A stretch of DNA of 54,704 nt from a virus. Lineage: Duplodnaviria; Caudoviricetes. The DNA is taken from the IMG/VR virus record IMGVR_UViG_3300030105_002351, positions 1 to 54,704 of that record; one strand, written 5' to 3'. This document shows positions 1-54,704 of the stretch, in pieces. The notes under the pieces were generated by a model. That model searched no databases. It saw nothing but the letters and a program-made list of their open reading frames with translations, and had not been told where the DNA came from. The translations under genes and the position numbers were made by a program. Within the stretch, counting starts at the first letter, position 1, and every line of letters begins with the position of its first letter.

Positions 1-600
1 GTACTAGCACCAACAATAGTTCCACTAACATCTAAATTACCATTAAGATCAACAAGTGTAGAATTTAATTCTATTTCGTCATCTGCGTTTATATCTAAAT
101 CACCATTAGCAGGAGAACCAATATTGATTGCTGAATCTCTAAACTGTATTACACTTGCTCCGTTTAAAAGAACTCCTGTATCGGCAACATGAGTAAAAGT
201 AACATCTTGATCATCGCCTAATCCAATTACAGCACCATCTGCTAAAAATAAATCTGAAAATTCTAATGAAGTAGTACCAAGAGCTGCGCCATCACTTGCA
301 TCTGGAACAAATGCAGTTGAAGCAGTAATTGTTGTTGCAGACAAAGTGCTTGCACCAACTATTGTACCGCTTACATCTAAGTTAGCATTAACATCACATA
401 GTGTTGCATTTAATTCTATTTCATCAGTTGCATTAATATCCAATATAGCATTACTTGGCGCACCTATACTTTGTGATGAATCATTGAATTGAATAACAGA
501 AGTTCCATTTAAAAGTAGCCCTGTGTCAGCAACGTGCGTTAGTGTTACATCAGTGTCTGCACCAAATCCTAAAACCGCTGCATCTGATTCTAAAGTTAAA
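1..600 (-). repeat. Tandem 345-nt (115-aa) repeat within the tail fibre
   Basis: DVT(L/F)THVADTG(L/V)LLNG and DEIELN.TL.D.N.NLDVSGTIVGAS each occur twice, 345 nt apart (181 vs 526; 67 vs 412). Confidence 0.85.
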
Positions 601-1112
601 TCATCACCTACAGTTAAGTCAGTACCTACAGTTAAAGCTGCTGCGGCAGCTACTGCTCCTGCAATACTTAAAGTTCCTGCTAAATCTAAATCAGTAAAAG
701 CATTTAATACTGCTGCACCTGAACCAGCTCCATCAAGTGTAACAACAGCTACTCTGCTATTTGGAATAGTTACTGTTGCTCCTGAACCTTGTTTAATTAT
801 TATATTTTGAGAACCACTTGTAGCGTTTTCTATAACTGAAACTTTTTTAATAGTGTTTGGTCCTATTGTAATAGTACAAGCTGAATCAAGTGTGCCTGTA
901 TATTTTATATACATAGCCCTTGCTTCGTCTGCTGCACCATCAGCAATAGTAGAAGTGTGTGTATTTGCATTAGTTGTTATACCTTCAGTTCCTATGCCTA
1001 ATGCTTGCCCTATAAGCTCTAAATTAAGATTTGTTACTGTTCCCCAAGTACCGCTGGCATCACCAGTAGCTAGTTCGTTTAGTCTTAGGTTATTTACATA
1101 TGTACTTGCCAT
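1..1112 (-). CDS. Tail fibre protein, N-terminal part (runs off the left edge)
   Basis: Not in the ORF track. ATG at 1112 reads MASTYVNNLRLNELATGDASGTWGTVTNLNLELIGQA, an N-terminus typical of marine phage tail fibres. Contains an internal 115-aa repeat. Confidence 0.8.
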   Translation of the reverse strand, partial: MASTYVNNLRLNELATGDASGTWGTVTNLNLELIGQALGIGTEGITTNANTHTSTIADGAADEARAMYIKYTGTLDSACTITIGPNTIKKVSVIENATSGSQNIIIKQGSGATVTIPNSRVAVVTLDGAGSGAAVLNAFTDLDLAGTLSIAGAVAAAAALTVGTDLTVGDDLTLESDAAVLGFGADTDVTLTHVADTGLLLNGTSVIQFNDSSQSIGAPSNAILDINATDEIELNATLCDVNANLDVSGTIVGASTLSATTITASTAFVPDASDGAALGTTSLEFSDLFLADGAVIGLGDDQDVTFTHVADTGVLLNGASVIQFRDSAINIGSPANGDLDINADDEIELNSTLVDLNGNLDVSGTIVGAS

Positions 1113-1131
1113 TTCTAATCCTCATTAATAT

Positions 1132-1608
1132 TTATATAACAATTTCACTATAATTTGGAGTTTGAGCTGTTGATATAATAGAATAACTTACAGTTAAGTT
1201 AGTTCCTTCTTGACTCCAAACATTAACATTATTGTTCAATGAAGAAGTTAAATCAAAACCTTGAACTGAAACATCAGCATCGGCAGTAACTGTTTCTATA
1301 CCTAGTGCAGATGTGCCTGCTAAACCTGTCATATCTAGGAAATTATTAGTTATTAAACTTTCATTTCCTACTGCTGAAGTACCAGCATTTCCAGTGACAG
1401 AAACATTAGCTGCGGCAGATACTGATTCATCTCCCAATCCACTTGTTGAGGTTGTTGCGGTTACTCCTGCAACTGCTGCGGCTTGTACAGCAGTTCCATC
1501 ATCTAGTGCTGTAGTTCCAACATTTCCAGTAACAGTAACTGGTAATGGATCAGAGCCAAAACCTAACTGACCCCAAGTACCTCTACCCCAGCCATTTATA
1601 TTAGCCAT
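1132..1608 (-). CDS. Virion structural protein (G/T/A/V-rich)
   Basis: GWGRGTWG N-terminus, beta-rich composition, located in the tail gene block. Confidence 0.65.
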   Translation of the reverse strand: MANINGWGRGTWGQLGFGSDPLPVTVTGNVGTTALDDGTAVQAAAVAGVTATTSTSGLGDESVSAAANVSVTGNAGTSAVGNESLITNNFLDMTGLAGTSALGIETVTADADVSVQGFDLTSSLNNNVNVWSQEGTNLTVSYSIISTAQTPNYSEIVI

Positions 1609-1615
1609 AGTAAAA

Positions 1616-2044
1616 CTACGCTATTCTTATAATTGCATTTGAAGCGTCTGCTGCTGGAAACTGTATTGTAAAATCTCCTGCTGTAGATGTTTTATCTCCA
1701 CCAAAAGCTAAAACACAAACTGCTTTATCACTGTTTGTATCGTTATATATTACACAACCATTAGCTGTGATGGTTACATTGCTAAAAGTTAAATCAGCAA
1801 AATCAGTAAATGCTGTTGTTCCTGAAGTTGTAGGATTAATATTAGTTAATGCTGATCCTGTGGCAGAATAGTTAGTTCCACTAGCTTCATTTGTACTTGA
1901 GTATGCTGTAGTTGCTGCACCTAAAGATGCAGAACTTGTGTACAAAGCTAATTTAAAGCTATTTCCACCAGATGCTAAAAAGTTATGCGTACCTTCAAGT
2001 AGTTCTTTTTTAAATGATGTACACATTGCTTGCGCTATTGCCAT
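1616..2044 (-). CDS. Conserved phage virion/tail-associated protein
   Basis: MAIAQAMCTSFKKELL...FKLALYT...FGGDKTSTAGDFTIQFP pattern recognised from marine phage tail regions. Confidence 0.7.
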   Translation of the reverse strand: MAIAQAMCTSFKKELLEGTHNFLASGGNSFKLALYTSSASLGAATTAYSSTNEASGTNYSATGSALTNINPTTSGTTAFTDFADLTFSNVTITANGCVIYNDTNSDKAVCVLAFGGDKTSTAGDFTIQFPAADASNAIIRIA

Positions 2045-2334
2045 TATAATCTCCTAATAATATTTGCCATCTCTTGATGACCTTGTTTTTCTAATAAACC
2101 TGATACAGTAGCTCTATCACTCAATACAGCTTGTTTCATGTACAGTAAAACTACACTTTGTATATGATCTTTAAATGTTTTTGCTTGTGCTTTAACCATA
2201 GGATCAGCATTTTCGCTTACAGCAATTAAACGCTCCATTATGCGTTCTGTCCAATATTCAGGCTTTAAACCTTCATTCTGAGTAGTTTTAACCCCTACAG
2301 TTCCTATTGTGCTTTGTACATCCACACTAAACAT
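2044..2334 (-). CDS. Hypothetical phage protein
   Basis: 96-aa ORF translationally coupled to both neighbours. Confidence 0.65.
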   Translation of the reverse strand: MFSVDVQSTIGTVGVKTTQNEGLKPEYWTERIMERLIAVSENADPMVKAQAKTFKDHIQSVVLLYMKQAVLSDRATVSGLLEKQGHQEMANIIRRL

Positions 2335-2971
2335 TTATTTTCCTTTGTCCATCTCTATAAGCATCTTTACGATTGTATCCATCTGATTGCAATGTAAGTT
2401 TTTGCAAAGACTCTGTAAATCTTTTTTCGTAATTAGCTAGAACATCTGGTTCACCTTTCATAAATACATACGCTTCACATAAAGAAGCATAAAGTAATGT
2501 TTCTGGAGAATTTGTACCTAGCCATGATGTTCCATCTGATGTAGCTGTTATTGATGCAGGTGAATAAAAATAATGTAACTCAACACCAAAAGAAGAACCA
2601 GGTGTTGGTCCTACAATAAAACTATCATCAGCAAACTGAGCATAGTGTTTTGGTGTACCTGTAGTTGCTATTGTTGGATAAGCTTCTCTAATAAAACTAA
2701 CATCAGTATTTAACAAATAACTGTATTTATTATTAGTATCAATAACTGCTAGTGAATATGGATATAAGTAATCAGTAGGAGTTTTAAGGTATTCAGAATT
2801 AGCAGTTAAGTTAGCTGTTACATTTTTTCTAAAATTAGGGAGTTCAACAGATTTAATTATTCTATCTTCTGCTTGTATAATAAAAGTAGAAAGGTTGCTA
2901 ACAAAACTTGTTTCAGTATTTTGTGTATAATCTTGTATTGCGGATTTTAATGTCGTAAATGTTAAACTCAT
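2327..2971 (-). CDS. Putative tail adaptor / tubular protein
   Basis: L...I.DY, FI..AE.RI, GTPKHYA, V.PTP and LLYASL.EA motifs typical of head-tail adaptors. Confidence 0.65.
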   Translation of the reverse strand: MSLTFTTLKSAIQDYTQNTETSFVSNLSTFIIQAEDRIIKSVELPNFRKNVTANLTANSEYLKTPTDYLYPYSLAVIDTNNKYSYLLNTDVSFIREAYPTIATTGTPKHYAQFADDSFIVGPTPGSSFGVELHYFYSPASITATSDGTSWLGTNSPETLLYASLCEAYVFMKGEPDVLANYEKRFTESLQKLTLQSDGYNRKDAYRDGQRKINV

Positions 2972-3309
2972 GTTGTACTCACTTTAACTGTTCCAGTTTC
3001 ACCTTTTATATTTAATCCCATGGTACTAGAACCAAATTCAAACATTCCACCCCCTACAGGATTAAAAGAATAATATGATGTAGAGCTTACTTCTCCTGCA
3101 TCTGGTCTAGCATTAAATAGAGTTTGAGGATCACTACTGTTTACTTCACCAAGCTTTAACTGTGGATGATCTATATCAAAGCAATTGTTGCAAACCCTCA
3201 TTCCATTTCTTTTACTATCTTCAATTTCATATCTTAAACGATTTAGTTTAAAGGTAAAACCACAGCGATCACATTGACCTAAAGCTTTAGTTGCTCTTGC
3301 ATAAGCCAT
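2968..3309 (-). CDS. Hypothetical protein with CxxC...CxxC zinc-binding motif
   Basis: CDRCG and VCNNCFD..HPQL. Confidence 0.65.
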   Translation of the reverse strand: MAYARATKALGQCDRCGFTFKLNRLRYEIEDSKRNGMRVCNNCFDIDHPQLKLGEVNSSDPQTLFNARPDAGEVSSTSYYSFNPVGGGMFEFGSSTMGLNIKGETGTVKVSTT

Positions 3310-4005
3310 TTAATAACCATAATTCCCTAAGTCTGGAACAAATCTAACAGATGCTCTTTCTCTATCTGCATCACTTACATCTTTCCATAACTCATTATAT
3401 CTTTGTCTAATCATTGGAACTCTTTGTTGAGCTTCAGGTGATTTGCAAGCTAAGTTATATGCTAAAGCATAAGTTAAGCATGGCAGATACCTTGCAGGTA
3501 CATCTGCATTATTACTTGCAATGTCTCCTGTATCTTCAATTTTTTGAATAAAATCATAAACTAAAGTATAAGGAGCGTCAGGAGTAGACCATAAAACTAT
3601 TTCAATACTACTTGTTCCTTTGTCTACATAAAACTGTGTTGGTTTAGCTTTATTTAGTTTATTAGATTGATGGTTATATTCTGTTTTAGATATTCTATTT
3701 AATCTTTGATCAAATTGATTTGCTGTATTTCCTGCATTAGTTCTTAAAAAAACATCAACAACATCTAGTGCAGAAGAATCTATAGTATAACTACTCGTTC
3801 CTTCAACAACGGATGCTGTTCCTTGTTCAACAGTCCATAGATTTAAACCTTTGTTTTGCCATTCTAAAAAGACTAAGTTTAAAGCTCTTTTAGCTCCTCT
3901 AAAACTATAGCCTGATCTTAGCTCTAAACCACAAAGATCATAAGCTTCTTCCATAATATCGCTTATATCTAAATTAAATGTATGCGTTCCACTTGTTGCC
4001 ATCAT
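3310..4005 (-). CDS. Putative head-tail connector protein
   Basis: TSGT..FNLD...IMEEAY, RALNL.F.EWQNKGLNLWT, PTQFY motifs; position between capsid and tail genes. Confidence 0.65.
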   Translation of the reverse strand: MMATSGTHTFNLDISDIMEEAYDLCGLELRSGYSFRGAKRALNLVFLEWQNKGLNLWTVEQGTASVVEGTSSYTIDSSALDVVDVFLRTNAGNTANQFDQRLNRISKTEYNHQSNKLNKAKPTQFYVDKGTSSIEIVLWSTPDAPYTLVYDFIQKIEDTGDIASNNADVPARYLPCLTYALAYNLACKSPEAQQRVPMIRQRYNELWKDVSDADRERASVRFVPDLGNYGY

Positions 4006-4015
4006 TTATCCCATT

Positions 4016-4312
4016 TTAACATTTCCACCTTCTACGAGCCTGTCTAATTCTTGAGTTAGGATCGTTTTTGGTTTTAGCTGAACTATTTTTAAGTTGCCCA
4101 GCAGACCTTGCACAATAAGATTTTCTTCTTTTTGCAGCTTTACTACCTTTTTTTACATCACCTGTAACTGCTGTTTTTAACTTAGAACCAGGATTAGCTT
4201 TACGATAAGCTGCAACCCCTGTCTTAGTCATACCAGCTCCACTTTTCGTAGATCGGTAGTTAGCACCCTTACCTTTAGTTGTTTTAGGTATAGAGTTATC
4301 TCTTTTCCTCAT
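4016..4312 (-). CDS. Small basic conserved phage protein
   Basis: K/R-rich; GAGMT..GV.AY...NPGSKLKTAV, RRKSYCARS and RRRWKC motifs. Confidence 0.7.
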   Translation of the reverse strand: MRKRDNSIPKTTKGKGANYRSTKSGAGMTKTGVAAYRKANPGSKLKTAVTGDVKKGSKAAKRRKSYCARSAGQLKNSSAKTKNDPNSRIRQARRRWKC

Positions 4313-4325
4313 TGCTTATGTCTAC

Positions 4326-4643
4326 TTATCGTTTGTTTTTTTTCATAGCTGGAACATCTGTCATTCCACCACCAAACATATTTTTAACATATTCTTTGTA
4401 GGATTGAACTTTTTGTTCTTTGCCCACTTCTCTACCCATTCTTCCACCGCCAGCCATACCTTTAGTAGTTTTACCGCCACCAGCCATATACTTGGTAGAT
4501 TTACCACCACCAGCCATTCCTTTAGTAGATTTACCACCACCAGCCATACCTTTAGTTGACTTTCCGCCACCAGCCATACCTTTGGTTGATCTACCACCGC
4601 CAGCCATGCCTTTAGTGCCTTTTGAATTTTTTACATTTGGCAT
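4326..4643 (-). CDS. Basic low-complexity protein with MAGGG repeats
   Basis: Six (G/Y)MAGGG(K/R) units; GGA-type RBS upstream of the ATG. Confidence 0.75.
   Translation of the reverse strand: MPNVKNSKGTKGMAGGGRSTKGMAGGGKSTKGMAGGGKSTKGMAGGGKSTKYMAGGGKTTKGMAGGGRMGREVGKEQKVQSYKEYVKNMFGGGMTDVPAMKKNKR
4441..4620 (-). repeat. 30-nt tandem repeat, 6 copies
   Basis: Unit CCRCCAGCCAT...TTTAGTAGAT on the + strand, varying mostly at synonymous positions. Confidence 0.9.
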
Positions 4644-4723
4644 AATTAATTCCTTTTTTATTAGATATTTACAATACCCTATATTTCAAGAGTATTATAA
4701 ATAATATTAACATATAAATATTT

Positions 4724-5341
4724 TTAAGCGTGAAACACAGTCATTGTTAAAAAAGTAGATACAGTATATTGAATGTATATACCATTAGAAAAAACTACTC
4801 CTTCATCTGGAATAACAACATCTCTTGTTGCATCAGCATCACCTACAGAACTTAACTTCATCAAACTTGTTCCTGATGGTGAAGTTGTTAAAAAATCTGT
4901 AGTTCCTGCTGTTGCAGTGCCAGTTAAATAAATACCTTTTAATCTTGATCTACCTTCAAAGATGACATCTGCTGCTGAACCATTAACTCCTGCTGAAACA
5001 TTTCCTGCTGGATTTCCTACAGCAGTTATAGAAGCTATTGTTAGAAAAAACTTAGTTCCAGTAGCTGTACCAGCATTAGCACCTGTAATGGATTCTGTTT
5101 GAGAATCTCCATTAACATCAGTTCCAACAACAGTAAATGATTTACCAGAATCATTCCCAGCCGAAAGGATCGTTACAATCCTCCCATGACTGAGTGTAAC
5201 AGAACCACTGTCAGCTAATGCTCCCCCTATTGTAAGGGCTGCATTATTTCCAACAGAGGCTGCTGCTGATATACCATCTGCATCTAAGGCAACTGTATCA
5301 GCAGTTATAGTAACTGCTTTTACATCTGATCTACCTGACAT
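4724..5341 (-). CDS. Virion structural protein
   Basis: 205 aa, G/T/A-rich; SDVKA N-terminus and IPDEGV.F..GIY C-terminus. Confidence 0.65.
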   Translation of the reverse strand: MSGRSDVKAVTITADTVALDADGISAAASVGNNAALTIGGALADSGSVTLSHGRIVTILSAGNDSGKSFTVVGTDVNGDSQTESITGANAGTATGTKFFLTIASITAVGNPAGNVSAGVNGSAADVIFEGRSRLKGIYLTGTATAGTTDFLTTSPSGTSLMKLSSVGDADATRDVVIPDEGVVFSNGIYIQYTVSTFLTMTVFHA

Positions 5342-5350
5342 AAGTTACTC

Positions 5351-6256
5351 CTAGATAATACCAGTAAGGTTAATTAATGAGTAATCAGTAGTTACATTAA
5401 CAATCATAACAGTACCTATTACTTGTATAACATCTCCAGCCGCAGGTCCAACAGCTCCAACAGCTCCTAATGGTACTGCGTGATTACCTACAACTAATGT
5501 TCCTGAAGTTAATACTGAAGCTGGTCCTGAAACTGCAAACCAACCACAATGAGTAGCAGCCATATCAACTACTGTTACACCCATTGTTGCACCTGTAGTT
5601 GTAGCAGCTTGACCAATTAAAGCACTTCTTGGATCAGGAATTAAAGTTATTCTTGAGCTTGTTGTTATTGCTGTTGCTAAATCATCGTAGCAAGTAATAA
5701 CGATTGAAGGGTCTGAGGAATGATCATGTGCAGGATTAGATTTAATTCTAAGCATTTGACCTTCGCCAGCCGCATCATTTACATAAAGATAACCATTTGC
5801 ATATTGATTAAGAGTTATGTCAGTACCAGCAGTTTCAACTGAAATTGCAGTTTCTCCAGCCGCTACAGCAGCAGTAGGAGTTAAATCAAAGTGATCTGAT
5901 ATTGAGGCTGCGTGAGTTATACATTTACCAGCTGTTACAGCAGCAGCACCCATTTTTCCATAACTGTAAACTGTATTGCCGTAAAGCAATCTACTTCCTA
6001 AAGGAAATAACTGACTTGCTCCAGATGTGTAGGGATCAACTGTACCAAATTGGCTACCGCCTTTACCTACAATAAAATCTGCCGGTCCTTTTCCTGTTCC
6101 TGCTACATATTGAATGTGTCCACCATCATCAGTAAAAATATTACCATCACTATTGATTACTAAACCATCAGTGATAGTTCCTGTTGATGTTGCTACATCA
6201 ATGGTTTTAAAGCCATTTTCGGACCTGACTGATCCACTAAAAGTTGTATTAGCCAT
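5351..6256 (-). CDS. Putative capsid decoration / head fibre protein
   Basis: Start reassigned to ATG 6256 (MANTTFSGSVRSENGF) downstream of GGAGG; follows the major capsid gene. Confidence 0.65.
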   Translation of the reverse strand: MANTTFSGSVRSENGFKTIDVATSTGTITDGLVINSDGNIFTDDGGHIQYVAGTGKGPADFIVGKGGSQFGTVDPYTSGASQLFPLGSRLLYGNTVYSYGKMGAAAVTAGKCITHAASISDHFDLTPTAAVAAGETAISVETAGTDITLNQYANGYLYVNDAAGEGQMLRIKSNPAHDHSSDPSIVITCYDDLATAITTSSRITLIPDPRSALIGQAATTTGATMGVTVVDMAATHCGWFAVSGPASVLTSGTLVVGNHAVPLGAVGAVGPAAGDVIQVIGTVMIVNVTTDYSLINLTGII

Positions 6257-6351
6257 AATTTCCTCCAAGGAAATTTAATCTATCATCTTGGCAAAGTCTG
6301 CTAGGTCAGTTGATAGAGTTATTTGTAATCCTAGTTTTTTTAATATAACAC

Positions 6352-6380
6352 AAAAAAGGGGAGCTTTCGCTCCCCCTTAT
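6352..6380 (-). terminator. Rho-independent terminator after the major capsid gene
   Basis: Minus strand GGGGAGC-GAAA-GCTCCCC followed by TTTTTT. Confidence 0.85.
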
Positions 6381-6389
6381 TTTGCACTT

Positions 6390-7304
6390 TTACGATGAAC
6401 CAGGTGATCCAAAGATACCTAGTGGGTCTGATACTCCAAATGAATATCGTTCCCTAGCTTTGTATCTAACATTACCTGTATCAAAGTCTCCATCCATAGA
6501 TGTAGTCATTGGACTTCTAACGAAATGTTTCATGCCATCAGGAACATCAGTAGTGATGAAGAAAGCATTAGTATCAGTTAAATAATGATTAACTGAATAA
6601 CCTTCTGGAATCACGCCATTTGTTTTAATAGCATTAATGTCGTTGTCAGCCGTACCTACCCTATAATCACTTTGTAAAAGTCTAGTAGCTACAAACTGTA
6701 AGTCTGAAGGTACAATTAACTTTTTAGGTCTAGCAGCAATTTTTAATCCCCTATCATCAGTATATTTACCGATTTGAATGATTGCATCTTCTAAAGAAGT
6801 TTCATTCAAGTCAGCACCTGCTGATGGGCGGTTGCTGTTAGTTCCACCATTTACAAGCGGATGTGCTGTGCTAAATAAAGCAACATCATCTCCACTTTTA
6901 AAAGAGGTAGAAAAACCATTGTTAAGTGGATTAGCAGCTTTTACTTGCTTAGTGTAAGCCATTGCGCGAGCCAAAGCTTTAGTATACCTTCCAGACAGAG
7001 AAACATAGAGGTTATCTTCCATTGCTTCTTCTGTAATTGAGTATCCCATTGCAATTGTTTCATGCGTGTAACGAGCTACAAAAGATTCTTGTGCAGTATC
7101 ATAAGTGATAGCTGAACCTTCATCTTTTACTGGAGCAGCTCCAAAACCTGATAGTTTCAATTCTTCTTCAAAACTTCTTTCAGAATTTTCTGAAACATAG
7201 ATTTCTTCATGCTCATTTTCATATGAACCATATTCTTCGCCAAATAAAGCATTCAATCCAGGTAGGAGTTGTTTAAGCTCATTTGCTCTTGATATAGCAG
7301 CCAT
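6390..7304 (-). CDS. Major capsid protein
   Basis: AISRA..LKQLLPGLNALFG.EY, RYTHETIA.G..ITEEA.EDNLY, RYKARERYSFG.SDP motifs; strong RBS; follows scaffold. Confidence 0.9.
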   Translation of the reverse strand: MAAISRANELKQLLPGLNALFGEEYGSYENEHEEIYVSENSERSFEEELKLSGFGAAPVKDEGSAITYDTAQESFVARYTHETIAMGYSITEEAMEDNLYVSLSGRYTKALARAMAYTKQVKAANPLNNGFSTSFKSGDDVALFSTAHPLVNGGTNSNRPSAGADLNETSLEDAIIQIGKYTDDRGLKIAARPKKLIVPSDLQFVATRLLQSDYRVGTADNDINAIKTNGVIPEGYSVNHYLTDTNAFFITTDVPDGMKHFVRSPMTTSMDGDFDTGNVRYKARERYSFGVSDPLGIFGSPGSS

Positions 7305-7317
7305 AATTTATCTCCTA

Positions 7318-7905
7318 TTATCCTATACCAGTTGTGTTAAGCAACTGATGCCCAACATTAACCATGACAAGTACATCTGTAAAAGCATCGCCTACTGCAC
7401 TATCTGGTCCGTCAACAAAGTCAACGATCTTTAAAGGTAGTGTATTAGTAGTTGCTGCGGTAGATATACCAACTGTGTTTTTGCTTTGTCCGATTGCTGT
7501 GCTTCCTGCTGTTTGCACTACGTTACAGTTTTTACCTAAATCATCTAGGGTTGCTGCGCCATTGCATTGCATTTGCATTAGTACAAACGGATCGGTAGCA
7601 ACATACGCAACAATATCATCCGCAACTGTTGAAGCTGGGAATTGATTGTTAGGTGTAAATTGCTTTGTAGTTGGGTCAGTGTAAGCACAACCAAGGAAAA
7701 CACCAATGGTAGTCAAAGAACTTGTACCAGTATCTTTTTCGATAGTGGTATTAGGATTTTGATCTGCCCATTTTACAAAATCACCATAGAATATTGCTGT
7801 TGCAAATCCGCTAGTGATTGGATAATGTGTTACTTTTCCCTGAAAAGGACTTCCAACAACTGTTCCAACAGGTCTAGCTCCATGTGGAGTTGCTACTGTA
7901 GACAT
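7318..7905 (-). CDS. Capsid-associated (decoration/cement) protein
   Basis: P.G.RPV, IFYGD.V, GVF.GC.YTDP motifs; directly upstream of the capsid gene. Confidence 0.65.
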   Translation of the reverse strand: MSTVATPHGARPVGTVVGSPFQGKVTHYPITSGFATAIFYGDFVKWADQNPNTTIEKDTGTSSLTTIGVFLGCAYTDPTTKQFTPNNQFPASTVADDIVAYVATDPFVLMQMQCNGAATLDDLGKNCNVVQTAGSTAIGQSKNTVGISTAATTNTLPLKIVDFVDGPDSAVGDAFTDVLVMVNVGHQLLNTTGIG

Positions 7906-7963
7906 AATTGTCTCCTTATGCTGTTAAGTATTAACTTAACAAAAATTAATTATTAAAGATTCT

Positions 7964-8479
7964 TTATGAATCTCTACCAAAAGAGGTCTTCGATTTGCGC
8001 TCAAACACTTGTTTGGTTGCCATTCGATTATCCTGATCCTTAAAATATACATTGTCTACGGATTCCATCTGAGATTTTGCAAGATTTTCAAAATGATTAT
8101 CTCTAGCTTTTGCTCTATCCGCAGGCATTTTGCATAATAATTGACCACCAATTTCAACATTGCCTTTTTTAGCCCATTCTGAATTATGATCCATCATATG
8201 AATCTGTAACTCTGCGTGGTCTTCTAATCTGCAAGGCAACCAGCCTTCACGAAATCTTCGTGATACATTAGGATTATCAGACTGACCTAACAAGGCTGTT
8301 CTGATGTACCTAAATACCCATCCTATCTGTGGGTCTGGTGTCGGTAAATTAGCAGAATTTTCCCAGCTTTGTATGTGCTGAGTAGCCTCTCGGCTTTCTG
8401 TCTCTCTAGGAGTACGCTCTTGGTTTTCAGGAGAATCTTTTGTAACTGGGGTTTTTGTATTATTTTTAACTTCAGTCAT
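7964..8479 (-). CDS. Conserved head-region protein
   Basis: LPTP.P..GW.FR.IR, N.S.R.REGW.P, IGG.LLCKMP motifs. Confidence 0.7.
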   Translation of the reverse strand: MTEVKNNTKTPVTKDSPENQERTPRETESREATQHIQSWENSANLPTPDPQIGWVFRYIRTALLGQSDNPNVSRRFREGWLPCRLEDHAELQIHMMDHNSEWAKKGNVEIGGQLLCKMPADRAKARDNHFENLAKSQMESVDNVYFKDQDNRMATKQVFERKSKTSFGRDS

Positions 8480-8480
8480 A

Positions 8481-9509
8481 TTAAGACTCCTTTAATAATT
8501 GATTTGCATACATTTCAGGACTTATGCCAAGTTGTCGAGCTATTTTAACTTGAGTCTGATTTATACGAATTTGCGTGGGTTTTTTATTTCCGCTATCCCT
8601 CGATGCGGATGCAACAACTGTTGAAGGTTGTCGTTTTGGTGTTGTATACCCTTGTGAAGATTCTGCTTCATTTACAGGTTGTACACCGAAAAAGTTAGGA
8701 AATTGACCTTTCATTGCTGAATCAACTTCTTTGTAATATTGTTGTGATTTACTAGCTGGGTCTACTCCCTTTGCCTGTAGAGATTGATCTACATACATTG
8801 CAAAAGATGTCATTTCCTTATGTGCTGGATCAGTTCCCATAAACCAAGGATTCCTTGATGACCATGCTTGCATATCTGGATCAAGCTGTGGTTTCTGTGG
8901 CTGAATAGGCTGCACAGGCATTTTATTAACAACTTCTTGTTGTACATTTGCTGCCATTGAAGAAGATTGTTGTTCTGCAAGCGTTGCTCTTGATAACAAC
9001 TCTTGTGCTTTTGACATTTCATCAGCATTGCCTTCTTCGTATGCTTTTTTGAAAGAATCTTGAGCGTTTTGTTTTGCCCATAAAGCGTTGTTATATGCTT
9101 GTTTATTTAATACTTCACCGCCTTGTTCAACCATAGCTTGCAGCTTTTGGTTTTCAGACATTACAGTTTGTAATCTTGTAATTGCTTCTTTGGATTCTCT
9201 TGCAGCAGCTTCTTTAGCTCTGCGTTCTTCATGATACTCGTATTTAATTTTTGCTATTCTATCAGCAGCTCGCTTCGAGTAATTTTCTATTTCTTTGTCT
9301 ACTGTTTCATCATCGACTTCAGGCGAAGCATCTTCTGCTTTTGCAGGTCTACGATCAGCTTCAGGTGTGTCATCAACTACTTCTACCTCAAGACCTTCTG
9401 GAATTTTATTGTCAATTTCTACTGACTTACCAAAAAATTTGTCTTCTGTAGTTTGTTGTTTTGTTTCTTGAACAACTGGTTCTTCATTTATAATTTCTGT
9501 TTTACTCAT
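8481..9509 (-). CDS. Putative capsid scaffolding protein
   Basis: Acidic coiled-coil with W..RNPWF and a C-terminal A..LGI..E.YA; between portal and capsid genes. Confidence 0.75.
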   Translation of the reverse strand: MSKTEIINEEPVVQETKQQTTEDKFFGKSVEIDNKIPEGLEVEVVDDTPEADRRPAKAEDASPEVDDETVDKEIENYSKRAADRIAKIKYEYHEERRAKEAAARESKEAITRLQTVMSENQKLQAMVEQGGEVLNKQAYNNALWAKQNAQDSFKKAYEEGNADEMSKAQELLSRATLAEQQSSSMAANVQQEVVNKMPVQPIQPQKPQLDPDMQAWSSRNPWFMGTDPAHKEMTSFAMYVDQSLQAKGVDPASKSQQYYKEVDSAMKGQFPNFFGVQPVNEAESSQGYTTPKRQPSTVVASASRDSGNKKPTQIRINQTQVKIARQLGISPEMYANQLLKES

Positions 9510-9907
9510 GCTCTCACCACTCCTGTAGGATCACTAACAACTGCTTCGACAGTATCGTCATTTATTAACCGAAACTCTTGTCCATACATTTTCATGCGAG
9601 TGCCTGAATAAGCTCTAAATACAACCCAATCTCCTTTTTTACACCAAGGACCATTTGGGAATCTATTACTATCTTGATAACACTCTGTACCTAGTTTTAA
9701 AACATAACCGCAAATATTACTGACTTCTTCATCTTTTACAGTTGAAGTTGCTTTGATGATGCCACCTTCAGTTTTTGTATCTGTTTTAGGCATAGCTATT
9801 AAAATCTTCCAGCCTTTAGGTTGAGGCAGTTGATTTTTAGCTTCATCGGTTAATTTAGGTATTTTTACGTTATCAATCTTATGTTTAGTAATGATTTTTG
9901 TATCCAT
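9506..9907 (-). CDS. groES: GroES-like co-chaperonin
   Basis: P.GW.ILI, KTEGGII, WCK.GDWV.F..YSG, FRLINDD.V.AVV; start placed at ATG 9907. Confidence 0.85.
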   Translation of the reverse strand: MDTKIITKHKIDNVKIPKLTDEAKNQLPQPKGWKILIAMPKTDTKTEGGIIKATSTVKDEEVSNICGYVLKLGTECYQDSNRFPNGPWCKKGDWVVFRAYSGTRMKMYGQEFRLINDDTVEAVVSDPTGVVRA

Positions 9908-9938
9908 ATATATTTGCACGACTTTAGGAGTCGAGTTC

Positions 9939-10142
9939 CTATTTTTCCAAGTTCCTTTGAACAAAATCCAAAAGTTCTCGTTCTGCGAGGGCTAATCCCT
10001 CTATAATACCAGCCATTTTTTGATACTCGGAGAAGTCTTTACAAGCTCCTGTACTCATATGGTCAGCGTGATCGTTCATAAAAGTCCGAAGCTTTATTTT
10101 CATATGCTCGGATAATGATAGTTCTGTGCTAGCAATGTTCAT
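9939..10142 (-). CDS. Small hypothetical protein
   Basis: G...DF.EY....G.I.GL motif, commonly found between portal and groES. Confidence 0.65.
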   Translation of the reverse strand: MNIASTELSLSEHMKIKLRTFMNDHADHMSTGACKDFSEYQKMAGIIEGLALAERELLDFVQRNLEK

Positions 10143-10175
10143 ACATATTACTTTATGATTGCATTATTATTTCTT

Positions 10176-12644
10176 TTAACTATCTTCAAGCAAATCTTTA
10201 GCCAAGTCAACTCCTTTTAAAAAGTCATCTGTCGCTTTTTGATTATCTAACTGGTCTGCTTTTAATAATTCACTAGCAGCTTTAGAACCTATTTGCGCTC
10301 CAGCTATTTGTGTTTGAGATTTAATTCTTTCTCTTTCTATTGCATCTCTGTTAGCAGCTTTAGCAGCATCAAGTTGTAAACGCTTCTCACCTTCTTCTGC
10401 TCTACGCAATGCTTCTTGTTCTTTAATAGCTACTTCTTTTTCTTTAGCTTGTATTAGTGGGTCTTTTTGCATTTCTTGTACACGAAGTTTCTCTGCTCTT
10501 TGTTGAGAAGTACCTAGAACTCTTTGTGCTGCTTCTGCAACCAAGCTAGAAATTCGTTTTTCCATATCAGCAGGTAGCGGTTCACCAAGAGGCGGTAACT
10601 CAACACCAAGTTCTTTTTCAATGTCTTCTCTGTATTTCATTGTTAGATGTTCATTTACATAAGCAGATGCTGCTGCAAGAATACCTGCTGCGTTTGGACT
10701 TTTTTCTACTGTTTGCATTATTTCTTGGTTTTGCTGTACTGAAGCAATCACTTCAATGTGAGCATCGTGATCTTGATTAATAAATGCTTTAACAGGTTTG
10801 CCATTAATAAGATTTTGAACGGCTGATACTGGATCAACTGGTTTAATGTCGTTTTCGTCAGGAACTATTTCATCTACATCATTAATGCCTAACACTCCCA
10901 GCATTTGTCTATGTAGCTCTGGTAAGTTATACATATTAGGTGCTGTTTGTGACAATTGCATAGCAGCCTGATATTGCATAATTCTTTGAGCCATAGTTGC
11001 TGCATTAGGATCAGATACAGGCAGTACATCTATTTTTTTATCAAAGTCTTCTGCTTTAATAAATTCTTCTTCGTCTGTTTCATAAGGATAGGCTGGCTCT
11101 GTAAAGTCTCTAACAATGCCAACTAAAATATCAAATTCTTTTTTCATTGCTGCATGAAGCCTAGCTTGTACGGCACTCATTACTTTTTGATTTCTTTCCA
11201 TTAAAGCAAGAGTTGTACCTACAGGTGCTTGGCTATTCATATCAGATATTTTCATATCCGAAATGCTTGCAAAGCGTCTGCCTTCTTCTACAATATTTTG
11301 AAGCAACTGATACAAAGTTGCAGATGGTTCTTTGTAGGGTAAGAAAGCAATGTTGTCTCTTATAGCTCCACCTGGTACATCAACATCTCTAAATTCACCA
11401 GGCATAATAGGTGTATCATCACCTTTAATTCTAAGTCCTCTGGCTTTTAGTCCACCAGGTAAGTTAGATAAAGTGCCTGCATCTACAAGTTGTCTGAGGA
11501 TTGATGTTGCTGATTTAGCTAATCCACCTACCATATGTATTAAACCAAACCCATAAAACCCTAGACCTGGTAAGTATTGATAGTGAACGAAGTGCATTCT
11601 TCGTAATTTTTTAGGATCATCTTCAAAGTAGTTTCTACGAACACTAAGAATTTTGCCACTGGGAAAATCTATTGTTACTACATAAGGTATAGCAACCCCT
11701 GTTTCTTCTCCAGATTCATCGGTTTCTTCATAACCTTTTAGGTCTAAATCTACCTGCATTTCTAAAATAGTATGCGTGTTGTCATAATTATAAGTAGATG
11801 ATTCACCAGTAATTTCATCATACTTTTTGTCTATATCGTTGTAACTTCTTGAGCTATCAGGTAATTCTATGTCTTTATAGAATCCATTGACTTGCATTTT
11901 CCTAATAGAGTTAGAAGACTTACGCATAACATGGGTAGCTCTCTCACAAGTTTCTAGGTCACTTGCCCCATAATTAATAACAACATCTTCTGCTGGTATA
12001 AAGATAGAGCTAGGTCTATCTAAACTTGGATCAAAATATACTTTGCGAAACGCAGAACCTGCTAATGGTAAAGAAAATAACATTTTTTCAGTTTCTGTAC
12101 GATACTCAGACATTTCATGCGTGAGTAAATAGTTTAAGTAGTCTTCTACTCTTTGTGCTTGTTTTTGTTTGTCATCAGTCATTTTACCTACAATCTTTGT
12201 TCTAACTGGACCCTGTGCTGGAAACATTTCAGTAATAGATTGAGATTGAAAGCGTATGACTGCTTCACTAAGCATTGGATGAAATACACCACAAGCACCA
12301 GACCAAGGTGTAGTTTTTTCTTCTTGCTTTAACCCTAGCTGATCAAGCCCTTTAATGTAAGTTTCTTCCCAATCAGATCGTGATTCTTTATCGCCTTTAT
12401 ATGCGCTAATTAATTCATTGCCTAGCTCATTAAGTTTTTGATCATCCATAAATTCAGCTAGGTTTGAGTCAAAATCTTCATCACCTGCTTCTTTAGAATT
12501 AGGATCAAAATCAATAATCATCCCACCATCTTCTGTTTCTATTGAAACTGATTCTGGGTTTTCGATAGCAATGCTTATTGCTTCTGGAGATTCTTGCTCT
12601 ACTGTTCCTTCAATCGGAGTAGCTGGTTGTCTTTCGATTGCCAT
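10176..12644 (-). CDS. Portal protein
   Basis: 822 aa after terminase; HPMLSEA...FQ, LPLAGSAF.KVY.D, FYGFGLIH, RQLVDAGTLSNLP motifs. Confidence 0.9.
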   Translation of the reverse strand: MAIERQPATPIEGTVEQESPEAISIAIENPESVSIETEDGGMIIDFDPNSKEAGDEDFDSNLAEFMDDQKLNELGNELISAYKGDKESRSDWEETYIKGLDQLGLKQEEKTTPWSGACGVFHPMLSEAVIRFQSQSITEMFPAQGPVRTKIVGKMTDDKQKQAQRVEDYLNYLLTHEMSEYRTETEKMLFSLPLAGSAFRKVYFDPSLDRPSSIFIPAEDVVINYGASDLETCERATHVMRKSSNSIRKMQVNGFYKDIELPDSSRSYNDIDKKYDEITGESSTYNYDNTHTILEMQVDLDLKGYEETDESGEETGVAIPYVVTIDFPSGKILSVRRNYFEDDPKKLRRMHFVHYQYLPGLGFYGFGLIHMVGGLAKSATSILRQLVDAGTLSNLPGGLKARGLRIKGDDTPIMPGEFRDVDVPGGAIRDNIAFLPYKEPSATLYQLLQNIVEEGRRFASISDMKISDMNSQAPVGTTLALMERNQKVMSAVQARLHAAMKKEFDILVGIVRDFTEPAYPYETDEEEFIKAEDFDKKIDVLPVSDPNAATMAQRIMQYQAAMQLSQTAPNMYNLPELHRQMLGVLGINDVDEIVPDENDIKPVDPVSAVQNLINGKPVKAFINQDHDAHIEVIASVQQNQEIMQTVEKSPNAAGILAAASAYVNEHLTMKYREDIEKELGVELPPLGEPLPADMEKRISSLVAEAAQRVLGTSQQRAEKLRVQEMQKDPLIQAKEKEVAIKEQEALRRAEEGEKRLQLDAAKAANRDAIERERIKSQTQIAGAQIGSKAASELLKADQLDNQKATDDFLKGVDLAKDLLEDS

Positions 12645-12652
12645 GTAAAATC

Positions 12653-14149
12653 CTAATAATAATTTGCAGTTCGGTTATGTTCTAAAGGTTCATCTTCTTC
12701 ATCTGAATGCAATGGAATAAAACCACCTTGCCTAAATCTTAACAGAGCTTGCGTGGTGCTATCAACTAAATCATCATGTTCCATGTTAGGAAATCCAGCA
12801 AATTGTTCTATAACTTCTTCTGCCCATCTAGTTGAAGGAGCATATACAACACCTGACGCAAATAGGTCTGATACTGCATTTACCCTTGAAATTTTGTCAT
12901 TACCACGACTCGGTGTATATTCTTGTACTAAAATACCTATTGCCCTTAATTCAAAGATTAGAGGCATACCAGCAGCTTTTGCTTCAATGATACAAGCATC
13001 AGGACTGTATGCTTTATATTTTTCTAATGCCATCTTTTTAAGATCAGGAAACTCTAATCGTTCTTGATAAGCATCTATCAGTATAACATTAGGACACATT
13101 TGTCCTTCATCATCTTCTTTGTAAAAAACACCCCATGTAGTACAAGCAGAATAATCAGCTCTTTGATTTTTTAAAAAAGCTGTATCCCAAGATTGTATAA
13201 TAAACTCACAATTTGGTGGTTCTCTGCCTTCCCACGTTTTCCACCAATCTCTTTTGACTATTGCGCCTTCTTCGGAGGTGGGGTCTTGTTGGTATTGTGC
13301 CATCCATTTACTGTTAGGCAATTCAGCTTTCAGTGAAAGCAATTCATTTAGTTTCCAAAATTCTTCCCATAAAGGATTACCAGAAGGCATAATGGCTGGA
13401 AGTTCTATGACTTCCCACTGATCTGCACCACCACGTTTGATGCTTGCGTCTATTACTTGACCTGTTAGGTCTTTATTGTGCCATCGAGTCATTACAACAA
13501 CGATAGCTCCATTTGGCTGTAATCGCTGTCTAGGACCAGAGGTGTACCATTCATAGGTACGATTGAATACATTGATGTCTGAACTAGCCCCTTCTTGCTC
13601 TGAATGGGGGTCATCAATAATAAGAAGATCAGCACCTTTACCTGTTACCGCACCACCTACACCAATCGCAAAGTAGTCACCACCTTTGGAAGTGTTCCAA
13701 CGACCAGCAGCTTTACTGTCTGATTGTAGGCTAACGTCAGGAAATATGTTCTTGTAGTCTTGGCTATTAACAAGGTTTCTTACCTTACGACCAAAACCAA
13801 CAGCTAATTCTGCTGTGTGGGCTGTTTGTATAATTTTTTTGTTAGGATACTTGCCTAAGAACCAAGCAGGTAATAAATAAGAAGCAAACTCACTCTTAGT
13901 ATGTCTAGGTGGCATATTAATAATTAAACGCTTCAGCTCACCTTTAGCTACTCTTTCAAAAGCTTCAGCCATAATCTCATGATGTCTTCCATGAATGAAT
14001 GCTGACCAAACCTCTCCAACAAAATCCATAAAACTATCTTGACACTTTTCTCTGGACTTAGCTTTTTCTAGTTCTTGTAGCAAAACTAATATTTCTGCTT
14101 TCTGGGATTCAGATAAGTTCCCAACTTTGCTTAAAATACTCTTATCCAT
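12653..14149 (-). CDS. terL: Terminase large subunit
   Basis: INMPPRHTKS (Walker A), LIIDDPH (Walker B), MTRW, QSWDTAF and HDDLVDS nuclease motifs. Confidence 0.95.
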   Translation of the reverse strand: MDKSILSKVGNLSESQKAEILVLLQELEKAKSREKCQDSFMDFVGEVWSAFIHGRHHEIMAEAFERVAKGELKRLIINMPPRHTKSEFASYLLPAWFLGKYPNKKIIQTAHTAELAVGFGRKVRNLVNSQDYKNIFPDVSLQSDSKAAGRWNTSKGGDYFAIGVGGAVTGKGADLLIIDDPHSEQEGASSDINVFNRTYEWYTSGPRQRLQPNGAIVVVMTRWHNKDLTGQVIDASIKRGGADQWEVIELPAIMPSGNPLWEEFWKLNELLSLKAELPNSKWMAQYQQDPTSEEGAIVKRDWWKTWEGREPPNCEFIIQSWDTAFLKNQRADYSACTTWGVFYKEDDEGQMCPNVILIDAYQERLEFPDLKKMALEKYKAYSPDACIIEAKAAGMPLIFELRAIGILVQEYTPSRGNDKISRVNAVSDLFASGVVYAPSTRWAEEVIEQFAGFPNMEHDDLVDSTTQALLRFRQGGFIPLHSDEEDEPLEHNRTANYY

Positions 14150-14201
14150 TTACTGTCCTAATAAAAAGGGATTTATGAATTCAGTAATATGAAAAACAAA
14201 C

Positions 14202-14331
14202 CTATACCTGGTACATACTTACTAGGTATATATACCTACTAGGTAAACAAAAAAAAATAAAAACTTAATAAGTAAACATAGGTAGGCACTTACTGGGTAT
14301 ATACCTAATAGAAAGTATGTACTAGGTATAG
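14202..14331. repeat. Long imperfect inverted repeat with nested palindromes
   Basis: 14202-14220 is the reverse complement of 14313-14331 with one mismatch; TAGGTATATATACCTA at 14223-14238 is a perfect palindrome. Confidence 0.8.
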
Positions 14332-14648
14332 AATCATACATGATGATAACATAATGCACCCCCTTCACAGCAAAAGCAACTGGTAAATTTGAAAAAAAAT
14401 AGGGTGGGGGGGCATAAAACATATTACCACTAAGGAAAAAACCAAAACAAACAAACAAAGCTAGCATAATGCTATATAAATAGGGGGGGTCTGTAAAAAG
14501 TAAGTGATATTACGAGCAGATTACTATGTATATATGATAGTCAAGTACTCGTTGCAAAAAAAGGGGGGTCGGGGTGGGCTTTTTATACCGAAAATCTGAG
14601 AAACTACCCGATACCCTATAAAACATATTCCTGAGAGCCAATACAGTC

Positions 14649-15149
14649 CTATTGATTGTCGGCTAATAGTAGCTGAGATAGACGAGCCTCGATGTCCTGC
14701 TGTATATCGCTCGATGTTCTGCTATCTGATCGCTGTTCTATAACCTCGGTGAAAATGCCTGCACTTTTACCCAGCAAACCCAGAGCCGATATCCTTGCGC
14801 TATCTGATTCAGCAGTGGTCGCTTCAAGCTTTAACTGTTTAAGCACGAAGTCCTTAACTGACTGCTCTCTTATGAGTTCCTGACGTGCTGTATCTGCCCT
14901 TTTACGCTCAATTCCTGCCTCTATCCTTAGTGAACACTTAGGGTTCGCTAATAGCTTACAGGCTTCGACCTCCACCCATTGCGGAACCTTACCCTTGCTA
15001 TTGAGTGATACGTCATAGATTTCAGCGTATGCCTGCTTGTTCGACTCATACTTATTCTGAATGATTGCCTGACAAAATGCCTCCTGCTTTGCTGTCAATT
15101 TATCATTGCTGACCAGCTTCAATTTACCTTTACCTTTTTTCTTATCCAT
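14649..15149 (-). CDS. Putative terminase small subunit
   Basis: LTAKQEAFC...AY...Y...A.KLLANPK HTH-like N-terminus, R.SAL.LLGK; upstream of terL; start placed at ATG 15149. Confidence 0.7.
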   Translation of the reverse strand: MDKKKGKGKLKLVSNDKLTAKQEAFCQAIIQNKYESNKQAYAEIYDVSLNSKGKVPQWVEVEACKLLANPKCSLRIEAGIERKRADTARQELIREQSVKDFVLKQLKLEATTAESDSARISALGLLGKSAGIFTEVIEQRSDSRTSSDIQQDIEARLSQLLLADNQ

Positions 15150-15240
15150 CGCTGATTCCAATTTATTATTTACTAGTAAAATATATTTCATGACCGCGTA
15201 ATTACTCACTTAATTATGGACTAATTGATCCTGATTTTTA

Positions 15241-15310
15241 ATGACTGCAATCAGCTATCAGGTATAATGTTTACTAAAATGTTTACATAGTGATTTTTAT
15301 CAAGTAAAGT
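15241..15310 (+). promoter_or_regulatory. Tandem sigma70-like promoters of the early operon
   Basis: ATGACT-N16-TATAAT (15241-15268) and TTTACA-N17-TAAAGT (15282-15310). Confidence 0.5.
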
Positions 15311-15334
15311 GGCTTTGCCACTTTCGGCAAACAA

Positions 15335-15350
15335 CGACCTCGGAGGTCAA
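15335..15350 (+). promoter_or_regulatory. SD-occluding hairpin motif, copy 1
   Basis: CGACCT-CGG-AGGTCAA, 4 nt before ATG 15355. Confidence 0.75.
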
Positions 15351-15354
15351 TATT

Positions 15355-15813
15355 ATGAGTAACTATTACGAAGTAACTGCAACACTGGATGACTATGACG
15401 AAGTGCTATTCGGTAGCTATATATTGGCTGAAGCGAAGTCTGAATTGTATGTGATTAAACCTAGTGCAAAGCATGATGGATATAAGAATATCCGCATAGA
15501 AAGTCGAGATTGTCCTGATGCACCTGAATATGTTCGGGTACCCTTGCAATCAGTAAAATTAGGTGGCGAGTTTAAGCTGAAGCCTGACGCTGAGAATGTA
15601 TACACTAAAGATTATTATAATCGATATGCTACTGATCAATATGGCGATTTACGACCTAGCTATACCTGTACAAGAATATGGGATTCTAACCACGAATTGT
15701 ATCTACTGCCTAAACGGAAAGTGTATGTTTTAACATCACAATGTAAGAACAATCTAATTGGCGGAACAGGAAATTATGAATATCAGAATGCCTTATTTAA
15801 TGTAAAAACATAA
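15355..15813 (+). CDS. Hypothetical early protein
   Basis: 152 aa with GGAGG RBS. Confidence 0.75.
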   Translation: MSNYYEVTATLDDYDEVLFGSYILAEAKSELYVIKPSAKHDGYKNIRIESRDCPDAPEYVRVPLQSVKLGGEFKLKPDAENVYTKDYYNRYATDQYGDLRPSYTCTRIWDSNHELYLLPKRKVYVLTSQCKNNLIGGTGNYEYQNALFNVKT

Positions 15814-15817
15814 ATTC

Positions 15818-15873
15818 TCACTCTGACGATCTGGATTAGTGATCTAGTGAAACCGACTTAGGTCGGTAAGTGA
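15818..15873 (+). ncRNA. Hammerhead ribozyme, type I (HH1)
   Basis: Stem I TCACT/AGTGA; core CTGACGA; stem II CTGGATT/GATCTAG; GAAA; stem III CCGAC/GTCGG; predicted cleavage after GUA at 15868. Confidence 0.9.
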
Positions 15874-15897
15874 AAACTAAAACAATGAGGTTATATT

Positions 15898-16143
15898 ATG
15901 AAATTAGCAACGAAGGAAAAAACTAGGATTGATACTTTTACAAGTGAATTATTCAGAAATTATACAGGCGTAAGTGATCAATGCAGTTTTGAGGAATTAA
16001 CTGGTTTAGCAATGGATTTCATTATTACGATACATAACGATTTTGAAGGTTTAAGTATAGATTATGATGCCATTGAATATGCTCATAATTATTTAGGGCA
16101 GGAAGGTTTAACGCAGGGTGACTTGCCAAACGACCTTAATTAA
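15898..16143 (+). CDS. Hypothetical early protein flanked by two hammerheads
   Basis: 81 aa with GAGG RBS. Confidence 0.75.
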   Translation: MKLATKEKTRIDTFTSELFRNYTGVSDQCSFEELTGLAMDFIITIHNDFEGLSIDYDAIEYAHNYLGQEGLTQGDLPNDLN

Positions 16144-16145
16144 AT

Positions 16146-16202
16146 TCACTCTGACGATCTGGGTTGGTGACCTAGTGAAACCCTCGCTAAGAGGGTAAGT
16201 GA
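16146..16202 (+). ncRNA. Hammerhead ribozyme, type I (HH2)
   Basis: Stem I TCACT/AGTGA; CTGACGA; stem II CTGGGTT/GACCTAG; GAAA; stem III CCCTC/GAGGG; predicted cleavage after GUA at 16197; compensatory changes relative to HH1. Confidence 0.92.
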
Positions 16203-16218
16203 TAACTTAAATATAAAA

Positions 16219-16234
16219 CGACCTTGGAGGTCAA
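16219..16234 (+). promoter_or_regulatory. SD-occluding hairpin motif, copy 2
   Basis: CGACCT-TGG-AGGTCAA, just before ATG 16237. Confidence 0.75.
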
Positions 16235-16236
16235 AA

Positions 16237-17295
16237 ATGAATACATCACCAAAAAAAGCAACGAAGATATTGGATAGCTGTTACAAGTCCAAAACTACCG
16301 CATTCTTAATTGGCGGTACAGGAATCGGCAAGTCTGAGATTGTCAAAACATTCGCAAAGAATAAGGCGAAGGAATTGGGCTTGAAGTTTACGCAGGACTG
16401 CATTGCACCGAATGATAGTCAATTCGGATATATAGATTTCAGGCTATCTCTGATGGAATCTATCGACCTTGGCGGACTGCCTATTGTGAACGATGACGGA
16501 ACCCAGAGCCGAGCATTTTTACCGAATCTGCCGACTTCAGGACAAGGTATTCTATTCTTGGACGAATTCGCTCAAGCGAATATGTCAGTAATGGCGATAG
16601 CAGGGCAATTGCTTCATGAAAAAAGAATCGGTGAGTACATTATGCCTGAAGGATGGACTGTCATTTGCGCAGGAAATCGCGCCTCCGATAGAGCAGGATC
16701 AATCGCTATTCCATCCCATGCCATCGGGCGAGTAGTAATGATTAATGTCGATGTGTCAACGCAGGACTGGCTCGACCATGCTCAATCAATTGGAGTGCAT
16801 GAGAACGTCCTAGGGTTCATAGGATTTCAGCAACAATATCTGAACAATTTTGATCCTAAAGTAAAAGACGCTCAAGCAAGCCCTCGATCATGGGTAAGAC
16901 TGAGCGATTTATTAAATACTGATCCTGTACCTGAGATCATTCAGGACTTATCCGCAGGATGTATCGGAGAGCAGGCGACCATTGAATTCATGAATTTTAT
17001 GTCATTGAAAAACGATGTACCTGATTTAAGGGAGATTGTCGCAGGTAAGGACGTAGCAATACCCGATCAGGGAGGCATAATGTATGCCACCATATGCGCT
17101 CTAATATCAGCTATCAAGCAAGCAGGCGATTCGACTGACGAATGGTTCGACAATGCGATGGCATATATCAATCGGTTTCCTTCGCCAGAATATGGAATCT
17201 TTTTTGTTAAGACGCTATCGAGTGTTGTACCTGAGATCGTCAACACGAAAACATATGGCGATTTCAAAGTAGCGAATCAGGACTTAGAATTTTAA
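16237..17295 (+). CDS. AAA+ ATPase (MoxR/dynein-related family)
   Basis: GGTGIGKS Walker A, DLGGLP, ILFLDEF Walker B, AGNR..D, SPRSW sensor 2. Confidence 0.88.
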   Translation: MNTSPKKATKILDSCYKSKTTAFLIGGTGIGKSEIVKTFAKNKAKELGLKFTQDCIAPNDSQFGYIDFRLSLMESIDLGGLPIVNDDGTQSRAFLPNLPTSGQGILFLDEFAQANMSVMAIAGQLLHEKRIGEYIMPEGWTVICAGNRASDRAGSIAIPSHAIGRVVMINVDVSTQDWLDHAQSIGVHENVLGFIGFQQQYLNNFDPKVKDAQASPRSWVRLSDLLNTDPVPEIIQDLSAGCIGEQATIEFMNFMSLKNDVPDLREIVAGKDVAIPDQGGIMYATICALISAIKQAGDSTDEWFDNAMAYINRFPSPEYGIFFVKTLSSVVPEIVNTKTYGDFKVANQDLEF

Positions 17296-17350
17296 TTGAT
17301 AAGCGAGGCGGATATATTTTATATACCAGTAAAATATATTTTTCCTCGCA

Positions 17351-17400
17351 GGGTTCTGCAAGTGATTACTTGCACTGATGAAGCTTCAAGCAGAAAACCC
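17351..17400 (+). ncRNA. Hammerhead ribozyme, type III (HH3)
   Basis: Stem III GGGTT/AACCC; predicted cleavage after UUC at 17356; stem I TGCAAGT/ACTTGCA; core CTGATGA; short stem II GCT/AGC; GAAA. Confidence 0.85.
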
Positions 17401-17414
17401 ATCAGAAATTATTA

Positions 17415-17430
17415 TGACCTAGGAGGTCAA
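17415..17430 (+). promoter_or_regulatory. SD-occluding hairpin motif, copy 3
   Basis: TGACCT-AGG-AGGTCAA, 3 nt before ATG 17434. Confidence 0.75.
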
Positions 17431-17433
17431 AAA

Positions 17434-18396
17434 ATGAATAGTAACTCAAACGCACTTTGCGAAAATGCAACATTGGTCAGGCTGACAATGAAGCATCCTA
17501 GCGGAATTAAATGCGACAAAAAAGCGCGATCTGAATGCGCTGAAGCAAACTCGATTTATAATGAAAAACTTGTCAGCGTATCTAAGCATATATTCGGCTT
17601 TGATATTAACAAGGAATTCAGGCGAATCGAGAATGGCATTCGTAATGATTTTTATTATGCGATGACTATGCCATGGGATGACGCGACAAACGATGGCGAT
17701 AAGCAAGCGTCTGGATGGAGGCTTTGCCCGAATAAGAATCTGGATAAACTTCAAATTGAAATCAACATGGCAGAAATTGCATTCAATAAAGAACGCGACC
17801 ATGCAGTCAAAGAATTCGATGCGAGGATTGCTAGTGCAAATGTTGAATTGGGTAGCTTGTTTAATATCAGCGACTACCCAACAAGAGATGAATTTGAAGC
17901 GAAATTCATTTTTGATTTTCAATTGCAAATGGTTCCATCTTATAACCACGATATAAGAATCAATTGTTCTGATGACTTTAAAAAGAAAATCGAGGATCAG
18001 GCGATAGCAAAACAAAATGCGAATATCAAAAATTCTTATAAGCAAGTAGTAGAAGGATTGATTGATAGCGTGTCGCATATTGCTGATAAAGTCGGAGAGT
18101 ATGATCCGAAAAATAAGCAAGGCGGATTTTTTAATAAATCAAGCTTCGATAATTTGAGAAAAACTATCTCAAATATTCCTGCAATCAATTCCGATATTCT
18201 TGGCGATGATCCTGCAATCACGAAGGCGCATCAATCACTTGTCAAAGTAATGTCGGGCATTACTAATGTCGAAGGATTACGCGAGGACAATCCAACGTCT
18301 ACCCAAAACCGCGAAGATTTATCCAAGGATTTAAAAGAATCTATCAGCGATCTAAAAGGCGGATTCATGGAAAATCTATATGGGGGCAAAAAATGA
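17434..18396 (+). CDS. Helical protein, possibly DUF3150-like
   Basis: Start reassigned to ATG 17434 after GGAGG; T.PW.D....G.RL.PN and LG.LFN..DYP motifs; between the AAA and VWA genes. Confidence 0.7.
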   Translation: MNSNSNALCENATLVRLTMKHPSGIKCDKKARSECAEANSIYNEKLVSVSKHIFGFDINKEFRRIENGIRNDFYYAMTMPWDDATNDGDKQASGWRLCPNKNLDKLQIEINMAEIAFNKERDHAVKEFDARIASANVELGSLFNISDYPTRDEFEAKFIFDFQLQMVPSYNHDIRINCSDDFKKKIEDQAIAKQNANIKNSYKQVVEGLIDSVSHIADKVGEYDPKNKQGGFFNKSSFDNLRKTISNIPAINSDILGDDPAITKAHQSLVKVMSGITNVEGLREDNPTSTQNREDLSKDLKESISDLKGGFMENLYGGKK

Positions 18397-19649
18397 ATAG
18401 CTTAGACAAATTGACGAAGGCGCGTTCAAAGCTGATGCGTAATAACTTAGGCATAGCGACCATGCTATTGACCTTGGATTTAATCGAATGCGATGCAAGC
18501 AAAACTGAAACGATGGCGACTGACGGCAGGCAGATATTTTTTCATCCTGATTTTGTCGAAGGTCATAGCATCCCAGAGTTGCAAGCCGTATTGATCCATG
18601 AAGCGATGCACGTCAGATTCAGCCATCCATTACGCAAAGGCAATCGGCATCATATACTCTGGAATTATGCGACTGATTACGTTATCAATAATCATTTGAG
18701 ATATGACCTAGGGATGCAATTGCCAGAAGGCGGATTATGGGATCGAAAATACATGAATATGACTGCTGAGAAGGTTTATCAGCAATTGGCTAACAGTCCT
18801 GACGACCTGAAGAAAACGGCAGAAAATGTGTCGAATGAATCAAGCGATGAATCAGGCGATACGTCAGACGATACGTCATGGGATGATTTACCTATGCCAT
18901 CTGGCGAAGTATTGGAACCTGTTGACGATGTCGGTAAGCCATTAGACGCGACTCAATTAGAGGAATTGCAAACTGCAATCAATCGAGCCGTATCTATGTC
19001 AGATAAGCTTGAAACATTCGGATCGAATCAGCAGTCAGGTCGAGGCGATGTGAAAACTGATTCTGATGAAATTGCGCCATGGCATGAGATTCTGCAAGAG
19101 CATATGGAATCGATCAGATCAAACGATGTTAAGAATTTCAAGCGATACAATAAGCAACACGCGCATCGCGGAATACATATGCCGACTAGAGATTTTGTAC
19201 CTGAAGGCGGAACCCTTGCTGTAGCAATTGACTCTAGTTGCTCGGTGAGTCAAGGCGAATTGGATATATATGCTAGCAATATTCAGAGCATTGCTGAATC
19301 GCTGAATCTATCAAAAATCATGATTTGTTATTGCGACACGATTGTTCATAAAAACAATCAGGGCGAATGGTGGGATGAACACGAGTTGATGGAAGGCGAT
19401 GACCTGAAGCTTGTCATAAGAGGCGGAGGCGGAACCGAATTTGATCCGCCATTCAATCTGTTAAATGACTATACCGAAAATCTTAGCGAGATAATGGCAT
19501 TTGTTTATTTTACTGATGGATATGCAAACGTCAGCCCATCAGTGGAACCCGACTTACCTGTGATATGGTGCTTGACTGCTAAATCGAGTTATAGCGATGG
19601 ACTGCCGTTCGGTGAGAAGGTTTATATCGATACAAGCAAGTTGATTTAA
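18393..19649 (+). CDS. Zincin metallopeptidase plus VWA-like domain protein (DUF2201-type)
   Basis: TMATDG, HEAMH (HExxH), WN.A.D..IN; MIDAS-like DSSCS, GGGGT.F, YFTDG. Confidence 0.85.
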   Translation: MNSLDKLTKARSKLMRNNLGIATMLLTLDLIECDASKTETMATDGRQIFFHPDFVEGHSIPELQAVLIHEAMHVRFSHPLRKGNRHHILWNYATDYVINNHLRYDLGMQLPEGGLWDRKYMNMTAEKVYQQLANSPDDLKKTAENVSNESSDESGDTSDDTSWDDLPMPSGEVLEPVDDVGKPLDATQLEELQTAINRAVSMSDKLETFGSNQQSGRGDVKTDSDEIAPWHEILQEHMESIRSNDVKNFKRYNKQHAHRGIHMPTRDFVPEGGTLAVAIDSSCSVSQGELDIYASNIQSIAESLNLSKIMICYCDTIVHKNNQGEWWDEHELMEGDDLKLVIRGGGGTEFDPPFNLLNDYTENLSEIMAFVYFTDGYANVSPSVEPDLPVIWCLTAKSSYSDGLPFGEKVYIDTSKLI

Positions 19650-19655
19650 AAGGGT

Positions 19656-19706
19656 GATTCTAGGGTATGCCATGGCATTACTTGCATGGCTAAACCCTCC
19701 AGAATC
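19656..19706 (+). other. Intergenic multi-segment hairpin
   Basis: GATTCT/AGAATC, AGGGT/ACCCT and GCCATG/CATGGC nested pairings. Confidence 0.6.
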
Positions 19707-19736
19707 AAATTCTACGAGGTCGAAATAGAGGCAATT

Positions 19737-19829
19737 ATGAATAAACTAGAAGATTTTATCGAATCACACCCATATATCTTTATAGCTGTGATTACTTTCA
19801 TATTATGTATTAATGATATTAAATTTTAA
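19737..19829 (+). CDS. 30-aa hydrophobic peptide
   Basis: GAGG RBS; MNKLEDFIESHPYIFIAVITFILCINDIKF; below the ORF-track cutoff. Confidence 0.5.
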   Translation: MNKLEDFIESHPYIFIAVITFILCINDIKF

Positions 19830-19841
19830 ATTGGAGTCATT

Positions 19842-20210
19842 ATGAATTATAAAAAAGATATATTTGAAAAAAGATTAAATGATTTCCTTGGTAGTGATTC
19901 ATTCAATAAAGATATGAATGACGATGACTTACATTGTGAAGTATTTAATAGTCAGGATTTTATCAGCGATCGAAATCAAGCAATCGAATTTTTGGGCAGT
20001 AAGACGTTCGACATTTTGGATTACGTTCGCACTTATGAAATAGATAATTTTGGAGAATTGAATACTGATATTTCAAACCCGATTAGACTGCTGAATATGT
20101 ATGCCTATATTATCGGTGAGGAAATCGTTGAAGATTATTTTGAAAAAAGAAATCGACATTTAAAAATTGAAAAACTTGGGGATTATATCTCTGCAATACA
20201 AGGAATTTAA
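19842..20210 (+). CDS. Hypothetical early protein (acidic)
   Basis: GGAG RBS; DLH.EVFN.D.I and N..AYIIGEE motifs. Confidence 0.7.
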   Translation: MNYKKDIFEKRLNDFLGSDSFNKDMNDDDLHCEVFNSQDFISDRNQAIEFLGSKTFDILDYVRTYEIDNFGELNTDISNPIRLLNMYAYIIGEEIVEDYFEKRNRHLKIEKLGDYISAIQGI

Positions 20211-20236
20211 TATTCCATAAGATAGTCGTAAAAATT

Positions 20237-20264
20237 AGAGGGTGCTTCGGCACTCTTTTTTTTT
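20237..20264 (+). terminator. Rho-independent terminator
   Basis: GGGTGC-TTCG-GCACTC followed by a T run. Confidence 0.88.
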
Positions 20265-20380
20265 GGAAAAATTTAATTGAAACTAAGATCAGAAATATAA
20301 TTTACTGGTAAATAAAAAATATTTTTTTTAGTTTCACATGAAACTTTTCTGTAGGTCTTCTTCATGATTTTTAATTAAGA

Positions 20381-20409
20381 TTGCATATTGCTAGCTTTAT
20401 TATTATTAT
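20381..20409 (+). promoter_or_regulatory. sigma70-like promoter
   Basis: TTGCAT-N17-TATTAT upstream of ORF 20464. Confidence 0.55.
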
Positions 20410-20463
20410 GTATAAGTTGGTCGATGTTTCAGATAGTCGAATTTACTTATGGAGTGATAACAA

Positions 20464-20856
20464 ATGAAAACTTATGAATTTATAGTGTCTTTAGATGTTG
20501 AAAAAAAACTGGTCGCACCCTCTTTGCTGGAGGCGACTCAAGGTTTAGAGAATAAACTCAATGATGCCGTTGACAATCAAAGGACAATTGATGATCTAAA
20601 GATAGTCGGTTTTAATTTTAATGAAAGACAAGTCAAAAAATTATGCGGATCAGATTTGCCAGATAATGATTTGATTCAAAAAATACAAGACTGGTTGCTA
20701 GATGAAGTTGAAAACTCAAAGGCTCCGTCTAATAGCACTGATCGTGTTGATGAAATCATAGCAGGCAGGCGAGAATGTGCTTTAACATTACTGCATTATA
20801 TTAATGGATTGATTGACGAAAAAATTAAATTACTAAAACAGGAGGAGGAAGCATGA
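20464..20856 (+). CDS. Hypothetical protein
   Basis: 130 aa, GGAG RBS. Confidence 0.7.
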   Translation: MKTYEFIVSLDVEKKLVAPSLLEATQGLENKLNDAVDNQRTIDDLKIVGFNFNERQVKKLCGSDLPDNDLIQKIQDWLLDEVENSKAPSNSTDRVDEIIAGRRECALTLLHYINGLIDEKIKLLKQEEEA

Positions 20857-21107
20857 AAATTGTAGCGTGGAAGTTAGTGGCGTTTGATGAAAATGACAAT
20901 GAGATTTCGGTGGAACCAAGTAATTCTGTAGCAAGATATAGGGTATCTTTTATGCCACATGAAACTTTGCAATACGATTATGTTGTAGAAGCAAAGAACG
21001 AAGATGAAGCACAAGACAAAGCTAAAGAACAACTGATGTGGGCGATTGGTAGTGATGGTGCAAAAGATTGGGAATGTAGCAATATAGAGGAGAGTGAAGA
21101 TGAGTAA
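20853..21107 (+). CDS. Hypothetical acidic protein
   Basis: GGAGG RBS, ATGA overlap, VEAKNEDEA motif. Confidence 0.7.
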   Translation: MKIVAWKLVAFDENDNEISVEPSNSVARYRVSFMPHETLQYDYVVEAKNEDEAQDKAKEQLMWAIGSDGAKDWECSNIEESEDE

Positions 21108-21270
21108 AGATGAAGTTAGTTTACAGAGTTTTATGGACACCTTAGATGTGGAGTCAGATGATTGTACTGAAGAAAATGTTTTTCTTCTTGAAAGGTTACA
21201 AGCGTTTAAAGACGAAAGAGAAGGTAAAAAAGTCTGGAGAGAGAGATTACCACCACGATCATACGAGTAA
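21100..21270 (+). CDS. 56-aa hypothetical protein
   Basis: GGAG RBS; MSKDEVSLQSFMDTL...PPRSYE; ends just before a terminator. Confidence 0.55.
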   Translation: MSKDEVSLQSFMDTLDVESDDCTEENVFLLERLQAFKDEREGKKVWRERLPPRSYE

Positions 21271-21294
21271 TTTCTGTTAAGATATATTATAAGT

Positions 21295-21320
21295 AAGAGT
21301 GCTTCGGCACTCTTTTTTTT
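21295..21320 (+). terminator. Rho-independent terminator
   Basis: AAGAGTGC-TTCG-GCACTCTT plus T run; near-identical to the terminator at 20237. Confidence 0.88.
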
Positions 21321-21654
21321 GGGTGGGATTTATTTTTGGATGCACAGCCAAATTATCAATTACCAGTAAATAATATATTTTGATTGAGCTGCAACAAAGA
21401 TTTATGTTGTTTCAATAAAATATTTTAGATATAAAAATTTTTCCCACCAATATTTCTGATGACATAAATTTGCATCTGTTTGAGGTAATAACTAGAAATA
21501 CATCAAAAAACGAAGCCATAGAATTCGATTTAAGCGACTTTATGACCTATGCCGTTGTGATTGTATACCCAAAAAATACCCACTTTTAATGATCAATGGC
21601 AACTAGGAAATTTAAAAAACTGGTAAATAAAAAATATTTTTAATATACCAGCAA

Positions 21655-21711
21655 ACACTACATCTTGTGTCGTTTTGTAAATAAATTAAATAATAGCACT
21701 ATATGTAGTTA
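21655..21711. promoter_or_regulatory. Tandem NrdR-box-like sites
   Basis: ACACTACATCTTGTGT (21655) and GCACTATATGTAGTTA (21696) resemble the consensus acaCwAtATaTwGtgt; 41 bp apart. Confidence 0.6.
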
Positions 21712-21716
21712 TATTA

Positions 21717-21744
21717 TTGCATTCTGCAATCAGGATGTTATGAT
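21717..21744 (+). promoter_or_regulatory. sigma70-like promoter of the putative sRNA
   Basis: TTGCAT-N16-TATGAT with an extended -10 TG. Confidence 0.65.
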
Positions 21745-21749
21745 AACTG

Positions 21750-21841
21750 CAACAGAGAAAATTAAATTTCTTTGTTGACCTCCTAAGTCGAGAACCGAGG
21801 GGTGGGTTTTTTTCAATTTTAGCCTGCCCCTCTTTTCTTTT
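21750..21841 (+). ncRNA. Putative trans-acting anti-Shine-Dalgarno small RNA
   Basis: 5' hairpin 21750-21777; segment TTGACCTCCTAAGTCG matches the reverse complement of the three early RBS motifs at 14/16; terminator hairpin 21797-21832 plus U-tract; no start codon in the unit. Confidence 0.65.
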
Positions 21842-21958
21842 CAAAAAATTCTCTCAATAGTAGTAGTAATAGTAATATATCAAGTTAGTCGATGATGTAT
21901 TTCTTTTTGCTATCAGAATGCTTATAATGTATCTTGTTATTAAAAATGGATAACCGAT

Positions 21959-22333
21959 ATGTACGCTGTAATAAGACATACTTTCTCTGTAAAAATACCA
22001 GAACCAACCAGTTTAGTTAGTCGAAAGTCTACTGCTAATTGGATTCATAAGTGTTGGCTGTTTAAAAAAGAGTTAGACGCAATAACATTTGCTATTAGTT
22101 TGTTAGACGATCCATTGATTAAAGCTAATGATTATTTATTTGAAAGTGCTATCCATCAACTGAAAGAAAACAGATTTTATCAGCTAGGCAGAGAGTCTAT
22201 AGCTGTAGCAGAAGTAGAAGATTCTCCTGATATTTTATATCAAACAGATATTGAACTTACTGAAAAAGATATTGAACTTACTGAACAAGAAATTGGAGAA
22301 CTGATCAATGATAGAAAAAAACTTATTCATTAG
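21959..22333 (+). CDS. Hypothetical protein
   Basis: 124 aa; upstream TTGCTA-N17-TATCTT candidate promoter; 21-nt duplication encoding DIELTE twice. Confidence 0.7.
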   Translation: MYAVIRHTFSVKIPEPTSLVSRKSTANWIHKCWLFKKELDAITFAISLLDDPLIKANDYLFESAIHQLKENRFYQLGRESIAVAEVEDSPDILYQTDIELTEKDIELTEQEIGELINDRKKLIH

Positions 22334-22526
22334 GTGTTCGGAAGAAACTTACAAGCTAGCCCATGCTTTAGCAAAATCTGAATCTAGGTCTTTGAATAAA
22401 CAAGTTATTCACATGATCCATGCTGAATCAAAGCTAAGAAATATTAACTTACCAAAAACTAAAAAAGTAGACTCTATTGGCTTGAAAGGGCTTGTTCAAA
22501 CAAGAACACAGGGGTCATCTGACTGA
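22308..22526 (+). CDS. Arc-like ribbon-helix-helix DNA-binding protein
   Basis: LFIRCSEE.Y.....LAK.E.RSLN.Q..H.I pattern. Confidence 0.75.
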   Translation: MIEKNLFIRCSEETYKLAHALAKSESRSLNKQVIHMIHAESKLRNINLPKTKKVDSIGLKGLVQTRTQGSSD

Positions 22527-22977
22527 CATAAAAGTGCGTTAATAAAGCATTGGCACAGTCACTCATAATCTTTCTTTCTTTCTTTTCTACAATCTTAGGA
22601 TTGTTGGTCATAATATTCCAAAAAATTCTTTCATGTTCAGAGCCGCATATCTTAATTATTATTCTTTGTGGCTCTAAGAGAACTATACTTTTATCTTGAT
22701 GATTATGAAATTTACTGGTAAATAATATTTTCTGTAAATCGGGAGAACTAACGAAGGCTCCTGATTTTGATATTATGGACAGGTATTTATTGCAAGCTAA
22801 ATGTTGTCTTGGTGATAACTGTTTGTTTGATAGCATAATATCAATTATATGTTGGTCGGTAACAATGGCGCGACCTATACCTTTAACCTCAGTAATTTTT
22901 ACTGAATGTTTGTCGTGCAATCTTTTTGAACCAATGTCATTCAGCTTCATAAGCAACCGACATATCAGAATTCCCAA
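22474..22977 (-). CDS. Hypothetical protein downstream of primase-helicase
   Basis: 167-aa ORF; true start may be an internal Met. Confidence 0.6.
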   Translation of the reverse strand: MGILICRLLMKLNDIGSKRLHDKHSVKITEVKGIGRAIVTDQHIIDIMLSNKQLSPRQHLACNKYLSIISKSGAFVSSPDLQKILFTSKFHNHQDKSIVLLEPQRIIIKICGSEHERIFWNIMTNNPKIVEKKERKIMSDCANALLTHFYVSQMTPVFLFEQALSSQ

Positions 22978-24737
22978 TCATAATTGTCCTCCACTTTCTC
23001 TGCTTCCGAGTAGCGATTGTTCAATGGATTAAAAGTCAATTTACAACTTCCTGTTTTTCCCATCCAAGTCCACCGCTGTTTCCAACAGTGAACTCCAACA
23101 CTATCCTCGCCTCTATAAACTGTCAACCCCATATCTGACTTCGAGAAAAATGCCATGCTCCCAGAAATATCAACTCCTGTAACCAGATTTTTCTTACCAT
23201 CTCGCATTTGTGGTTTGTTTGGGTGGGCTATAAAAAAACATAAGACATCATATTTTTTGCAATGCAACTGAACCTTAGTAAGCATTGAAGAAATTGCATC
23301 AGTTTCTAAACCTTTATGATTACTTTCGATAAAATTATAGGGATCAATTACCAGAATCTTGCATCCGTATCGCATCACCGCTTGTGCTGATCGACTTAAA
23401 ATTGCTTCTATTGTAGGGCTTCCACCATCTTGGTAATCTTGAAATAGAAAATGCTCGGATATGAATTGTTGAGATATATCTTTTTCGTCTTGCGACATTC
23501 TCTGATTGTTACCTTCAAAAAACGGCTTCCCGATATAGCATTGTGCCAACTGAATTGCATGATAGGTAGGGGGTTTTTCAAAACTACATATATTAGCTTT
23601 CCATCCGTAATTCTTAGCGACATTGATTAATATTTGATCAATAAACGCAGATTTTCCATCTCCAGGATATCCTGTAACTACACATAAATTACCTGTTTGT
23701 AAATTAAATAACTGGTCAACAGAATCATATCCTGTAGAAACCCCTTGTGGTTTTCCCCTCTCATATAGCTTCTGAAAGTCATCTGAGTAGTAGTCTATAT
23801 TGTGTAAACCATGCAAAGGAACAGGTGTTGCAGATAATATGCTTTGGCGAACTGCCTCTGAGCCTCTTGCAACTAATAATTCGTTTGCATCCTTATACCC
23901 CTCACCCCAATCTACATTGTAGCACCTAGCTTTATCTAGCCTTCTTGACAATTCATCCGCTAAAATTTTTCCGTTGGCATCTACATCAACTGCCAAAATT
24001 ATTCGTGTAATTTTTTCAAAAACATTCCTGTCTTCCCAGATATATTTGAAGCGACCATCTTCCTTTGGATCAACTTTTAAATTTTCTGTAACTTTATTGG
24101 GTGCGCCATTTGGTACTGAGTAAACAATAACATTCTGTAATCCCTGAAATGCCTCAGTAATACTTAGAGTATCTATTTCACCTTCGGTGATAACAATTGT
24201 ATCAGCCATCGTGGGTAGACTTTCATCTATAATTCTTCCACCCCATAAACGAGTCGCATTATTATCCCACCAGAACTCCTTTTTACTACTAGCTGTACGA
24301 TATTTTACTGCAACTGTTTCGTTATTTTCAGTGAATGGAAAACCTATTACTGGTTTATTATTTTTTGTGCCAAGAATACATCCGCTTTTCTCCGCTGTTA
24401 TAATGCTTATACCTCTTTTCTCTAACCATTTTTGTGCCTCACCTTTGTCGGGGGTTGGAAACTTTATAATTTTTTTAGATTGTTGTTTTATTGGCGAGGG
24501 TATTCTGTTCATTTTCATTCCTTGAGAACGACTTATCGCACCATTAACACCGCAATGATGGCAATGGTAAATGATTGATTCGTTATTTATATTTACAGAT
24601 AGTGGTGTATCTAATTTGTTTTTCCTTTGGTCTTGGCATACAGAACAGCTAATTTTATATTGTCCTGCTGACATATGGTTGGTTTTTGAATTTGTATGAA
24701 TGTGACTTTTTATCGAGTTTTTTTCTTGACTCAACAT
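22965..24737 (-). CDS. DNA primase-helicase (T7 gp4/Twinkle-like)
   Basis: CSVC...CHHC zinc finger; ITEGEID, SVPNGA, D.D..G, KDANE Toprim motifs; TGYPGDGKS Walker A; VIDPYN; AHP.K. Confidence 0.92.
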   Translation of the reverse strand: MLSQEKNSIKSHIHTNSKTNHMSAGQYKISCSVCQDQRKNKLDTPLSVNINNESIIYHCHHCGVNGAISRSQGMKMNRIPSPIKQQSKKIIKFPTPDKGEAQKWLEKRGISIITAEKSGCILGTKNNKPVIGFPFTENNETVAVKYRTASSKKEFWWDNNATRLWGGRIIDESLPTMADTIVITEGEIDTLSITEAFQGLQNVIVYSVPNGAPNKVTENLKVDPKEDGRFKYIWEDRNVFEKITRIILAVDVDANGKILADELSRRLDKARCYNVDWGEGYKDANELLVARGSEAVRQSILSATPVPLHGLHNIDYYSDDFQKLYERGKPQGVSTGYDSVDQLFNLQTGNLCVVTGYPGDGKSAFIDQILINVAKNYGWKANICSFEKPPTYHAIQLAQCYIGKPFFEGNNQRMSQDEKDISQQFISEHFLFQDYQDGGSPTIEAILSRSAQAVMRYGCKILVIDPYNFIESNHKGLETDAISSMLTKVQLHCKKYDVLCFFIAHPNKPQMRDGKKNLVTGVDISGSMAFFSKSDMGLTVYRGEDSVGVHCWKQRWTWMGKTGSCKLTFNPLNNRYSEAEKVEDNYDWEF

Positions 24738-24805
24738 AAAATTCCTCCTATATTGTTTTAAAATGGTTTTGACTTACTACTTGTAAACACTTACTGCAAA
24801 AAAAA

Positions 24806-24833
24806 ACTTAGTAGGTATATATACTTACTAAGT
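24806..24833. repeat. 28-bp near-perfect palindrome
   Basis: ACTTAGTAGGTATATATACTTACTAAGT; core resembles the palindrome at 14223. Confidence 0.7.
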
Positions 24834-25088
24834 ATTATCGTTTAATAATTTGGCAATCTCGGTTGCGAATTTCTTTCTTGTAATAATTGGATATTCCAAC
24901 ATCTCTCTGATTGCACCAACAACCTTGTCTGGCAGAATATTGTTTCGTTCACAGATTATCTTAAACTCATCGCTGTTAAACCAATCTAAACTGTCAGTTA
25001 CGAGTAAATCATTTTTACTAGAACAATCCCTTATAGCCTGTTTGATTACAGCGTAATCAAGTCTTTTTTGTGTTGTTAATTTAGTCAT
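24828..25088 (-). CDS. Hypothetical protein
   Basis: AVI.QAI.D ... WF.S..F..IC motif; possibly leaderless. Confidence 0.7.
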   Translation of the reverse strand: MTKLTTQKRLDYAVIKQAIRDCSSKNDLLVTDSLDWFNSDEFKIICERNNILPDKVVGAIREMLEYPIITRKKFATEIAKLLNDNT

Positions 25089-25094
25089 TAGACA

Positions 25095-25167
25095 ACTCTA
25101 CTTTACAATAATTATATTTGCAAGATTAAAATCTGCATTTGCACCTGAAATAAACATCATGTAGACT
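25095..25167. promoter_or_regulatory. Back-to-back divergent sigma70-like promoters
   Basis: Minus: TTGCAA(25123-25118)-N17-TAGAGT. Plus: TTGCAC(25139)-N17-TAGACT. Confidence 0.65.
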
Positions 25168-25216
25168 GTTGGTGTACATCATTAAATCACATTTAATATC
25201 TGAAGGAGAACACACG

Positions 25217-25459
25217 ATGCGGTTCGAGATTAAAGAGGGTATTCCAATGCCTGCATCTACAGGAAAACCCAGAAAGTATGACTTACCATTGGAAACTATG
25301 AAATCAGGAGATTCTATTCTAATTGAATTACCTAAAACTAAAATTCATGCAGAAGTAAAAATAATTAGAAACTTTGTTTTACGATTTAAACACGAAAATC
25401 CTAACATCAATTTTACAGTAAGAATGGTTGATGATGGTGTTGGAGTTTGGAAGCTGTAA
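25217..25459 (+). CDS. Small putative DNA-binding protein
   Basis: AAGGAG RBS, ATG 25217; I..GIPMP...RKY..P...M..GDS and GV.VW motifs. Confidence 0.7.
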   Translation: MRFEIKEGIPMPASTGKPRKYDLPLETMKSGDSILIELPKTKIHAEVKIIRNFVLRFKHENPNINFTVRMVDDGVGVWKL

Positions 25460-26355
25460 TGAAACATACTAATGTACATAATTTGCCAAAAGAAATAATT
25501 AGGGCTGTTTCTAATGACAGCTATTCTAAAGGCAATAGTACAATATCAGTTACAGGTTTATTACAACCACCTCGATTGAGAATCCTAAGAGAAGAATTTA
25601 TTGATCAAATCTCTACAGATGTATCTGATGAAGTTTGGAAGCTTTTAGGTCAATCAGTACACGCTATATTAGAAAGAGCAAATGAAGGGTCAAATGACAC
25701 CATTACAGAGCGTAGAAACTATGCTTTGATAAACGGTTGGACTATATCAGGTCAGACAGACTCAATATCAATCAAAGAAAAAACTCTCAAAGACTATAAA
25801 GTAACTTCTTCTTGGTCTGTTATGTCTGCTATTAACAATGGCAAACCCGAATGGGAACAACAACTCAACTGTTACGATTGGTTGCACAGACAGAATGATT
25901 TTAAAAATATTATTAACCAGTTAGAGATAATTACAATCAACAGGGATTGGTCAAAAAATCAGTCTTTAAGAAGTGGTGGAGATTATCCTAAAGCCCCTGT
26001 ATCAATCATACCCATTAGAAAGTGGAGCGATGAAGAACAAGAGCAGTTTGTAAAAGACAGAGTTAGTTTACATCAAGATGCTGAAGCTGAATTTCTAGTT
26101 AATGGTGAACTACCTTTGTGTAGTGATGCTGAAACTTGGAAAAGAAATGACTCTTATAGGGTTATGAAAAAAGGTAGGAAGTCTGCTGTGAGGGTCTTGG
26201 ATTCTCAAGATTTAGCAGATGATTTTATTGCGAAACACAAGGATCAAGATAGTTTAACTGTTGAATTTTTAAAAGGTGAACCTATCCGTTGTAAAGATTA
26301 TTGTGAAGTAGCTAATTTTTGTAGTCAATATTTACAATTGGAGGAAGAAAAATGA
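25459..26355 (+). CDS. PD-(D/E)XK nuclease (Cas4-like exonuclease family)
   Basis: ISVTGLL.PP, G..VH..LE, ISGQ.D, DYK.T, QLN.Y, and C..YC....FC C-terminus. Confidence 0.8.
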   Translation: MKHTNVHNLPKEIIRAVSNDSYSKGNSTISVTGLLQPPRLRILREEFIDQISTDVSDEVWKLLGQSVHAILERANEGSNDTITERRNYALINGWTISGQTDSISIKEKTLKDYKVTSSWSVMSAINNGKPEWEQQLNCYDWLHRQNDFKNIINQLEIITINRDWSKNQSLRSGGDYPKAPVSIIPIRKWSDEEQEQFVKDRVSLHQDAEAEFLVNGELPLCSDAETWKRNDSYRVMKKGRKSAVRVLDSQDLADDFIAKHKDQDSLTVEFLKGEPIRCKDYCEVANFCSQYLQLEEEK

Positions 26356-27080
26356 GTGATAAAGAATTAACTTATGGAGAAGTTTGGAACACTTTAAAAG
26401 CCGTAGATGTTTCAAAGCATACGGAAGAAAAAATGAACCTTACATATCTCTCTTGGAGTCGAGCGTTCAGTTTGTTGATGGATAACTATCCGCAGGCACA
26501 GTATGAGTTTGTGAATTTTAGTAATTCTGATGATATAACAAGTGGCACTTTACCTTACAGGTTATTACCTGACGGAACTACTGAGGTTCATACTAGGATT
26601 ACTATTGATAATCTAGTAAGAGAAATGAGATTACCAATTATGGATTACAAGAATAATCCTGTTGTTAATCCCCATGCAAGGCAAGTGTCTGATAACTCAA
26701 TGCGATGTTTAGTTAAAAACATGGCTATGTTTGGTCTTGGCATATCTGTATTTACAGGAATGGCTGACGATACTTTGCCTGATGAAGCTAAAGATAAACA
26801 GCCCAAAGGTAAAAAGGTTCCTGCTAAATCTGCACCTGTAAAAAAAGAAATCACCGAAGAAAAAACTGAACCAACTTTTGATAAAGATTGGGCAGAAATT
26901 TTTGTGGATGGATGTATTAATGTAATTGATGGTGGTATGTATAAAACAAGACAGGAAATAGTTACTTTTTATAAAGAAAACTCTGAACATATTGGTGTTC
27001 TTAAAGACAAGTTTCCTCAACATAAGAAATTGTTAGATGACCATATCAAAGAATTTATTAATAAAATTACCGAAAAATAA
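26352..27080 (+). CDS. Sak/Rad52-like single-strand annealing protein (DUF1071-like)
   Basis: LTYLSW..A, LPIMD.KN, MRCLVK..AMFGLG motifs. Confidence 0.8.
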   Translation: MSDKELTYGEVWNTLKAVDVSKHTEEKMNLTYLSWSRAFSLLMDNYPQAQYEFVNFSNSDDITSGTLPYRLLPDGTTEVHTRITIDNLVREMRLPIMDYKNNPVVNPHARQVSDNSMRCLVKNMAMFGLGISVFTGMADDTLPDEAKDKQPKGKKVPAKSAPVKKEITEEKTEPTFDKDWAEIFVDGCINVIDGGMYKTRQEIVTFYKENSEHIGVLKDKFPQHKKLLDDHIKEFINKITEK

Positions 27081-27099
27081 CTTACTAGGAGATATAAAA

Positions 27100-27408
27100 A
27101 TGGAAGATCGAGTACAAAGTGATGGTGCAATTTATGTGAATAATTATAAAAATTCAGATAAGCAACCAGATTGGACAGGTAAAGTGGCTTTAGATAAAAC
27201 ACTTTTAAAAGCTTTGGTTGAGAAAATTAAAGCAGGAGAAGAAGCAGAAATGCGGATTGCTCTTTGGGATCGTGTATCTAAGAATGGTAATGAATACAAG
27301 TATAGTAGGCTTGATATTCCACAACCCCAAAATGAAACCAAGTCTGCGCCTGCGCCTGCGCCTGTTAAACAAGCAGAGGAATTAAGCGATGATGACATCC
27401 CTTTTTGA
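27100..27408 (+). CDS. Putative single-stranded DNA-binding protein
   Basis: AGGAG RBS, ATG 27100; N..K....QPDWTG, ALW...SK.G..Y, acidic DDDIPF tail. Confidence 0.75.
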   Translation: MEDRVQSDGAIYVNNYKNSDKQPDWTGKVALDKTLLKALVEKIKAGEEAEMRIALWDRVSKNGNEYKYSRLDIPQPQNETKSAPAPAPVKQAEELSDDDIPF

Positions 27409-27679
27409 AGCAAAAAAAATGGTTTGTGATGCAAATAAAAAAAAGTCACATAAAGATAATGGGGATGCCGCAAGGCATTCTCATATTCATGAGATAGAAG
27501 ACCTTGCATTAACAATGGAAAATTTTATTTACCAGTTAGAAGCTTGTAATTCACATAACAAAGAACTTTCTGTATCTAACTTAAAAATTTTTATATATGA
27601 AATTGATAAGCAGATTAAAAATATGCTTCCGAAAAAAGAAGATGAAGAAGTTTATGATCCTAACAAGTTGCCTTTTTAA
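27389..27679 (+). CDS. Hypothetical protein
   Basis: 96 aa in the operon; ends NKLPF. Confidence 0.6.
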   Translation: MMTSLFEAKKMVCDANKKKSHKDNGDAARHSHIHEIEDLALTMENFIYQLEACNSHNKELSVSNLKIFIYEIDKQIKNMLPKKEDEEVYDPNKLPF

Positions 27680-27691
27680 TAGGAGATAGCA

Positions 27692-28087
27692 ATGAAAGAT
27701 ATTGATTCAGAACCGCCAGAAGGTTTCGGAAATTTTGAGAAAGGTGAATTTTTTGAAGCTAAATCAGAAGAGGCTATCAGGCTAGTGCTTGAAGCTATGT
27801 TTGAATATCCTTACGGAGACTTTACTGATTTTACTTATATGGAGGAATTGCCTAATAAGAATTCCGTATCTGATAAGGAACAGCATGATCACTTTAAATT
27901 GTTAGTTATGTCTTTATATAATCAAGGTGGTGGCTCAAATAGAAATCAACTCTTGGCACAGCTTGGAGAGGTATGGATTTCACATATTGATCAATCTATT
28001 TTAAGAATGGAAAAACAAACTGATGATAAGCTAGAAGAACTTTGGGAATCAGAAATAGAAGAACCTTGCGACCCACCCGAATATTAA
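27692..28087 (+). CDS. Hypothetical acidic protein
   Basis: AGGAG RBS, 131 aa. Confidence 0.7.
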   Translation: MKDIDSEPPEGFGNFEKGEFFEAKSEEAIRLVLEAMFEYPYGDFTDFTYMEELPNKNSVSDKEQHDHFKLLVMSLYNQGGGSNRNQLLAQLGEVWISHIDQSILRMEKQTDDKLEELWESEIEEPCDPPEY

Positions 28088-28099
28088 AAAGAGATACTT

Positions 28100-28261
28100 A
28101 TGAGCAATTTTGATGGAAGGAAAGGTAATAAACAAAGACCTTTAAACAAAGAAAAGTTTGATAGTGAATGGGATAGGATTTTTCAAAAACCAGAGGTAGA
28201 ATCTGATGATAGAGACAGAAAATTGGATGAACAAAATAAGAAAACTAAACCCCTTAATTGA
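28100..28261 (+). CDS. 53-aa conserved small phage protein
   Basis: KG.KQRP.....F...WDRIF motif; not in the ORF track. Confidence 0.55.
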   Translation: MSNFDGRKGNKQRPLNKEKFDSEWDRIFQKPEVESDDRDRKLDEQNKKTKPLN

Positions 28262-28541
28262 AAAAACAGAATTTCAGGCACTCAAGGCTGAAGCAGAGCA
28301 TAAAAAACTTTTAGCAATGTTGAAATTAGAGGCTTTGGCTGACGGCATAAAAACAGACTCAGCCCAAAACACTTACGCTGAAAGCAAGATCGAACTATTT
28401 GATTCAAGAATTAAAATTGCTAGTTATAAGAGTGGATTAGTGGCACTAAAACTAGAACTCAAGGCTACAGAAATTGGGTTTGAGCAATGGAGAACTGAAC
28501 AAGTTAATCTGAGAAAGGAAAAAACTAGATATGGAGCGTAA
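28206..28541 (+). CDS. Coiled-coil hypothetical protein
   Basis: Helical, ends in FEQWRT.Q.N.R.E. Confidence 0.7.
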   Translation: MIETENWMNKIRKLNPLIEKTEFQALKAEAEHKKLLAMLKLEALADGIKTDSAQNTYAESKIELFDSRIKIASYKSGLVALKLELKATEIGFEQWRTEQVNLRKEKTRYGA

Positions 28542-28686
28542 TATCACTGAACCTTTTTTAAAAAAATTGCTTAATTTTTCTGAAGACAAAAGAAAAAAAA
28601 TAGCTTTGATTTTAATTACATCCTGTATAACAAGCTTATCTGATCAAGAAATTAAGCAAGTGGTAAAAAGCATACATGAAAGGTAA
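28531..28686 (+). CDS. 51-aa hypothetical protein
   Basis: Open frame overlapping both neighbours and filling the gap. Confidence 0.45.
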   Translation: MERNITEPFLKKLLNFSEDKRKKIALILITSCITSLSDQEIKQVVKSIHER

Positions 28687-28996
28687 AACTCCAAATAAAG
28701 CAGAATTGAAGCACATGGATCGTGTTTCTCAGATAGGTTGTATTGTCTGCAAAAATCAAAACAAATTTTTTAATCCTTCTGAGATACATCATACTCAGGG
28801 TAAAACTAAACTTAATGCACACTATAAAGTTTTGCCTTTATGCTATGAGCATCATCGTATGGGTAGCGCAGTAGAGCCTATAAGTAGACATCCATACAAA
28901 GCTAGATTTGAAAAAGCCTACGGAACTGAAAAAGATTTGTTACAAGAAGTAAATAGGTTGTTAGACATTCATGACTATGACGATTTACCTTTTTAA
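28676..28996 (+). CDS. Ref/DUF968-like HNH-type zinc-binding nuclease
   Basis: GCIVC, EIHH, VLPLC..HHR, FE..YGTE..LL. Confidence 0.75.
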   Translation: MKGKTPNKAELKHMDRVSQIGCIVCKNQNKFFNPSEIHHTQGKTKLNAHYKVLPLCYEHHRMGSAVEPISRHPYKARFEKAYGTEKDLLQEVNRLLDIHDYDDLPF

Positions 28997-29063
28997 AAAT
29001 TACGCTGCGCGCCTGGCTGCTAAAAATAATATTTACTGGTCATATATATTTCAAGGGATACAG

Positions 29064-29804
29064 ATGATTAACGAAATACACAACGAAAGTTGCTTAGATA
29101 CAATGAGTCGTATGGATGATAACTCTGTTGACTTGGTAGTTACCTCCCCTCCATACAATATGAATCTAAGAATTAGAAATGGCAAGTATTGTTCAAGACA
29201 GATAGTCAAAGAACTTAGCACTAAGTACGAAGGGTTTAGTGATAATATGCCAATAGAAGAATACTACGAGTTTCATTCAAATGTTTTGAAAGAACTATTA
29301 AGGGTAAGTAGTTTAGTTTTTTATAACATACAGATAGTAACAGGTAGCAAGAGGTCTGTTTTTAAAATGATAGGCGAGTTTTCTGATCAGTTAAAAGATA
29401 TTATTGTTTGGGATAAAACTGTTGCACAACCAGCTATGCAAGAACAGGTGTTAAATAGACAGTCAGAATTATTATTAGTTTTTGAAAATGACAATGCAAT
29501 AAGTAGGCAGTTTAAAGATGCTACGTTTGAAAGAGGAAGCTTGAACGACATATGGAAAATATCTACTCGCTATCTTGATAAAAATAACAAAACTCATGGA
29601 GCTGTTTTTCCAGAAGAATTAGTAGCAAAAATTTTACGAAACTTTTCTAAAGAAGGTGATATTGTTTATGATCCTTTTATGGGTACAGGAACTACAGCAG
29701 TTGTTTGCAAAAAATTAAAAAGAAAGTTTATCGGAAGTGAGATTAATCAAGAGTACACAAAAGATTGTAATAAAAGATTAGACAACATAGGTTTTGAATT
29801 TTAA
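29064..29804 (+). CDS. DNA methyltransferase (N4-C/N6-A, beta class)
   Basis: VTSPPYN motif IV before DPFMGTGTT motif I; H.AVFP; start placed at ATG 29064. Confidence 0.92.
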   Translation: MINEIHNESCLDTMSRMDDNSVDLVVTSPPYNMNLRIRNGKYCSRQIVKELSTKYEGFSDNMPIEEYYEFHSNVLKELLRVSSLVFYNIQIVTGSKRSVFKMIGEFSDQLKDIIVWDKTVAQPAMQEQVLNRQSELLLVFENDNAISRQFKDATFERGSLNDIWKISTRYLDKNNKTHGAVFPEELVAKILRNFSKEGDIVYDPFMGTGTTAVVCKKLKRKFIGSEINQEYTKDCNKRLDNIGFEF

Positions 29805-29841
29805 TGAAAGAACACTCTTTTAAGAAAGCAGGACTTAAACT

Positions 29842-30234
29842 TTGAAAATTATTCTTCCGTTAGAAGTTTACTACTCAAAAAATAAAAAATTTATTTTAAA
29901 CTTAAATAACTATCGTAATGCTCATTACAGGATATTGTCTAGTGCAAAGAGATGTTACACAGATAACTTGTTGTATGATTTGAAAGGACTAGATAGTTTT
30001 TCTGAGCCTGTTTCTTTGGTTTACACATACTATGCAAAGAGCAACAGAAGATTAGATATAAGCAATCCTTGTTCAGTGATAGACAAGTTTGCTTGTGACG
30101 CTTTGGTAAAAGCAGGAATCATTAAAGACGATAGCTTTAAACAAGTTGTAGATGTTACTTATGTTTTCGGTGGAGTTGATAAAGAAAATTTTAGATGCGA
30201 ACTAGAAATTACGAGCTGCAAAACAACAAGCTAA
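29842..30234 (+). CDS. rusA: RusA-like Holliday junction resolvase
   Basis: R.D.SN......K...DAL...G.I.DD catalytic pattern. Confidence 0.8.
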   Translation: MKIILPLEVYYSKNKKFILNLNNYRNAHYRILSSAKRCYTDNLLYDLKGLDSFSEPVSLVYTYYAKSNRRLDISNPCSVIDKFACDALVKAGIIKDDSFKQVVDVTYVFGGVDKENFRCELEITSCKTTS

Positions 30235-30281
30235 AAAATATTATTTACCAGTATATAAAATAATACATACAGAGGTGTAGC

Positions 30282-30623
30282 ATGGAATTCTTAATGGAGC
30301 AGTTGCAAAAAGATTTAAAAGAAAGGAAGGATTCTTGGTGGGAGTGGCACAAAGCTAATCCTCAAGTGTGGTATAAATTTGAAGAATACACGTTGGAAGC
30401 TATTAAAGCAGGTAGGAAAAATTATTCTCATTGGGCAATCATAAATCGTATTAGATGGCATAGCGAAATAGAAACAGAAGGTGGTGAGTTTAAAATCAGC
30501 AACGACTATATTTGTTTTTATGCCAGACTATTCCATGTTCATTATCCAGAACATAAAGACTTCTTCAGATTAAAACAACTGAAAGAAGAAAAGATGATGG
30601 ATGATCTACAGTCCACCCTGTAG
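30282..30623 (+). CDS. Conserved hypothetical phage protein
   Basis: H..NP.V...F, I.NRIRW, FKISND....YAR motifs. Confidence 0.7.
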   Translation: MEFLMEQLQKDLKERKDSWWEWHKANPQVWYKFEEYTLEAIKAGRKNYSHWAIINRIRWHSEIETEGGEFKISNDYICFYARLFHVHYPEHKDFFRLKQLKEEKMMDDLQSTL

Positions 30624-33600
30624 AATAGGTACGTTAGCCTTGGCTCTTAGTGCAGGAACGATTGATAGTCTTTTATTTCTATTTATTTCTAAATCTCTTA
30701 TTAGGTCTGATTTAACAATAATAGATATGTCTTGTCTTTTCATTATGGCATTTCGCTTTTTTCTGAAATTAGCCATATATTTTTCTAAGGCTCTGACTTG
30801 AGATTTAACATTTGAAACACCTTGATAGTTTTCTCTATATGCAGCTAGTTCGTCAAATCTCCCATCTTGTCTAAGACTGTTTAGCGTTTGAGTTACTTTA
30901 TCAACTTCTTGACGCAACTCATAAAAGCCTTGTTGCAGTCCATTCATCTTTTTAGTATCCATAAGAATTCTATTAACAAAAGGTAGTCTTGTAAAATTAG
31001 TAGGATTACTAACAATGTTGTTTGGAATATAGGGGCTACCTGTTGCAGTTCTAGCAATTGAATCAGCTACCGCTAAAGCATAACCGCCAAGAGTACCTGT
31101 ATATCCTTTCATAACATATTCTATCTTCATAGGTGATATATTAAAAAGCTCACCTATAAGTCTAGCCACTTCGTTAGTTTGTGGGTTTGATTGTAATCCT
31201 GCTTGTTTTTTTTGCTTATAATAAGGAACAATTTCTGTACCTGTAAACGAGTTTCTATTAGTAACAGCTTCAAAAAAAGGCTTTATAGCTTGTATGCTTA
31301 TATCTCCCATTAAAAACGGAATATTAGTTGCTGTTTGTATTTGCCTCGCTATAGATGCAGTTGTATCTTTTTCTACAGAGCCATCTTCTTTTATTTGCCC
31401 TGCCGCTAAATCAAACAATCTTTCAGGAATTGCTTTAAAGAAAGCTCCTATTTCAAAAGGTATAGGTAGTTTAATAGTATAATCAAAAGGTGTAGGTATT
31501 AACCAGTTGTCATCTCTTACTTCTCTTGGCGCGCCTTTGTAATCTTCAGTATCACTCACCATTAAATAATACAACAAAGTAATACCCATTAAAGATAAGC
31601 CTCTAAGGAGTGCCGTTCTTGTTATTCTTTTTTTAAGGTCTTGTGCAGATTCTCCTGATTGCAATTTTTCTGTTGCAGAATATCGACCTGTTGAAGTTCT
31701 ATACAAAACATCAAGACCTTGTATTCTTGCGTTTAAAAATGGTATTGCGGCAGTAATCATTCCAAAAAATGGTGAGCTTCCTCTGCGACCAAAGTTAATA
31801 ATTTCTAATCCTTGATAAGCTGCGGCTGACTGAGCTTCAGCTTCTGATGCTCCTTGTTTTTTTAGATCGTTATAAACGGAATGATAGACTGCTAAACGAG
31901 CTGCTCCATCAGATTTAGTTGTTAGTCCACCAAGACCATCCCATAGTTTGAAGAAAGCATTTTCTAGGCTAATTCCATTACCAGGCGTTAATCCTTGCTG
32001 TCTTCTAGCTCTTGCCATATATCTAACAATATCACCTTCATCGTTAGCAAAATCATATCCACCTACTATTCCAAACTTTTCTAATTCTGACATATCTGCA
32101 AACATATTTGCTACTGAATCTACAATAGGTGTAAAAGTATCTCCACCTATACCTAGTTTAACTCCTGAAGTAACAGCAGTAGACAGGGTATCTCTAAGTA
32201 TGTTTACAACAACAAAACCAGGGTCTCTTGTGATCATGTCTCTTAAAAAACCAGCAGGCATTGAAAAAGCTTTAGTTAAAGCATCTATCTTAACTCCACC
32301 AACTGTTCTTACAGCTTCAAAAATTTCTCTGTCATCTATTTCATACATTTTTTTTTCGCCATTTTCAAAAACAAGAACTGTCATAGCGTTTGGTTTAGTA
32401 TTAGGATTTTTTGGTCTTGCCATTTTCTCTAATTGCATATCTCTAAGTAATTTAGATAAACCATCATTTTTCATAGATGCAGTAAGAATAGATAAAGAGT
32501 TTCTTGCTATAGCTTCAAGTGAAGGAACATTAATGTCTTTTTCTGATCCTTCCATTTTTATGGATAAAGGATTACCTGGCAACATTCCACCACCAATAGA
32601 AGGTGCTGATATACCTTTATCATCTATCATTTCTCTATAGAATGGATAATAGGATGAATGTTCTATCCATAGTGCAGCTTGTTCTTCGCTTAACAAACCT
32701 TTGTCTCTTGCAAATTTTATTAATTCATTATTCCATTTTTGATAGTTTTTATATACTTCAACTACTTGTGGATAATTAGCTTCTATATTAGCTTTTTCTT
32801 CTGCATTTTTTGCAGCATCTCGTAAAGAAATCGGAATTAAAACTCCGTCCTTTAATTTTGCTACTCTATTAACTATCGCATATTTAGCAAATATATATTC
32901 TAAATCTACTAAAGGATTTTCAAAAAGAGGTGCAGTAAATTGTAATAGTCCACCTTTTCCTATATCGCTATCTTTTATAAAATTATTATGTTCAGCAGAA
33001 AACTCAAACTCGTTGACAACGGCTATAGATTCTTGACCTTCTATTTGGCTGGCAGGAGTACCTCTTGTAAGCATTTGAGCAAATACACCCCTAGATTTAT
33101 CTGACAATCTTATTGAAGCTATAGAAGATGTTGTTATTGAATTATTTAATATTCTTATTTCTTCGTTTGTTTCTGATGCCTTTTCTACAAATTTGGCGAA
33201 GACATCATCCTTATCAACTATTTCTTTTCTTAATCTACTTAAAGTGCTTTTAATGTTTGTTACAGGATCAGCAGTAAATTTTATAATGCGTTCGCCAAAT
33301 GTCATTGCTGTAGGTTGATAGCCTTCTTGTTCAGCTTGTTCTTTATATTCTTCAGGCACTTGTTTATTTTTATTTTTTGGCAAAGATATTTCTATTGCTG
33401 GTGATGGGTCTACTGCAAAGTCTTGTGCGGCTTTTAATGCCACATCAGAAGCTTTTATATTGTATGGGGGTATCTGACCTATAGGAGTTTTTTTAACAAG
33501 TTCTTCAGCTTTTTCTACAGCATCAATTAATGATGGTGAAGGATTTGGAGAACGAGAGCTATCTTCAAATACATTAAGCTTTACAACATTAGATGGAAAG

Positions 33601-36600
33601 TAACCCCATCTTTCTAATGAATTACCATCCCAACGAACATCTCCTGCTTTTAACTGATAAGTATATAATTTAGATACAGATGGTTCAGCTATTTCACCAA
33701 GATCAAAAATACTATCCATCGTGTTATAAAGTTTTTCTTTTTCTAAACTTATAGCACCTTCTTTATTTATTTGTTCTTGTCTTCTTCTGTCTCGCTCTGC
33801 ATCTCTTATTTCTTGTCTAGTTATTTGCGAGTCATTTACATAATTTTGTGCTTCTGTTTTAGAGGGTGTTATGAAATCTCCTGCACGCAAATCATCTGTA
33901 GGTGATGCTCTGTACATAGTTATAGTTGCATTAGGATTATCTTTAATTTGTTTAAGCTTTTCCATAAAAGCTATAGTTTCTTTAAAGATTGGTTCACCTC
34001 TTTGAGATGCCATATAGAATCTAGGATTTCTGTATATATCATTAGGAGAAAAACCATCTCCATCTACATTTTCTAACAAGTTGCTAGCTCTTGGACCTCT
34101 AGTTATATCAACAAAATCATTTGCCATACCTGATGATTCATCTCTAGTTTCTACAGGAGGGCTAGATTCTATAACAGGACTTGTTAAAGAAGAAAAATCC
34201 GCATCACCTTCAGCAACAGCTTTTCGTTTTTTAAATTCTGAAATTGCTTTATTAGCTTCAGAATCTGGTTTTAAAGCTAAACTTGATTCTTTTAAAAATG
34301 CAGATAAAACTGTTCCTCTTTTTGCTTCTAATCCTAATATTTTTCTTATTTCATTAACAAAAGCATCCCATACGTTTGTTTTTTTATACTCAATACTTTC
34401 CATAAAGTCTTGAAATTTCGGATCAGTCAGACCTACAGACAAAAGTTCAAAAACATTTTTTGTTCCATATGTAGCATTTCCTATTTTACTTTCACCAGAA
34501 TTTGAACCCATATTTGGGTCGATTGTCCTTAATCGATTTACTTCTGTTTTAAGAATTTTTCTTATTTTTTCTAAATTTTTGTAATTTTGTGTAGAATAAT
34601 CTGTTCCTAAATTAAATTCACTCAAAGGATCAGCTTTGCGTCTTGTAGCAAATGAACTAGAGAGTTTTTTAGGGTCTGATAATTTTAAAGATAGTGTAGT
34701 TGCAGCATGAACAAACTCATGTAATATTACATTAAAATTTAAACCAGAATCACTATTTATAACAACGTGTTTTTTTACTTTTCTATCATCCACATATGGA
34801 TCATGACTATAACCTGCTGCATCCTTAAGTTTACCAGTCATGTTTGTAATTACATATCTAATTGTATTGTCATTAGATTTTTGTGCTAAAAAAGATGGGT
34901 CAGTAATAAAAATTTCAGTATCAAAGCCTAAAGCTTTTTGTCTTTTAAGTTGTTTTAATACAGATTGAGCAATATATTTATAATCAGTAGATGGGGAATT
35001 TTTTACAAACCATTCCATAACACCTATTGAAGTTTTACCTTCTATTCCATTTAAAATAAATTCTTTTTCTATTTGTTTTTCAGCTTCTGTTCTTTCATAT
35101 AAGTTATATCTTTTAGATGGATTTTGTACAACAGATGGTTTTAAAACCCCCTTATCTTTAGGATTTAAAATAACACCTTTAATTGGTTTATTTTTTACAT
35201 CACCAACATTAATATTTGTTGTTACAGGAAAATCTTCAATTGCTGGAAAAAATGTAGTTCCTTTTGTATCATCTTCTAAAATTTCTGAAGGCACTATTTC
35301 AGGTCTATCTTCTACTTCAAATATAGAATCAGTTTCTGATCTTATTGATAATTTATCTAACTCTCTTAAAGTTCTAGTTTCACCTCTAGCTCTACTGCCA
35401 ATTTTACCAGCTTCTATATCATTAAATATTTCTGATGATTTTTTATAGCCAGAAGCTCTCATGGCTATTCCTACTTTTTTAAAAAAGTTAGAAAACTTAT
35501 TAAATATACCAGTAGCTTTTGGTGGTATATCAGGTTTAATATCTTTAGCCTTATATAAATCTGCTATAGCACTTTCTACATAAAATTCATCTATAAAATC
35601 AACACCCCTAGCTTTTTGTAGGTCTGTTAATTTAGATTCATTAATATTTTTACTTCTTTCGTAAAAAGTTTTACCTTTAGATTGTTCATCAAAACCTACA
35701 GGAACTTTTCTTCTTCTAATTTCTTTTCTTAAAAAGTTATATTCTTTCTCATTAATTAAATCTTTAGCACGAAACGCATGAATAACTTGTGCATCTATAA
35801 TGCTGTTTAATTTATTTTGTATTTCTATATCTGTAGCTGTTCCATCAGGATTAACCGCATTTAAGGAGATAAAAATAGTATCAGTATTTTCATCATACGA
35901 TGATTCAGTTTTATTTCTTCTGGTTTCAACAGGATCAAAAAATATTTTTTCTTTTCCAGCAATTAAATTTTCTGAAGATAAAATATCATTGCTAACAATA
36001 ACACCTGTTTCTTTTAGACCTACTTTGTTTAATGTTTTCTTTAGTTCTGTAGCAAACTTATTGGTTCTTCCTTCTTCTATTGCTTCAGGAAAGTTTATTG
36101 ATGGTGGCTCTACTTTTACAGGTGCTGTAAATCTACTTTGTTTTTCTCGTTCTTTTTCTACTAACTGGTCAATTAATTCTTTAGGTTTATTTTCTGCTAT
36201 AAGTCTAGCTTCAAATTCTTCAGGTGTTTCATTAAATCCTTCTGCTCTACGAGCAATATCGTATTCAAAATTTTCTTTAATTTTTATGTTCGGATATAGT
36301 CCTTTTTTGTTTAAGACTTCTGCTCTGCCACTGTTTAGTAAATCATCTTGAAATTGTGTTGCTTGTTTAGCAATATTTTCATTTAAATTTCCGCTTTCAA
36401 AATTAACTCTACTTTTTATATATTTACTAATATCTTCAAAATTAAATTCTGCTGTTTCAACAGTTGCTACAAAGTCTGCCATATCTTGTGCTGTATATTC
36501 TCTTTTACTAAAGTCAGGTAATGGAGTAAGAGTGTTAAAAGAAGGTAATGAATCTACCCTAGCAAACAATAATTCTAGTTGACCTTGATTCATTAAGTAA

Positions 36601-38294
36601 AAGTCACCTTCTCCAGTAACTTTTTCAAAAAAGTTAGAAAAGCTCTTATGAGACAAAGGCTTTGAGTCTGCGTCTATATTTTTAGATGCAAATAAATCTC
36701 TTAAAGCATCAGAAGAAACATCTATTTCTTCTTTTCCATCTTTAATAGATTTTATTTTTTTTGATTTTTGATTACTTGAAAATATATTTTCTGCAAATGC
36801 AGAAGTAAGATTATTAAAATCTTTTTCTCTTAATAGTTTTTTTGCTTCTTTTATACTGTAGGATTTTTTGTATGGCACTTTATAATTTTCTTCAACCCAG
36901 AGTTTTAAATCTTCTGAATCTAGTTTTATATTTTTTGTCGTAATTTTTTTCTTTGTAACAGGATCAGCTAATCTTGAATCTGCATTTAAAATAGAAGATA
37001 TATCAACTTCGGTGCTATTAGGGTCGGTAACAATTGAACCTATTTCATAAGCTGTTGAGTTTTCATTGTAGCCCATACTATATAAATCGTTATTTAGCCT
37101 AGAGTTTATTTTATTTCTTTCAAACTGATTTAATAAATTATCTTTAAGTTTTATAGCTTCTATTTCATTAGGTGCTTCTGCAATAACAGGATCAGTTGTT
37201 TTTAATTGATCAACAACTGCAAAAGTGCCATTAGAAAGTTGAACTATATCTAAATCTGGAGCTTCTCCTGTTATGCCAGGTACAGGTATATTAGGTTTTA
37301 TTTCTGATGTTTCTTCTGTTATCTCAGGAACATTGCCTTGTGCTGATGCTCTTGCAACTTTTTCATCGTTAATTAAAGAATTTATATTATCTCTGGCTTT
37401 ATTTTCTCTGTCTTTAATATATTCATTACCGACACTTCGTCTATTACCTAAACTACTAAATAAATAGTCAGCACTACCACCTATGATTGCGCCTATAGTA
37501 AACTCGTCAAACATACTATCTGCTATTGGCAACTTATCGCTGTATAAACCAGCAGCAGTTAAGTCTTGTAAAAGAGTAGCAGCAACTTCTTGACCACCTT
37601 CAAATGCTCCTGATTGAACAGCAGATTTAAGTTTACTTACAACGTAATCGCTTTCTCCTTTGTTTCTAACTTTAGGAACTTTTTTAAGTATGTTCATAAT
37701 AGGTAAAATTTCAGTAATACCTATAGCACCACCAATAAGAGTAGCAAATGTTTCAGATATTGGACCAACTTCTTCGCCCATATCTCTAGCCATTTGTAAT
37801 CTATCAACTTGTGCAGCCATACCACTAGGAATAGCTAATGCTGCTGGTATGCCATAATCCCCTACCGTTTTGCTAACAATGCCTCTTTTAGCTAAAGCTC
37901 TTCCAGCTAAACCAGCACCTAAAAAAGGTGCAAATGAACCTATACCTTCTGCAAGTTTAGTTGTATATTTGTCTCGTAGTGCTGGATCAGAAGCTAAACT
38001 AGAGTCTGTTCTAAGAAAATCTTGAAAACCTTGTAGTCCTTTGACAATTTTACTGTCATCACCAATGTCAACTAAACCAGCTAAACCTAAAGGAACATCT
38101 GTTGCTAAACTTAATGCGCCTCTGGCTATAGACTTAGGTGCATCTAAAATACGATCAAGAACACTGACCTCATTTATATCAATATCAAAATCTTCTTTGA
38201 TATATTTTGCTGCTAATGTTCTATCTTCTAAACTCATGTCATCTGGAATTGTTATTTTTCTTCCAGTACCATCATTCAAATCATATTGTTCCAT
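30606..38294 (-). CDS. Giant internal virion / large polyvalent protein
   Basis: 2562 aa; HEFVH zincin motif; ART-like segment; C-terminal NF.RRG, IPFLNA..QG, D.W.IP, P.PFE.G (LPD38-like). Confidence 0.8.
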   Translation of the reverse strand: MEQYDLNDGTGRKITIPDDMSLEDRTLAAKYIKEDFDIDINEVSVLDRILDAPKSIARGALSLATDVPLGLAGLVDIGDDSKIVKGLQGFQDFLRTDSSLASDPALRDKYTTKLAEGIGSFAPFLGAGLAGRALAKRGIVSKTVGDYGIPAALAIPSGMAAQVDRLQMARDMGEEVGPISETFATLIGGAIGITEILPIMNILKKVPKVRNKGESDYVVSKLKSAVQSGAFEGGQEVAATLLQDLTAAGLYSDKLPIADSMFDEFTIGAIIGGSADYLFSSLGNRRSVGNEYIKDRENKARDNINSLINDEKVARASAQGNVPEITEETSEIKPNIPVPGITGEAPDLDIVQLSNGTFAVVDQLKTTDPVIAEAPNEIEAIKLKDNLLNQFERNKINSRLNNDLYSMGYNENSTAYEIGSIVTDPNSTEVDISSILNADSRLADPVTKKKITTKNIKLDSEDLKLWVEENYKVPYKKSYSIKEAKKLLREKDFNNLTSAFAENIFSSNQKSKKIKSIKDGKEEIDVSSDALRDLFASKNIDADSKPLSHKSFSNFFEKVTGEGDFYLMNQGQLELLFARVDSLPSFNTLTPLPDFSKREYTAQDMADFVATVETAEFNFEDISKYIKSRVNFESGNLNENIAKQATQFQDDLLNSGRAEVLNKKGLYPNIKIKENFEYDIARRAEGFNETPEEFEARLIAENKPKELIDQLVEKEREKQSRFTAPVKVEPPSINFPEAIEEGRTNKFATELKKTLNKVGLKETGVIVSNDILSSENLIAGKEKIFFDPVETRRNKTESSYDENTDTIFISLNAVNPDGTATDIEIQNKLNSIIDAQVIHAFRAKDLINEKEYNFLRKEIRRRKVPVGFDEQSKGKTFYERSKNINESKLTDLQKARGVDFIDEFYVESAIADLYKAKDIKPDIPPKATGIFNKFSNFFKKVGIAMRASGYKKSSEIFNDIEAGKIGSRARGETRTLRELDKLSIRSETDSIFEVEDRPEIVPSEILEDDTKGTTFFPAIEDFPVTTNINVGDVKNKPIKGVILNPKDKGVLKPSVVQNPSKRYNLYERTEAEKQIEKEFILNGIEGKTSIGVMEWFVKNSPSTDYKYIAQSVLKQLKRQKALGFDTEIFITDPSFLAQKSNDNTIRYVITNMTGKLKDAAGYSHDPYVDDRKVKKHVVINSDSGLNFNVILHEFVHAATTLSLKLSDPKKLSSSFATRRKADPLSEFNLGTDYSTQNYKNLEKIRKILKTEVNRLRTIDPNMGSNSGESKIGNATYGTKNVFELLSVGLTDPKFQDFMESIEYKKTNVWDAFVNEIRKILGLEAKRGTVLSAFLKESSLALKPDSEANKAISEFKKRKAVAEGDADFSSLTSPVIESSPPVETRDESSGMANDFVDITRGPRASNLLENVDGDGFSPNDIYRNPRFYMASQRGEPIFKETIAFMEKLKQIKDNPNATITMYRASPTDDLRAGDFITPSKTEAQNYVNDSQITRQEIRDAERDRRRQEQINKEGAISLEKEKLYNTMDSIFDLGEIAEPSVSKLYTYQLKAGDVRWDGNSLERWGYFPSNVVKLNVFEDSSRSPNPSPSLIDAVEKAEELVKKTPIGQIPPYNIKASDVALKAAQDFAVDPSPAIEISLPKNKNKQVPEEYKEQAEQEGYQPTAMTFGERIIKFTADPVTNIKSTLSRLRKEIVDKDDVFAKFVEKASETNEEIRILNNSITTSSIASIRLSDKSRGVFAQMLTRGTPASQIEGQESIAVVNEFEFSAEHNNFIKDSDIGKGGLLQFTAPLFENPLVDLEYIFAKYAIVNRVAKLKDGVLIPISLRDAAKNAEEKANIEANYPQVVEVYKNYQKWNNELIKFARDKGLLSEEQAALWIEHSSYYPFYREMIDDKGISAPSIGGGMLPGNPLSIKMEGSEKDINVPSLEAIARNSLSILTASMKNDGLSKLLRDMQLEKMARPKNPNTKPNAMTVLVFENGEKKMYEIDDREIFEAVRTVGGVKIDALTKAFSMPAGFLRDMITRDPGFVVVNILRDTLSTAVTSGVKLGIGGDTFTPIVDSVANMFADMSELEKFGIVGGYDFANDEGDIVRYMARARRQQGLTPGNGISLENAFFKLWDGLGGLTTKSDGAARLAVYHSVYNDLKKQGASEAEAQSAAAYQGLEIINFGRRGSSPFFGMITAAIPFLNARIQGLDVLYRTSTGRYSATEKLQSGESAQDLKKRITRTALLRGLSLMGITLLYYLMVSDTEDYKGAPREVRDDNWLIPTPFDYTIKLPIPFEIGAFFKAIPERLFDLAAGQIKEDGSVEKDTTASIARQIQTATNIPFLMGDISIQAIKPFFEAVTNRNSFTGTEIVPYYKQKKQAGLQSNPQTNEVARLIGELFNISPMKIEYVMKGYTGTLGGYALAVADSIARTATGSPYIPNNIVSNPTNFTRLPFVNRILMDTKKMNGLQQGFYELRQEVDKVTQTLNSLRQDGRFDELAAYRENYQGVSNVKSQVRALEKYMANFRKKRNAIMKRQDISIIVKSDLIRDLEINRNKRLSIVPALRAKANVPILQGGL

Positions 38295-38314
38295 AATTTA
38301 TTTTCCTATGATGG

Positions 38315-39925
38315 TTATTTAATTATTTTTCCGAATATTGCAGCTTTATCTGATTCAGCATCTGTTGAAGAAAAACCTTGAGCTTTTGCTAATTCATCTC
38401 TATAAGCCTCAATTGTTGGTAATAATGCTGCTGCTGTTATTACAGATTGTTCGGAACCTTCTTCTTTAAGTAGTTTATAATAATCCACCATTTGAGCGAA
38501 ATCTTTTCTTAAAGCTGTAAGAGGCAATGCCTCAGTTTCAACACCTAATTTCTCTGTTTGCGCTATATAATAATCTTTTTGTGCTTCAGATAAACCTGAT
38601 GTACTTTCTTTTTCTTCTATACTTTCAGCTAAACCACCTAACCCTGTAAAGAATTCTTTCATATTACTAGAGCCACCAACAAGAGCAGCTAGTTTTGTTA
38701 AGTTTAAGCCTTGTTCTTTGCTTATACCTAGAAGACCTTTTTCTTCAGTGTCTGCCGTAGGTAAATTGCCAGAATCATCTATAATAATAGCAGAATCATC
38801 AAAAGGTTTAGGAATAACAGTAGGAGATTCAGGCGATTCATTAAATTCTTGTAAAGCTGCACCAAAAGCAAGACCTCCAGCACCTACACCTAACATTCTA
38901 TTTGGTGAAAATACTTTTTCTTCAACATTTTTTCTTATTCTTTGACTTCTTACACCACTACCTTCTTTAATTGACGCTTTTATCGCTTGACCTTGAGGTG
39001 ATCCTGCTGGATATTCTTTTACTGGTTTCGATCCTTTTCCTGATGATTTAAAAAATGTTTTCTTTTTTGTTATTTTTTTCTTTGTAAGAAAATCAAAAAT
39101 TTCTTTACCTGCACTTTTTAAACCTTTTCCTACTTTTGGTCCATATTTTACTGCTCCTTGTAAAATTTTTGGACCTACTACTCTGCTAGCAGCTATACCT
39201 GCTCCTCCTATTCCAGCGTCTGTTAAAAGCGCACTTTTATCTAAATTTCCTTCATCGTCTGTATATCTAGCAACTATGTCTTCTTTTAAATTTTGTAGTC
39301 CACCTTTTTGTCCTATCTCATAAGATGTTTTTGGATCAATTCCAAAAATTTTGTCAGCTAAAAACATTCTACTTATATCAGTTATACTTGGATTTTTGTC
39401 AGTATTTACAAAATCTGTAATATTTCCAAAAATACCACGTTCTTCTGTAAGTCCACCTTCTTGATACCCAACTAAGCCACCGCCAGCAGCCATTTGCATT
39501 GTTTCTGGCATAACAATATCTTGTCGTAAACTACTTGCAGGATTTACATTTTCATCTACCATGCTGCCAACTTCACTTGGAATGCCAGCCATTTGATTAT
39601 TCATCACTGAATTTTGTAAATTCATTATTATTTCTTCTGGACTAGCGACTGAATCTTCTGGACTCATCATCATATTTTGTGGGTTTATATTTGCAAGTTG
39701 CTTGTAATCATCTATAAGATTTTCTGATACTGATTTTTTTGGTTGGTTCATCGCTGCTAATTGAGCAATATATGATTTTTTGTCTGCTGTTCTTCTGATT
39801 ACTTCATCAATTGCCATCATTTTTGGATAACGTCTATATGCCTCATCAGGGTTTCCATTAGCAATTTTTTCTAACTGATCAAAAGGAACATTTTCTAAAT
39901 TTTCGGCTTGTGTAACTAAATTCAT
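38315..39925 (-). CDS. Putative internal virion (ejection) protein
   Basis: 536 aa; MAAGGGLVGYQEGG motif; upstream of the giant protein. Confidence 0.65.
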   Translation of the reverse strand: MNLVTQAENLENVPFDQLEKIANGNPDEAYRRYPKMMAIDEVIRRTADKKSYIAQLAAMNQPKKSVSENLIDDYKQLANINPQNMMMSPEDSVASPEEIIMNLQNSVMNNQMAGIPSEVGSMVDENVNPASSLRQDIVMPETMQMAAGGGLVGYQEGGLTEERGIFGNITDFVNTDKNPSITDISRMFLADKIFGIDPKTSYEIGQKGGLQNLKEDIVARYTDDEGNLDKSALLTDAGIGGAGIAASRVVGPKILQGAVKYGPKVGKGLKSAGKEIFDFLTKKKITKKKTFFKSSGKGSKPVKEYPAGSPQGQAIKASIKEGSGVRSQRIRKNVEEKVFSPNRMLGVGAGGLAFGAALQEFNESPESPTVIPKPFDDSAIIIDDSGNLPTADTEEKGLLGISKEQGLNLTKLAALVGGSSNMKEFFTGLGGLAESIEEKESTSGLSEAQKDYYIAQTEKLGVETEALPLTALRKDFAQMVDYYKLLKEEGSEQSVITAAALLPTIEAYRDELAKAQGFSSTDAESDKAAIFGKIIK

Positions 39926-39929
39926 AATC

Positions 39930-41084
39930 TTATCCTAATGCGTTCGCTAAACCTAAACTACCCAAACCACCTGCTACAGCAGTTTGAAATAAGCCTGGTT
40001 GTTGTTGATATTGACTTTGTATTTGCGTTGGCTGTACTGGAACACCTCTTAATACTCCACCAAAACGACTCAGTTGTTCTCTAGCATAGTTCTGTTGTCT
40101 CAAGAAGTCTTCGTAACCCATATCTAAACCAGCTTGACCTAATGCCCTTCTTTGCTGTCCAACTCCTTCTAATGTTCCAATTCTTTTTAGAGCTTCATCT
40201 TGTATAGCTTGACCGCTACTTATAAGTCCTTTTGAAGAAGCTAAGTTATAGTCACTAGATAATTTAAAAGCATTTTGTCTGAACTTTTCTGATGCTTCTC
40301 TAGCTACTTGATTTAATTGTGCTGCATTTAAACCTAATTTAGCTGCATCCGCTTTAGCTTTTTCTCCTGCTGAAAAAGCAGATTGATTGAGCTTATCTTG
40401 AGTTTGTTGTGCAGTTTGCGTAGCAGTATATTGACCAAGATCAAATTGCCTATCTTTCATGTAGGCATCTCTTGCCATATTAAACGCATCAGATGAACCT
40501 TTTGTTTGTATATCTGTAAGCCTTTGTCCTAGATTTCTTTGATTTTCTGATCTAACAATAGCATCTCTGTATCCACCAAGACCGCCTTGTTTAGTTGCAG
40601 CATCAGCTATTTGTTTTTCTTGTATATTACTGTCTCTTGTTGCTTCTCTTTTTGCTACATCAATAACACCTTGTTGATATGGATTAATATACTGTTGTAA
40701 TCCTTGAGCAAAATTTTGTGTGTTAAAGTCTCCTGCTTGATATGAAGAAGCTAAATCATTGGGATTATATGTAGATGTAACTTGTCCAGTGTTATAATCT
40801 GATCCAATAGTACCTTGCATATTTAATCTATTGACAGAATCAGTAAAAGCGTCTGGTGTACCAGAAGTTCCGTAGCCTCGACCCATAGCTTGAGCAGTTA
40901 ATTCATCTTGATTAAAATCAGCTAACTTTTGACCAGGATAAGGAGTGTAAGGCTGTAAGCTTTCTGCTTCACCTCTTTGAATAAGCCTAGTGAAATACGG
41001 TTCTACATAATCTGGCAAATCCGTCTGCGTTATTTTTTGCTCTGTTGGTGCGGAGCTACCACCACCACCTTTAAAATATCTCAT
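39930..41084 (-). CDS. Putative internal virion / DNA transfer protein
   Basis: KGGGG N-terminus, LP.Y..PY, Y.NPYQQ.V, Q/A/G-rich helices. Confidence 0.7.
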   Translation of the reverse strand: MRYFKGGGGSSAPTEQKITQTDLPDYVEPYFTRLIQRGEAESLQPYTPYPGQKLADFNQDELTAQAMGRGYGTSGTPDAFTDSVNRLNMQGTIGSDYNTGQVTSTYNPNDLASSYQAGDFNTQNFAQGLQQYINPYQQGVIDVAKREATRDSNIQEKQIADAATKQGGLGGYRDAIVRSENQRNLGQRLTDIQTKGSSDAFNMARDAYMKDRQFDLGQYTATQTAQQTQDKLNQSAFSAGEKAKADAAKLGLNAAQLNQVAREASEKFRQNAFKLSSDYNLASSKGLISSGQAIQDEALKRIGTLEGVGQQRRALGQAGLDMGYEDFLRQQNYAREQLSRFGGVLRGVPVQPTQIQSQYQQQPGLFQTAVAGGLGSLGLANALG

Positions 41085-41560
41085 TCTTCTGCATCCTTAA
41101 AGTTAAACTCATAAAAAGTAGCTGGTTTTTTCCAGCCTTTTCTATTTTTTACCCAGTTCCACTGTCCATGTCTTCCTATACCTTCAATGCCATCACAACC
41201 ATTTGATTTAGCAAACTTAATCATTGTTTCTAGCCCTATTTCTATCCAGTTTTGCATATTGGTTCCAGATGTATGCTCAACATTTAACATTTTTTTTCCT
41301 GTAGGATAGTTGTTAAACATAGTTATTAGAACACCAGAAATTTCTAAATTTCCTTTATTAAAAATAATCCATAAATTGCAATTATCGCTTAAACAATCAT
41401 AAAATATATCTTCTACTCTTATTCTATTACTAGAGCGATTAGCTGATTTCTTTAAATACTTTTCGCATTTTTTCCAAACTAAAGATAACTTATCAGAAGT
41501 TATTAAAGATAAGCCATGTTCTTCTGTTGCTATGTTTGGTTCTTTTACTATTTCATTCAT
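41081..41560 (-). CDS. GNAT-fold-like phage protein
   Basis: LW...G...T...YP.K, FAK..GC..IE..GR.G.W pattern. Confidence 0.55.
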   Translation of the reverse strand: MNEIVKEPNIATEEHGLSLITSDKLSLVWKKCEKYLKKSANRSSNRIRVEDIFYDCLSDNCNLWIIFNKGNLEISGVLITMFNNYPTGKKMLNVEHTSGTNMQNWIEIGLETMIKFAKSNGCDGIEGIGRHGQWNWVKNRKGWKKPATFYEFNFKDAEE

Positions 41561-43806
41561 CCTGGTAGCATTCCTCCAGCATTAGCTAGTTTAGGTGCTT
41601 GTTCTGTAGTTCCTGTTTTTTCTTGTCTAACTCTATCCATCATTGCATACAATTCATTAGAACCAGCCTCTGAGCTACCATCTCCTAGCATTGAAACAAC
41701 ATCAGCAGGAACAATAAATTCATCTTGAGATACAGCTATTCTTTCTTGATTTCCAATTGTACCTCTTAGGTCATCATCCATACCGCCATTTCCATTTCCT
41801 ACTATAAGACCTTCTGTTTGTGCATCAGGAACTAAAGATTGTAATACTTCATTTCTAAGAGATAAGAATTTTTCATTACCATATTTTTCAATAAATTGAT
41901 TAATAATATTTTGATCATCTAATTCTCCTAATATAAAAGCAACTGTTTGATTTATAAGAGGATCATTATTAGGGTTAGACATAATGCCTTCATTCATCAT
42001 TTCTTGTGGCATCATTTCCTGTAGCATCATAGCTTCTGGCGGAGTTATTCCACCTTCAACATATCCCATTTTTTCTACAACATCTGGAGCAACTTTATCT
42101 AGTGCTTCTAAACCTTTATTGGGTAATGTTTCACCACCATCTGCTGCTGTTATTACTTGACCTAAATTTGGTTGATTGACAGGTGGAGCTATAATTGATG
42201 TATCAAGAAATGGTTGTGCAGGATTAAAGCTTGCGCTTGGTTGATTTGGCATAAATGTATTTGTTGTTGCAACAGGTTGAGCTGCATTAACATTTGTTGG
42301 AGAAAGAATATTTCCCATTGAAGCTGTATTTATATTTTCATAGGGATTTAATGTACTTGGTGTAATGTTACTCAGTTTATCAATACCTTGTGGAGCTATT
42401 CCTGTATAACTTTGAAATGGGTCTATAGAAGATAAGGAGGCTTGAGTTAAATTTGCAGAATCAAAACCACCAGCAGAACCAGAATAAGAATCTATTAAAC
42501 TGGGTGGTCCATCTTGACTAGCAATAGTTGGAGCATTTATTGTGTTAGGATCAAAGTACAATGTTTCTGGTGAAAAACCAGGTTGAAAATCAGGATTGTA
42601 ATCAAACAATGTTCTTGCTGGAGCAAACACTCCTGATCTATTAAGAGTGGTCGGGTCTCTCATTGCCAGCATTTGTTGAGCCATTATAGGTAGAGAGGTA
42701 TCTATATATGGAACATCTGGAGCTACGTTTGTATAGTCTGTCATTCCACCTTCTTGATAACCAGTAACACCACCACTTGCTGAAAAACTTGGGCTTGATA
42801 AAGAATAGTTTGGAGTATAAAGACTGATTTCTGGATTATCTGCAAAATTTTGTCTTTTACCTGCAATATAGCTGTTGAGCCTATCTTGCGTTTGTTCATC
42901 AAATTGTCTTTGTGACTCTAATATACTTGAGCCACCTGCACCAACAGCAAAAGGTACAGAAGCCATAGGTGAGGCAGCTGCTTTTAATATATTTCCTGCA
43001 CCCTGTTTAAGATTTTCCATACCAAAAGGCTGACCATCAGTCATCCCAAAACCAGATTTATAGTTTTCCATTCCTGTAGATTTATTAGGATCAAAACTAT
43101 TTGAAGGAGCAATTGCGCCAGCAGATTCACCAGCTTGAACTATACCTTTTTGTATATCATCTGTTCCCATTATTTTATCAAATTTGAATTGTGCTGATTT
43201 TGGTGCAACACGATTAACAAAATCTTGTGTTGCAATACGCGGAATAGGAGAATTCAAAGCAGTAGGATTATAAGTATCGGCTGTCATATTCATTCCTGAA
43301 CTTCCTCCTGCTTGAGCAATATCGGTAGGATTTAGACCACCAGAAGAAGGATTTACACCAACAGAAGCAGGTTGAGCAGCATTTGCTGCATATAAATTAG
43401 CTTGATTGGTTGCTTGTTTTGTTGATTCAGCTACTGCTGCTGCTGTTGTTTGCTCTGCTCCTAATTTACCAAGTTCATCTATACCTTTATTTACACCAAA
43501 GCTTGATAATCCTGCTAACAATCCTTGTTTAAGATCACCAGTGACAGCGTATTGCGCTAGTCCACCACCTAATGCACCTGCCGCAGCCATTCCTAATGTT
43601 TTACCCAAAGCTGCTTTACCAAGATACGATCCAACAAAAGGTGCAATAAATGGTAAAAATGCTTCAGGTTGACCAGTTTGCGGATTTACAGTTATAGGCA
43701 ATGCTTGAGATAAACCTTTAACTTCAGCAGGATTAACATGAAGAAGCATACTGTCTCCATAACGACCTTGTGCTGCAACATTTCTGGTTTGTTCTTTTAT
43801 ATCCAT
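41557..43806 (-). CDS. Putative internal virion protein
   Basis: GRYGD.ML.HVNP.E, NP.TG.PEAF N-terminus; C-terminal G.G.G..D...S..EFIVPADVVS.LGDGSS.AG. Confidence 0.75.
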   Translation of the reverse strand: MDIKEQTRNVAAQGRYGDSMLLHVNPAEVKGLSQALPITVNPQTGQPEAFLPFIAPFVGSYLGKAALGKTLGMAAAGALGGGLAQYAVTGDLKQGLLAGLSSFGVNKGIDELGKLGAEQTTAAAVAESTKQATNQANLYAANAAQPASVGVNPSSGGLNPTDIAQAGGSSGMNMTADTYNPTALNSPIPRIATQDFVNRVAPKSAQFKFDKIMGTDDIQKGIVQAGESAGAIAPSNSFDPNKSTGMENYKSGFGMTDGQPFGMENLKQGAGNILKAAASPMASVPFAVGAGGSSILESQRQFDEQTQDRLNSYIAGKRQNFADNPEISLYTPNYSLSSPSFSASGGVTGYQEGGMTDYTNVAPDVPYIDTSLPIMAQQMLAMRDPTTLNRSGVFAPARTLFDYNPDFQPGFSPETLYFDPNTINAPTIASQDGPPSLIDSYSGSAGGFDSANLTQASLSSIDPFQSYTGIAPQGIDKLSNITPSTLNPYENINTASMGNILSPTNVNAAQPVATTNTFMPNQPSASFNPAQPFLDTSIIAPPVNQPNLGQVITAADGGETLPNKGLEALDKVAPDVVEKMGYVEGGITPPEAMMLQEMMPQEMMNEGIMSNPNNDPLINQTVAFILGELDDQNIINQFIEKYGNEKFLSLRNEVLQSLVPDAQTEGLIVGNGNGGMDDDLRGTIGNQERIAVSQDEFIVPADVVSMLGDGSSEAGSNELYAMMDRVRQEKTGTTEQAPKLANAGGMLPG

Positions 43807-43835
43807 TTCTTCACCCTAGTAATGATTTTATATTT

Positions 43836-44174
43836 TTACCTATCTTCTGTTGTTTCGCAACCAAACATATTAAAACTCATATTGACTGCACTTGTGCGTA
43901 CTTTTACAACATCTGTTTGATTTAATGTTATACCTAAAACTATTGATAATGAATCATTAGCTGCTACAGATTTATCATAGTATATAAATTGTTTATCATC
44001 AGCACTAGCACCCCCAACATGAACACTTAATCTAAATGTTATTGCAGAATCTGTTCGATTTGCTGCAACAATAGAACTAACAGTAGTTTGTGTCATATCA
44101 GGCACTGTGTAAAGTACAGTAACTGTTGTTGCTGAAGGGTCTAATTGTCCTAATACTTTAAGGTTATCAGCCAT
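43836..44174 (-). CDS. Small virion structural protein
   Basis: LYTVP...T.VSSI..AN, GITL..TD, F..FG.E beta-sandwich pattern. Confidence 0.7.
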   Translation of the reverse strand: MADNLKVLGQLDPSATTVTVLYTVPDMTQTTVSSIVAANRTDSAITFRLSVHVGGASADDKQFIYYDKSVAANDSLSIVLGITLNQTDVVKVRTSAVNMSFNMFGCETTEDR

Positions 44175-44370
44175 GTTTCATGCCCATTAATAAAAATTGA
44201 TGTCTTTTAAAAGCTTTGCTTGTTACTGTTGATTGCATTTGTTGTACTTTTGTAATTTTATTATTTAGGTCTGCTATTGTTTGCTCTATGATTCTTCTTG
44301 TTTGTGATTCATTATTACGATTATATTCTGGACTAGAAATAGGTAAAGATATTGTTCTTATGTCTTTCAT
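44167..44370 (-). CDS. Small hypothetical protein
   Basis: LP....EY...NE...RR.IEQ motif; start placed at ATG 44370, coupled to the upstream stop. Confidence 0.6.
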   Translation of the reverse strand: MKDIRTISLPISSPEYNRNNESQTRRIIEQTIADLNNKITKVQQMQSTVTSKAFKRHQFLLMGMKHG

Positions 44371-46235
44371 TATCTTCTTCCATCTTGTTTTATGTCTAGC
44401 CTTATATCTCCTAGTCTCCATCCAAAACTACTAGAATCGCTTGATATTCTTACCGCAGCTTGTCTGCTTCTGGCTCTAGTGTTTACAAATGTAGAAGATG
44501 GGGTAACATTTATAGTTTGTAATGTAGACAAATCTTGCAAAGGATAGTCTCTACCTTTTATTGTAAATGTAACAGTATCTGAAGTTGTTTGCTGATCTCT
44601 AAATTGTATATCTGGTATTAACTTTGATATAAAAATAAATCCTTCTCCATCTGGATTTAGATCAAAGTCACTTGATTCTATAAATGAAGTAAATGTATCT
44701 GTTCCATCACCATGACCAACTTCATGCCTATAAATATAATTTAAATTAGTTGTATCATTTTTGCTAGTTGCAAGTGGCTTTTCAAATATATTAGCTTCGT
44801 TCCAAGCTGTTCTAACAAAGTTATCTGCTGTTGTACCTATCGACCATGTGTCTTCTAAATAATTAAATAAAACATACTTGTCTATTTCTATGCTTGTACC
44901 TGAAGGATAAAACCACATAATTTCATTTACACTTTCATTGGCAGCTGCAAATACTTTAAATGCTTGATCTTGGTTTAGGTCTGAAAAAACATAGTCTAAT
45001 ACTGCACATGGAAGTCTTTCCGCAGTTCCAGCATAAACAAAGAATCCATCTCTATCCATAAAATAGACTCTATTGTTTGCATTAACAGCTGCATTTGGAG
45101 CTATTAAAGATGGTCCTTCTGCTACTTCTGTAAATGAAAAAACAAAAGGCTCACCTACAAAACGCATTGATACTATTCCTGCATCAGTCCATATAAGAAT
45201 TTCTTGTCTTGTTTTTAATGCAGAAATAATTGTAGAACCTAAAGAAAGCTGTACACCACCAGCTTGGTTTGTTGCGGTTGGAGTCCAATCAATAGCACTT
45301 TCTGTATCTGAAAATCTTACTAACAATGGGTCTATAACTGAAGAACCTATAGAATTGCAGCCAAAAGCAATAACGTGCTTGTCTACATCTGACATCATAA
45401 TTTGTAATACTGCGGTTGGCACATCACTTGCATTTGATTCTGCGGATAACAAAGTTGATCTAGTAGATGCACCGCTAGATTTATCCCAAAAGAATATTTC
45501 TGATGCTCTTGGTGCTGCTATTATATCATCGCCAAAATTATCTATTGACCAAGTTCTAAGTTGATTAATTACTGATAAATCGGTGGTTGATCCAAATCCT
45601 CCATCTCCCCAAGAATTGATACCCCAACCTGTTCCTCTAACATAAACATCTAAACCAGTATTAATTTGATAAACACCATCTACTCCTGAACCACCATTAC
45701 CTGTATCAGAGCCATTTGCAACTATAGCATCTCCAGAAGTATCTTTAGCATTGAAGGTGTATGTATCTATTCCTGTAACTGTTTCTATTTGATATTCTTG
45801 ATTAAGAACAGCAGCAGTAATTGTTCCACCTAAAGTAGCTGCACCTGCTATAGTTACAAAGTCTCCAGAAACGCAACCATGATCATCATCTGTAGCTGTA
45901 ATTAAACTAGACCCACTTGTAGCAGCAAACAATATTCCATTTGTAGTTGTTGCTCTTATAGGTGTAATATCGCTTATTGTATTTCCAAGAATCACATAAA
46001 GTTTTTGATGTGTTCCAAGTATTGTAATATTGTCTCCGTTAATAGCTTTATATGTATGTATTTTTCTTGCTGTACCAACAAAGCTAGTTTCAATGAATTT
46101 ACTCCATCCACCAAATCTTTCTGGTCTGCCTTTTCGGAATCTTACTTTGTCTGCATCAAACCAACCACCTTCGTTGCTATAGTTAGTACCTTCTCGGTTT
46201 ATACCTGGCTTGAATATATATTTACTTAGTGCCAT
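44370..46235 (-). CDS. Tail nozzle / stabilisation protein (P22 gp10 or tubular B-like)
   Basis: KPGINRE.T.Y..EGGW.D.DKVRFR.G.PE..GGW; RFSD.E...W.P..TNQAG; C-terminal WRLG..R.D...DGRR. Confidence 0.75.
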   Translation of the reverse strand: MALSKYIFKPGINREGTNYSNEGGWFDADKVRFRKGRPERFGGWSKFIETSFVGTARKIHTYKAINGDNITILGTHQKLYVILGNTISDITPIRATTTNGILFAATSGSSLITATDDDHGCVSGDFVTIAGAATLGGTITAAVLNQEYQIETVTGIDTYTFNAKDTSGDAIVANGSDTGNGGSGVDGVYQINTGLDVYVRGTGWGINSWGDGGFGSTTDLSVINQLRTWSIDNFGDDIIAAPRASEIFFWDKSSGASTRSTLLSAESNASDVPTAVLQIMMSDVDKHVIAFGCNSIGSSVIDPLLVRFSDTESAIDWTPTATNQAGGVQLSLGSTIISALKTRQEILIWTDAGIVSMRFVGEPFVFSFTEVAEGPSLIAPNAAVNANNRVYFMDRDGFFVYAGTAERLPCAVLDYVFSDLNQDQAFKVFAAANESVNEIMWFYPSGTSIEIDKYVLFNYLEDTWSIGTTADNFVRTAWNEANIFEKPLATSKNDTTNLNYIYRHEVGHGDGTDTFTSFIESSDFDLNPDGEGFIFISKLIPDIQFRDQQTTSDTVTFTIKGRDYPLQDLSTLQTINVTPSSTFVNTRARSRQAAVRISSDSSSFGWRLGDIRLDIKQDGRR

Positions 46236-46245
46236 AAATTAAACC

Positions 46246-46617
46246 TCATTGGTCATCGCTTGTAGTAACTGTTCTATAATAAACTACAACTTCTTTTAAT
46301 TCATTTATATATCTTTTAAGCTCTTGCATATTATATGCCATTAATTCGTAATCAGGCACTGACATAGCAAAAAATACTAATTGCCCTTGATCTTTTTTTA
46401 TTCTAGCTAAAAATTTATCAATGTTCTTATCAGATACTACATACCAATAAGGTTCTTTTAAATCTATTTCTCTTGGTAAAATTGGTTGAGCTATAGTTCT
46501 TTCTATAGGTTTAGACTTAATATTAATCGTCTTGCTGTTTGGTATCAGACTGCAACTGCAAACCATCATCGAGATTATCAATACTACGACTAGCTTTTTC
46601 GATGCTTTCAAATACAT
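46246..46617 (-). CDS. Putative o-spanin-like lipoprotein
   Basis: Hydrophobic signal with a lipobox-like VCSC, Pro-containing linker; overlaps the upstream membrane-anchored gene. Confidence 0.6.
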   Translation of the reverse strand: MYLKASKKLVVVLIISMMVCSCSLIPNSKTINIKSKPIERTIAQPILPREIDLKEPYWYVVSDKNIDKFLARIKKDQGQLVFFAMSVPDYELMAYNMQELKRYINELKEVVVYYRTVTTSDDQ

Positions 46618-46930
46618 TTTTTGTTCCTTTATTTACTTTTATTTCTAATAAATCTGGTTTAGCAGCCGCTAACTTTGTTAAATCGTGTCTTTTAAATATA
46701 TCAAGATAACGATTCATTTCTGATTCTATTTTTTGATTTTTAGATTGTATCTCTAATAATCCTTTAGCTTGCGAAGCAAAATCATTTTGCAAGGTAGTTA
46801 TAGTTTCTTTTTGAGTTTCTACTGCACCTTCAAGAACTTGATTGTTAGACTTCAATGTAATATTTTCATTGTACAACCAGTAAGAACCTAATCCTAAAAC
46901 TATAATAATACCTATTAAAATTTGGTTCAT
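46523..46930 (-). CDS. Putative i-spanin-like protein
   Basis: Single N-terminal TM helix followed by coiled coil. Confidence 0.6.
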   Translation of the reverse strand: MNQILIGIIIVLGLGSYWLYNENITLKSNNQVLEGAVETQKETITTLQNDFASQAKGLLEIQSKNQKIESEMNRYLDIFKRHDLTKLAAAKPDLLEIKVNKGTKNVFESIEKASRSIDNLDDGLQLQSDTKQQDD

Positions 46931-46944
46931 AATAAATTCTCTAT

Positions 46945-48714
46945 CTAATTATTCTTATAAGTATATATTTCAAGTGCTTTTGTTTTTCCTTTAACTTTAA
47001 TAGATTCTAATTTCTTTAGCTTATAACCACTTGCTTCCTTAGTTGATTTTCCTATTAGTAGATTAACATTCCTATCTTTTGTAGCACTTTCTAATCTTGC
47101 TGCTGTATTAACTGCATCTCCAATAGCAGTGTAATCAAACCTAGATTCTGAACCCATGTTACCTATTACAGCTATTCCTGTGTTTATTCCAATACCTATT
47201 GCAATAGGAGGTAGGTCTTCTTTTTGTAATTCTACATTTAAAGATTTCATGTTTCTTATAATGTCTAACGAGCAATCAATAGCTATTTTTGGATGATCTG
47301 ATAAATCTAATGGTGCATTGAATATAGCCATCATTGCATCACCAATGTATTTATCTACCATTCCTCCATGTTTTTGTACCGCTGATTGCTGTGCAGTTAA
47401 AGCTTTGTTCATAATGTAAGTTACTTTTTCTGGTGGAAGCAACTCAGACATAGAAGTAAAACCTCTAACATCTGTAAATAAGAATGTTGCTTCTCTTTTT
47501 TCTCCACCCAGTTTTAATAACTCTGGATTTTTTTGTAATCTTTTTACTTGTCTTGGGTCTAAGTAATGTTCAAATTGTTTTTTAATTTGCAGTCTAAGTT
47601 TGAACTGCTCTCTAAATCTAAGATAAAAAGCTACTGAAGCAACAATAAACTGTGACAATAGCGACCAACTAACATCTATAAGAATACCTTGTTGTATTAA
47701 ATAATAACCACCAAAAGCAGTTAATAAAAATAATATACTGGTAAATAATATTCCGCTGCTTATTCCAAATACAATAATAAAAATCCAAGTTAATATTATT
47801 GTTGTAAAAATTATTAATATTTCCGCAGCCAAGGCCCAATCTGGTATATAGGGGCTATCTTGTATTAATATAGATTCTGCTAGTGCAGCTTGTATTTTGT
47901 GAGGCTCAAGCAATCCTTCTGGAGTGGCTATTTGTGGCATAACTCCATTTGCAGTTATTCCTACAAAAACATATTTATTTTCAACATTCATTTCTGCAAG
48001 TGTAGTTTCTGGGGTGTCTATCCAGCTTATCCACTTTCTACCCATACTATCTGTTTTTACAGGTGGTATTCCTTTTATGGCTACTTCTTCAATACCATTG
48101 TCATTTGTTTTTATAATATATGTTCTTGTTGATGTAAGAGCTTTTAGAACTTGAGTTCCAAATGAAGCTATCCATCCATCAGGGGTTCTTACTAATAATG
48201 GTATTCTTCTTACTAATTGATCTATTTCAGTTGGTGCAATAGCTAATCCTTGTAATGCACTTTCTGATAAAGGCTGTATGTTTTGTTTAACTCCAGCAGA
48301 TAATATGCCACCAACATTATTACCTTTTATAACTGTTCCTGTTGTTTTTGGATAACTGCCTTTTCCATCTTGGAACATTGCAATAACTGAATTGCTATTT
48401 TTAAGTGATTCAGAAAAAAACTGATCTCCATTCATTCTGTCTGCTTGCGGAAAAGATATAACCCATCCAACCCCTAATGCCCCTTTTTCCATAAGACTAT
48501 TGTTTATATCACCTAGTCTTTTTCTTGGAAAAGGATAACCGCCTTCATTTTCTACGTCTTGCTCTGTAATGTTTAGAATTACAAAGTTTCCTGAAGGTTG
48601 TTGTTTTTTTACAAAAGCATCAAATGTTTTTAGCTTTAAAATTTCTGTAGGAGTTGATTGATATATAACAGGCAACATCAGAATTGTAAGTATTATAAAT
48701 ATTAATTTTTTCAT
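46945..48714 (-). CDS. CHASE2-domain class III adenylate cyclase
   Basis: N-terminal I.I.E......G.YPFPR, D..VRR.PL, three TM helices, then FTDVRGFT, DKYIGDA.MA, GIGINTG, DYTAIGDAVN.AARLES. Confidence 0.92.
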   Translation of the reverse strand: MKKLIFIILTILMLPVIYQSTPTEILKLKTFDAFVKKQQPSGNFVILNITEQDVENEGGYPFPRKRLGDINNSLMEKGALGVGWVISFPQADRMNGDQFFSESLKNSNSVIAMFQDGKGSYPKTTGTVIKGNNVGGILSAGVKQNIQPLSESALQGLAIAPTEIDQLVRRIPLLVRTPDGWIASFGTQVLKALTSTRTYIIKTNDNGIEEVAIKGIPPVKTDSMGRKWISWIDTPETTLAEMNVENKYVFVGITANGVMPQIATPEGLLEPHKIQAALAESILIQDSPYIPDWALAAEILIIFTTIILTWIFIIVFGISSGILFTSILFLLTAFGGYYLIQQGILIDVSWSLLSQFIVASVAFYLRFREQFKLRLQIKKQFEHYLDPRQVKRLQKNPELLKLGGEKREATFLFTDVRGFTSMSELLPPEKVTYIMNKALTAQQSAVQKHGGMVDKYIGDAMMAIFNAPLDLSDHPKIAIDCSLDIIRNMKSLNVELQKEDLPPIAIGIGINTGIAVIGNMGSESRFDYTAIGDAVNTAARLESATKDRNVNLLIGKSTKEASGYKLKKLESIKVKGKTKALEIYTYKNN

Positions 48715-49829
48715 TAATCGCTTTGTGTAATAGTTATGTAAGAACTACTACCTCCATTTACTTTAACAATATTGCTTACACCATCTTGATTAAAAACTAC
48801 TGTATAAGCTTCGCTGCCATCTAAGTCTACTTGCAGATATTCATTTACTGCTCGTCTAAGGCTAACAACATTTCCTGATATAATTGTAGTTATTTGCGTA
48901 TCTGGGTCTTTACCTAACAAAGTTCCTGATACTTGGTTACTTATAGACTGAGACAAACGATCTTCTTCATTAAGTATAGCTAATGCGTCTATTACATTAA
49001 GCAGGTCTTCTAAAAAATTTACATCTAAATAATTTATATCTAATTCTGTAAATTCAAGATCATCTTCTTTAAGAAAATCTTCAGCTAAGTAATCAATGTC
49101 TAATCCATTAAAATCTAATATAGATTCTTTTTTTGTTACTACCCTTTCTTGTATTACTTTTTGTTTTTTTGGTGGAGTAACAATCAACATATTATCAATT
49201 ATATCTAAAGTTAAATTTAGTATAACTGGTTTAGATGGCTTAGATTCAAATACACTAACAGTAGTAGCCTGGTAAGGCTTGTTTAATAAAACTGTACCCA
49301 TTGCAGTAACAACTTCTATTTCTCCACTAGAAAGACCAGAAGCATCAGGTAACAGTATTATTAATGATCTACCTAACTCGTCTACTGTTGCTGTAAAATC
49401 AGTACCTCTAATTGCTATATTAGCTGTTGGTGTTTTTAAACTAATATTTTTTTTATCTATTTTGTTTAAGTTTCCAGTAATAAATCTAGCTGTACCTAAA
49501 CCAAAAGTAAGAGCCATTTTAGATTTACTTGGATTAGGATCATATATATATTCATCAATAGTTAATTGTGAATGTTCAGTAAGACTTACTTTGCTGTCAT
49601 CTAAAAATGTAATAGACATTCTTCCGTTTGCAGTAACAACTGCGTCATTACTTTGTATAGATAAGTTTAGTTTGGCATTTAAAGGTTCATCTCTTACTAT
49701 TTGTGCAGAACCATTTAATTCAGATATGCCTCCTATTTCAGCATCCGATTGAGGTTCCTTGATCGTTTTGGATAACACAAACTGAGGAAGAAGCATTGCC
49801 ACCAACAGAAATAATTTTAAGCCAATCAT
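48714..49829 (-). CDS. FecR-domain periplasmic protein
   Basis: T.NG...I.F.D.S.V.L...S.L.ID, G..RF.TG, TPTA.I.IRGTDF, G.IEV. Confidence 0.85.
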   Translation of the reverse strand: MIGLKLFLLVAMLLPQFVLSKTIKEPQSDAEIGGISELNGSAQIVRDEPLNAKLNLSIQSNDAVVTANGRMSITFLDDSKVSLTEHSQLTIDEYIYDPNPSKSKMALTFGLGTARFITGNLNKIDKKNISLKTPTANIAIRGTDFTATVDELGRSLIILLPDASGLSSGEIEVVTAMGTVLLNKPYQATTVSVFESKPSKPVILNLTLDIIDNMLIVTPPKKQKVIQERVVTKKESILDFNGLDIDYLAEDFLKEDDLEFTELDINYLDVNFLEDLLNVIDALAILNEEDRLSQSISNQVSGTLLGKDPDTQITTIISGNVVSLRRAVNEYLQVDLDGSEAYTVVFNQDGVSNIVKVNGGSSSYITITQSD

Positions 49830-50469
49830 TATCTTGTGTACTCAGTTGTTTAATATTAAATGTTCTTTGTCCACCTGTATGATCTAAATAAAAGTACCCA
49901 CCAGATGAAGCAGATACGCCAGTACCTGTGTAGCTTATTGTGTTATCAGAACCATCTATATCCATAAAGTTTGTAGCACTATCTATATTTATATTAGATG
50001 TTACAGTGTTGTTTGAACCTTGAAAAATCCAATCTAAATTTAAGCTTGTTGCTAAAGCTGATGTTCCTTGGTTTAAAGTAAACGTGTTTCCTGCTCCAGT
50101 AACAGCTATATTGTGATCAGAACTGTCTGAACTATATGTGTTTGTAGGGTCTACTTGAATTGTAAACGCATTAGTTGAACCAGTAAAATTGTACAAACCA
50201 GTAAAATTATCAGACCAAATATCTCCTAAAAATTTATTAGTAGCTCCAATCATATTAACGTCTAATGTCATGCTTGTACCATCAAGATCAAAAGCTGTTA
50301 AACTTCCTGCCGAAGAACTTAATCCACCTATAATATTAGAAATACCTAACTGCTCTAAATCAATGTTAGCACCTGTACCTGACTGATCTACAAATATTTC
50401 ATTATCAGCCGCGTATACTTGTGCAATCATTATCATTGCAATTAGGTTTATCAATGTTAATTTTTTCAT
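49738..50469 (-). CDS. Secreted curlin-like beta-repeat protein
   Basis: Signal peptide; DN.I.VDQ.G, Q.G..N and G..N repeats; adjacent to csgG; start placed at ATG 50469. Confidence 0.65.
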   Translation of the reverse strand: MKKLTLINLIAMIMIAQVYAADNEIFVDQSGTGANIDLEQLGISNIIGGLSSSAGSLTAFDLDGTSMTLDVNMIGATNKFLGDIWSDNFTGLYNFTGSTNAFTIQVDPTNTYSSDSSDHNIAVTGAGNTFTLNQGTSALATSLNLDWIFQGSNNTVTSNINIDSATNFMDIDGSDNTISYTGTGVSASSGGYFYLDHTGGQRTFNIKQLSTQDNDWLKIISVGGNASSSVCVIQNDQGTSIGC

Positions 50470-51277
50470 GACTCCAGTAACTCCTGTCATAACCAATATT
50501 AATTAATGTTAATACTGCACTTTCTATAGCTTTTGAAAGTGCTAAAGTTGTAGATTCGTTACGAGAATTACCTGATTCTATTTCAACCAGCTTTGTTCCC
50601 ATTTCAATAAATCTAAATACATCTTCTGATTTTCCATAACTAAATATAGTTTTTTCAGTCATTACTTCTATAAGTATTTCTCCTGTAGATACGGAAACCA
50701 TGCGTAAGGTTACTGTAACGCTATCCTCTCTATATTGAATACTAGAACCGATACCTAAATATCTAGCACCCATACCTCCTGTAGAAAGATTGCTTTCATA
50801 AGCAATAACAGCACCTTCGATTAAAACTCCTGCAAACAACAAAGGAGATAAAGTCTTTTTTTTATCTTCCTCAGTTCCTATTGTTTCTCTTGCTGATCTT
50901 ATTAATTGTCTTTCTTTTGTTAGATTGTCTAAACCAACTCTTTCAACAACTCTAAAAAATTCTCCATTTCCTGCGTGTTTCAAAGCTCTTATTAATAAAG
51001 CACCAGGTTGTTGAGTTATAGCTGTACTAAATAAAGCAAACTCACTATTACTTTTTCTTTGACCTGTTTGATCTAAAAATGAATTTGGATATACAGCTAC
51101 AATAGGTTTTTTTGTTGGTGTTTTTACATTTGCTAGTTCTTTAGATTGAAGTTTGGAAATATGTACAAAATTTTGTTCATTAAACTTTTTTTTATATATA
51201 TCTTCATATTGATCATATGTAGAACAACTAGAAAGTAAAAGTACCAATAGGAATCGTAATTTCAGTAAGTGTTCCAT
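50405..51277 (-). CDS. csgG: CsgG-like curli secretion channel lipoprotein
   Basis: LLLSSC lipobox; VAVY..F.DQTGQRK, FSTA.TQ, F.VVER.GL.NL.KERQ.IRS, GG.GARYLGIG. Confidence 0.9.
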   Translation of the reverse strand: MEHLLKLRFLLVLLLSSCSTYDQYEDIYKKKFNEQNFVHISKLQSKELANVKTPTKKPIVAVYPNSFLDQTGQRKSNSEFALFSTAITQQPGALLIRALKHAGNGEFFRVVERVGLDNLTKERQLIRSARETIGTEEDKKKTLSPLLFAGVLIEGAVIAYESNLSTGGMGARYLGIGSSIQYREDSVTVTLRMVSVSTGEILIEVMTEKTIFSYGKSEDVFRFIEMGTKLVEIESGNSRNESTTLALSKAIESAVLTLINIGYDRSYWSHEKINIDKPNCNDNDCTSIRG

Positions 51278-51680
51278 CGCTTTCCGTTATATTAAGAGTT
51301 AGTGACGAGCCATCACTGTTATAGCTTATAATATTACCTTCAAGTTTTATTTCTCCTGAAGTTTGTGCTGTATCTCCAAATAAATTATTTACTAGCTGTC
51401 TTGAAAGTTCTGCATAAACTCTTGATTCAAGATTTCTCATAAACCTAGCAAGTGTAGTATTTTGGGCATCTCTTTTTATTTCGTCTTGTAGAGCTTTAAT
51501 TTCTTCTTTAACTGTTAGCTTTCTGGTGTGTTGTTGATTTTCAATAGTAAGATAATGACTAGATATTCCTGCACCATTAAAACTAGGAGATTTAAACTTA
51601 TGAACTATTTGATCTGCTGAAGAAGTTTGTATTATTAGTATTGCTAGAAAGTATAAATATTTAATCTTTTCTTTGATCAT
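51228..51680 (-). CDS. csgF: CsgF-like curli assembly protein
   Basis: Signal peptide, then V.KF.SPSF.G; F..NLESR.Y..LS.QLV..LFG; T.ITIP. Confidence 0.8.
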   Translation of the reverse strand: MIKEKIKYLYFLAILIIQTSSADQIVHKFKSPSFNGAGISSHYLTIENQQHTRKLTVKEEIKALQDEIKRDAQNTTLARFMRNLESRVYAELSRQLVNNLFGDTAQTSGEIKLEGNIISYNSDGSSLTLNITESDGTLTEITIPIGTFTF

Positions 51681-52011
51681 CTCTATCTGCTTTTGCAATT
51701 TTATCTATATTAATAAGATTTGGAACTCCAAGTATTGTTTTAATCATAGTATCTTGTCTTATGATTTCGTTATCTAAACTACGAACTCTATCAATTAATG
51801 CTACTAAAATTCCATGCTGTGCATCTAATTTACTACCTAGTCTGTCTTCCATTGCTCTTATCTGTACTGCTACTTTTTCATCAAGAACATCAAGTTTAGT
51901 TTCCATGCCATCAATTATTCTATTGATAAGTTTCCATATAAAGAAACCTAATCCACCTGCTGCGGCTATAGGAAAACCAACTTCATTAATAAGGCTTACA
52001 GCATCTTCCAT
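51661..52011 (-). CDS. Membrane-anchored coiled-coil protein (possibly holin-like)
   Basis: GFPIAAA.GLG.FIW TM segment; LIDR.R.LDN..IR. Confidence 0.55.
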   Translation of the reverse strand: MEDAVSLINEVGFPIAAAGGLGFFIWKLINRIIDGMETKLDVLDEKVAVQIRAMEDRLGSKLDAQHGILVALIDRVRSLDNEIIRQDTMIKTILGVPNLINIDKIAKADRDDQRKD

Positions 52012-52451
52012 TAGATTTCGTCTTTATTGTCTTCATAAGGAATAAACTTGTTTAATTCAATTAATTTTTCTCTATTAATTAAATGTTCTGACTCTATAGC
52101 AACTTTGCTTTGACCAAAATAAGCTACTGCTAAATAATTTTTTATCATTAGTTGATTAATATTAATGCCATCAACCAATACATTTCCTAAAACTCTACCA
52201 AACTTACCTTTAGAGTCTTTTAATTTTGTTTCTATTACAACTTTAGTTCCGTTATCTATGGCTTCTTGTAAAAACGCTGACGCAAGTTTACCTCTAATTT
52301 TTTCATCAGCATCTCTAGTTCTACTTTCAGGAGTATCAATGCCATATAAACGAACCCTACACCTGTAAAGAATGTCAAAACCAAGGTCCAAAATAACATC
52401 GCAGGTATCGCCATCAACAACCCTGTCAACTGTGCAACTATATTCATACAT
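52011..52451 (-). CDS. Thermonuclease (SNase) family nuclease
   Basis: RVVDGDT, RVRL.GIDTPE, GKFGR.LG. Confidence 0.9.
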   Translation of the reverse strand: MYEYSCTVDRVVDGDTCDVILDLGFDILYRCRVRLYGIDTPESRTRDADEKIRGKLASAFLQEAIDNGTKVVIETKLKDSKGKFGRVLGNVLVDGININQLMIKNYLAVAYFGQSKVAIESEHLINREKLIELNKFIPYEDNKDEI

Positions 52452-52690
52452 TATCTGTACCTTTTAGATATTTTTGCAGCAGATTTAGGCTGCTTAGAAA
52501 ACTGTTTACCTTTTTTTGTATCTTCTCTTTTCTTTTTGGTAGTAGCAGCATATTGAGAACTAGACATAGCTTTTATAGCTTTAGATGGCAAATATCTTTC
52601 TCCTGTTTTAGCAGAAGGTTTACCAGATTTAGTTTGCCATTTTTGTTTGGTCCATTTTTGCAAAGACCTTTGTGATTTTTTAAGAGGCAT
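52451..52690 (-). CDS. Small basic conserved phage protein
   Basis: Q.SL.KWTKQKW.TKSGK....TGERYLP motif. Confidence 0.75.
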   Translation of the reverse strand: MPLKKSQRSLQKWTKQKWQTKSGKPSAKTGERYLPSKAIKAMSSSQYAATTKKKREDTKKGKQFSKQPKSAAKISKRYR

Positions 52691-52839
52691 TATCTACCTA
52701 TTTTTTTCTGCGCTTTAATATGAGAAGAAGAAAAACTTTTTCCATCTTCCATTTCTTTTATCATCATATTCATATGTTTTTTAGTATGATGCTTTGAATG
52801 TTTATTTAGTGTAGCTTTTTGCTTTCTATTAAGCTTCAT
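52690..52839 (-). CDS. 49-aa basic His-rich protein
   Basis: MKLNRKQKATLNKHSKHHTKKHM...; TAATG coupling at both ends. Confidence 0.6.
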   Translation of the reverse strand: MKLNRKQKATLNKHSKHHTKKHMNMMIKEMEDGKSFSSSHIKAQKKIGR

Positions 52840-52994
52840 TATACTTTCCTTTTTTTTAAAGGCTTTGATTTTACACCAGTGTATTTCTTTTGATCTTGTT
52901 TTATTTTTTCTAATTTTTTAGCCTGAGAAGCGTGTAACTTACTTGATTTTTTTAAACCTTTAATAATTTCGTTTAAATCTTTTGTATAATGCAT
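52839..52994 (-). CDS. 51-aa basic protein
   Basis: MHYTKDLNEIIKGLKKSSKLHASQAKKL...; GAGG RBS. Confidence 0.6.
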   Translation of the reverse strand: MHYTKDLNEIIKGLKKSSKLHASQAKKLEKIKQDQKKYTGVKSKPLKKRKV

Positions 52995-52995
52995 A

Positions 52996-53682
52996 TCAAT
53001 CTTCCTCTAAACCATCACTATATAAGTTGTTAAAAGTTATTAATGGGTCTAAGTAACTTTCATGCCCTTCTGCTGAATGTAAATGTTGTGATGGTGCAAA
53101 ATCTGGCGCGCCTTCTCCTGTTCTCCATAAAGCAGGACTTGTAGCTCTAACTCTATTATTAGGCAAAGCAATAACATTACCTTTCCATTCGCAATCTTCT
53201 GTAATATACATAACATGAGATTGTTTATGTTGAGCAGGTTCATCAGCTATATCATTGCCTGTGTAGTCAACTGTAAATAAATATTTACTTTGATAAAACT
53301 CATTGTTAATTTTAGCTACCCAAGGGCTTGAACTTACTCTATCCATAACAACAACAGAATGATCTCTTGCTTCACAATCCCAAGGTTGGACTAAATGATC
53401 TTCCATTGGTAAAGCCCATTCTTCAACAGGTATATCTGCTACAAGGGCTTGTATTGGCATCCTAGCCCACATAGCACCACCATGTACATTTTGCATATCT
53501 TCGTTACTATCCATCTCACAACCAGTAAAAACAACCTGAAAACTAAGAGAACGATCAGGGATTGTATTAACTGCTATTGCAAGTGCATGAATAAACTCAC
53601 CATGATACCTTTGATGGTTGCAAGTAAACTCTTTTCTGACCCAACATTTAAAATGAGGAATATTACTTATTAGATAAGACAT
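52996..53682 (-). CDS. Conserved hypothetical phage protein
   Basis: YL.SNIP.FKCWVR.EFT, GGAMWARMPI.AL, QPWDC, QHKQSH, ALPNNRVR. Confidence 0.8.
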   Translation of the reverse strand: MSYLISNIPHFKCWVRKEFTCNHQRYHGEFIHALAIAVNTIPDRSLSFQVVFTGCEMDSNEDMQNVHGGAMWARMPIQALVADIPVEEWALPMEDHLVQPWDCEARDHSVVVMDRVSSSPWVAKINNEFYQSKYLFTVDYTGNDIADEPAQHKQSHVMYITEDCEWKGNVIALPNNRVRATSPALWRTGEGAPDFAPSQHLHSAEGHESYLDPLITFNNLYSDGLEED

Positions 53683-53864
53683 TAGCTTTTATATCCTCCA
53701 CCAGCTTCTTTATAAGCTTTTGCTAACATTTGTGCTTTACGAGCAGACCACTGACCAGAATTACCACCTTTGCTTCCAGACTTAATTCTTTTAAATTGTC
53801 TTTTACGCATAGCTGGTTTTGTATAGTTTCCTGCGGCATTTACTTTAGATTTTTTTTCACTCAT
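53682..53864 (-). CDS. Small basic conserved phage protein
   Basis: NYTKP.MRK, GQWSARKAQMLAK.YK..GGGY; start placed at ATG 53864. Confidence 0.75.
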   Translation of the reverse strand: MSEKKSKVNAAGNYTKPAMRKRQFKRIKSGSKGGNSGQWSARKAQMLAKAYKEAGGGYKS

Positions 53865-54046
53865 TATATATACTTCGCTGCTACAACAACTGATAATATA
53901 AAAGGATAGACAGCCCATATCATGGTTTCTAGTCTATCAAACCTTTTTGCACCTTCTTCTAATCTTCTATCTATGCTTTGATACAATGCTTTGCACTCTC
54001 TTTCATGACATTCGATAGCATTTAATGCGTTTGTGGTGCTTTTCAT
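53864..54046 (-). CDS. Small protein with C-terminal TM segment
   Basis: HE.EC...Y..I..RL..G..RF.RLE..IW. Confidence 0.65.
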   Translation of the reverse strand: MKSTTNALNAIECHERECKALYQSIDRRLEEGAKRFDRLETMIWAVYPFILSVVVAAKYI

Positions 54047-54243
54047 TTATTTAAAACATTTGAATTAGATGCTTGTTCTTTAGCTTTACCTATATTCATA
54101 GCTAAAAAGTCTATAAGTTTATACAGCTTGCCAACCCAAATGTCATCTTTTGGTGTAGGAGTTACTGCTGCTATTGCTGATGCTGCGGTAACTACTGCTG
54201 TAGCTATAGTTATAATATCTACTATTGTACCCATAATGTTCAC
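54043..54243 (-). CDS. Small holin-like membrane protein
   Basis: Hydrophobic helix, TPTPKDD, LA.NIGKAK. Confidence 0.55.
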   Translation of the reverse strand: MNIMGTIVDIITIATAVVTAASAIAAVTPTPKDDIWVGKLYKLIDFLAMNIGKAKEQASNSNVLNK

Positions 54244-54254
54244 CTTTAAAGTAT

Positions 54255-54563
54255 TTAATCTCTATATACTGCTTTTGTTGTGCCTCTTAATGCTAATCCA
54301 TCTCTAGCATTTTTATTTGTACTGCCACCCATGTTACGACCTAGTATTGCTTTTTTAGCTTTTCCAAACATACCTTTAAGTGAATCTTTCAATGCGTCTG
54401 GATCACTAATTTTTCTTTTAGGATTAACTTCTTCTTTTAAAGATTTTTGTCTTACATTGCTAACACCTTTTTTTGAAAGTGGAGGTGCTTTTCTTTTAAG
54501 ATACTCACTAGGAGTTCTTTGTGGATTACCTTTTGCATCGACATTTTTGTTTTCTTTAGCCAT
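54255..54563 (-). CDS. Basic hypothetical protein
   Basis: GAGG RBS; C-terminal GG....RDG.A.RG.TK motif. Confidence 0.65.
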   Translation of the reverse strand: MAKENKNVDAKGNPQRTPSEYLKRKAPPLSKKGVSNVRQKSLKEEVNPKRKISDPDALKDSLKGMFGKAKKAILGRNMGGSTNKNARDGLALRGTTKAVYRD

Positions 54564-54575
54564 TTGTTTTTCCTC

Positions 54576-54704
54576 TTATTTAGCCTTAGTTAATCCTTTT
54601 ATTGCCATTCCATCTCTGGATTTTTTGCTTGTTGTTCCGCCAGTTTTCATATTTGTAGGATTCTTACTAACATCATCTCTTGCTTGAAGACGACCTTGTC
54701 TCGA
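54576..54704 (-). CDS. C-terminal fragment of a basic protein (runs off the right edge)
   Basis: ...MKTGGTTSKKSRDGMAIKGLTKAK*; shares its tail motif with the neighbouring gene. Confidence 0.6.
   Translation of the reverse strand, partial: SRQGRLQARDDVSKNPTNMKTGGTTSKKSRDGMAIKGLTKAK

What the first reader, a model, noticed from the sequence alone, without database searches (positions are those of the whole stretch)
15335..21841. Candidate RNA-level control circuit on the early operon: ribozyme processing, shared RBS hairpins, antisense sRNA and NrdR-like boxes
Seen: the first three intergenic gaps of the plus-strand operon each hold a hammerhead. Three of the first four genes start with the same 16-nt SD hairpin. 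A separate promoter-terminator unit at 21717-21841 carries the antisense of that motif, directly after two NrdR-box-like sites. Inference: the transcript self-cleaves into segments whose RBS lies 20-60 nt behind a new 5' end, and one sRNA, possibly tied to host nucleotide status, tunes their translation together. I do not know of this combination being described, but could not search the literature.
Basis: partly seen in the sequence, partly recalled or inferred. Interest (0 to 1): 0.95.

Follow-up and report, generated by a model that had tools for sequence, protein, structure and literature searches.

The report
Ribozyme-cut phage operon with anti-ribosome-site RNA
An uncultured marine phage and its many relatives appear to cut their first operon into single-gene messages with hammerhead ribozymes, put each ribosome-binding site in a small hairpin, and encode a small RNA complementary to those sites whose promoter carries binding sites for host sensors of DNA replication and DNA building blocks.

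Summary
All four observed elements are in the window at the stated places, and comparison shows they are family traits, not chance.

**Hammerheads.** My descriptor finds 3 in the window and 46 in 16 related genomes, all on the operon strand; shuffles give 0.015 per window. Most carry a non-Watson-Crick U.U or A.A next to the core. Rfam reports none.

**Ribosome-site hairpins.** Each ribozyme is followed 13-58 nt later by a ribosome site, usually inside a small hairpin whose stem covaries.

**Small RNA.** The "antisense unit" belongs to a small-RNA family found in 71 of 78 loci. It has a promoter, a 5' hairpin, an invariant unpaired CCUCC and a terminator. Its flanks co-vary with the ribosome sites and leaders of the upstream operon.

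**Promoter sites.** The promoter carries NrdR box pairs in 26 of 71 units; the window has all six conserved positions in both boxes and a 25-bp spacer. It carries two or more DnaA boxes in 58 of 71.

**Not shown.** Cleavage, expression, repression and NrdR binding are untested; no RNA run holds this DNA. Ribozyme-punctuated phage operons were described in 2011; the combination is, as far as I searched, new. The scan noted a CCUCC small RNA in another phage before (e1-5832697).

The parts
15241..15268 (+). Promoter-like site of the plus-strand operon (ATGACT-16-TATAAT)
   Evidence: 10 of 12 consensus positions, the joint best score (with one minus-strand site) in 14000-23500. A consensus match only.
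15306..15324 (+). 8-bp hairpin near the predicted 5' end of the operon transcript
   Evidence: Read. The flanking sequence is conserved in L001, L002 and L004. Its role is inferred.
15336..15348 (+). SD hairpin 1 (GACCU-CGG-AGGUC) before gene 1 (15355-15813)
   Evidence: pattern; 0.02 expected. One search gives MFE -5.6 kcal/mol for the 23-nt site.
15818..15880 (+). Hammerhead A, type I. Stem I 15818-22/15869-73, core 15823-29, stem II with U.U closure, stem III hairpin, predicted cut 15868|15869. Loop II (15836-40) can pair with 15876-80.
   Evidence: Among 8 distinct copies in relatives, stem II, stem III and the loop II/3' tail pairing all covary.
15898..16143 (+). Gene 2 (81 aa, no family match), bracketed by hammerheads A and B
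16146..16210 (+). Hammerhead B, type I, U.U closure, predicted cut 16197|16198
   Evidence: Relative to A it has a compensatory A-U to G-C change in stem II and a wholly different stem III.
16220..16232 (+). SD hairpin 2 before the AAA ATPase gene (16237-17295)
   Evidence: ATPase assignment: phrog_1297, E 3e-72.
17303..17349 (+). Long hairpin just before hammerhead C. Its loop holds the TATACCAGTAAA motif.
   Evidence: Read; motif. Role unknown.
17351..17400 (+). Hammerhead C, type III, A.A closure, 3-bp stem II, predicted cut 17356|17357
   Evidence: A covariance model built only from 14 relatives' type III elements ranks it first in the whole window with filters off (25.0 bits, E 1.9e-4). 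With default filters it is missed.
17416..17428 (+). SD hairpin 3 before gene 4 (17434-18396). The DUF2201 metallopeptidase/VWA gene follows at 18393-19649.
   Evidence: This site shares the longest unbroken pairing with the window's sRNA (11 nt, tied with the site at 15342) and, by my reading, pairs at 14 of 15 positions.
21655..21670 (.). NrdR-like box 1 (14 of 16 to the recalled consensus; 6 of 6 conserved positions)
   Evidence: Conserved positions taken from PMC13584703.
21696..21711 (.). NrdR-like box 2 (6 of 6 conserved positions). Spacer to box 1 is 25 bp; it ends 5 nt before the -35.
   Evidence: Spacers of 24-27 bp bind NrdR in vitro (PMC12051234).
21717..21744 (+). sRNA promoter: TTGCAT-16-TATGAT, with the -35 inside the palindrome TTGCA-N3-TGCAA
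   Evidence: Read; not listed by the generic scan. The same promoter architecture is found in 71 of 71 units of relatives, and the palindrome in 50 of 71.
21751..21841 (+). Predicted sRNA of about 90 nt: 10-bp 5' hairpin, open GACCUCCUAAGUC (CCUCC at 21779-21783), 12-bp terminator hairpin, U-rich tail
   Evidence: P unpaired of CCUCC 0.84; z -4.59. for the minus strand; no minus-strand ORF.

Best explanation
This is one instance of an RNA-level expression architecture shared by a large group of uncultured marine phages of about 55-60 kb.

**Step 1 (structure shown, catalysis inferred).** The plus-strand operon next to the terminase genes is transcribed as one RNA. Hammerhead ribozymes at gene junctions cut it.
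- Type I elements stay with the upstream fragment.
- Type III elements stay at the 5' end of the downstream message.
- So each cistron gets a defined 5'-OH end 20-80 nt before its start codon.
- Most of these ribozymes carry U.U (or A.A) in place of the G10.1-C11.1 pair.

**Step 2 (shown as structure).** Each processed message presents its GGAGG in a 4-6-bp hairpin. The first bases of the ribosome site lie in the loop and the last in the 3' arm.

**Step 3 (complementarity and co-variation shown, effect inferred).** A small RNA with its own promoter and terminator lies downstream of the operon.
- It exposes CCUCC between two hairpins and pairs with these ribosome sites.
- In the window the pairing runs over 9-11 contiguous bases at three genes.
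- In many relatives there is a second box in the leader as well.
- It would block translation of the operon, above all of the AAA ATPase and the gene after it.

**Step 4 (sites shown, binding inferred).** The sRNA promoter is read out by host regulators that report replication and dNTP status: NrdR in the window, DnaA or both in relatives. The sRNA would therefore appear once phage DNA synthesis changes those signals, and would act as a replication-coupled shut-off of the first operon.
For: **Hammerheads.**
- 47 descriptor hits, 46 after dropping one overlapping duplicate, in 16 of 16 genomes. All lie on the operon strand upstream of the sRNA. Shuffles give 0.015 per window.
- There are 42 distinct elements. 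Position N7 is free (C 9, U 25, A 5, G 3) and every stem position shows 3-5 pair types.
- On 14 type III elements of relatives, 13 of 15 pairs change on both sides. The covariation score is 1.04, against 0.32 shuffled (0 of 500 as high) and 0.06-0.13 when the partner is slid.
- A model built from relatives alone finds HH-C as the top hit in the window.
- By my reading, 14 of the 15 distinct genomes (G003 repeats G001) have a hammerhead in the gap before gene 4.

**Ribosome sites.**
- 46 of 46 hammerheads are followed by an SD-like site at +13 to +58 nt.
- Operon sites fold more stably than other GGAGG sites: -2.90 (n=103) against -1.66 kcal/mol (n=111), Mann-Whitney p 8e-6.
- The stems differ between genes and genomes.

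**sRNA.**
- The unit is present in 71 of 78 loci.
- CCUCC is unpaired with mean probability 0.70, against 0.41 for the whole RNA; it exceeds 0.5 in 40 of 56 distinct units.
- Only 6 of 56 have a minus-strand ORF of 30 aa or more.

**Targeting.**
- The two bases 5' of GGAGG complement the two bases after CCUCC in 58 of 109 operon sites. The figure is 8 of 114 for other sites of the same genomes, and 83 of 850 for sRNAs of other flank types.
- A second perfect complement of 9 nt or more is found in 9 of 109 operon leaders. It is found in 0 of 114 other leaders, 21 of 1501 cross-genome pairs and 0 of 109 with the sRNA reversed. The matched sequences differ between genomes.
- An sRNA's own pairing exceeds that of other genomes' sRNAs in 16 of 16 genomes, and exceeds its pairing at non-operon sites in 16 of 16.

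**Promoter wiring.**
- NrdR pairs with 15-16 bp spacers occur in 26 of 71 units and two or more DnaA boxes in 58 of 71.
- Either kind of site abuts the -35.
- The window's boxes meet the published sequence and spacer rules.
- The phage has no ATP-cone and no RNR large subunit of its own.
Against: **No expression or cleavage data.** 20 of 20 listed runs that hold this DNA are DNA runs.

**Ribozyme doubts.**
- No Rfam hammerhead model reports any element. This is weak evidence, because relatives with a canonical G-C closure are missed too and my own model needs filters off.
- The U.U/A.A closure breaks a rule that Perreault 2011 used to reject candidates. It removes G10.1, which I recall is part of a metal site. 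These ribozymes may be slow or conditional.

**Limits of the counts.**
- The descriptor requires the core and minimum stems, so full pairing in the inner stem positions and an intact core are by construction.
- The genomes are related, so the p-values overstate independence.

**Weak points in the window itself.**
- Only 1 of 6 operon sites matches the dinucleotide rule. Its complementarity lies on the other flank.
- Its sRNA lacks the second hairpin and has no close relatives.
- It has no DnaA box within 1 mismatch between 21271 and 21959.

**Exceptions among relatives.**
- G009 matches the dinucleotide rule at 0 of 12 sites, and G008's own 5'-flank pairing is no better than that of other sRNA types.
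- L024 has hammerheads but no sRNA unit.

**NrdR pair significance.** The six-position rule alone has a 5% chance rate in the window.

**Host unknown.** The host, and so its NrdR, DnaA and ribosome tail, is unknown.
Confidence: 0.55

Rival explanations
1. All four elements are real but do not form one circuit. The hammerheads only process the message. The hairpins only set translation level or stabilise 5' ends. The CCUCC RNA acts on other targets, such as host messages or the nearby replication genes. Its match to the operon's ribosome sites reflects a shared ribosome-site dialect.
For: - CCUCC pairs with any GGAGG site. The extra pairing is only about 2-4 bases on average.
- Some non-operon sites score well, for example the primase-helicase site in G001 with 11 contiguous pairs.
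- G009 and the window fit the 5'-flank rule poorly.
- L003, L013 and L024 have the hammerheads without hairpins or an sRNA in the DNA available.
Against: - Operon sites fit an sRNA of the same genome better than other GGAGG sites do in 16 of 16 genomes.
- Second-site complements of 9-12 nt occur only in operon leaders (9 of 109 against 0 of 114). They use different sequences in different genomes.
- L024 lacks hairpins and sRNA together, which is co-absence.
Confidence: 0.22
2. The promoter-CCUCC-terminator unit is part of the phage replication origin. DnaA and NrdR sites plus a short transcript beside the primase-helicase gene would prime or activate replication, as promoter transcripts do at the T7 primary origin (recalled). 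The CCUCC would be incidental or serve another contact.
For: - Two or more DnaA boxes lie directly upstream of the promoter in 58 of 71 units.
- The unit lies within 1-3 kb of a T7 gp4-like primase-helicase (Toprim plus DnaB_C).
- It sits in an AT-rich gene-free stretch that holds other palindromes.
Against: - A primer or activator RNA does not explain an invariant, unpaired CCUCC in every unit found (71 of 71) with co-varying flanks and second-site complements to operon leaders.
- The window has no DnaA box at the unit.
- The two roles are not exclusive.
Confidence: 0.1
3. The ribosome-site hairpins are operators for a phage or host RNA-binding protein, a translational repressor like the MS2 coat protein or T4 RegA (recalled). 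The protein, not the sRNA, co-regulates the operon.
For: - One hairpin shape with a conserved loop (UGGA or NGG) and a free stem recurs at many genes. That pattern is typical of protein-recognised hairpins.
- Gene 1, gene 2 and gene 4 have no family match and could encode such a protein.
Against: - No RNA-binding domain was found in the operon proteins scanned.
- It leaves the sRNA's co-variation unexplained.
- It is not exclusive with the main reading.
Confidence: 0.08

Closest known systems
Clustered hammerhead ribozymes flanking genes in prophages (Perreault et al. 2011, PMC3088659; passages and sections 7 and 9 read)
   Same: - Several hammerheads of mixed type sit at gene junctions of a phage polycistronic unit, and processing into single-gene messages was proposed.
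- A loop II pseudoknot serves as the tertiary contact.
- Slow core variants in phages were suggested to be conditional.
   Different: - Here 27 of 42 distinct elements have U.U or A.A at 10.1/11.1, a mispair that paper's screen rejected.
- The elements are tied to a fixed downstream ribosome-site hairpin and to a matching sRNA.
- Rfam models do not report them.
RiboJ, the synthetic ribozyme insulator (PMC6206723; passages read)
   Same: A hammerhead-type ribozyme is followed by a short hairpin just upstream of the ribosome site. This gives every message a standard 5' end whatever lies upstream.
   Different: - RiboJ is engineered from a plant satellite ribozyme. This is a natural phage arrangement.
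- Here the hairpin contains part of the ribosome site itself, and an sRNA is complementary to it.
Phage antisense RNAs that mask ribosome sites of phage genes: P1/P7 c4 RNA on the ant operon and P22 sar RNA (recalled, no paper read). Also lambda PreS, which acts on host dnaN (bioRxiv 10.1101/2024.10.31.621285; abstract and section 17 read).
   Same: A small phage-encoded RNA pairs at or near ribosome sites and changes translation as part of the phage programme.
   Different: - c4 and sar are, as I recall, tied to immunity regions of temperate phages and act on one operon site.
- Here one trans-acting RNA matches several ribozyme-delimited cistrons.
- Its promoter carries host NrdR or DnaA sites.
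NrdR operators of bacterial ribonucleotide reductase promoters (PMC13584703 and PMC12051234; passages read)
   Same: - Two 16-bp partly palindromic boxes with C4, A6, A8, T9, T11 and G13.
- Spacer of 15-16 bp in relatives or 25 bp in the window.
- Placement at or beside the -35.
   Different: - The controlled gene is a phage small RNA, not an RNR operon, and the phage has no RNR.
- A search for 'NrdR box' with 'phage' listed 3 papers. By title and abstract start none concerns a phage promoter.
C-rich anti-Shine-Dalgarno sRNAs of bacteria (RsaE/RoxS, the cuckoo family; recalled), and the scan's earlier CCUCC sRNA in another phage (e1-5832697)
   Same: An exposed C-rich seed pairs with ribosome sites, with flanks giving specificity.
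   Different: There is no sequence or structural relation. No Rfam family matches the unit, even at E up to 10.

Membership tests
Hammerhead ribozyme (Rfam clan of RF00008, RF00163 and others) | Core C3-U4-G5-A6-N7-G8-A9, G12-A13-A14, the A15.1-U16.1 pair, and H17 (not G) at the cut site | tested here: met
   All three window elements have the full core. Across 42 distinct elements N7 varies freely, and H17 is A 29, C 12, U 1. The core was a search criterion, so it is met by construction in relatives.
Hammerhead ribozyme (Rfam clan of RF00008, RF00163 and others) | Three helices around the core, supported by covariation | tested here: met
   13 of 15 pairs have double changes on 14 relatives; score 1.04 against 0.32 shuffled and 0.13 or less slid. 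Window type I copies: stem III is wholly different between A and B, and stem II has an A-U to G-C change.
Hammerhead ribozyme (Rfam clan of RF00008, RF00163 and others) | Watson-Crick pair (usually G-C) at 10.1-11.1 next to the core; a mispair here was a rejection rule in PMC3088659 | tested here: not met
   U.U in A and B, A.A in C. Family-wide: U.U 25, A.A 2, G-C 9, G.U 1, extra U 5 of 42. Orthologous elements switch between G-C and U.U (G013:6098 against G012:3307).
Hammerhead ribozyme (Rfam clan of RF00008, RF00163 and others) | Tertiary contact between helices I and II (loop-loop or pseudoknot) | tested here: inconclusive
   Type I copies: loop II UU[A/G]GU can pair with AC[U/C]AA 3-4 nt after stem I. 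UUAGU goes with ACUAA and UUGGU with ACCAA, but some copies need a bulged U (8 copies). Type III elements: loops I and II are conserved in sequence. Contact not modelled.
Hammerhead ribozyme (Rfam clan of RF00008, RF00163 and others) | Match to the curated covariance models | tested here: not met
   No hit at gathering score or at E up to 10. Control: canonical-closure relatives are also unreported, so the blank reflects sensitivity.
Hammerhead ribozyme (Rfam clan of RF00008, RF00163 and others) | Site-specific self-cleavage | not testable with these tools
   No RNA run holds the DNA. Needs in vitro transcription.
NrdR operator | Two 16-bp boxes with conserved C4, A6, A8, T9, T11, G13 | tested here: met
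   6 of 6 in both boxes. Rule taken from PMC13584703.
NrdR operator | Spacer of 15-16 bp (or 24-27 bp) between boxes | tested here: met
   25 bp in the window. 15-16 bp in 26 relatives. Binding ranges from PMC12051234.
NrdR operator | Lies in the promoter of a ribonucleotide reductase operon | tested here: not met
   It precedes the sRNA promoter. There is no RNR large subunit or ATP-cone in the 54.7-kb record.
NrdR operator | Bound by dATP/ATP-loaded NrdR of the host | not testable with these tools
   Host unknown.
Trans-acting base-pairing sRNA | Own promoter and terminator, and non-coding | tested here: met
   Promoter motif in 71 of 71 units and terminator in 71 of 78 loci. Window fold z -4.59 on +. 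50 of 56 units have no minus-strand ORF of 30 aa or more.
Trans-acting base-pairing sRNA | Accessible seed complementary to targets, with co-variation | tested here: met
   counts are given in the For line.
Trans-acting base-pairing sRNA | Expressed, and changes target expression | not testable with these tools
   No RNA holder listed.

The most novel reading that the evidence does not exclude
A widespread group of marine phages runs its first operon as a natural 'insulated parts' design.
- Every cistron is cut free by a hammerhead and carries a standard ribosome-site hairpin.
- One phage sRNA then switches the whole set off. Its promoter has borrowed the host's own replication and dNTP sensors (NrdR, DnaA). 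The switch would be a replication-coupled timer built from RNA, with a host RNR repressor recruited to control a phage non-coding RNA.
Probability: 0.35. Interest if true: 0.9.

Novelty: new variant of a known kind. Interest (0 to 1): 0.82.

Why it matters
**Function of phage hammerheads.** The role of the many hammerheads in phages has been open since 2011. Here they sit in a fixed module: stop codon, ribozyme, about 18 nt, ribosome-site hairpin, start codon. The module repeats up to five times per operon in at least 16 genomes. That makes the role directly testable and links it to translation control.

**Missed ribozymes.** The U.U/A.A closure shows that current ribozyme screens and Rfam filters miss a whole phage lineage of hammerheads.

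**A phage sRNA with predicted targets.** The sRNA family would be one of the few phage-encoded sRNAs with predicted phage targets backed by co-variation in trans.

**NrdR and DnaA beyond their usual genes.** NrdR or DnaA sites on the sRNA promoter would extend the NrdR regulon beyond RNR genes. They suggest how a lytic phage could time gene expression by the host's replication state.

**Ecology and engineering.**
- 20 DNA runs labelled marine or seawater metagenome, from 11 studies, hold part or all of the stretch. Two of the 20 may be the window's own source sample.
- The module is a natural counterpart of the RiboJ insulator used in synthetic biology.

Tried and rejected
**Rfam searches.** I ran the whole window at gathering score, 8 kb and 451 nt at E up to 10, RF00163 and RF00008 through the genome search, seven relatives' loci, and L140:1600-6300 at E up to 10. 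No hammerhead and no sRNA family was reported. I reject this as evidence against the ribozymes, because canonical-closure relatives and my own model with default filters are missed as well.

**Searches for relatives and host.**
- DNA similarity to GenBank phages: none.
- The 124-aa protein in GenBank phages: none.
- TerL relatives (DSL-LC04, 023Pt_psg01, Pelagibacter phages HTVC027P and HTVC023P; 52-59% aa). HTVC027P has a different replication module and gave no lead on the host.
- Genome contigs with alignment A1: 11 pattern matches, none a relative. The host is still unknown.
- The ATPase protein in viral contigs found only two near-identical contigs.
- The window's exact sRNA seed in viral contigs (53 stretches) and metagenome contigs (3 stretches): all in unrelated contexts.

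**Expression.** No RNA holder is listed among the 20 runs. Read laying was not used, because DNA contigs cannot show ends.

**Alignment and model attempts.**
- MAFFT plus RNAalifold on untrimmed type III elements recovered only stem I. I replaced it with trimmed alignments and a structure I supplied.
- An alignment of distant type I elements was too ragged to build a model from. No type I model was built.

**Weak measures.**
- RNA duplex energies allow long interior loops and are noisy. I give them little weight.
- The pattern GACYTNGGAGGTC in five relatives found nothing, because their hairpins differ in length.

**Rejected readings.**
- The minus strand of the unit as the ribosome site of a gene.
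- A phage-encoded NrdR or RNR as the reason for the boxes.

**Supplements.** Supplementary files of papers were closed. Dataset S1 and Figures S4-S6 of PMC3088659 (hammerhead alignments and core variants) could show whether a U.U closure was seen before.

**Literature on novelty.** Searches listed no paper on this combination or on NrdR boxes at a phage promoter. PMC11300833 (passages) describes an active pseudoknot hammerhead whose helix II substitute is capped by A:A and G:A pairs. That is a precedent for non-Watson-Crick ends, but the passage does not say which end faces the core.

Full report
**What the window is.** It is a 54,704-base IMG/VR virus record, estimated 93% complete, with 34.6% G+C. 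20 DNA runs labelled marine or seawater metagenome, from 11 studies, hold part or all of the 15200-22000 stretch (18 of them at least half its sampled words; two may be its source sample); no RNA run does. The region 15335-21841 lies between the divergently transcribed terminase genes and a T7 gp4-like primase-helicase gene. The small terminase subunit is at 14649-15209 on the minus strand and the large subunit at 12653-14149. The primase-helicase is at 22965-24737 on the minus strand. The plus-strand operon encodes:
- two small proteins with no family match;
- an AAA ATPase (16237-17295; phrog_1297, E 3e-72);
- a 320-aa protein with no match;
- a DUF2201 metallopeptidase/VWA protein (18393-19649).

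**Checking the hammerheads.** By reading the sequence and by a simple scan, the first three intergenic gaps each hold CUGANGA...GAAA flanked by three helices.
- HH-A (15818-15880) and HH-B (16146-16210) are type I, meaning helix I is open. Their predicted cuts are at 15868|15869 and 16197|16198.
- HH-C (17351-17400) is type III, with its predicted cut at 17356|17357.
- I wrote a stricter descriptor requiring the full core, H17 not G, stems I and III of at least 4 pairs (stem III counting the 15.1-16.1 pair) and stem II of at least 3, and type I or III topology. It finds exactly these three in the window, none on the minus strand. 200 second-order Markov shuffles of the window give a mean of 0.015 hits.
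- All three depart from the textbook in one respect. The pair next to the core in helix II (10.1-11.1, usually G-C) is U.U in A and B and A.A in C.

**Why the Rfam blanks say little.** Rfam reports nothing at gathering score or at E up to 10, even on a 451-nt stretch. I do not read this as evidence against the ribozymes, for two reasons.
- Relatives' elements with a canonical G-C closure are also unreported.
- A covariance model that I built from 14 relatives' type III elements, none from the window, misses HH-C with default filters. With filters off it ranks HH-C first in the whole window, both strands (25.0 bits, E 1.9e-4).

**Relatives of the hammerheads.**
- Exact-pattern scans of IMG/VR gave eight distinct copies of the window's type I element in five contigs. 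In these, stem III is replaced wholesale by four different helices. Stem II shows an A-U to G-C exchange. N7 is C or U. Loop II (UUAGU or UUGGU) goes with a matching ACUAA or ACCAA 3-4 nt after helix I, although some copies need a bulged U. This looks like the loop II pseudoknot that Perreault et al. describe as common (PMC3088659, section 7).
- Through the primase-helicase protein and an alignment of the 124-aa protein encoded at 21959-22333 (114 relatives, 80 kept), I reached more distant relatives. I fetched 15 full records.
- The descriptor finds 47 hits in the 16 genomes, 46 after removing one overlapping duplicate. There are one to five per genome, every one on the operon strand upstream of the small-RNA unit.
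- Among 42 distinct elements the helix II closure is U.U in 25, A.A in 2, G-C in 9, G.U in 1, and a single extra U before a G-C pair in 5.
- Orthologous elements switch between G-C and U.U (G013:6098 against G012:3307).
- On a clean alignment of 14 type III elements, 13 of 15 pairs change on both sides. The covariation score is 1.04, against 0.32 for shuffled partners (0 of 500 as high) and 0.06-0.13 for slid partners.
- Caveat: the descriptor demands the core and minimum stems, so full pairing of the inner positions is by construction. The variety of pair types is not.
- By my reading, 14 of the 15 distinct genomes (G003 repeats G001) carry a hammerhead in the gap before the homologue of gene 4.

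**The ribosome-site hairpins.**
- GACCTNGGAGGTC occurs three times on the plus strand (15336, 16220, 17416), against 0.02 expected. The near-identical contigs L001, L002 and L004 keep it, with the loop base swapped between genes.
- More distant relatives do not have this sequence but do have the same shape. Short stems of varied sequence enclose (C)UUGGAGG or AUGGAGG, for example ATTCTTGGAGGAAT, GACCTTGGAGGGTC, GCCCTTGGAGGGGT, TACTTGGAGGTA, AGAATGGAGGTTCT and TTGCGGAGGTGCAA.
- In the minimum-energy folds, the first bases of GGAGG lie in the loop and the last in the 3' arm.
- Operon sites fold more stably than other GGAGG sites of the same genomes: -2.90 against -1.66 kcal/mol, n = 103 and 111 distinct sites, p 8e-6. 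The sites are not independent.
- Each of the 46 hammerheads is followed by an SD-like site at +13 to +58 nt, mostly 14-25.
- The repeated module is therefore stop codon, ribozyme, short linker, ribosome-site hairpin, start codon.

**The antisense unit.**
- The window's unit starts with a promoter, TTGCAT-16-TATGAT, at 21717-21744.
- After it come a 10-bp 5' hairpin, an open GACCUCCUAAGUC, and a 12-bp terminator hairpin with a U-rich tail.
- It folds at -33.8 kcal/mol (z -4.59) on the plus strand, against z -1.62 on the minus strand.
- The generic scan listed neither the promoter nor the terminator, so on the window alone this would be a weak call.

**The sRNA family in relatives.**
- In the 1,500 nt upstream of the 124-aa gene, 71 of 78 loci with enough DNA carry a unit of the same build. 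The 78 are 77 relatives plus the window; 3 further loci were too short.
- The build is a promoter, one or more 5' hairpins, CCUCC, usually a second hairpin, then a terminator with a run of six or more T.
- Five of the seven failures fail only my strict terminator rule: the window and L047, L048, L050 and L051, whose CCUCC unit ends in a hairpin without a T run. L109 has the promoter and CCUCC but no clear terminator hairpin. L031 has no unit.
- CCUCC is invariant, while the 5' hairpin sequences are unrelated between subfamilies.
- Its mean probability of being unpaired is 0.70, against 0.41 for the whole RNA. It exceeds 0.5 in 40 of 56 distinct units, and is 0.84 in the window.
- On the minus strand, 21 of 56 units have no start codon after GGAGG, and only 6 of 56 have an ORF of 30 aa or more. 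A minus-strand gene is therefore rejected.

**Does the sRNA match the operon?**
- In the window, contiguous pairing (G.U allowed) runs 11 nt at gene 4, 11 nt at gene 1 and 9 nt at the ATPase gene. The best site elsewhere in the window reaches 7.
- Across 16 genomes, pairing beyond GGAGG is greater for a genome's own sRNA than for other genomes' sRNAs on the same operon sites in 16 of 16. It is greater on operon sites than on other GGAGG sites in 16 of 16 (Watson-Crick only).
- For 15 genomes (a duplicate dropped), the two bases 5' of GGAGG complement the two bases after CCUCC in 58 of 109 operon sites. The figure is 8 of 114 for other sites, and 83 of 850 when sRNAs of another flank type are used. 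For example, CCUCC-AA goes with UU-GGAGG and CCUCC-AU with AU-GGAGG.
- In many relatives there is a second site. The loop region of the sRNA's second hairpin complements a box in the leader between ribozyme and ribosome site.
- Perfect complements of 9 nt or more occur in 9 of 109 operon leaders. They occur in 0 of 114 other leaders, 21 of 1501 cross-genome pairs, and 0 of 109 with the sRNA reversed.
- The matched words differ by genome: 12 and 11 nt in G009, 10 and 9 in G006, 10 in G007, 9 in G010, G011 and G004, and 10 in G013. That is co-variation in trans.
- The best-matched genes are repeatedly the ATPase and the gene after it.

**Results against the targeting reading.**
- The window fits the dinucleotide rule at only 1 of 6 sites.
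- G009 fits it at 0 of 12 sites.
- G008's own 5'-flank pairing is no better than that of other sRNA types.
- The genomes are related, so the tests overstate independence.
- The window's own variant has no close relative in the viral or metagenome collections.
- L024, the nearest relative for that region (75% helicase identity), has U.U hammerheads but neither hairpins nor the unit. I read that as co-absence, but it is a single case.

**The NrdR-like boxes.**
- According to PMC13584703 (passages), an NrdR site is two partly palindromic 16-bp boxes 15-16 bp apart. Positions C4, A6, A8, T9, T11 and G13 are highly conserved.
- PMC12051234 (passages) shows that four NrdR proteins also bind sites with 24-27-bp spacers.
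- The window's boxes (21655-21670, 21696-21711) have 6 of 6 conserved positions each and a 25-bp spacer. Box 2 ends 5 nt before the -35.
- By the six-position rule alone the window has two such pairs. The other, 34462/34505, lies inside a long ORF. 5 of 100 shuffles have at least one pair, so the window alone is only suggestive.
- 26 of the 71 units in relatives have a pair at the same promoter with 15- or 16-bp spacers. Some boxes are identical in 15 or 16 of 16 positions to the consensus box used in those papers.
- 58 of 71 units have two or more DnaA boxes (within one mismatch of the 9-mer, which I recalled) directly upstream of the -35.
- Where DnaA boxes are absent, the NrdR pair abuts the -35 (5-8 nt). 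Where both are present, the NrdR pair lies further upstream.
- The window has no DnaA box at the unit.
- The phage encodes no ATP-cone protein and no RNR large subunit. The boxes would therefore be read by a host protein, and they do not serve an RNR gene.

**How it most likely works.** I commit at about 0.55 to the chain given under Best explanation.
- Ribozymes cut the operon RNA at gene junctions.
- Each message carries a standard hairpin-borne ribosome site.
- The sRNA pairs with those sites, and in relatives with a leader box, to shut translation.
- The sRNA's promoter listens to host NrdR and DnaA, so the shut-off follows the onset of phage DNA synthesis.

What is shown: the structures, their positions, their conservation, the complementarity and its co-variation, and the operator-like sites. 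What is inferred: catalysis, transcription, the sign of regulation, protein binding and the timing logic. The rivals are independent elements without a circuit, an origin-linked transcript, and a protein-recognised hairpin. None is excluded, and two of them are compatible with the main reading.

**Comparison with what is known.**
- Clustered hammerheads that flank genes in prophages, and the idea that they process long phage RNAs into single-gene messages, were published in 2011 (PMC3088659). That paper's screen rejected candidates with a mispair at 10.1-11.1, which is the majority state here.
- The ribozyme-plus-hairpin-before-RBS layout is what synthetic biologists built as RiboJ (PMC6206723).
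- Phage antisense RNAs that mask ribosome sites are known (P1 c4 and P22 sar, recalled). A lambda sRNA acting on host dnaN was reported recently.
- NrdR operators are known only at RNR and a few other bacterial promoters. My search for 'NrdR box' with 'phage' listed three papers, none about a phage promoter by title and abstract start.
- I found no paper on the combination.
- The scan itself has noted CCUCC sRNAs in other phages (e1-5832697, not re-tested here).

**Verdict.** Each part is a new variant or member of a known kind. The assembled system, and the recruitment of NrdR and DnaA sites to a phage sRNA promoter, appear new.

Noticed in passing
window 19650-19737: The fourth gap, after the VWA gene, has no hammerhead by my descriptor. 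It has a long imperfect hairpin (-27.3 kcal/mol, z -2.6) at the junction where several relatives carry a type III hammerhead. It may be an RNase III-type processing site. The next small gene probably starts at ATG 19738 rather than 19686.
   Followed up: partly
window 15169, 17322, 20301, 21359, 22711, 30244, 47734; palindrome 21620-21651: The 12-bp near-palindrome TTTACYRGTAAA occurs 7 times within one mismatch, against 1.17 expected. Several sites are intergenic, as read. A 32-bp palindrome built from it lies just before NrdR box 1. Relatives have the same motif beside their DnaA boxes. It could be the operator of an unknown regulator or a phage promoter element.
   Followed up: partly
window 21717-21731 and relatives' sRNA promoters: The -35 of the sRNA promoter lies in a palindrome, TTGCA-N3-TGCAA, kept in 50 of 71 units. 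This suggests a further dimeric regulator at this promoter.
   Followed up: no
window 20237-20258 and 21295-21314: Two intrinsic terminators share one stem-loop sequence and close two successive plus-strand gene blocks.
   Followed up: no
window 34462-34520: A second pair of six-position NrdR-like boxes (spacer 27) lies inside the 2562-aa ORF. It is probably chance.
   Followed up: no
L024 (IMG/VR contig, 12,770 nt): This is the closest relative for the helicase region (75% aa). It has two type I U.U hammerheads, but plain ribosome sites after them and no CCUCC unit. A DNA-methyltransferase-like ORF (my reading of its sequence; no family scan was run) lies where the unit would be.
   Followed up: partly
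window 15818-15873 and 16146-16202: In both type I hammerheads, loop II contains RGUGA, the same word as the 3' strand of helix I. The 5' strand UCACU could therefore pair with either (read). This is a possible inactive alternative fold.
   Followed up: no
relatives G002, G009, G011, G014, G015: Five distinct hammerheads have a single extra U between A9 and a normal G10.1-C11.1 pair. I recall this variation from viroid hammerheads.
   Followed up: no

What the first reader, a model, noticed from the sequence alone, without database searches (positions are those of the whole stretch)
15818..16202. Twin type I hammerhead ribozymes bracketing a single 81-aa gene
Both have the CUGACGA / GAAA / GUA core and begin 3-5 nt after a stop codon. 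Stem III covaries (CCGAC/GTCGG vs CCCTC/GAGGG) and so does stem II (A-T vs G-C), which points to selection on RNA structure. Both have U-U in place of the usual G10.1-C11.1 pair. Double cleavage would release a 329-nt RNA (15869-16197) carrying RBS and ORF, with 5'-OH and 2',3'-cyclic phosphate ends. Such ends are ligatable in principle, so a circular mRNA is possible (inference).
Basis: partly seen in the sequence, partly recalled or inferred. Interest (0 to 1): 0.88.

Follow-up and report, generated by a model that had tools for sequence, protein, structure and literature searches.

The report
Twin hammerhead ribozymes flanking phage gene
Two genuine self-cutting hammerhead RNA motifs sit on either side of one small gene in the early operon of an uncultured marine phage and most likely chop a long message into single-gene pieces, a layout known in phages since 2011.

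Summary
Two type I hammerhead motifs lie at 15818-15873 and 16146-16202 (+ strand), 4 and 2 nt after stop codons. Both have a complete core (CUGACGA, GAAA, A15.1-U16.1, A17) and a U10.1-U11.1 mismatch. My descriptor finds 2 on the + strand and 0 on the - strand; 300 dinucleotide shuffles gave none with 2.

No Rfam hammerhead model matches them. A covariance model built only from relatives ranks them 1st and 3rd in the window (20.2 and 12.7 bits).

Phages sharing the downstream MoxR-like ATPase (50-56% identity) carry 143 such hammerheads in 77 of 80 loci, all on the gene strand, 1 to 5 per locus, with strong covariation.

The layout, the U-U variant and the circular-RNA idea are all in Perreault et al. 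2011; their search for circles found none. This scan has noted twin phage hammerheads in at least 25 other genomes.

Most likely function: self-cleavage that splits the operon transcript into single-gene mRNAs. A circular mRNA is untested: no RNA run holds this DNA.

Small new points: U-U goes with A17, successive hammerheads share stem I, and loop II may pair with the 3' tail.

The parts
15241..15268 (+). Best sigma-70-like promoter match ahead of the + strand operon (weak evidence)
   Evidence: 10 of 12 hexamer matches. The scan as a whole is not above its shuffles (26 found, mean 21.3), so this is only a consistent placement.
15355..15813 (+). 152-aa ORF of unknown function, first gene of the operon; its stop lies 4 nt before HH-A
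   Evidence: ORF; no PHROG or Pfam family. Homologues in L124 and L229.
15818..15873 (+). HH-A, type I hammerhead, U10.1-U11.1, predicted cut after A17 at 15868
   Evidence: sequence; fold; relatives-only model R1: 20.2 bits, E 0.0079, best hit in the window; shuffles; subfamily pairs.
15876..15880 (+). ACUAA tail, candidate pseudoknot partner of loop II UUAGU (15836-15840)
   Evidence: The loop A/G co-varies with the tail U/C; loop A opposite tail C was never seen. Suggestive only.
15898..16143 (+). 81-aa ORF (cargo) with GAGG ribosome-binding site at 15887-15890
   Evidence: No Pfam or PHROG family. 7 homologue clusters, all unnamed. AlphaFold2 three-helix model, pLDDT 75.6. No fold match at E<=0.001.
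16146..16202 (+). HH-B, type I hammerhead, U10.1-U11.1, predicted cut after A17 at 16197
   Evidence: (R1: 12.7 bits, E 0.61, third hit in the window; full-length alignment in which every modelled pair is a standard pair).
16205..16209 (+). ACUUA tail, weaker candidate partner of loop II UUGGU (16164-16168): 4 of 5 pairs, one of them G-U
16237..17295 (+). MoxR-like AAA ATPase, the conserved gene downstream of the hammerheads
   Evidence: phrog_1297, E 3.4e-72. (AAA_5, below the Pfam cut-off). (cyanophage 'MoxR-like ATPase', 36% identity).
17351..17400 (+). Third hammerhead candidate, type III, A10.1-A11.1, C17, just after the ATPase gene
Evidence: own type III descriptor; relatives carry one at the same place. 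(RF00008: 13.2 bits against a gathering score of 48.5, E 1.9).
20237..20258 (+). First intrinsic-terminator-like site on the + strand after the operon (weak evidence)
   Evidence: No terminator-like site on the + strand between 14900 and 20236.

Best explanation
The window is a 54.7-kb uncultured marine tailed phage. HH-A and HH-B are genuine type I hammerhead self-cleaving ribozymes of the natural U10.1-U11.1 / A17 variant. They are encoded in the two intergenic gaps around an 81-aa gene in a + strand operon: 152-aa gene, HH-A, 81-aa gene, HH-B, MoxR-like ATPase, a type III hammerhead candidate, then the VWA/metallopeptidase gene.

As the long transcript is made, each motif folds into the three-way junction and cuts itself after A17 (15868 and 16197). 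That splits the message into single-gene RNAs.

Each upstream piece ends in the compact stem II / stem III fold with a 2',3'-cyclic phosphate. Each downstream piece starts with a 5'-OH, 29 or 39 nt ahead of its start codon. The pieces can therefore differ in stability and translation.

Shown here: the motifs, their non-chance nature, covariation, and conservation of hammerhead punctuation at this operon position across related phages.

Inferred from established hammerhead chemistry and from published assays of other phage hammerheads: cleavage itself, the end chemistry, and the effect on mRNA fate.
For: (1) Full core and fold in both copies.

(2) The motifs are not chance: 2 sites on the coding strand, 0 on the other, and 0 of 300 shuffles with two sites.

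(3) Relatives were found through the ATPase protein, not through the RNA (80 loci, 427,786 bases). My descriptor finds 90 type I motifs in them, all on the gene strand.

(4) I aligned 40 of the 50 unique motifs, those of 72 nt or less. 95.6% of cells are paired, against 73.4% in shuffles. 11 of 17 pairs change on both sides. The covariation score is 0.602 against 0.199, reached by 0 of 500 shuffles. Sliding the partner by 1-3 columns drops pairing to 23-39%.

(5) Model R1, built only from those relatives, ranks HH-A first and HH-B third in the whole window with filters off. Both alignments are full-length and every modelled pair is a standard pair.

(6) R1 finds 143 hits at E<=0.01 in 77 of 80 loci, all 143 on the + strand. 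Per locus: one hit in 32 loci, two in 31, three in 10, four in 1, five in 3.

(7) The sites are intergenic. Only 1 of 145 lies inside an ORF of 40 aa or more. Stem I starts 0 nt after a stop codon in 76 of 145 and within -2 to +5 nt in 99 of 145.

(8) The window's own subfamily (UCACU/AGUGA stem I, U-U, A17) recurs on other marine contigs with other flanking genes. Twins are 889 nt apart in L224 and 761 nt apart in L229. There are 17 unique versions in the metagenome scan. Stem III varies by compensatory changes.

(9) Literature: hammerheads flanking single genes or short gene blocks in prophages cleave in vitro and, for Agrobacterium, in vivo (Perreault 2011, section 6 read). The U10.1-U11.1 mismatch occurs naturally and supports more cleavage than any other mispair (passage read). 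A 2019 review states the polycistronic-processing idea (PMC6765202, passages read).

(10) No terminator-like site lies between the genes on the + strand.
Against: No Rfam hammerhead family matches HH-A or HH-B at any threshold tried.

The relatives-only model gives only modest scores (20.2 and 12.7 bits). HH-B alone is not significant (E 0.61).

G10.1-C11.1, the most conserved pair of the consensus apart from A15.1-U16.1, is replaced by U-U. That may slow cleavage.

Stem I has only 5 pairs, and the tertiary contact that fast natural hammerheads need is only tentatively identified.

The sequences for alignment A3 were picked by a descriptor that demands stems. The percentage paired is therefore inflated by selection. 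The strand bias, the position and the model search are the fairer controls.

No RNA data exist for this phage, so cleavage, co-transcription and any effect on expression are untested.

In relatives, 12 of 143 hits have core changes (A9 to U, U4 to C), so some copies in this lineage may be decaying.
Confidence: 0.8

Rival explanations
1. Circular (or trans-ligated) mRNA. After double cleavage, the 5' AGUGA end of the 329-nt RNA docks on the UCACU strand of HH-B at its own 3' end. This rebuilds a complete hammerhead. The nick is then sealed, either by the reverse hammerhead reaction or by a host RtcB-type ligase, giving a circular translatable RNA.
For: The two hammerheads have identical stem I strands, so the docking is possible on paper. 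In relatives, the 3' strand of an upstream hammerhead fits the 5' strand of the next one at 5 of 5 positions in 37 of 41 successive pairs. Random pairing gives 55% (binomial p 1.5e-6, not corrected for relatedness). The ends produced are the kind that RtcB joins (recalled knowledge, no call).
Against: No RNA evidence of any kind exists (no RNA holder listed). Perreault 2011 report that they could not detect spliced or circular products from such arrangements. A 5-bp stem I releases the 3' product readily. Matched stem I within a genome is equally explained by local duplication or gene conversion of the motif. 4 of 41 pairs do not match. In the folds of the isolated 5' products, the UCACU strand of HH-A re-pairs internally and that of HH-B stays unpaired.
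Confidence: 0.05
2. Inactive or barely active hammerhead-derived repeats. Their present role would be structural (3' end hairpins that protect upstream mRNA) or genomic (short conserved boundaries at which gene cassettes are exchanged between phages).
For: U-U replaces the most conserved pair. No Rfam hit.

Cassette boundaries coincide with hammerhead edges. A DNA contig in run X20 follows the window to 16146, the first base of HH-B, then diverges. L126 carries the 81-aa gene (84% identity) with the same ribosome-binding site but no hammerhead on either side.

L124 has one hammerhead that mixes features of HH-A and HH-B, and a different small gene before it.

The cargo between hammerheads falls into 23 unrelated clusters.
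Against: Every catalytic-core position is kept in both copies and in 131 of 143 relatives' hits. A mere hairpin or recombination site would not need that. The U-U variant is reported active. All sites lie on the transcribed strand, whereas DNA-level recombination sites need no strand. Cassette exchange may be a side effect of repeated sequence and does not exclude cleavage.
Confidence: 0.08
3. Conditional cleavage coupled to translation. Stem I starts at or next to the stop codon, so a terminating ribosome covers stem I and the core. Cutting would then depend on how heavily the upstream gene is translated, making the hammerhead a sensor, not a constitutive cutter.
For: The stop codon abuts stem I (gap 0) in 76 of 145 sites and lies within -2 to +5 nt in 99 of 145. 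In the window the gaps are 4 and 2 nt. Perreault 2011 suggest in their discussion that slower phage variants may be regulated (passage read).
Against: This is pure inference from spacing. Compact phage genomes place many elements right after stop codons. UAA may simply be part of the conserved 5' flank of the motif. No data on kinetics or ribosome occupancy exist.
Confidence: 0.07

Closest known systems
Clustered hammerhead ribozymes flanking single genes or short gene blocks in prophages (Clostridium scindens, Azorhizobium caulinodans, Agrobacterium tumefaciens ardA locus; Perreault et al. 2011, PMC3088659)
   Same: Several hammerheads lie on the gene strand in intergenic gaps of phage DNA. 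They bracket genes whose identity is not constant. The proposed role is the same: processing long phage transcripts into single-gene mRNAs. Circular or spliced products were already considered.
   Different: Here the host is an uncultured marine virus contig, not a prophage of a cultured bacterium. Both copies are type I with U-U / A17. The lineage carries denser arrays: up to 5 type I hammerheads upstream of one ATPase gene, plus type III copies. None of these copies has been assayed.
Natural U10.1-U11.1 hammerhead core variant (Perreault et al. 2011, section 'Core nucleotide variation')
   Same: Stem II opens with a U-U mismatch in place of G10.1-C11.1. The paper states that it occurs in nature and supports more cleavage than other mispairs.
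   Different: In this phage lineage it is common: 33 of 143 type I hits and 38 of 86 type III hits. It is tied to A17. I did not find that association in print: one search for 'U10.1' returned only this paper, and its figures and supplements were not seen.
Viroid-like RNAs and retrozymes: tandem hammerheads that excise an RNA later ligated into a circle (de la Pena et al., PMC4918200 seen as a search listing only, PMC7761336 passages read)
   Same: Two direct-repeat hammerheads with matching stem I release a unit-length RNA with 5'-OH and 2',3'-cyclic phosphate ends that can in principle be joined.
   Different: Those are non-coding or retroelement RNAs of eukaryotes and their pathogens, and circles have been demonstrated. 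Here the excised RNA is a phage mRNA from a dsDNA genome, and no circle has been seen.
Rfam hammerhead families (RF00163 type I, RF00008 type III, RF03152 RAGATH-1 hammerhead)
   Same: Same catalytic core and three-helix junction.
   Different: No match to HH-A or HH-B at any threshold. Canonical G-C relatives reach only 25-39 bits against gathering scores of 48.5 and 56.3. These curated models do not capture this marine-phage group at their thresholds.

Membership tests
Hammerhead ribozyme, type I topology | Catalytic core C3 U4 G5 A6 N7 G8 A9 / G12 A13 A14 / A15.1-U16.1 / H17 (consensus as listed in the methods of Perreault 2011) | tested here: met
   Both copies read CUGACGA ... GAAA ... 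UA in the right order and spacing.
Hammerhead ribozyme, type I topology | Three helices around the core; stems II and III closed by loops, stem I open | tested here: met
   The MFE fold of each 67-nt slice is exactly this junction. Stem I has 5 bp, stem II 5-7 bp after the U-U, stem III 6 bp.
Hammerhead ribozyme, type I topology | Watson-Crick pair at 10.1-11.1 (usually G-C) | tested here: not met
   U-U in both copies. Perreault 2011 first rejected such hits in their screen and later accepted tested ones. They describe U10.1-U11.1 as a natural variant that supports cleavage. The feature is therefore typical but not obligatory.
Hammerhead ribozyme, type I topology | Helices supported by covariation among homologues | tested here: met
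   Relatives: 11 of 17 pairs change on both sides, 95.6% of cells paired, 0 of 500 shuffles reach the score. Own subfamily of 8 copies: 4 of 21 pairs change on both sides, 96.3% paired. Caveat: the members were picked by a descriptor that requires stems.
Hammerhead ribozyme, type I topology | Match to a covariance model of the family | tested here: inconclusive
   Rfam models: no match. Own model from 40 phage relatives: HH-A 20.2 bits (E 0.0079), HH-B 12.7 bits (E 0.61), ranks 1 and 3 of the window.
Hammerhead ribozyme, type I topology | [quoted passage not shown] | tested here: inconclusive
   Candidate 5-bp pairing of loop II (UUAGU / UUGGU) with the tail 2 nt after stem I (ACUAA / ACCAA). 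One covarying position. 3 of 8 aligned copies have a U-U at one pair. The forbidden combination of loop A with tail C is absent among the further copies.
Hammerhead ribozyme, type I topology | Site-specific self-cleavage giving 5'-OH and 2',3'-cyclic phosphate | not testable with these tools
   No RNA run holds the stretch. A bench assay is needed.
Clustered phage hammerheads that punctuate operons (Perreault 2011) | Two or more hammerheads on the gene strand, in intergenic gaps, flanking genes of phage origin | tested here: met
   Phage context: terminase, portal. Both motifs lie between ORFs on the + strand. Relatives have 1-5 per locus, with 143 of 143 hits on the gene strand.
Ribozyme-processed circular RNA (viroid-like / retrozyme-like) | Detected head-to-tail junction or circular molecule | not testable with these tools
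   No RNA data. Only the precondition is met: matching stem I strands.

The most novel reading that the evidence does not exclude
The matched stem I of successive hammerheads (identical in the window; 37 of 41 pairs in relatives) is selected. It lets the 5' end of an excised cistron dock into the downstream hammerhead at its own 3' end and be sealed. This phage lineage would then make small circular, repeatedly translatable mRNAs, or would re-join cistrons in new orders. The U10.1-U11.1 / A17 pairing would be a tuned slow-cleaving, ligation-prone core. That would be the first circular protein-coding mRNA made by ribozymes in a dsDNA phage.
Probability: 0.05. Interest if true: 0.85.

Novelty: new member of a known kind. 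Interest (0 to 1): 0.33.

Why it matters
In itself it is one more case of hammerhead punctuation of a phage operon. The biological purpose of that pattern has stayed open since 2011 (2019 review).

What this case adds is a rich natural comparison set from marine phages: 143 type I and 86 type III hammerheads around one conserved ATPase gene. It offers three testable regularities.

1. U10.1-U11.1 cores almost always cleave after A17.
2. Successive hammerheads share stem I.
3. Stem I usually starts right at a stop codon.

These give specialists concrete mutants to make. They also show that the curated Rfam models miss this whole group at their thresholds.

Tried and rejected
Rfam scans. The whole window at gathering score gave no match at all. 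At E<=1 only two unrelated weak matches appeared. 15700-16300 at E<=10 gave only a weak CRISPR-DR60 match on the other strand. The 80-nt HH-A slice gave only sroH and rli54 fragments.

My filter kept only L026, the same phage, and one doubtful site in L111. The rest I treat as chance.

Single-protein locus searches reached only near-identical contigs.

The R1 hit at 38723-38810 (- strand, 15.1 bits) lies in coding sequence and reads UUGAUGA. I rejected it as chance.

Cargo function. There is no Pfam or PHROG family for the 81-aa or the 152-aa protein. The 81-aa protein has 7 unnamed homologue clusters. Its three-helix AlphaFold2 model (pLDDT 75.6) has no Foldseek match at E<=0.001 in the PDB or BFVD libraries. 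Its function remains unknown.

Expression. No RNA holder is listed for the stretch.

Laying four DNA runs gave no joints that skip the cassette and no indels. Parts without cover in those runs are not interpreted.

Cultured relatives. The best phage match to the ATPase is 36.5% identity (cyanophage S-TIM54, 'MoxR-like ATPase'). No close cultured phage or host was identified, and I did not search genome contigs.

The internal re-pairing of UCACU with an AGUGA inside HH-A's 5' product is absent from the fold of HH-B's product, whose UCACU strand stays unpaired there, and I saw no such complementarity when reading the relatives' sequences (not tested by a call). I dropped it as an explanation.

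Supplements and figures of Perreault 2011 (alignments, Figures 3 and 5, S6, S7) were not available. They may already contain these marine sequences or the U-U / A17 link.
Full report
WHAT IS THERE. The window is a whole IMG/VR virus record of 54,704 bases, estimated 93% complete. It is a tailed phage. Small terminase, large terminase and portal genes lie on the - strand at 10176-15209. A divergent + strand operon starts at 15355.

In that operon the order is as follows:
- a 152-aa ORF (15355-15813);
- HH-A (15818-15873);
- an 81-aa ORF (15898-16143);
- HH-B (16146-16202);
- a MoxR-like AAA ATPase (16237-17295; phrog_1297, E 3.4e-72);
- a 366-aa ORF;
- a DUF2201 metallopeptidase/VWA-like protein (18393-19649).

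The best promoter-like match on the + strand is at 15241-15268. The first terminator-like site on that strand is at 20237-20258, and none lies between the genes. These are consensus matches only.

THE OBSERVATION. Both motifs have the complete hammerhead core in the right order: UCACU, CUGACGA, stem II, GAAA, stem III, UA, AGUGA. The minimum-free-energy fold of each 67-nt slice is exactly the three-way junction.

The two copies are about 80% identical over the aligned 126 columns. They differ in the stems by compensatory changes: two pairs in stem III and one in stem II. Stem II opens with U opposite U.

My descriptor finds 2 sites on the + strand of the window and 0 on the - strand. In 300 dinucleotide-preserving shuffles only one had a single site and none had two.

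The gaps to the preceding stop codons are 4 and 2 nt.

THE NEGATIVE RESULT. No Rfam hammerhead model matches either copy at gathering score, at E<=1 over the window, at E<=10 over 601 nt or over an 80-nt slice.

This reflects the models, not the RNA. In 9 relatives' loci even hammerheads with a canonical G-C core reach only 25-39 bits with RF00008 (gathering score 48.5) and about 29 bits with RF03152 (gathering score 56.3).

RELATIVES FOUND THROUGH THE PROTEIN. The ATPase has 298 homologues at E<=0.001. An alignment of 37 of them retrieved 80 viral loci, 427,786 bases. 78 of them have 49-56% identity to the window's ATPase and 2 are near-identical.

My descriptor finds 90 type I hammerheads there, every one on the ATPase strand and upstream of or next to that gene. 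Of 50 unique motifs in L129-L206, I aligned with MAFFT the 40 that are 72 nt or shorter and dropped the 10 longer ones.

On that alignment:
- 95.6% of cells are paired, against 73.4% in shuffles;
- 11 of 17 pairs change on both sides;
- the covariation score is 0.602 against 0.199, with 0 of 500 shuffles as high;
- sliding the 3' partner by 1-3 columns drops pairing to 23-39%.

The percentage paired is inflated because the descriptor demanded stems. Strand, position and the model search below are the fairer controls.

THE RELATIVES-ONLY MODEL. Model R1 was built from those 40 sequences and contains no window sequence. I ran it over the whole window with filters off.

It ranks HH-A first (15815-15876, 20.2 bits, E 0.0079) and HH-B third (16143-16205, 12.7 bits, E 0.61). 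Both alignments are full-length and every modelled pair is a standard pair. The hit in between (38723-38810, - strand) lies in coding sequence with UUGAUGA, and I reject it.

Scores are low because the relatives keep a different stem I (ACCAA/UUGGU or GCCUA/UAGGU) and a different loop II (UGAGAU).

Over the 80 loci R1 gives 143 hits at E<=0.01, all 143 on the + strand, in 77 of 80 loci. One hit occurs in 32 loci, two in 31, three in 10, four in 1 and five in 3. The three loci without a hit are the two near-identical to the window and L173.

Spacing between successive hits runs from 253 to 1188 nt. Only 1 of 145 sites (143 plus the window's two) lies inside an ORF of 40 aa or more.

THE WINDOW'S OWN SUBFAMILY. 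A pattern fixing stem I but leaving stems II and III free found 24 viral stretches, most of which do not form the stems. Those that do, apart from the window's own phage fragment (L026), are:
- L219;
- L224, two copies 889 nt apart with three small ORFs between;
- L229, two copies 761 nt apart around a homologue of the 152-aa gene plus an 83-aa gene;
- L227, which is the same contig as L124;
- L226, which forms the full fold with a G-C pair at 10.1/11.1 and an ACACU/AGUGU stem I;
- L209 and L213, where the stems are shorter.

A stricter pattern in metagenomes gave 23 stretches. 22 of them fold correctly, holding 24 copies and 17 unique versions. That pattern fixed U-U and A17, so it says nothing about those two features.

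Upstream flanks differ from contig to contig while the hammerhead is nearly invariant. Stem III changes by compensatory substitutions (CCGAC, CCCUC, CCCC and longer loops).

On 8 aligned copies, 96.3% of cells pair and 4 of 21 pairs change on both sides.

CARGO IS VARIABLE. Among 67 intervals between successive hammerheads, 47 hold one ORF of 30 aa or more, 5 hold two and 15 hold none by my crude caller. The 57 proteins fall into 23 clusters at blastp E<=1e-5, and the window's 81-aa protein is a singleton among them. In three loci the ATPase itself is bracketed.

The 81-aa gene occurs at 84% identity in L126 with the same ribosome-binding site but with no hammerhead on either side.

In run X20 a DNA contig follows the window to 16146, the first base of HH-B, and then diverges into sequence like that of L126.

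L124, whose ATPase is 99% identical, has a different small ORF at that place. It has one hammerhead that combines HH-B's flanks and stem II with HH-A's stem III.

Gene and ribozymes are therefore separate modules. This matches the statement in Perreault 2011 that the flanked genes are not constant.

The protein itself stays unexplained: a three-helix model with pLDDT 75.6, and no family or fold match.

HOW IT MOST LIKELY WORKS. Each motif folds as the operon is transcribed and cuts after A17. The upstream piece keeps the stem II / stem III fold and a 2',3'-cyclic phosphate at its 3' end. The downstream piece starts with a 5'-OH, 29 nt (81-aa gene) or 39 nt (ATPase) before the start codon.

With the type III candidate after the ATPase (17351-17400), the operon would be cut into at least four pieces. 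The pieces could then differ in stability and translation.

Cleavage, the end chemistry and the effect on expression are inferred from established hammerhead chemistry and from assays of other phage hammerheads (Perreault 2011, section 6 read; 2019 review, passages read). No RNA run holds this DNA.

COMPARISON WITH WHAT IS KNOWN. Perreault et al. 2011 (PMC3088659) describe multiple hammerheads flanking individual genes or short gene blocks in prophages, with variable genes. They demonstrated cleavage in vitro for three arrangements and in vivo for one. They propose processing of long phage transcripts. They mention spliced or circular products and say they could not detect either.

They also report the U10.1-U11.1 mismatch as a surprising natural variant, already known to support more cleavage than other mispairs.

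This scan has logged twin phage hammerheads in at least 25 other genomes. The eight follow-ups listed there all name clustered or tandem hammerheads in phage, prophage or bacterial operons (Perreault 2011) as the closest known kind. These are AI notes, not independent evidence.

I therefore file the finding as a new member of a known kind.

WHAT MAY BE NEW, IN A SMALL WAY.

(a) U-U goes with A17.
- Type I hits: U-U with A17 in 33 of 33 (17 of 17 unique rows). G-C is with C17 in 95, A17 in 9 and G in 5 of 109.
- Type III hits in L129-L206 (86 hits, 51 unique): U-U with A17 in 36 of 38 (27 of 28 unique). G-C is with A17 in 15 and C17 in 20. Fisher p is 0.0047 on unique rows.
- Three stem III sequences occur with both stem II classes. 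In two of them position 17 switches between C and A together with the class; in the third both have A.
- The window's copies fit: U-U with A17.
- Relatedness is not corrected for. One literature search for 'U10.1' found only the 2011 paper.

(b) Successive hammerheads share stem I. The fit is 5 of 5 in 37 of 41 pairs, against 55% for random pairing.

(c) Stem I begins directly after a stop codon in 76 of 145 sites.

(d) A possible loop II to 3' tail pseudoknot in the window's subfamily. The loop A/G tracks the tail U/C, and the mismatching combination was never seen.

(e) Point (b) is the only observation that speaks for the circular-RNA idea. It is equally explained by duplication or gene conversion within a genome.

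VERDICT. The circular mRNA is unsupported but not excluded, at about 5%. The arrangement is known; interest is modest.

Noticed in passing
window 17351-17400 (+): Type III hammerhead candidate right after the ATPase stop: GGGUUC / 7-bp stem I / CUGAUGA / 3-bp stem II opening with A-A / GAAAACCC. Rfam RF00008 gives only 13.2 bits. Relatives carry a type III hammerhead at the same position (about 50-150 nt past the ATPase gene): 86 type III hits in 57 of 78 loci, all on the + strand.
   Followed up: partly
L129-L206: U10.1-U11.1 cores almost always have A17: 33 of 33 type I hits and 36 of 38 type III hits. G-C cores are mostly C17 in type I (95 of 109) and mixed in type III (15 A, 20 C). Not corrected for relatedness.
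   Followed up: partly
L129-L206: Successive type I hammerheads in one phage share stem I: cross-fit is 5 of 5 in 37 of 41 pairs, against 55% for random pairing. Stems II and III differ freely.
   Followed up: partly
window 15336-15348, 16220-16232, 17416-17428 (+); 21777-21789 (-): The hairpin GACCU-NGG-AGGUC, which holds the Shine-Dalgarno sequence, sits before three operon genes. Five matches with at most 1 mismatch were found (one is the reverse reading of the palindrome), against 0.02 expected. A one-mismatch copy on the other strand is at 21777.
   Followed up: partly
L182, L183, L184, L195, L180, L201-L203, L190: 12 of 143 type I hits have core changes: A9 to U (CUGACGU, CUGAUGU) or U4 to C (CCGAUGA). 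They may be weakened or decaying copies.
   Followed up: no
L144:2332-2423, L199:1567-1658 and others: 23 of 143 type I hits carry an extra U between A9 and G10.1 (CUGANGA-U-G...), together with long stem III inserts.
   Followed up: no
L126:2990-3243; run X20 contig at window 16072-16146: The 81-aa gene with its ribosome-binding site occurs in another phage context with no hammerheads. The DNA homology ends exactly at the first base of HH-B. Gene and ribozymes therefore move as separate modules.
   Followed up: partly
L124:2910-2975 (= L227:3871-3930): A single hammerhead upstream of a 99%-identical ATPase combines HH-B's flanks and stem II with HH-A's stem III. A different 57-aa ORF precedes it. 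This looks like recombination between hammerhead copies.
   Followed up: partly
L129-L206 and window: Stem I starts 0 nt after a stop codon in 76 of 145 hammerheads (UAA|ACCAA). A terminating ribosome would cover stem I and the core.
   Followed up: no
window 17303-17349 (+): A long AT-rich hairpin closed by GCGAGG/CCUCGC lies between the ATPase stop and the type III hammerhead. The 120-nt region folds with z -5.37.
   Followed up: no

Follow-up and report, generated by a model that had tools for sequence, protein, structure and literature searches.

[quoted passage not shown] 2011 (PMC3088659), who proposed that such ribozymes process long phage transcripts into operon- or gene-length mRNAs. 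Three clustered prophage hammerhead arrays were shown to cleave in that work, with cleavage seen both in vitro and in vivo. The same source describes natural U10.1-U11.1 hammerheads, finds both this mismatch and a 2-bp stem II, a frequent length there, among active natural ribozymes, and reports that U.U gives more activity than any other 10.1/11.1 mismatch. More generally, PMC4604425 and PMC5737381 summarise from Weinberg et al. 2015 that self-cleaving ribozymes cluster together and lie close to particular phage genes. Such an association with certain phage genes is described there for hammerhead and twister ribozymes, and it was used to find twister-sister, pistol, and hatchet. The purpose of phage hammerheads is, according to a 2019 review (PMC6765202), still to be concretely defined.

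The locus studied here lies in a 54,704-base viral contig (93% complete by CheckV estimate), the whole of which was analyzed and is referred to below as the window. Like the prophage clusters of Perreault et al. 2011, it contains three + strand hammerheads (HH1, HH2, and HH3) in consecutive spacers, bracketing genes, and the same is true of relatives; as in that work, stem II is short and position 10.1/11.1 holds a mismatch, which is U.U in HH1, HH2, and many relatives. This clustering of ribozymes, among themselves and close to particular phage genes, is shared with the loci where twister-sister, pistol, and hatchet were discovered. In contrast to the clusters of Perreault et al. 2011, where the flanked genes are said to be "not constant", the site analyzed here is fixed, in the order ATPase, hairpin, type III hammerhead, and p320, throughout a large group of uncultured marine phages. 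The window copy of the type III hammerhead also differs from the U.U ribozymes described there in having A.A, and it is always preceded by a conserved long hairpin with a palindromic tip. Hammerhead sequences of this phage group may already be contained in the alignments of Perreault et al. 2011. Literature searches for a link between hammerheads and ATPase or von Willebrand genes in phages returned nothing specific.

What is distinctive here is the combination of the fixed MoxR-ATPase/VWA-like operon site, the obligatory hairpin with its repeated tip, the A.A opposition, and invisibility to Rfam. One MoxR-like ATPase gene is bracketed by type I and type III hammerheads, plus a hairpin, in dozens of divergent genomes, and the phage group offers an unusually fixed arrangement for testing the purpose of hammerheads in phages. 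The arrangement gives clear predictions for mRNA ends, mRNA stability, and how strongly the ATPase is expressed relative to its VWA-like partner.

Genomic Context of the Locus

Genes for the small and large terminase subunits and the portal protein occupy the - strand of the window up to position 15209, and an early-looking + strand gene block begins at 15355. Replication and recombination genes come after the ATPase, p320, and DUF2201 genes. The features of the block that are relevant here are as follows:

15818-15873, + strand: type I hammerhead HH1 (descriptor scan and sequence reading; predicted cut after A15868)
16146-16202, + strand: type I hammerhead HH2, immediately before the ATPase gene (descriptor scan; predicted cut after A16197)
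16237-17295, + strand: gene for a MoxR-like AAA ATPase of 352 aa (phrog_1297 ATPase, E 3.4e-72; weak Pfam AAA_5 match)
17303-17349, + strand: long hairpin directly 5' of HH3 (fold; conserved in relatives)
17351-17400, + strand: type III hammerhead HH3 (sequence reading, descriptor scan, covariance models, synteny, and covariation)
17434-18396, + strand: p320 gene, 320 aa, no known family (ATG at 17434, AGGAGG at 17421-26)
18393-19649, + strand: gene for a protein with DUF2201_N (putative metallopeptidase) and DUF2201 (VWA-like) domains (Pfam E 2.2e-27 and 3.2e-14)

The DUF2201_N/DUF2201 protein is likely the partner of the ATPase. The spacer from the ATPase stop codon to the p320 ATG at 17434 is about 138-139 nt long and contains the hairpin and HH3. 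A first-pass annotation of the window had placed HH3 between the AAA ATPase and its partner genes, and this location holds, with p320 coming first and the DUF2201 VWA-like protein second.

A blastn search with positions 15300-19700 gave no match among cultured phages. When the ATPase was compared with cultured phages by tblastn, the best match was below 37% identity, and no close cultured phage was found. The two cultured phages whose records were inspected, Vibrio phage 1.026.O and Cyanophage S-TIM54, have no spacer 3' of the ATPase gene, and hence no slot for a ribozyme.

Structure of HH3

Stem III of HH3 is formed by GGGUU and AACCC (G17351-U17355 with A17396-C17400, 5 bp) and includes the A15.1-U16.1 pair. 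The H17 nucleotide is C17356, part of a UUC triplet in keeping with the non-G NUH requirement, with A17396 paired to U17355, and the predicted cut falls between C17356 and U17357. Stem I consists of seven perfect base pairs (U17357-U17363 with A17368-A17374) closed by a GAUU loop. It is followed by the CUGAUGA core at 17375-17381, by a 3-bp stem II (GCU/AGC, 17383-85 with 17389-91) closed by a UCA loop, and by GAA (G12 A13 A14) at 17393-95. All 11 invariant core bases are intact, and helices I and II are closed by loops and helix III is open, as type III requires. At 10.1/11.1, A17382 faces A17392, and the usual Watson-Crick pair (mostly G-C) is absent. The first-pass annotation had described a type III hammerhead with a 7-bp stem I, a CUGAUGA core, a 3-bp stem II flanked by A-A, and a UUC site cut after C17356; this description proved accurate to the base, and the position of the cut agrees with our type III reading of the sequence.

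Two or three complementary bases can be drawn by eye between the GAUU and UCA loops. Most relatives have (U)GUGU and GAAA loops, unlike those of HH3, so a tertiary contact between loops I and II is not obviously kept.

Compared with shuffled sequences, the whole spacer (~139 nt) had a folding z of -4.99, and HH3 alone had a marginal z of -1.94. The minimum-energy fold of the whole spacer contains a competing helix, in which CUGAUG (17375-80) pairs with CAUCAG (17400-05); nearest-neighbor energies of the two folds are -14.7 kcal/mol with the competing helix and -13.6 kcal/mol with the hammerhead. The competing helix is not general among relatives. In one haplotype of the window's own lineage (see below) it is kept via a G.U pair, there being an A to G change at 17401. 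CAUCAG is the last of these segments to be made, which allows the ribozyme to fold before it.

Chance Expectation and Model Searches

Both strands of the window were scanned with a descriptor that specified CUGANGA, a stem II of 3 bp or more (one mismatch being allowed at its closing position), GAAA, stem III, UH, and a stem I of at least 4 bp, in all three circular permutations. Three sites were found in the 54.7-kb window, all of them on the + strand and each in one of three successive spacers of a single gene block. Across 300 first-order Markov random windows, the descriptor matched 18 times in total (0.06 per window), and none of these 18 matches was a type III hammerhead with a stem I of at least 7 bp and a stem III of at least 5 bp.

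HH3 has the topology and core bases of the Rfam Hammerhead_3 family (RF00008), and a local search with this model aligned 17351-17400 with model positions 3-52 of 54. Its score, however, was 13.2 bits (E 4.3) versus a gathering score of 48.5 bits, and 0 of 12 relatives tested reached gathering. Rfam as a whole returned nothing at the gathering score in the window or in the 12 relatives. When matches were taken by E-value, no hammerhead was listed for the whole window, and HH1 and HH2 were absent at E up to 10 in a search of 15780-16250. HH3 is below the Rfam threshold and is not a family member by the Rfam criterion, so the case for it rests on comparative evidence. The Rfam hammerhead models miss a whole, abundant lineage of marine phages.

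A covariance model, R1, was built from 33 distinct type III sequences, the window's own among them, and scored HH3, as part of its training set, at 39.9 bits. Because R1 had been trained on the window sequence, a second model, R2, was built from 31 distant-relative sequences, with the window lineage excluded. R2 missed HH3 with default filters; with filters off, 17348-17403 was the top match of the window (22.9 bits, E about 0.0036). The result of this test is positive but modest, and synteny is the stronger argument. A covariance-model search had been proposed in the first-pass annotation, and both R1 and R2 (filters off) detect HH3, the Rfam Hammerhead_3 model staying below gathering.

With R2, a second site of the window, 28552-28602 (+), scored nearly the same as HH3 (22.6 bits). 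It lies in a low-complexity A/U-rich spacer and has UUUUUU/AAAAAA and AAAAAU/AUUUUU helices, CUGAAGA, and GAAA, and is without a stem II. This site is probably low-complexity noise, and possibly a decayed hammerhead.

Conservation in Relatives

The ATPase was aligned with 32 homologues, and the alignment was used to fetch 80 viral-contig loci out of 503 reported. Two of these loci are near-identical to the window, and the other 78 encode ATPases that are 48-56% identical to that of the window. Hammerheads were counted in the 75 loci that extend 150 nt or more beyond the ATPase. In 50 of them, a strict scanner detected a type III hammerhead at 57-137 nt downstream of the ATPase match, and R1 detected one in 69, at -30 to +300 nt of the ATPase end and always at E <=3.8e-5. 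The 69 positives include the two loci near-identical to the window, and the 31 relative sequences that served as training span more than 31 loci, since some sequences are shared; the loci gained by R1 over the strict scan are outside the training set, and several of them have long insertions. The six misses were L074, L075, L076, L078, L079, and L080. In L074, the Rfam Hammerhead_3 model matched at 3270-3359, overlapping the ATPase 3' end, with 33.8 bits (E 9e-4). The question raised in the first-pass annotation, whether homologous operons carry a ribozyme downstream of the ATPase, is therefore answered by its presence in 69/75 loci.

Homologues of p320 follow the ATPase in 75 of the 80 loci and the DUF2201 gene is seen in 66, the remainder being cut short. 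The conserved order is thus ATPase, hairpin, hammerhead, p320, and DUF2201.

Covariation was scored in a model-fitted alignment of all 130 R1 matches (82 distinct rows), an alignment that leans toward the model structure. Paired combinations filled 90% of cells vs 60.5% in shuffles, both-sided changes occurred in 16 of 18 pairs, and all three helices covaried; the covariation score was 0.683, vs at most 0.082 when the 3' partners were slid by 1-3 columns. Stems at the ATPase site are wholly different between subgroups, and the core is invariant. One subgroup has UGCUGUC...CAGCA with GAUC/GAUC, another has UAUCUGAU...AUCAGAUA with UGC/GCA, and the window has GGGUU...AACCC with GCU/AGC. The cleavage triplets in relatives are GUC, AUA, GUA, GUU, and AUC. 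At the level of sequence, these comparisons confirm 17351-17400 as a real, conserved type III hammerhead, an element of an already known kind, for which we infer cleavage.

Two further observations were made in the relatives. ATPase-downstream hammerheads 84-98 nt long occur in L053, L056, L060, L033, L072, L073, L034, L035, L041, L044, L010, and L081, and are aligned by the model with insertions of ~30-40 nt. In L053, direct reading of the insert revealed that A9 and stem II are separated by one or two additional hairpins; inserts at this place would be an unusual architecture or a nested element. In L018, L035, L037-L039, L047, L049, L058, L059, L070, and L081, tblastn matches to DUF2201 start at query residue 166, ~650 nt past the end of the p320 gene, which points to either an insertion or a divergent N-terminal part in these relatives.

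Start Codon of p320

The list of open reading frames begins p320 at TTG 17296. Homologues of p320 align from residue 1-6 of the protein that starts at ATG 17434. Upstream of this ATG, the frame stays open for a median of 8 codons in 44 distinct relatives and for 15 codons in L004, a 99%-identical copy. Nearly all relatives have a GGAGG ribosome site before the ATG. The start at TTG 17296 is an artefact and reflects a frame that happens to be open; with the homologues starting at ATG 17434 and the upstream frame closed in relatives, the extension to 17296 is spurious, as the first-pass annotation had held.

The same data bear on the view that HH3 resembles a hammerhead by chance and lies in an ordinary spacer, or that it belongs to an N-terminal p320 extension translated from TTG 17296. 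Such a view would account for the 13.2-bit Rfam score and for the frame that is open from 17296 in the window. It is, however, hard to reconcile with an element that occupies the same position, with covariation, in 69/75 loci when 0.06 matches per window are expected by chance, or with a frame that is closed upstream of a conserved GGAGG and ATG both in relatives and in the 99%-identical copy, and we consider it extremely improbable.

The p320 start also belongs to a translation start region, CGACCTNGGAGGTCAA..ATG, common to three genes of the block (15337-15357, 16219-16239, and 17417-17436). In each of them, the Shine-Dalgarno sequence straddles the loop and the 3' arm of a small GACCU/AGGUC hairpin, and a similar form, GAATGGAGGTTC, is found at the start region of relatives.

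The Hairpin Preceding HH3

The outer stem of the hairpin at 17303-17349 is formed by GCGAGG (17303-08) and CCTCGC (17344-49), the inner stem is AT-rich, and the tip is the palindrome-like TATACCAGTAAA at 17322-17333. The first-pass annotation had noted a GCGAGG/CCTCGC hairpin with an AT-rich inner stem before the ribozyme; it is present by fold, is identical in all seven near-identical copies aligned with the window (see below), and has counterparts in relatives. A long hairpin was found between the ATPase stop codon and the hammerhead in every relative. Among 41 distinct 70-nt segments upstream of the hammerhead, 40 have a helix around an (A/G)CYRGT center, and in the exception the hairpin is further upstream. 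Hairpins of relatives have a median of 21 bp, 31 distinct outer 5' arms, and a mean z of -5.4. Their outer arms vary in sequence and the outer stem covaries, and the tip sequence is conserved as a TATTATTTACYRGTAAAT-like motif (a TTTACYRGTAAA-like palindrome). RNAalifold gave no consensus for the MAFFT-aligned hairpin spacers, in which the 3' arms are out of register; for this reason, the hairpin was assessed by per-sequence folds. The conservation of a hairpin immediately before the ribozyme is in keeping with the suggestion of the first-pass annotation that it could shield the upstream cleavage product at its 3' end.

Variation at 10.1/11.1 and in the Window's Own Lineage

Seven near-identical copies of the locus were found by a metagenome scan; six, plus L004, were aligned to the window, and L090, which ends inside the ATPase gene, was left out. 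The near-identical copies represent three haplotypes. Within the ribozyme, they differ in the loops by an inserted U and a U to G change (loop I) and a C to A change (loop II), and elsewhere by a single stem I pair (G-C to G.U) and by H17, where C is replaced by U in one haplotype. The core (CUGAUGA in all seven copies aligned) and the A.A are unchanged, and no pair is broken. In this small sample, the pattern fits purifying selection on a working hammerhead.

Position 10.1/11.1 was compared in the model alignment of 48 distinct ATPase-site hammerheads. It is U.U in 20, G-C in 8, and G.U in 1; 5 have a U facing C, which probably reflects a U left unpaired after A9, and 12 are unaligned at this position owing to long inserts. 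The two rows of the window lineage appear as "AG", which is a one-base misalignment, and are A.A by direct reading. A.A was seen only in the window lineage among the 48. Natural examples in Perreault et al. 2011 place a short stem II with a mismatch inside the known natural variation. Since U.U outperforms every other mismatch in that work, A.A is probably weaker. The A.A opposition, for which the literature consulted gives no example, is unusual and may lower the rate of cleavage. HH3 is a natural A10.1.A11.1 variant, and its activity would inform the rules for this position.

A stronger form of this argument is that HH3 is a weakened or dead hammerhead, its inherited fold being kept as a structured leader of p320 and its useful cleavage abolished by the A.A and the loops. 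The restriction of A.A to the window lineage, the top rank that Perreault et al. 2011 give to U.U among mismatches at this pair, loops unlike those of relatives, and a competing helix of similar energy are all in line with this explanation. We nevertheless find it unlikely: the 11 invariant core bases, the A15.1-U16.1 pair, and an allowed H17 are intact, and the three haplotypes vary only where a working hammerhead tolerates change (the C to U substitution at H17 yields another non-G base), while a relic would be expected to gain changes in the core.

HH1, HH2, and the Ancestry of the Arrangement

HH1 is a paralogue of HH2, with which it shares the stem I sequence UCACU/AGUGA, and both have U.U at 10.1/11.1. 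At least 51 of 80 relatives, vs 0 of 80 shuffled loci, have a type I hammerhead in the slot that HH2 occupies before the ATPase gene, and in further loci, variants with an unpaired U after A9 could be recognized in the upstream slot by eye. The first-pass annotation had taken the unrelated stems of HH3 as a sign of independent recruitment. This part of it found no support in that form: the layout with type I upstream and type III downstream is shared with relatives whose ATPase is ~50% identical, and must therefore go back to a common ancestor of the phage group instead of having been recruited in this phage.

In at least five loci (L057, L062, L067, L068, and L082), the upstream slot holds another conserved element, …AATCCTGAGCAAGATTTTAAACTGCTCAACTCCCCTTAATCA…TGATTAATGGGAATTAACCC…, about 60-140 nt upstream of the ATPase start. 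It had no Rfam match at E up to 1, and could be another processing element. More type III hammerheads are located 1-3 kb upstream of the ATPase (R1 E from 1e-13 to 1e-5) in L011-L016, L019, L034-L036, L044, L048, L062, L064, L068, and others, and with these extra matches, some relatives have at least four hammerheads in about 4 kb.

Predicted Processing of the Transcript

It is quite probable that HH3 self-cleaves a long phage mRNA in the ATPase/p320 spacer and separates the ATPase message from the p320/DUF2201 messages. The + strand early block would be transcribed as a long RNA, probably from a sigma-70-like promoter at 15241-15268. HH3 would fold upon synthesis and, by the known chemistry of the family, cut between C17356 and U17357. 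The upstream product would then end with the hairpin at 17303-17349 and a 7-nt tail (A17350 to C17356) carrying a 2',3'-cyclic phosphate, and the downstream product would start with a 5'-OH and carry the ribozyme body as the leader of p320.

The order of the two topologies would have a further consequence. The body of a type I hammerhead such as HH2 should remain on the 5' product, and that of a type III hammerhead such as HH3 on the 3' product. With HH2 before and HH3 after the ATPase gene, the topology predicts an ATPase RNA without either ribozyme body. This single-gene RNA would span 16198-17356 (1159 nt), with a 5'-OH end that retains 5 nt of stem I and a 3' end capped by the hairpin plus 7 nt. 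Its likely purpose would be to make the ATPase mRNA independent of p320/DUF2201 in stability and translation while transcription continues, which is the processing role put forward by Perreault et al. 2011 for clustered phage hammerheads.

Two systems offer functional analogies only. In engineered ribozyme insulators such as RiboJ, cleavage of the leader gives a defined 5' end. In T7 early mRNA, which is processed at RNase III hairpins, a terminal hairpin stabilizes the upstream product.

The Tip Motif in the Window

The tip of the hairpin recurs elsewhere. The motif (consensus about ATTATTTACYRGTAAATAATAT) was found at the following positions:

15169, 15997, 17322, 20301, 22711, 30244, and 47734: TWWACYRGTWWA (motif search of the window)
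21359: related pattern WWTACYRGTAWW (motif search of the window)

Seven copies of TWWACYRGTWWA compare with 0.67 expected, and 0 of 100 shuffles reached seven. Several copies are in spacers, that at 30244 among them. The copy at 20301 is just after a terminator-like site at 20237-20258, and the one at 21359 is just after another at 21295-21314. The copy at 15169 is in the divergent region ahead of the early block, where 15241-15268 is the best sigma-70-like site. In 51 of 82 loci (a count that includes L001 and L002, duplicates of L003 and L004), the motif occurs once per 4-6 kb locus, at the ATPase-downstream hairpin. Recurrence of the tip motif at other spacers, twice after terminators, means that the hairpin may be more than a 3'-end cap. 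The tip may itself be a recognition sequence, acting either in DNA as a promoter or operator or in RNA as a site for a protein or an RNase.

If the DNA is what is recognized, the hairpin would be mainly a regulatory site that serves p320/DUF2201 as promoter or operator, rather than an RNA cap, and the hammerhead would trim the leader, so that p320 mRNA gets the same 5' end whether it comes from a local start or from ATPase read-through. The excess of TWWACYRGTWWA over expectation, its copies after terminators and before the early block (15169), and a tip that is conserved across relatives with variable outer arms would all be explained in this way. No sigma-70 -35/-10 pair could, however, be fitted to the palindromic motif by eye, and the promoter scan listed none there; the outer stem, which a promoter would not need, covaries; and most relatives have the motif only once per locus, downstream of the ATPase. 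A mainly DNA-level site is, in our view, conceivable but doubtful, and it is compatible with the preferred reading of HH3 as a self-cleaving ribozyme that separates the two messages.

An N4-like hairpin promoter was considered and rejected: the 2562-aa protein of the phage is an internal virion/polyvalent protein (LPD38; weak PDB match to 9sfn_G), not an RNA polymerase.

A broader version of the self-cleavage reading can be put forward tentatively. Hairpin and type III hammerhead may form a composite "punctuation" module, in which the order of type I and type III ribozymes would excise a body-free ATPase mRNA with a terminator-like 3' hairpin without termination, and the tip, recurring at the boundaries of transcription units, would be the site of a phage or host factor that couples control of transcription to processing.

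The terminator-like sites at 20237-20258 and 21295-21314 are themselves nearly identical + strand hairpins of the intrinsic-terminator type (GAGTGCTTCGGCACTC followed by a T run), and both close small transcription units of the + strand block.

What the first reader, a model, noticed from the sequence alone, without database searches (positions are those of the whole stretch)
21717..21841. Putative ~90-nt phage sRNA antisense to the shared early-gene ribosome-binding sites
The unit has a promoter, an 11-bp 5' hairpin, an exposed ACCUCCUAAGUCG stretch and an intrinsic terminator. The reverse complement of 21775-21790 (CGACTTAGGAGGTCAA) matches the sites at 15335, 16219 and 17415 at 14/16 each, well beyond the GGAGG core. 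On the minus strand no start codon follows this GGAGG, so it is not simply another RBS. One substitution weakens self-pairing in the sRNA copy, leaving the anti-SD open. Anti-SD CCUCC sRNAs are known in Alphaproteobacteria, so host mRNAs could also be targets.
Basis: partly seen in the sequence, partly recalled or inferred. Interest (0 to 1): 0.88.

Follow-up and report, generated by a model that had tools for sequence, protein, structure and literature searches.

The report
Conserved anti-ribosome-site small RNA in marine phages
An uncultured marine phage and most of its relatives carry a tiny stand-alone RNA gene whose open CCUCC stretch is the mirror image of the folded ribosome-binding sites of the neighbouring early operon, so it most likely switches off translation of those genes, though nobody has yet seen the RNA.

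Summary
At 21717-21842 (+) there is a sigma-70-type promoter, an 11-bp 5' hairpin, a mostly unpaired ACCUCCUAAGUCG and a terminator-like hairpin with a U-tract. Its reverse complement matches the ribosome-binding sites at 15335, 16219 and 17415 at 14/16 each.

Those three sites are themselves near-palindromic RNA hairpins, so part of the long match comes from their symmetry.

Comparative data support the reading. The same unit (promoter, 5' hairpin, CCUCC, terminator) lies upstream of a conserved ~100-124-aa gene in 85 of 98 related loci by a strict rule, plus five more by eye. It is absent from one lineage.

The bases flanking CCUCC change together with the bases flanking GGAGG in the phage's own operon RBSs. 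The closest lineage's RNA mirrors the start region of the 320-aa gene in two blocks, including AUGAAUAGU.

Most likely this is a trans-acting antisense RNA that blocks hairpin-presented Shine-Dalgarno sites of the adjacent MoxR-ATPase/VWA operon.

No transcript, target or host has been observed. Rfam has no match, and I found no paper on it. This scan has noted unrelated candidate phage anti-SD sRNAs on other DNA. I rate it a new variant of a known kind (P1 c4-like RBS-blocking phage RNA).

The parts
21655..21711 (+). Two palindrome-like boxes just upstream of the -35, resembling NrdR boxes (consensus recalled from memory): candidate operator for the sRNA promoter
   Evidence: 21655-21670 is the best match in the window to the recalled consensus (2 mismatches). 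The count at up to 3 mismatches is not above chance: 7 found, 7.7 expected. Relatives L015/L017/L018/L044/L047 carry two such palindromes about 32 bp apart at the same place. Other relatives have TGTGGATAA repeats there instead.
21717..21744 (+). Promoter of the small RNA: TTGCAT, 16 nt, TGnTATGAT, with TGCAATCAG (21725-21733) in the spacer
   Evidence: Read. The TTGCA-type -35 plus TGCwATC spacer is kept in relatives. In each of six complete genomes, apart from sites that look like coding sequence, it occurs only at the sRNA.
21750..21777 (+). 5' hairpin (11 bp, loop AUUAAA) starting at the predicted transcription start
   Evidence: A hairpin of 6 bp or more ends within 4 nt of CCUCC in 34 of 47 distinct units, against 33% of shuffles. 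There are 26 different 5'-arm sequences.
21775..21790 (+). Seed: UUGACCUCCUAAGUCG, the anti-Shine-Dalgarno CCUCC (21779-21783) with flanks
   Evidence: CCUCC is present in every unit found.
21797..21842 (+). Terminator-like hairpin (12 bp including G-U pairs, 12-nt loop) followed by UUUUCUUUUC
   Evidence: Relatives have canonical G+C-rich hairpins followed by T6-T9. The stem shows compensatory changes between the window and L095.
17415..17436 (+). Best predicted target: hairpin RBS UGACCUAGGAGGUCAA plus the ATG (17434) of the 320-aa gene
   Evidence: Top non-self duplex, -26.5 kcal/mol. Top local alignment to the antisense of the sRNA. In L095 the homologous start region matches that lineage's sRNA in two blocks, -36.1 kcal/mol.
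16219..16239 (+). Predicted target: hairpin RBS CGACCUUGGAGGUCAA plus the ATG (16237) of the MoxR-like ATPase
   Evidence: ATPase assignment: PHROG 1297, E 3e-72.
15335..15357 (+). Predicted target: hairpin RBS CGACCUCGGAGGUCAA plus the ATG (15355) of the first operon gene (152 aa)
15241..15268 (+). Promoter-like site of the target operon, also carrying TGCAATCAG (15246-15254)
21959..22333 (+). Conserved 124-aa gene always linked to the sRNA unit. Its own promoter is TTTCTT 21900-21905 / TATAAT 21923-21928, with TGCTATCAG 21908-21916 in the spacer. Function unknown.
   Evidence: No Pfam or PHROG family. AF2 model pLDDT 80 with no fold match.

Best explanation
The stretch 21717-21842 is a self-contained gene for a small RNA of about 92 nt.

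Inferred from conserved promoter and terminator signals, not observed: host RNA polymerase starts near 21750 and stops at the U-tract near 21842.

Shown by folding and comparison: the RNA folds into a 5' hairpin and a terminator hairpin. These leave UUGACCUCCUAAGUCG largely single-stranded.

Inferred function: this seed pairs with the Shine-Dalgarno sequences of the operon just upstream, which encodes a 152-aa protein, a MoxR-like ATPase, a 320-aa protein and a metallopeptidase/VWA protein. Each of these SDs is presented in the loop and 3' arm of a short hairpin. Pairing covers GGAGG, and for the 320-aa gene it reaches towards the AUG. It would therefore block 30S binding and shut down translation of these genes, possibly also marking the duplex for cleavage.

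One base in the seed (A where full complementarity needs G) stops the RNA from folding into the same hairpin as its targets.

The promoter carries operator-like elements: a TGCwATCAG spacer element shared with the operon promoter and the neighbouring gene's promoter, and upstream palindromes. The timing of the shut-off is therefore probably controlled. By what and when is unknown.
For: 1. Anatomy and fold: (z = -5.6); CCUCC unpaired with P = 0.81.

2. Conservation of the whole unit.
- All 30 viral loci found through the neighbouring gene have it: 29 by the rule and L027 by eye.
- Of 98 loci (viral, metagenomic and the window) with at least 650 nt upstream, 85 pass a strict rule. L027, L042 and L047-L049 pass by eye.
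- L149, L160 and L164 have CCUCC at the place, preceded by a hairpin of the L027 type. I did not examine what follows it.
- These are 52 distinct sequences, with little in common except CCUCC.

3. Strand. T-tracts follow the G+C hairpin only on the + strand, and a TTGCA-17-TAnnnT promoter lies 60-130 nt upstream.

4. Structure kept through sequence change.
- There are 26 different 5' arms, and 34 of 47 units have a 6-bp or longer hairpin ending within 4 nt of CCUCC, against 33% of shuffles.
- The terminator stem shows compensatory changes between the window and L095, while the flanking DNA is nearly identical.
- P(unpaired CCUCC) is at least 0.5 in 21 of 22 units.

5. Targets.
- In the window the three RBSs rank 1-3 among 385 GGAG/GAGG-containing windows, apart from self (-26.5, -23.5, -23.3; next -22.0).
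- In six complete genomes, the 38 GGAGG RBSs of the upstream operon pair better with their own seed than the 53 other GGAGG RBSs do (-16.2 against -11.7 kcal/mol, Mann-Whitney p = 5e-10). They are also more hairpin-embedded (-3.9 against -0.95, p = 5e-9).

6. Co-variation.
- Own-phage pairs extend further than cross-lineage pairs in 14 lineages (2.09 against 1.36 bp, permutation p = 3e-4).
- At the large-gene RBSs, an sRNA +2 A goes with an RBS -2 U in 25 of 25 cases. An sRNA +2 U goes with an RBS -2 A in 20 of 30 (Fisher 7e-8 per RBS; 1.5e-4 per distinct combination).

7. Closest lineage, L095. Its sRNA mirrors the 320-aa gene's start region in two blocks, 12/13 and 12/12, the second including AUGAAUAGU. 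Duplex -36.1 against -25.3 for the next RBS.

8. The RBS elements are RNA hairpins, not operators. The outer stems covary (AAUU/AAUU, UGUC/GACA, UGAC/GUCA, UGCC/GGUA) around an invariant CUUGGAGG. 41 of 71 distinct contexts have 5 or more contiguous pairs.
Against: - No transcript has been seen, and no RNA run was listed, so expression is inferred only.
- The window's terminator has a long 12-nt loop and an interrupted U-tract. The simple scan listed neither the promoter nor the terminator.
- The margin over the next predicted site in the window is small (-23.3 against -22.0).
- In G001 and G005 the operon RBSs are not among the ten best duplexes of the 45-nt scan.
- Conserved complementarity in most lineages is only 7-10 bp.
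- Lineages L015, L044, L042, L047 and G005 show no better pairing with their own RBSs than with foreign ones.
- 10 of 30 RBSs in the sRNA +2 U group do not covary.
- Lineages are related, so the p-values overstate the number of independent events. I count about three clade-level switches.
- Lineage-specific similarity would also arise if the seed were simply an inverted paralogue of an RBS.
- One lineage lacks the unit altogether (L014, L099-L103).
Confidence: 0.6

Rival explanations
1. The GGAGG on the minus strand is, or was, a real ribosome-binding site of a short minus-strand reading frame or leader. The + strand RNA is then either a cis-antisense partner of that transcript, as in P22 sar or a type I toxin-antitoxin pair, or it is irrelevant.
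For: - In many relatives an ATG lies at start-codon distance after the minus-strand GGAGG. CAT lies 5-12 nt upstream of CCTCC in 25 of 47 distinct units, against 18% expected.
- The site has the lineage's own RBS flavour, and in some lineages the same hairpin.
Against: - The window has no start codon after GGAGG.
- The minus-strand frames are short and of variable length. I read them by eye from the sequences at about 4 to 33 codons, and one search lists one of 63 aa in G004. Apart from the first few codons in closely related lineages, they are not alike.
- I found no conserved minus-strand promoter, though I made no systematic search. The only terminator signal is on the + strand.
- The CAT is explained equally well as complementarity to the targets' AUG(AA), as in L095.
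Confidence: 0.1
2. The unit is a short transcript that serves the replication or regulatory region rather than base-pairing with mRNAs. It would resemble lambda OOP/pO: origin activation, a primer-like role or promoter insulation. CCUCC would then be a passenger.
For: - The unit lies in a dense control region. Upstream there are DnaA-box-like TGTGGATAA repeats or palindromes. Between the terminator and the next gene there are repeats such as ACTGGTAAATATTT and GATAGTC.
- A primase-helicase gene is 1.1 kb away.
Against: - This does not explain an invariant, unpaired CCUCC in 52 distinct sequences.
- It does not explain the co-variation of the seed flanks with the RBS flanks.
- It does not explain the two-block match to a start region in L095.
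- The repeats are absent or different in the window itself.
Confidence: 0.1
3. The RNA is a general mimic of the 16S rRNA anti-SD tail. It would dampen all strongly SD-led translation, host or phage, instead of a dedicated operon.
For: - The only invariant block is CCUCC.
- The neighbouring gene appears leaderless in sRNA-bearing lineages and SD-led in the lineage without the unit.
Against: - The flank co-variation is specific to the upstream operon's RBSs. Other GGAGG RBSs of the same phages pair clearly worse.
- The host genome is unknown, so host targets are untested.
Confidence: 0.1
4. All four copies are double-stranded DNA operators for one dimeric protein.
For: The sites have dyad symmetry.
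Against: - Half-site sequences differ freely between genes and lineages, while pairing is kept, including G-U pairs that are mismatches in DNA.
- The sites sit at a fixed distance from start codons, not from promoters.
Confidence: 0.03

Closest known systems
c4 antisense RNA of phages P1 and P7
   Same: A phage-encoded small RNA that pairs with complementary stretches around a ribosome-binding site of the phage's own mRNA and blocks translation. Recognition sequences are exposed by the RNA's fold. (Passages of review PMC12197685; the primary paper, Citron & Schuster 1990, I saw only as a reference there.)
   Different: - No sequence or model similarity: Rfam gives no match.
- It has its own promoter and terminator. 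From recall, c4 is cut from the operon transcript.
- It is aimed at several RBSs that are themselves hairpins.
- The seed is the generic anti-SD CCUCC plus lineage-specific flanks.
sar RNA of phage P22
   Same: A 68-69-nt phage RNA that pairs with the ant mRNA start region and limits its translation (review PMC12197685, passages and table).
   Different: From recall, sar is read from the opposite strand of its target. Here no gene lies opposite the unit, and the predicted targets are 4.3-6.4 kb away.
Cuckoo / alpha-r14 sRNAs (CcsR1-4, NfeR1) of Alphaproteobacteria
   Same: Small RNAs that display C/U-rich anti-SD motifs and act on mRNA start regions. The likely host clade is alphaproteobacterial. 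(PMC4615179, PMC3927594, PMC8034643: search listing and abstracts only.)
   Different: - Those carry CCUCCUCCC, by recall in hairpin loops, usually in several hairpins, and are chromosomal.
- This RNA has one CCUCC in a linker, is phage-borne, and gives no Rfam match.
OOP RNA of phage lambda
   Same: A 77-nt promoter-to-terminator phage RNA next to the replication and control region. It acts as an antisense RNA (review PMC12197685).
   Different: OOP overlaps its target cII in cis and acts through RNase III on the 3' part of the message. Here there is no overlapping gene, and the complementarity is to start regions.

Membership tests
Trans-acting base-pairing sRNA (generic class) | Independent transcription unit: promoter and intrinsic terminator on one strand, no reading frame | tested here: met
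   Signals only, no transcript. The only frames are 37 aa (+) and 52 aa (-), and neither has an RBS-plus-start arrangement.
Trans-acting base-pairing sRNA (generic class) | The RNA is actually made as a discrete species | not testable with these tools
   No RNA run was listed.
Trans-acting base-pairing sRNA (generic class) | Conserved single-stranded seed complementary to target mRNAs, with co-variation | tested here: met
   The co-variation is moderate, and the lineages are not independent.
Cuckoo / alpha-r14 RNA family | CCUCCUCCC motif displayed in hairpin loops | tested here: not met
   There is a single CCUCC in a linker and no CCUCCUCCC.
Cuckoo / alpha-r14 RNA family | Match to the Rfam covariance models | tested here: not met
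   0 matches at gathering score over the whole window. No such family appears among the 11 chance-level rows at E up to 10.
P1/P7 c4 antisense RNA (Rfam C4) | Match to the family model | tested here: not met
Cis-antisense RNA (P22 sar, lambda OOP type) | A target gene is encoded on the opposite strand under the RNA | tested here: not met
   No start codon follows the minus-strand GGAGG in the window. The minus-strand mini-frames in relatives are short and not conserved (read by eye).
Type I toxin-antitoxin | A conserved small, usually hydrophobic peptide gene opposite the RNA | tested here: not met
   The frames are of variable length and of unlike sequence, and there is none in the window (read by eye; one 63-aa frame listed).
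Hairpin-structured RBS (target side) | SD lies in the loop or 3' arm of a stem that covaries | tested here: met
   41 of 71 distinct operon RBS contexts have 5 or more contiguous pairs.

The most novel reading that the evidence does not exclude
The small RNA and the hairpin-presented Shine-Dalgarno sites together form a phage-private translation switch.

A whole early operon would carry a non-standard, structured RBS 'address' (xxxx-CUUGGAGG-x'x'x'x' or GACCUnGGAGGUC). One diffusible anti-SD RNA would read that address.

The RNA's promoter would be wired to host sensors of replication or dNTP state (NrdR-like or DnaA-like boxes). Its neighbour gene would escape by being leaderless.

In abundant SAR11-type phages, this would be an RNA-based early-to-middle switch that also shifts the infected cell towards translation of SD-independent mRNAs.
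Probability: 0.12. Interest if true: 0.85.

Novelty: new variant of a known kind. Interest (0 to 1): 0.68.

Why it matters
The structural genes and the curli gene cluster of this phage place it near the HTVC023P-type pelagiphages. [quoted passage not shown]

Almost nothing is known about how such phages time their gene expression. I found no paper that mentions small RNAs in them.

If the reading holds, it offers three things:
- a compact, testable RNA switch: one roughly 90-nt RNA and a set of short hairpin RBSs that co-evolve with it;
- a natural example of operon-wide, orthogonal translational control;
- a handle on the function of the widespread phage MoxR-ATPase/VWA-metallopeptidase operon that it appears to govern.

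Earlier notes of this scan describe unrelated candidate anti-SD RNAs in other phages. That hints at a general phage strategy which is not yet in the literature I could search.

Tried and rejected
- Exact 16-mer in viral contigs: 8 loci, none homologous. In 6 of the 8 (L006, L007, L009-L012) the 16-mer is an RBS followed by ATG on the other strand.
- blastn of 21000-23000 and tblastn of the 124-aa protein against cultured phages: no match.
- HTVC027P and phage 023Pt_psg01, the nearest named relatives by terminase (54-56% aa): their annotation lists no ATPase/VWA operon. A script scan of HTVC027P bases 1-50000 found no CCUCC-plus-terminator unit. I did not scan 023Pt_psg01 for the unit.
- Rfam: nothing at gathering score over the window. 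Only chance-level rows at E 1.8-8.5 in 21300-22000. Nothing at E up to 1 in 15200-17500.
- tRNA/tmRNA scan: none.
- RNA runs: none was listed for 15200-24800, so read laying could not be used.
- The 124-aa neighbour protein: no Pfam or PHROG family. The Atlas gave only viral hypothetical clusters at 0.88 or below. The AF2 model has pLDDT 80. Foldseek against PDB gave no row with E up to 0.001, and VIA-align wide gave a best Z of 4.6. So there is no clue whether it binds RNA or DNA.
- A 45-nt whole-genome duplex scan timed out. I replaced it with a scan of the windows holding GGAG or GAGG.
- I did not build a covariance model. The 5' parts are too unlike to align, so hairpins were scored by script instead.
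- The recalled NrdR consensus is not enriched in the window (7 found, 7.7 expected).
- Supplementary files of the papers were not opened. Gene tables of PMC9599517 might name this phage clade.

Full report
**What the window is.** The 54.7-kb window is a whole IMG/VR virus record estimated 93% complete. Structural genes, and a terminase whose closest named relatives are Phage DSL-LC04, phage 023Pt_psg01 and Pelagibacter phages HTVC027P and HTVC023P (52-59% aa), occupy the minus strand up to 15209. A + strand operon follows from a promoter-like site at 15241. It encodes:
- a 152-aa protein;
- an 81-aa protein;
- a MoxR-like ATPase (PHROG 1297, E 3e-72);
- a 320-aa protein;
- a DUF2201 metallopeptidase/VWA protein (Pfam E 2e-27 and 3e-14);
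- smaller genes.

The operon ends at a canonical terminator, 21295-21314. The finding lies in the 690-nt gap between that terminator and a 124-aa gene at 21959. The host is therefore probably SAR11. This is inference only.

**The observation.**
- TTGCAT-16-TG-n-TATGAT at 21717-21744;
- an 11-bp hairpin at 21750-21777;
- CCUCC at 21779-21783 inside UUGACCUCCUAAGUCG;
- a 12-bp hairpin at 21797-21832 followed by UUUUCUUUUC.

The RNA folds far better than shuffles (z = -5.6) and leaves CCUCC mostly unpaired (P = 0.81). The reverse complement hits 15335, 16219 and 17415 with two mismatches each. That is 4 matches including self, against 0.12 expected. All three sites are RBSs placed 2-4 nt before an ATG.

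One qualification applies. These RBSs are near-palindromes (GACCUnGGAGGUC), so any copy is nearly self-complementary. The core of the finding matches them 11/13 as antisense and 10/13 as sense. The strand assignment therefore rests on the promoter and terminator, not on the match.

**Relatives.** The 124-aa gene has 30 relatives in viral contigs and at least 288 in metagenome contigs, of which 80 were kept. Upstream of it nearly all carry the same kind of unit:
- a TTGCA-type -35 with TGCwATC in the spacer;
- a -10;
- a 5' hairpin;
- CCUCC;
- sometimes a middle hairpin;
- a G+C-rich hairpin followed by T6-T9.

By a strict scripted rule, 85 of 98 loci with at least 650 nt upstream have the unit. 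L027, L042 and L047-L049 have it by eye. L149, L160 and L164 show CCUCC at the place after an L027-type hairpin. I did not read what follows it there. L014 and L099-L103, one lineage, have coding sequence there and no unit.

A pattern scan for the commonest terminator type found 20 viral contigs. By contig name, 18 of them are contigs that the neighbour-gene search had already brought in. I did not examine the other two for the gene. The unit and the gene therefore appear to travel together.

There are 52 distinct unit sequences, and they share almost nothing but CCUCC. Cultured HTVC027P lacks the operon by its annotation, and a script scan found no unit in it. 023Pt_psg01 lacks the operon by its annotation.

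**Structure.**
- A contiguous stem of 6 bp or more ends within 4 nt of CCUCC in 34 of 47 distinct units, against 33% of shuffled AT-rich controls. There are 26 different 5'-arm sequences.
- In 22 units folded from their predicted starts, CCUCC is unpaired with P of at least 0.5 in 21. For four of these (L015, L017, L018, L044) my script chose a promoter other than the conserved one.
- The nearest lineage (L095-L098; neighbour protein 89% identical) is telling. The DNA on both sides of the unit is almost identical to the window. The 5' hairpin is a different sequence that still forms a hairpin. The terminator stem carries paired substitutions. The seed GACCUCCUAAGUC is unchanged.

**Targets.**
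- In the window the three RBSs are the three best non-self duplex partners of a 45-nt seed region among 385 candidate windows. The margin is modest.
- In five complete relatives (G001-G005) synteny is kept.
- In G001-G004 every gene of the upstream operon has an RBS of the form xxxx-C(C/U)UUGGAGG-x'x'x'x', with covarying outer stems. 41 of 71 distinct operon RBS contexts form 5 or more contiguous pairs around the SD.
- Over six genomes, the operon RBSs pair better with their own seed than other GGAGG RBSs do, and they are more structured.
- The covarying stems, with G-U pairs, argue for RNA hairpins and against DNA operators.

**Co-variation.**
- Lineages whose RNA reads CCUCC-AA have RBSs reading UU-GGAGG.
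- Lineages with CCUCC-AU have AU-GGAGG.
- L049 has CCUCC-GAG against CUC-GGAGG.
- The window and L095 have CCUCC-UAAGUC against GACCUn-GGAGG.

At the RBSs of the large operon genes, an sRNA +2 A pairs with an RBS -2 U in 25 of 25 cases, and a +2 U with a -2 A in 20 of 30 (Fisher 7e-8; 1.5e-4 when each distinct combination counts once). A 14-lineage permutation test gives p of about 3e-4.

These lineages are related. I count roughly three independent switches, and five lineages show no own-phage advantage. I rate this evidence as moderate.

**Which gene is the main target.**
- In L095 the antisense of the RNA matches the start region of the 320-aa gene homologue in two blocks, 12/13 over the RBS hairpin and 12/12 over AAAAUGAAUAGU. 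The predicted duplex is -36.1 kcal/mol, against -25.3 for the ATPase RBS and -19.0 or weaker for the four other RBSs scored.
- In the window the same gene (17434) is the best local alignment. So is its homologue in G001. The homologue ranks second in G002 and G003.
- CAT lies at start-codon distance upstream of CCUCC in 25 of 47 units, against 18% expected. By eye it often sits in the hairpin loop.
- This fits an RNA that arose as an inverted copy of a start region and is kept complementary to it. It equally fits a relic minus-strand RBS. I consider that less likely because the minus-strand frames are short, variable and absent from the window, and because all transcription signals are on the + strand.

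**Mechanism proposed.**
- Inferred: the RNA pairs with SD sequences displayed in hairpin loops and 3' arms of the upstream operon, blocks initiation and so shuts the operon off.
- Shown: the anatomy, its conservation, and the complementarity with its co-variation.
- Not shown: transcription, pairing and any effect.
- The seed's A·C mismatch with the targets is conserved between the window and L095.

**Comparison with known systems.** It works like the RBS-blocking phage RNAs c4 (P1/P7) and sar (P22) (review PMC12197685, passages). It shares the anti-SD idea with alphaproteobacterial cuckoo RNAs (listings only). It is not a member of any of these:
- there is no Rfam match;
- there is no CCUCCUCCC motif;
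- there is no opposite-strand target gene.

I found no paper that combines pelagiphage with sRNA. Neither PMC9599517 nor PMC12753301 mentions small, antisense or non-coding RNA. Earlier notes of this scan describe unrelated candidate anti-SD RNAs in other phages. They are unchecked and did not enter my scoring.

**Verdict.** The feature is real and the family is conserved. It is a new variant of a known kind. Interest 0.68, confidence in the main explanation 0.6.

Noticed in passing
window 15335-17430; G001-G005 and loci L015-L170: Nearly every gene of the ATPase/VWA operon, across many lineages, has its Shine-Dalgarno inside a short hairpin. The outer stem covaries (for example AAUUCUUGGAGGAAUU, UGUCCUUGGAGGGACA, AAGAUGGAGGUCUU). 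In some lineages the whole GGAGG sits in the loop. Other genes of the same phages use plain (A/U)AAGGAGG-type sites.
   Followed up: partly
window 21655-21711; L015, L017, L018, L044, L047 upstream of the sRNA promoter: Two palindromes resembling NrdR boxes (consensus recalled) lie just before the -35. They are about 32 bp apart in five relatives and 41 bp apart in the window. Other relatives have two or three TGTGGATAA (DnaA-box-like) repeats at the same place instead.
   Followed up: partly
window 15246, 21725, 21908 (+), 24907 (-): TGCWATCAG occurs 7 times against 1.2 expected. It sits in the spacer of three + strand promoter-like sites (operon, sRNA, 124-aa gene) and 170 nt upstream of the primase gene. 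In relatives the 124-aa gene's promoter carries the inverted form TGATAGCA...TTGCA. This looks like an operator for a phage regulator.
   Followed up: partly
window 21923-21961; L021-L050 upstream of the 124-aa gene; L014, L099-L103: In most sRNA-bearing relatives the 124-aa gene's ATG lies only 8-10 nt after a conserved -10 (TATACT/TATAAT) with no SD, so the mRNA looks leaderless. In the one lineage without the sRNA unit, the gene has AAGGAG and a GTG start instead. That is a single lineage, so the link is anecdotal.
   Followed up: no
window 21959-22333: The 124-aa protein (MYAVIRHT..., C-terminal ...SIH) is highly conserved: 24 invariant positions in 15 sequences. It has no Pfam or PHROG family. 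Its confident AF2 core (residues 1-90) has no clear match in the PDB.
   Followed up: yes
window 15200-17500: Earlier notes of this scan propose three hammerhead ribozymes here. An Rfam search of this stretch found no family at all at E up to 1, and the whole-window search found none at gathering score. I did not test the proposed structures myself.
   Followed up: partly
L021-L041 and G001-G004, between the sRNA terminator and the 124-aa gene: Repeats of ACTGGTAAATATTT and GATAGTC, and a perfect palindrome TGTTCCAnnTGGAACA just before the gene's promoter. These are iteron- and operator-like, possibly a replication origin. They are not evident in the window.
   Followed up: no
L006-L013: The window's exact 16-mer occurs in 8 unrelated viral contigs. 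In 6 of them (L006, L007, L009-L012) it serves, on the other strand, as an RBS directly followed by ATG. In L008 and L013 no ATG follows.
   Followed up: yes
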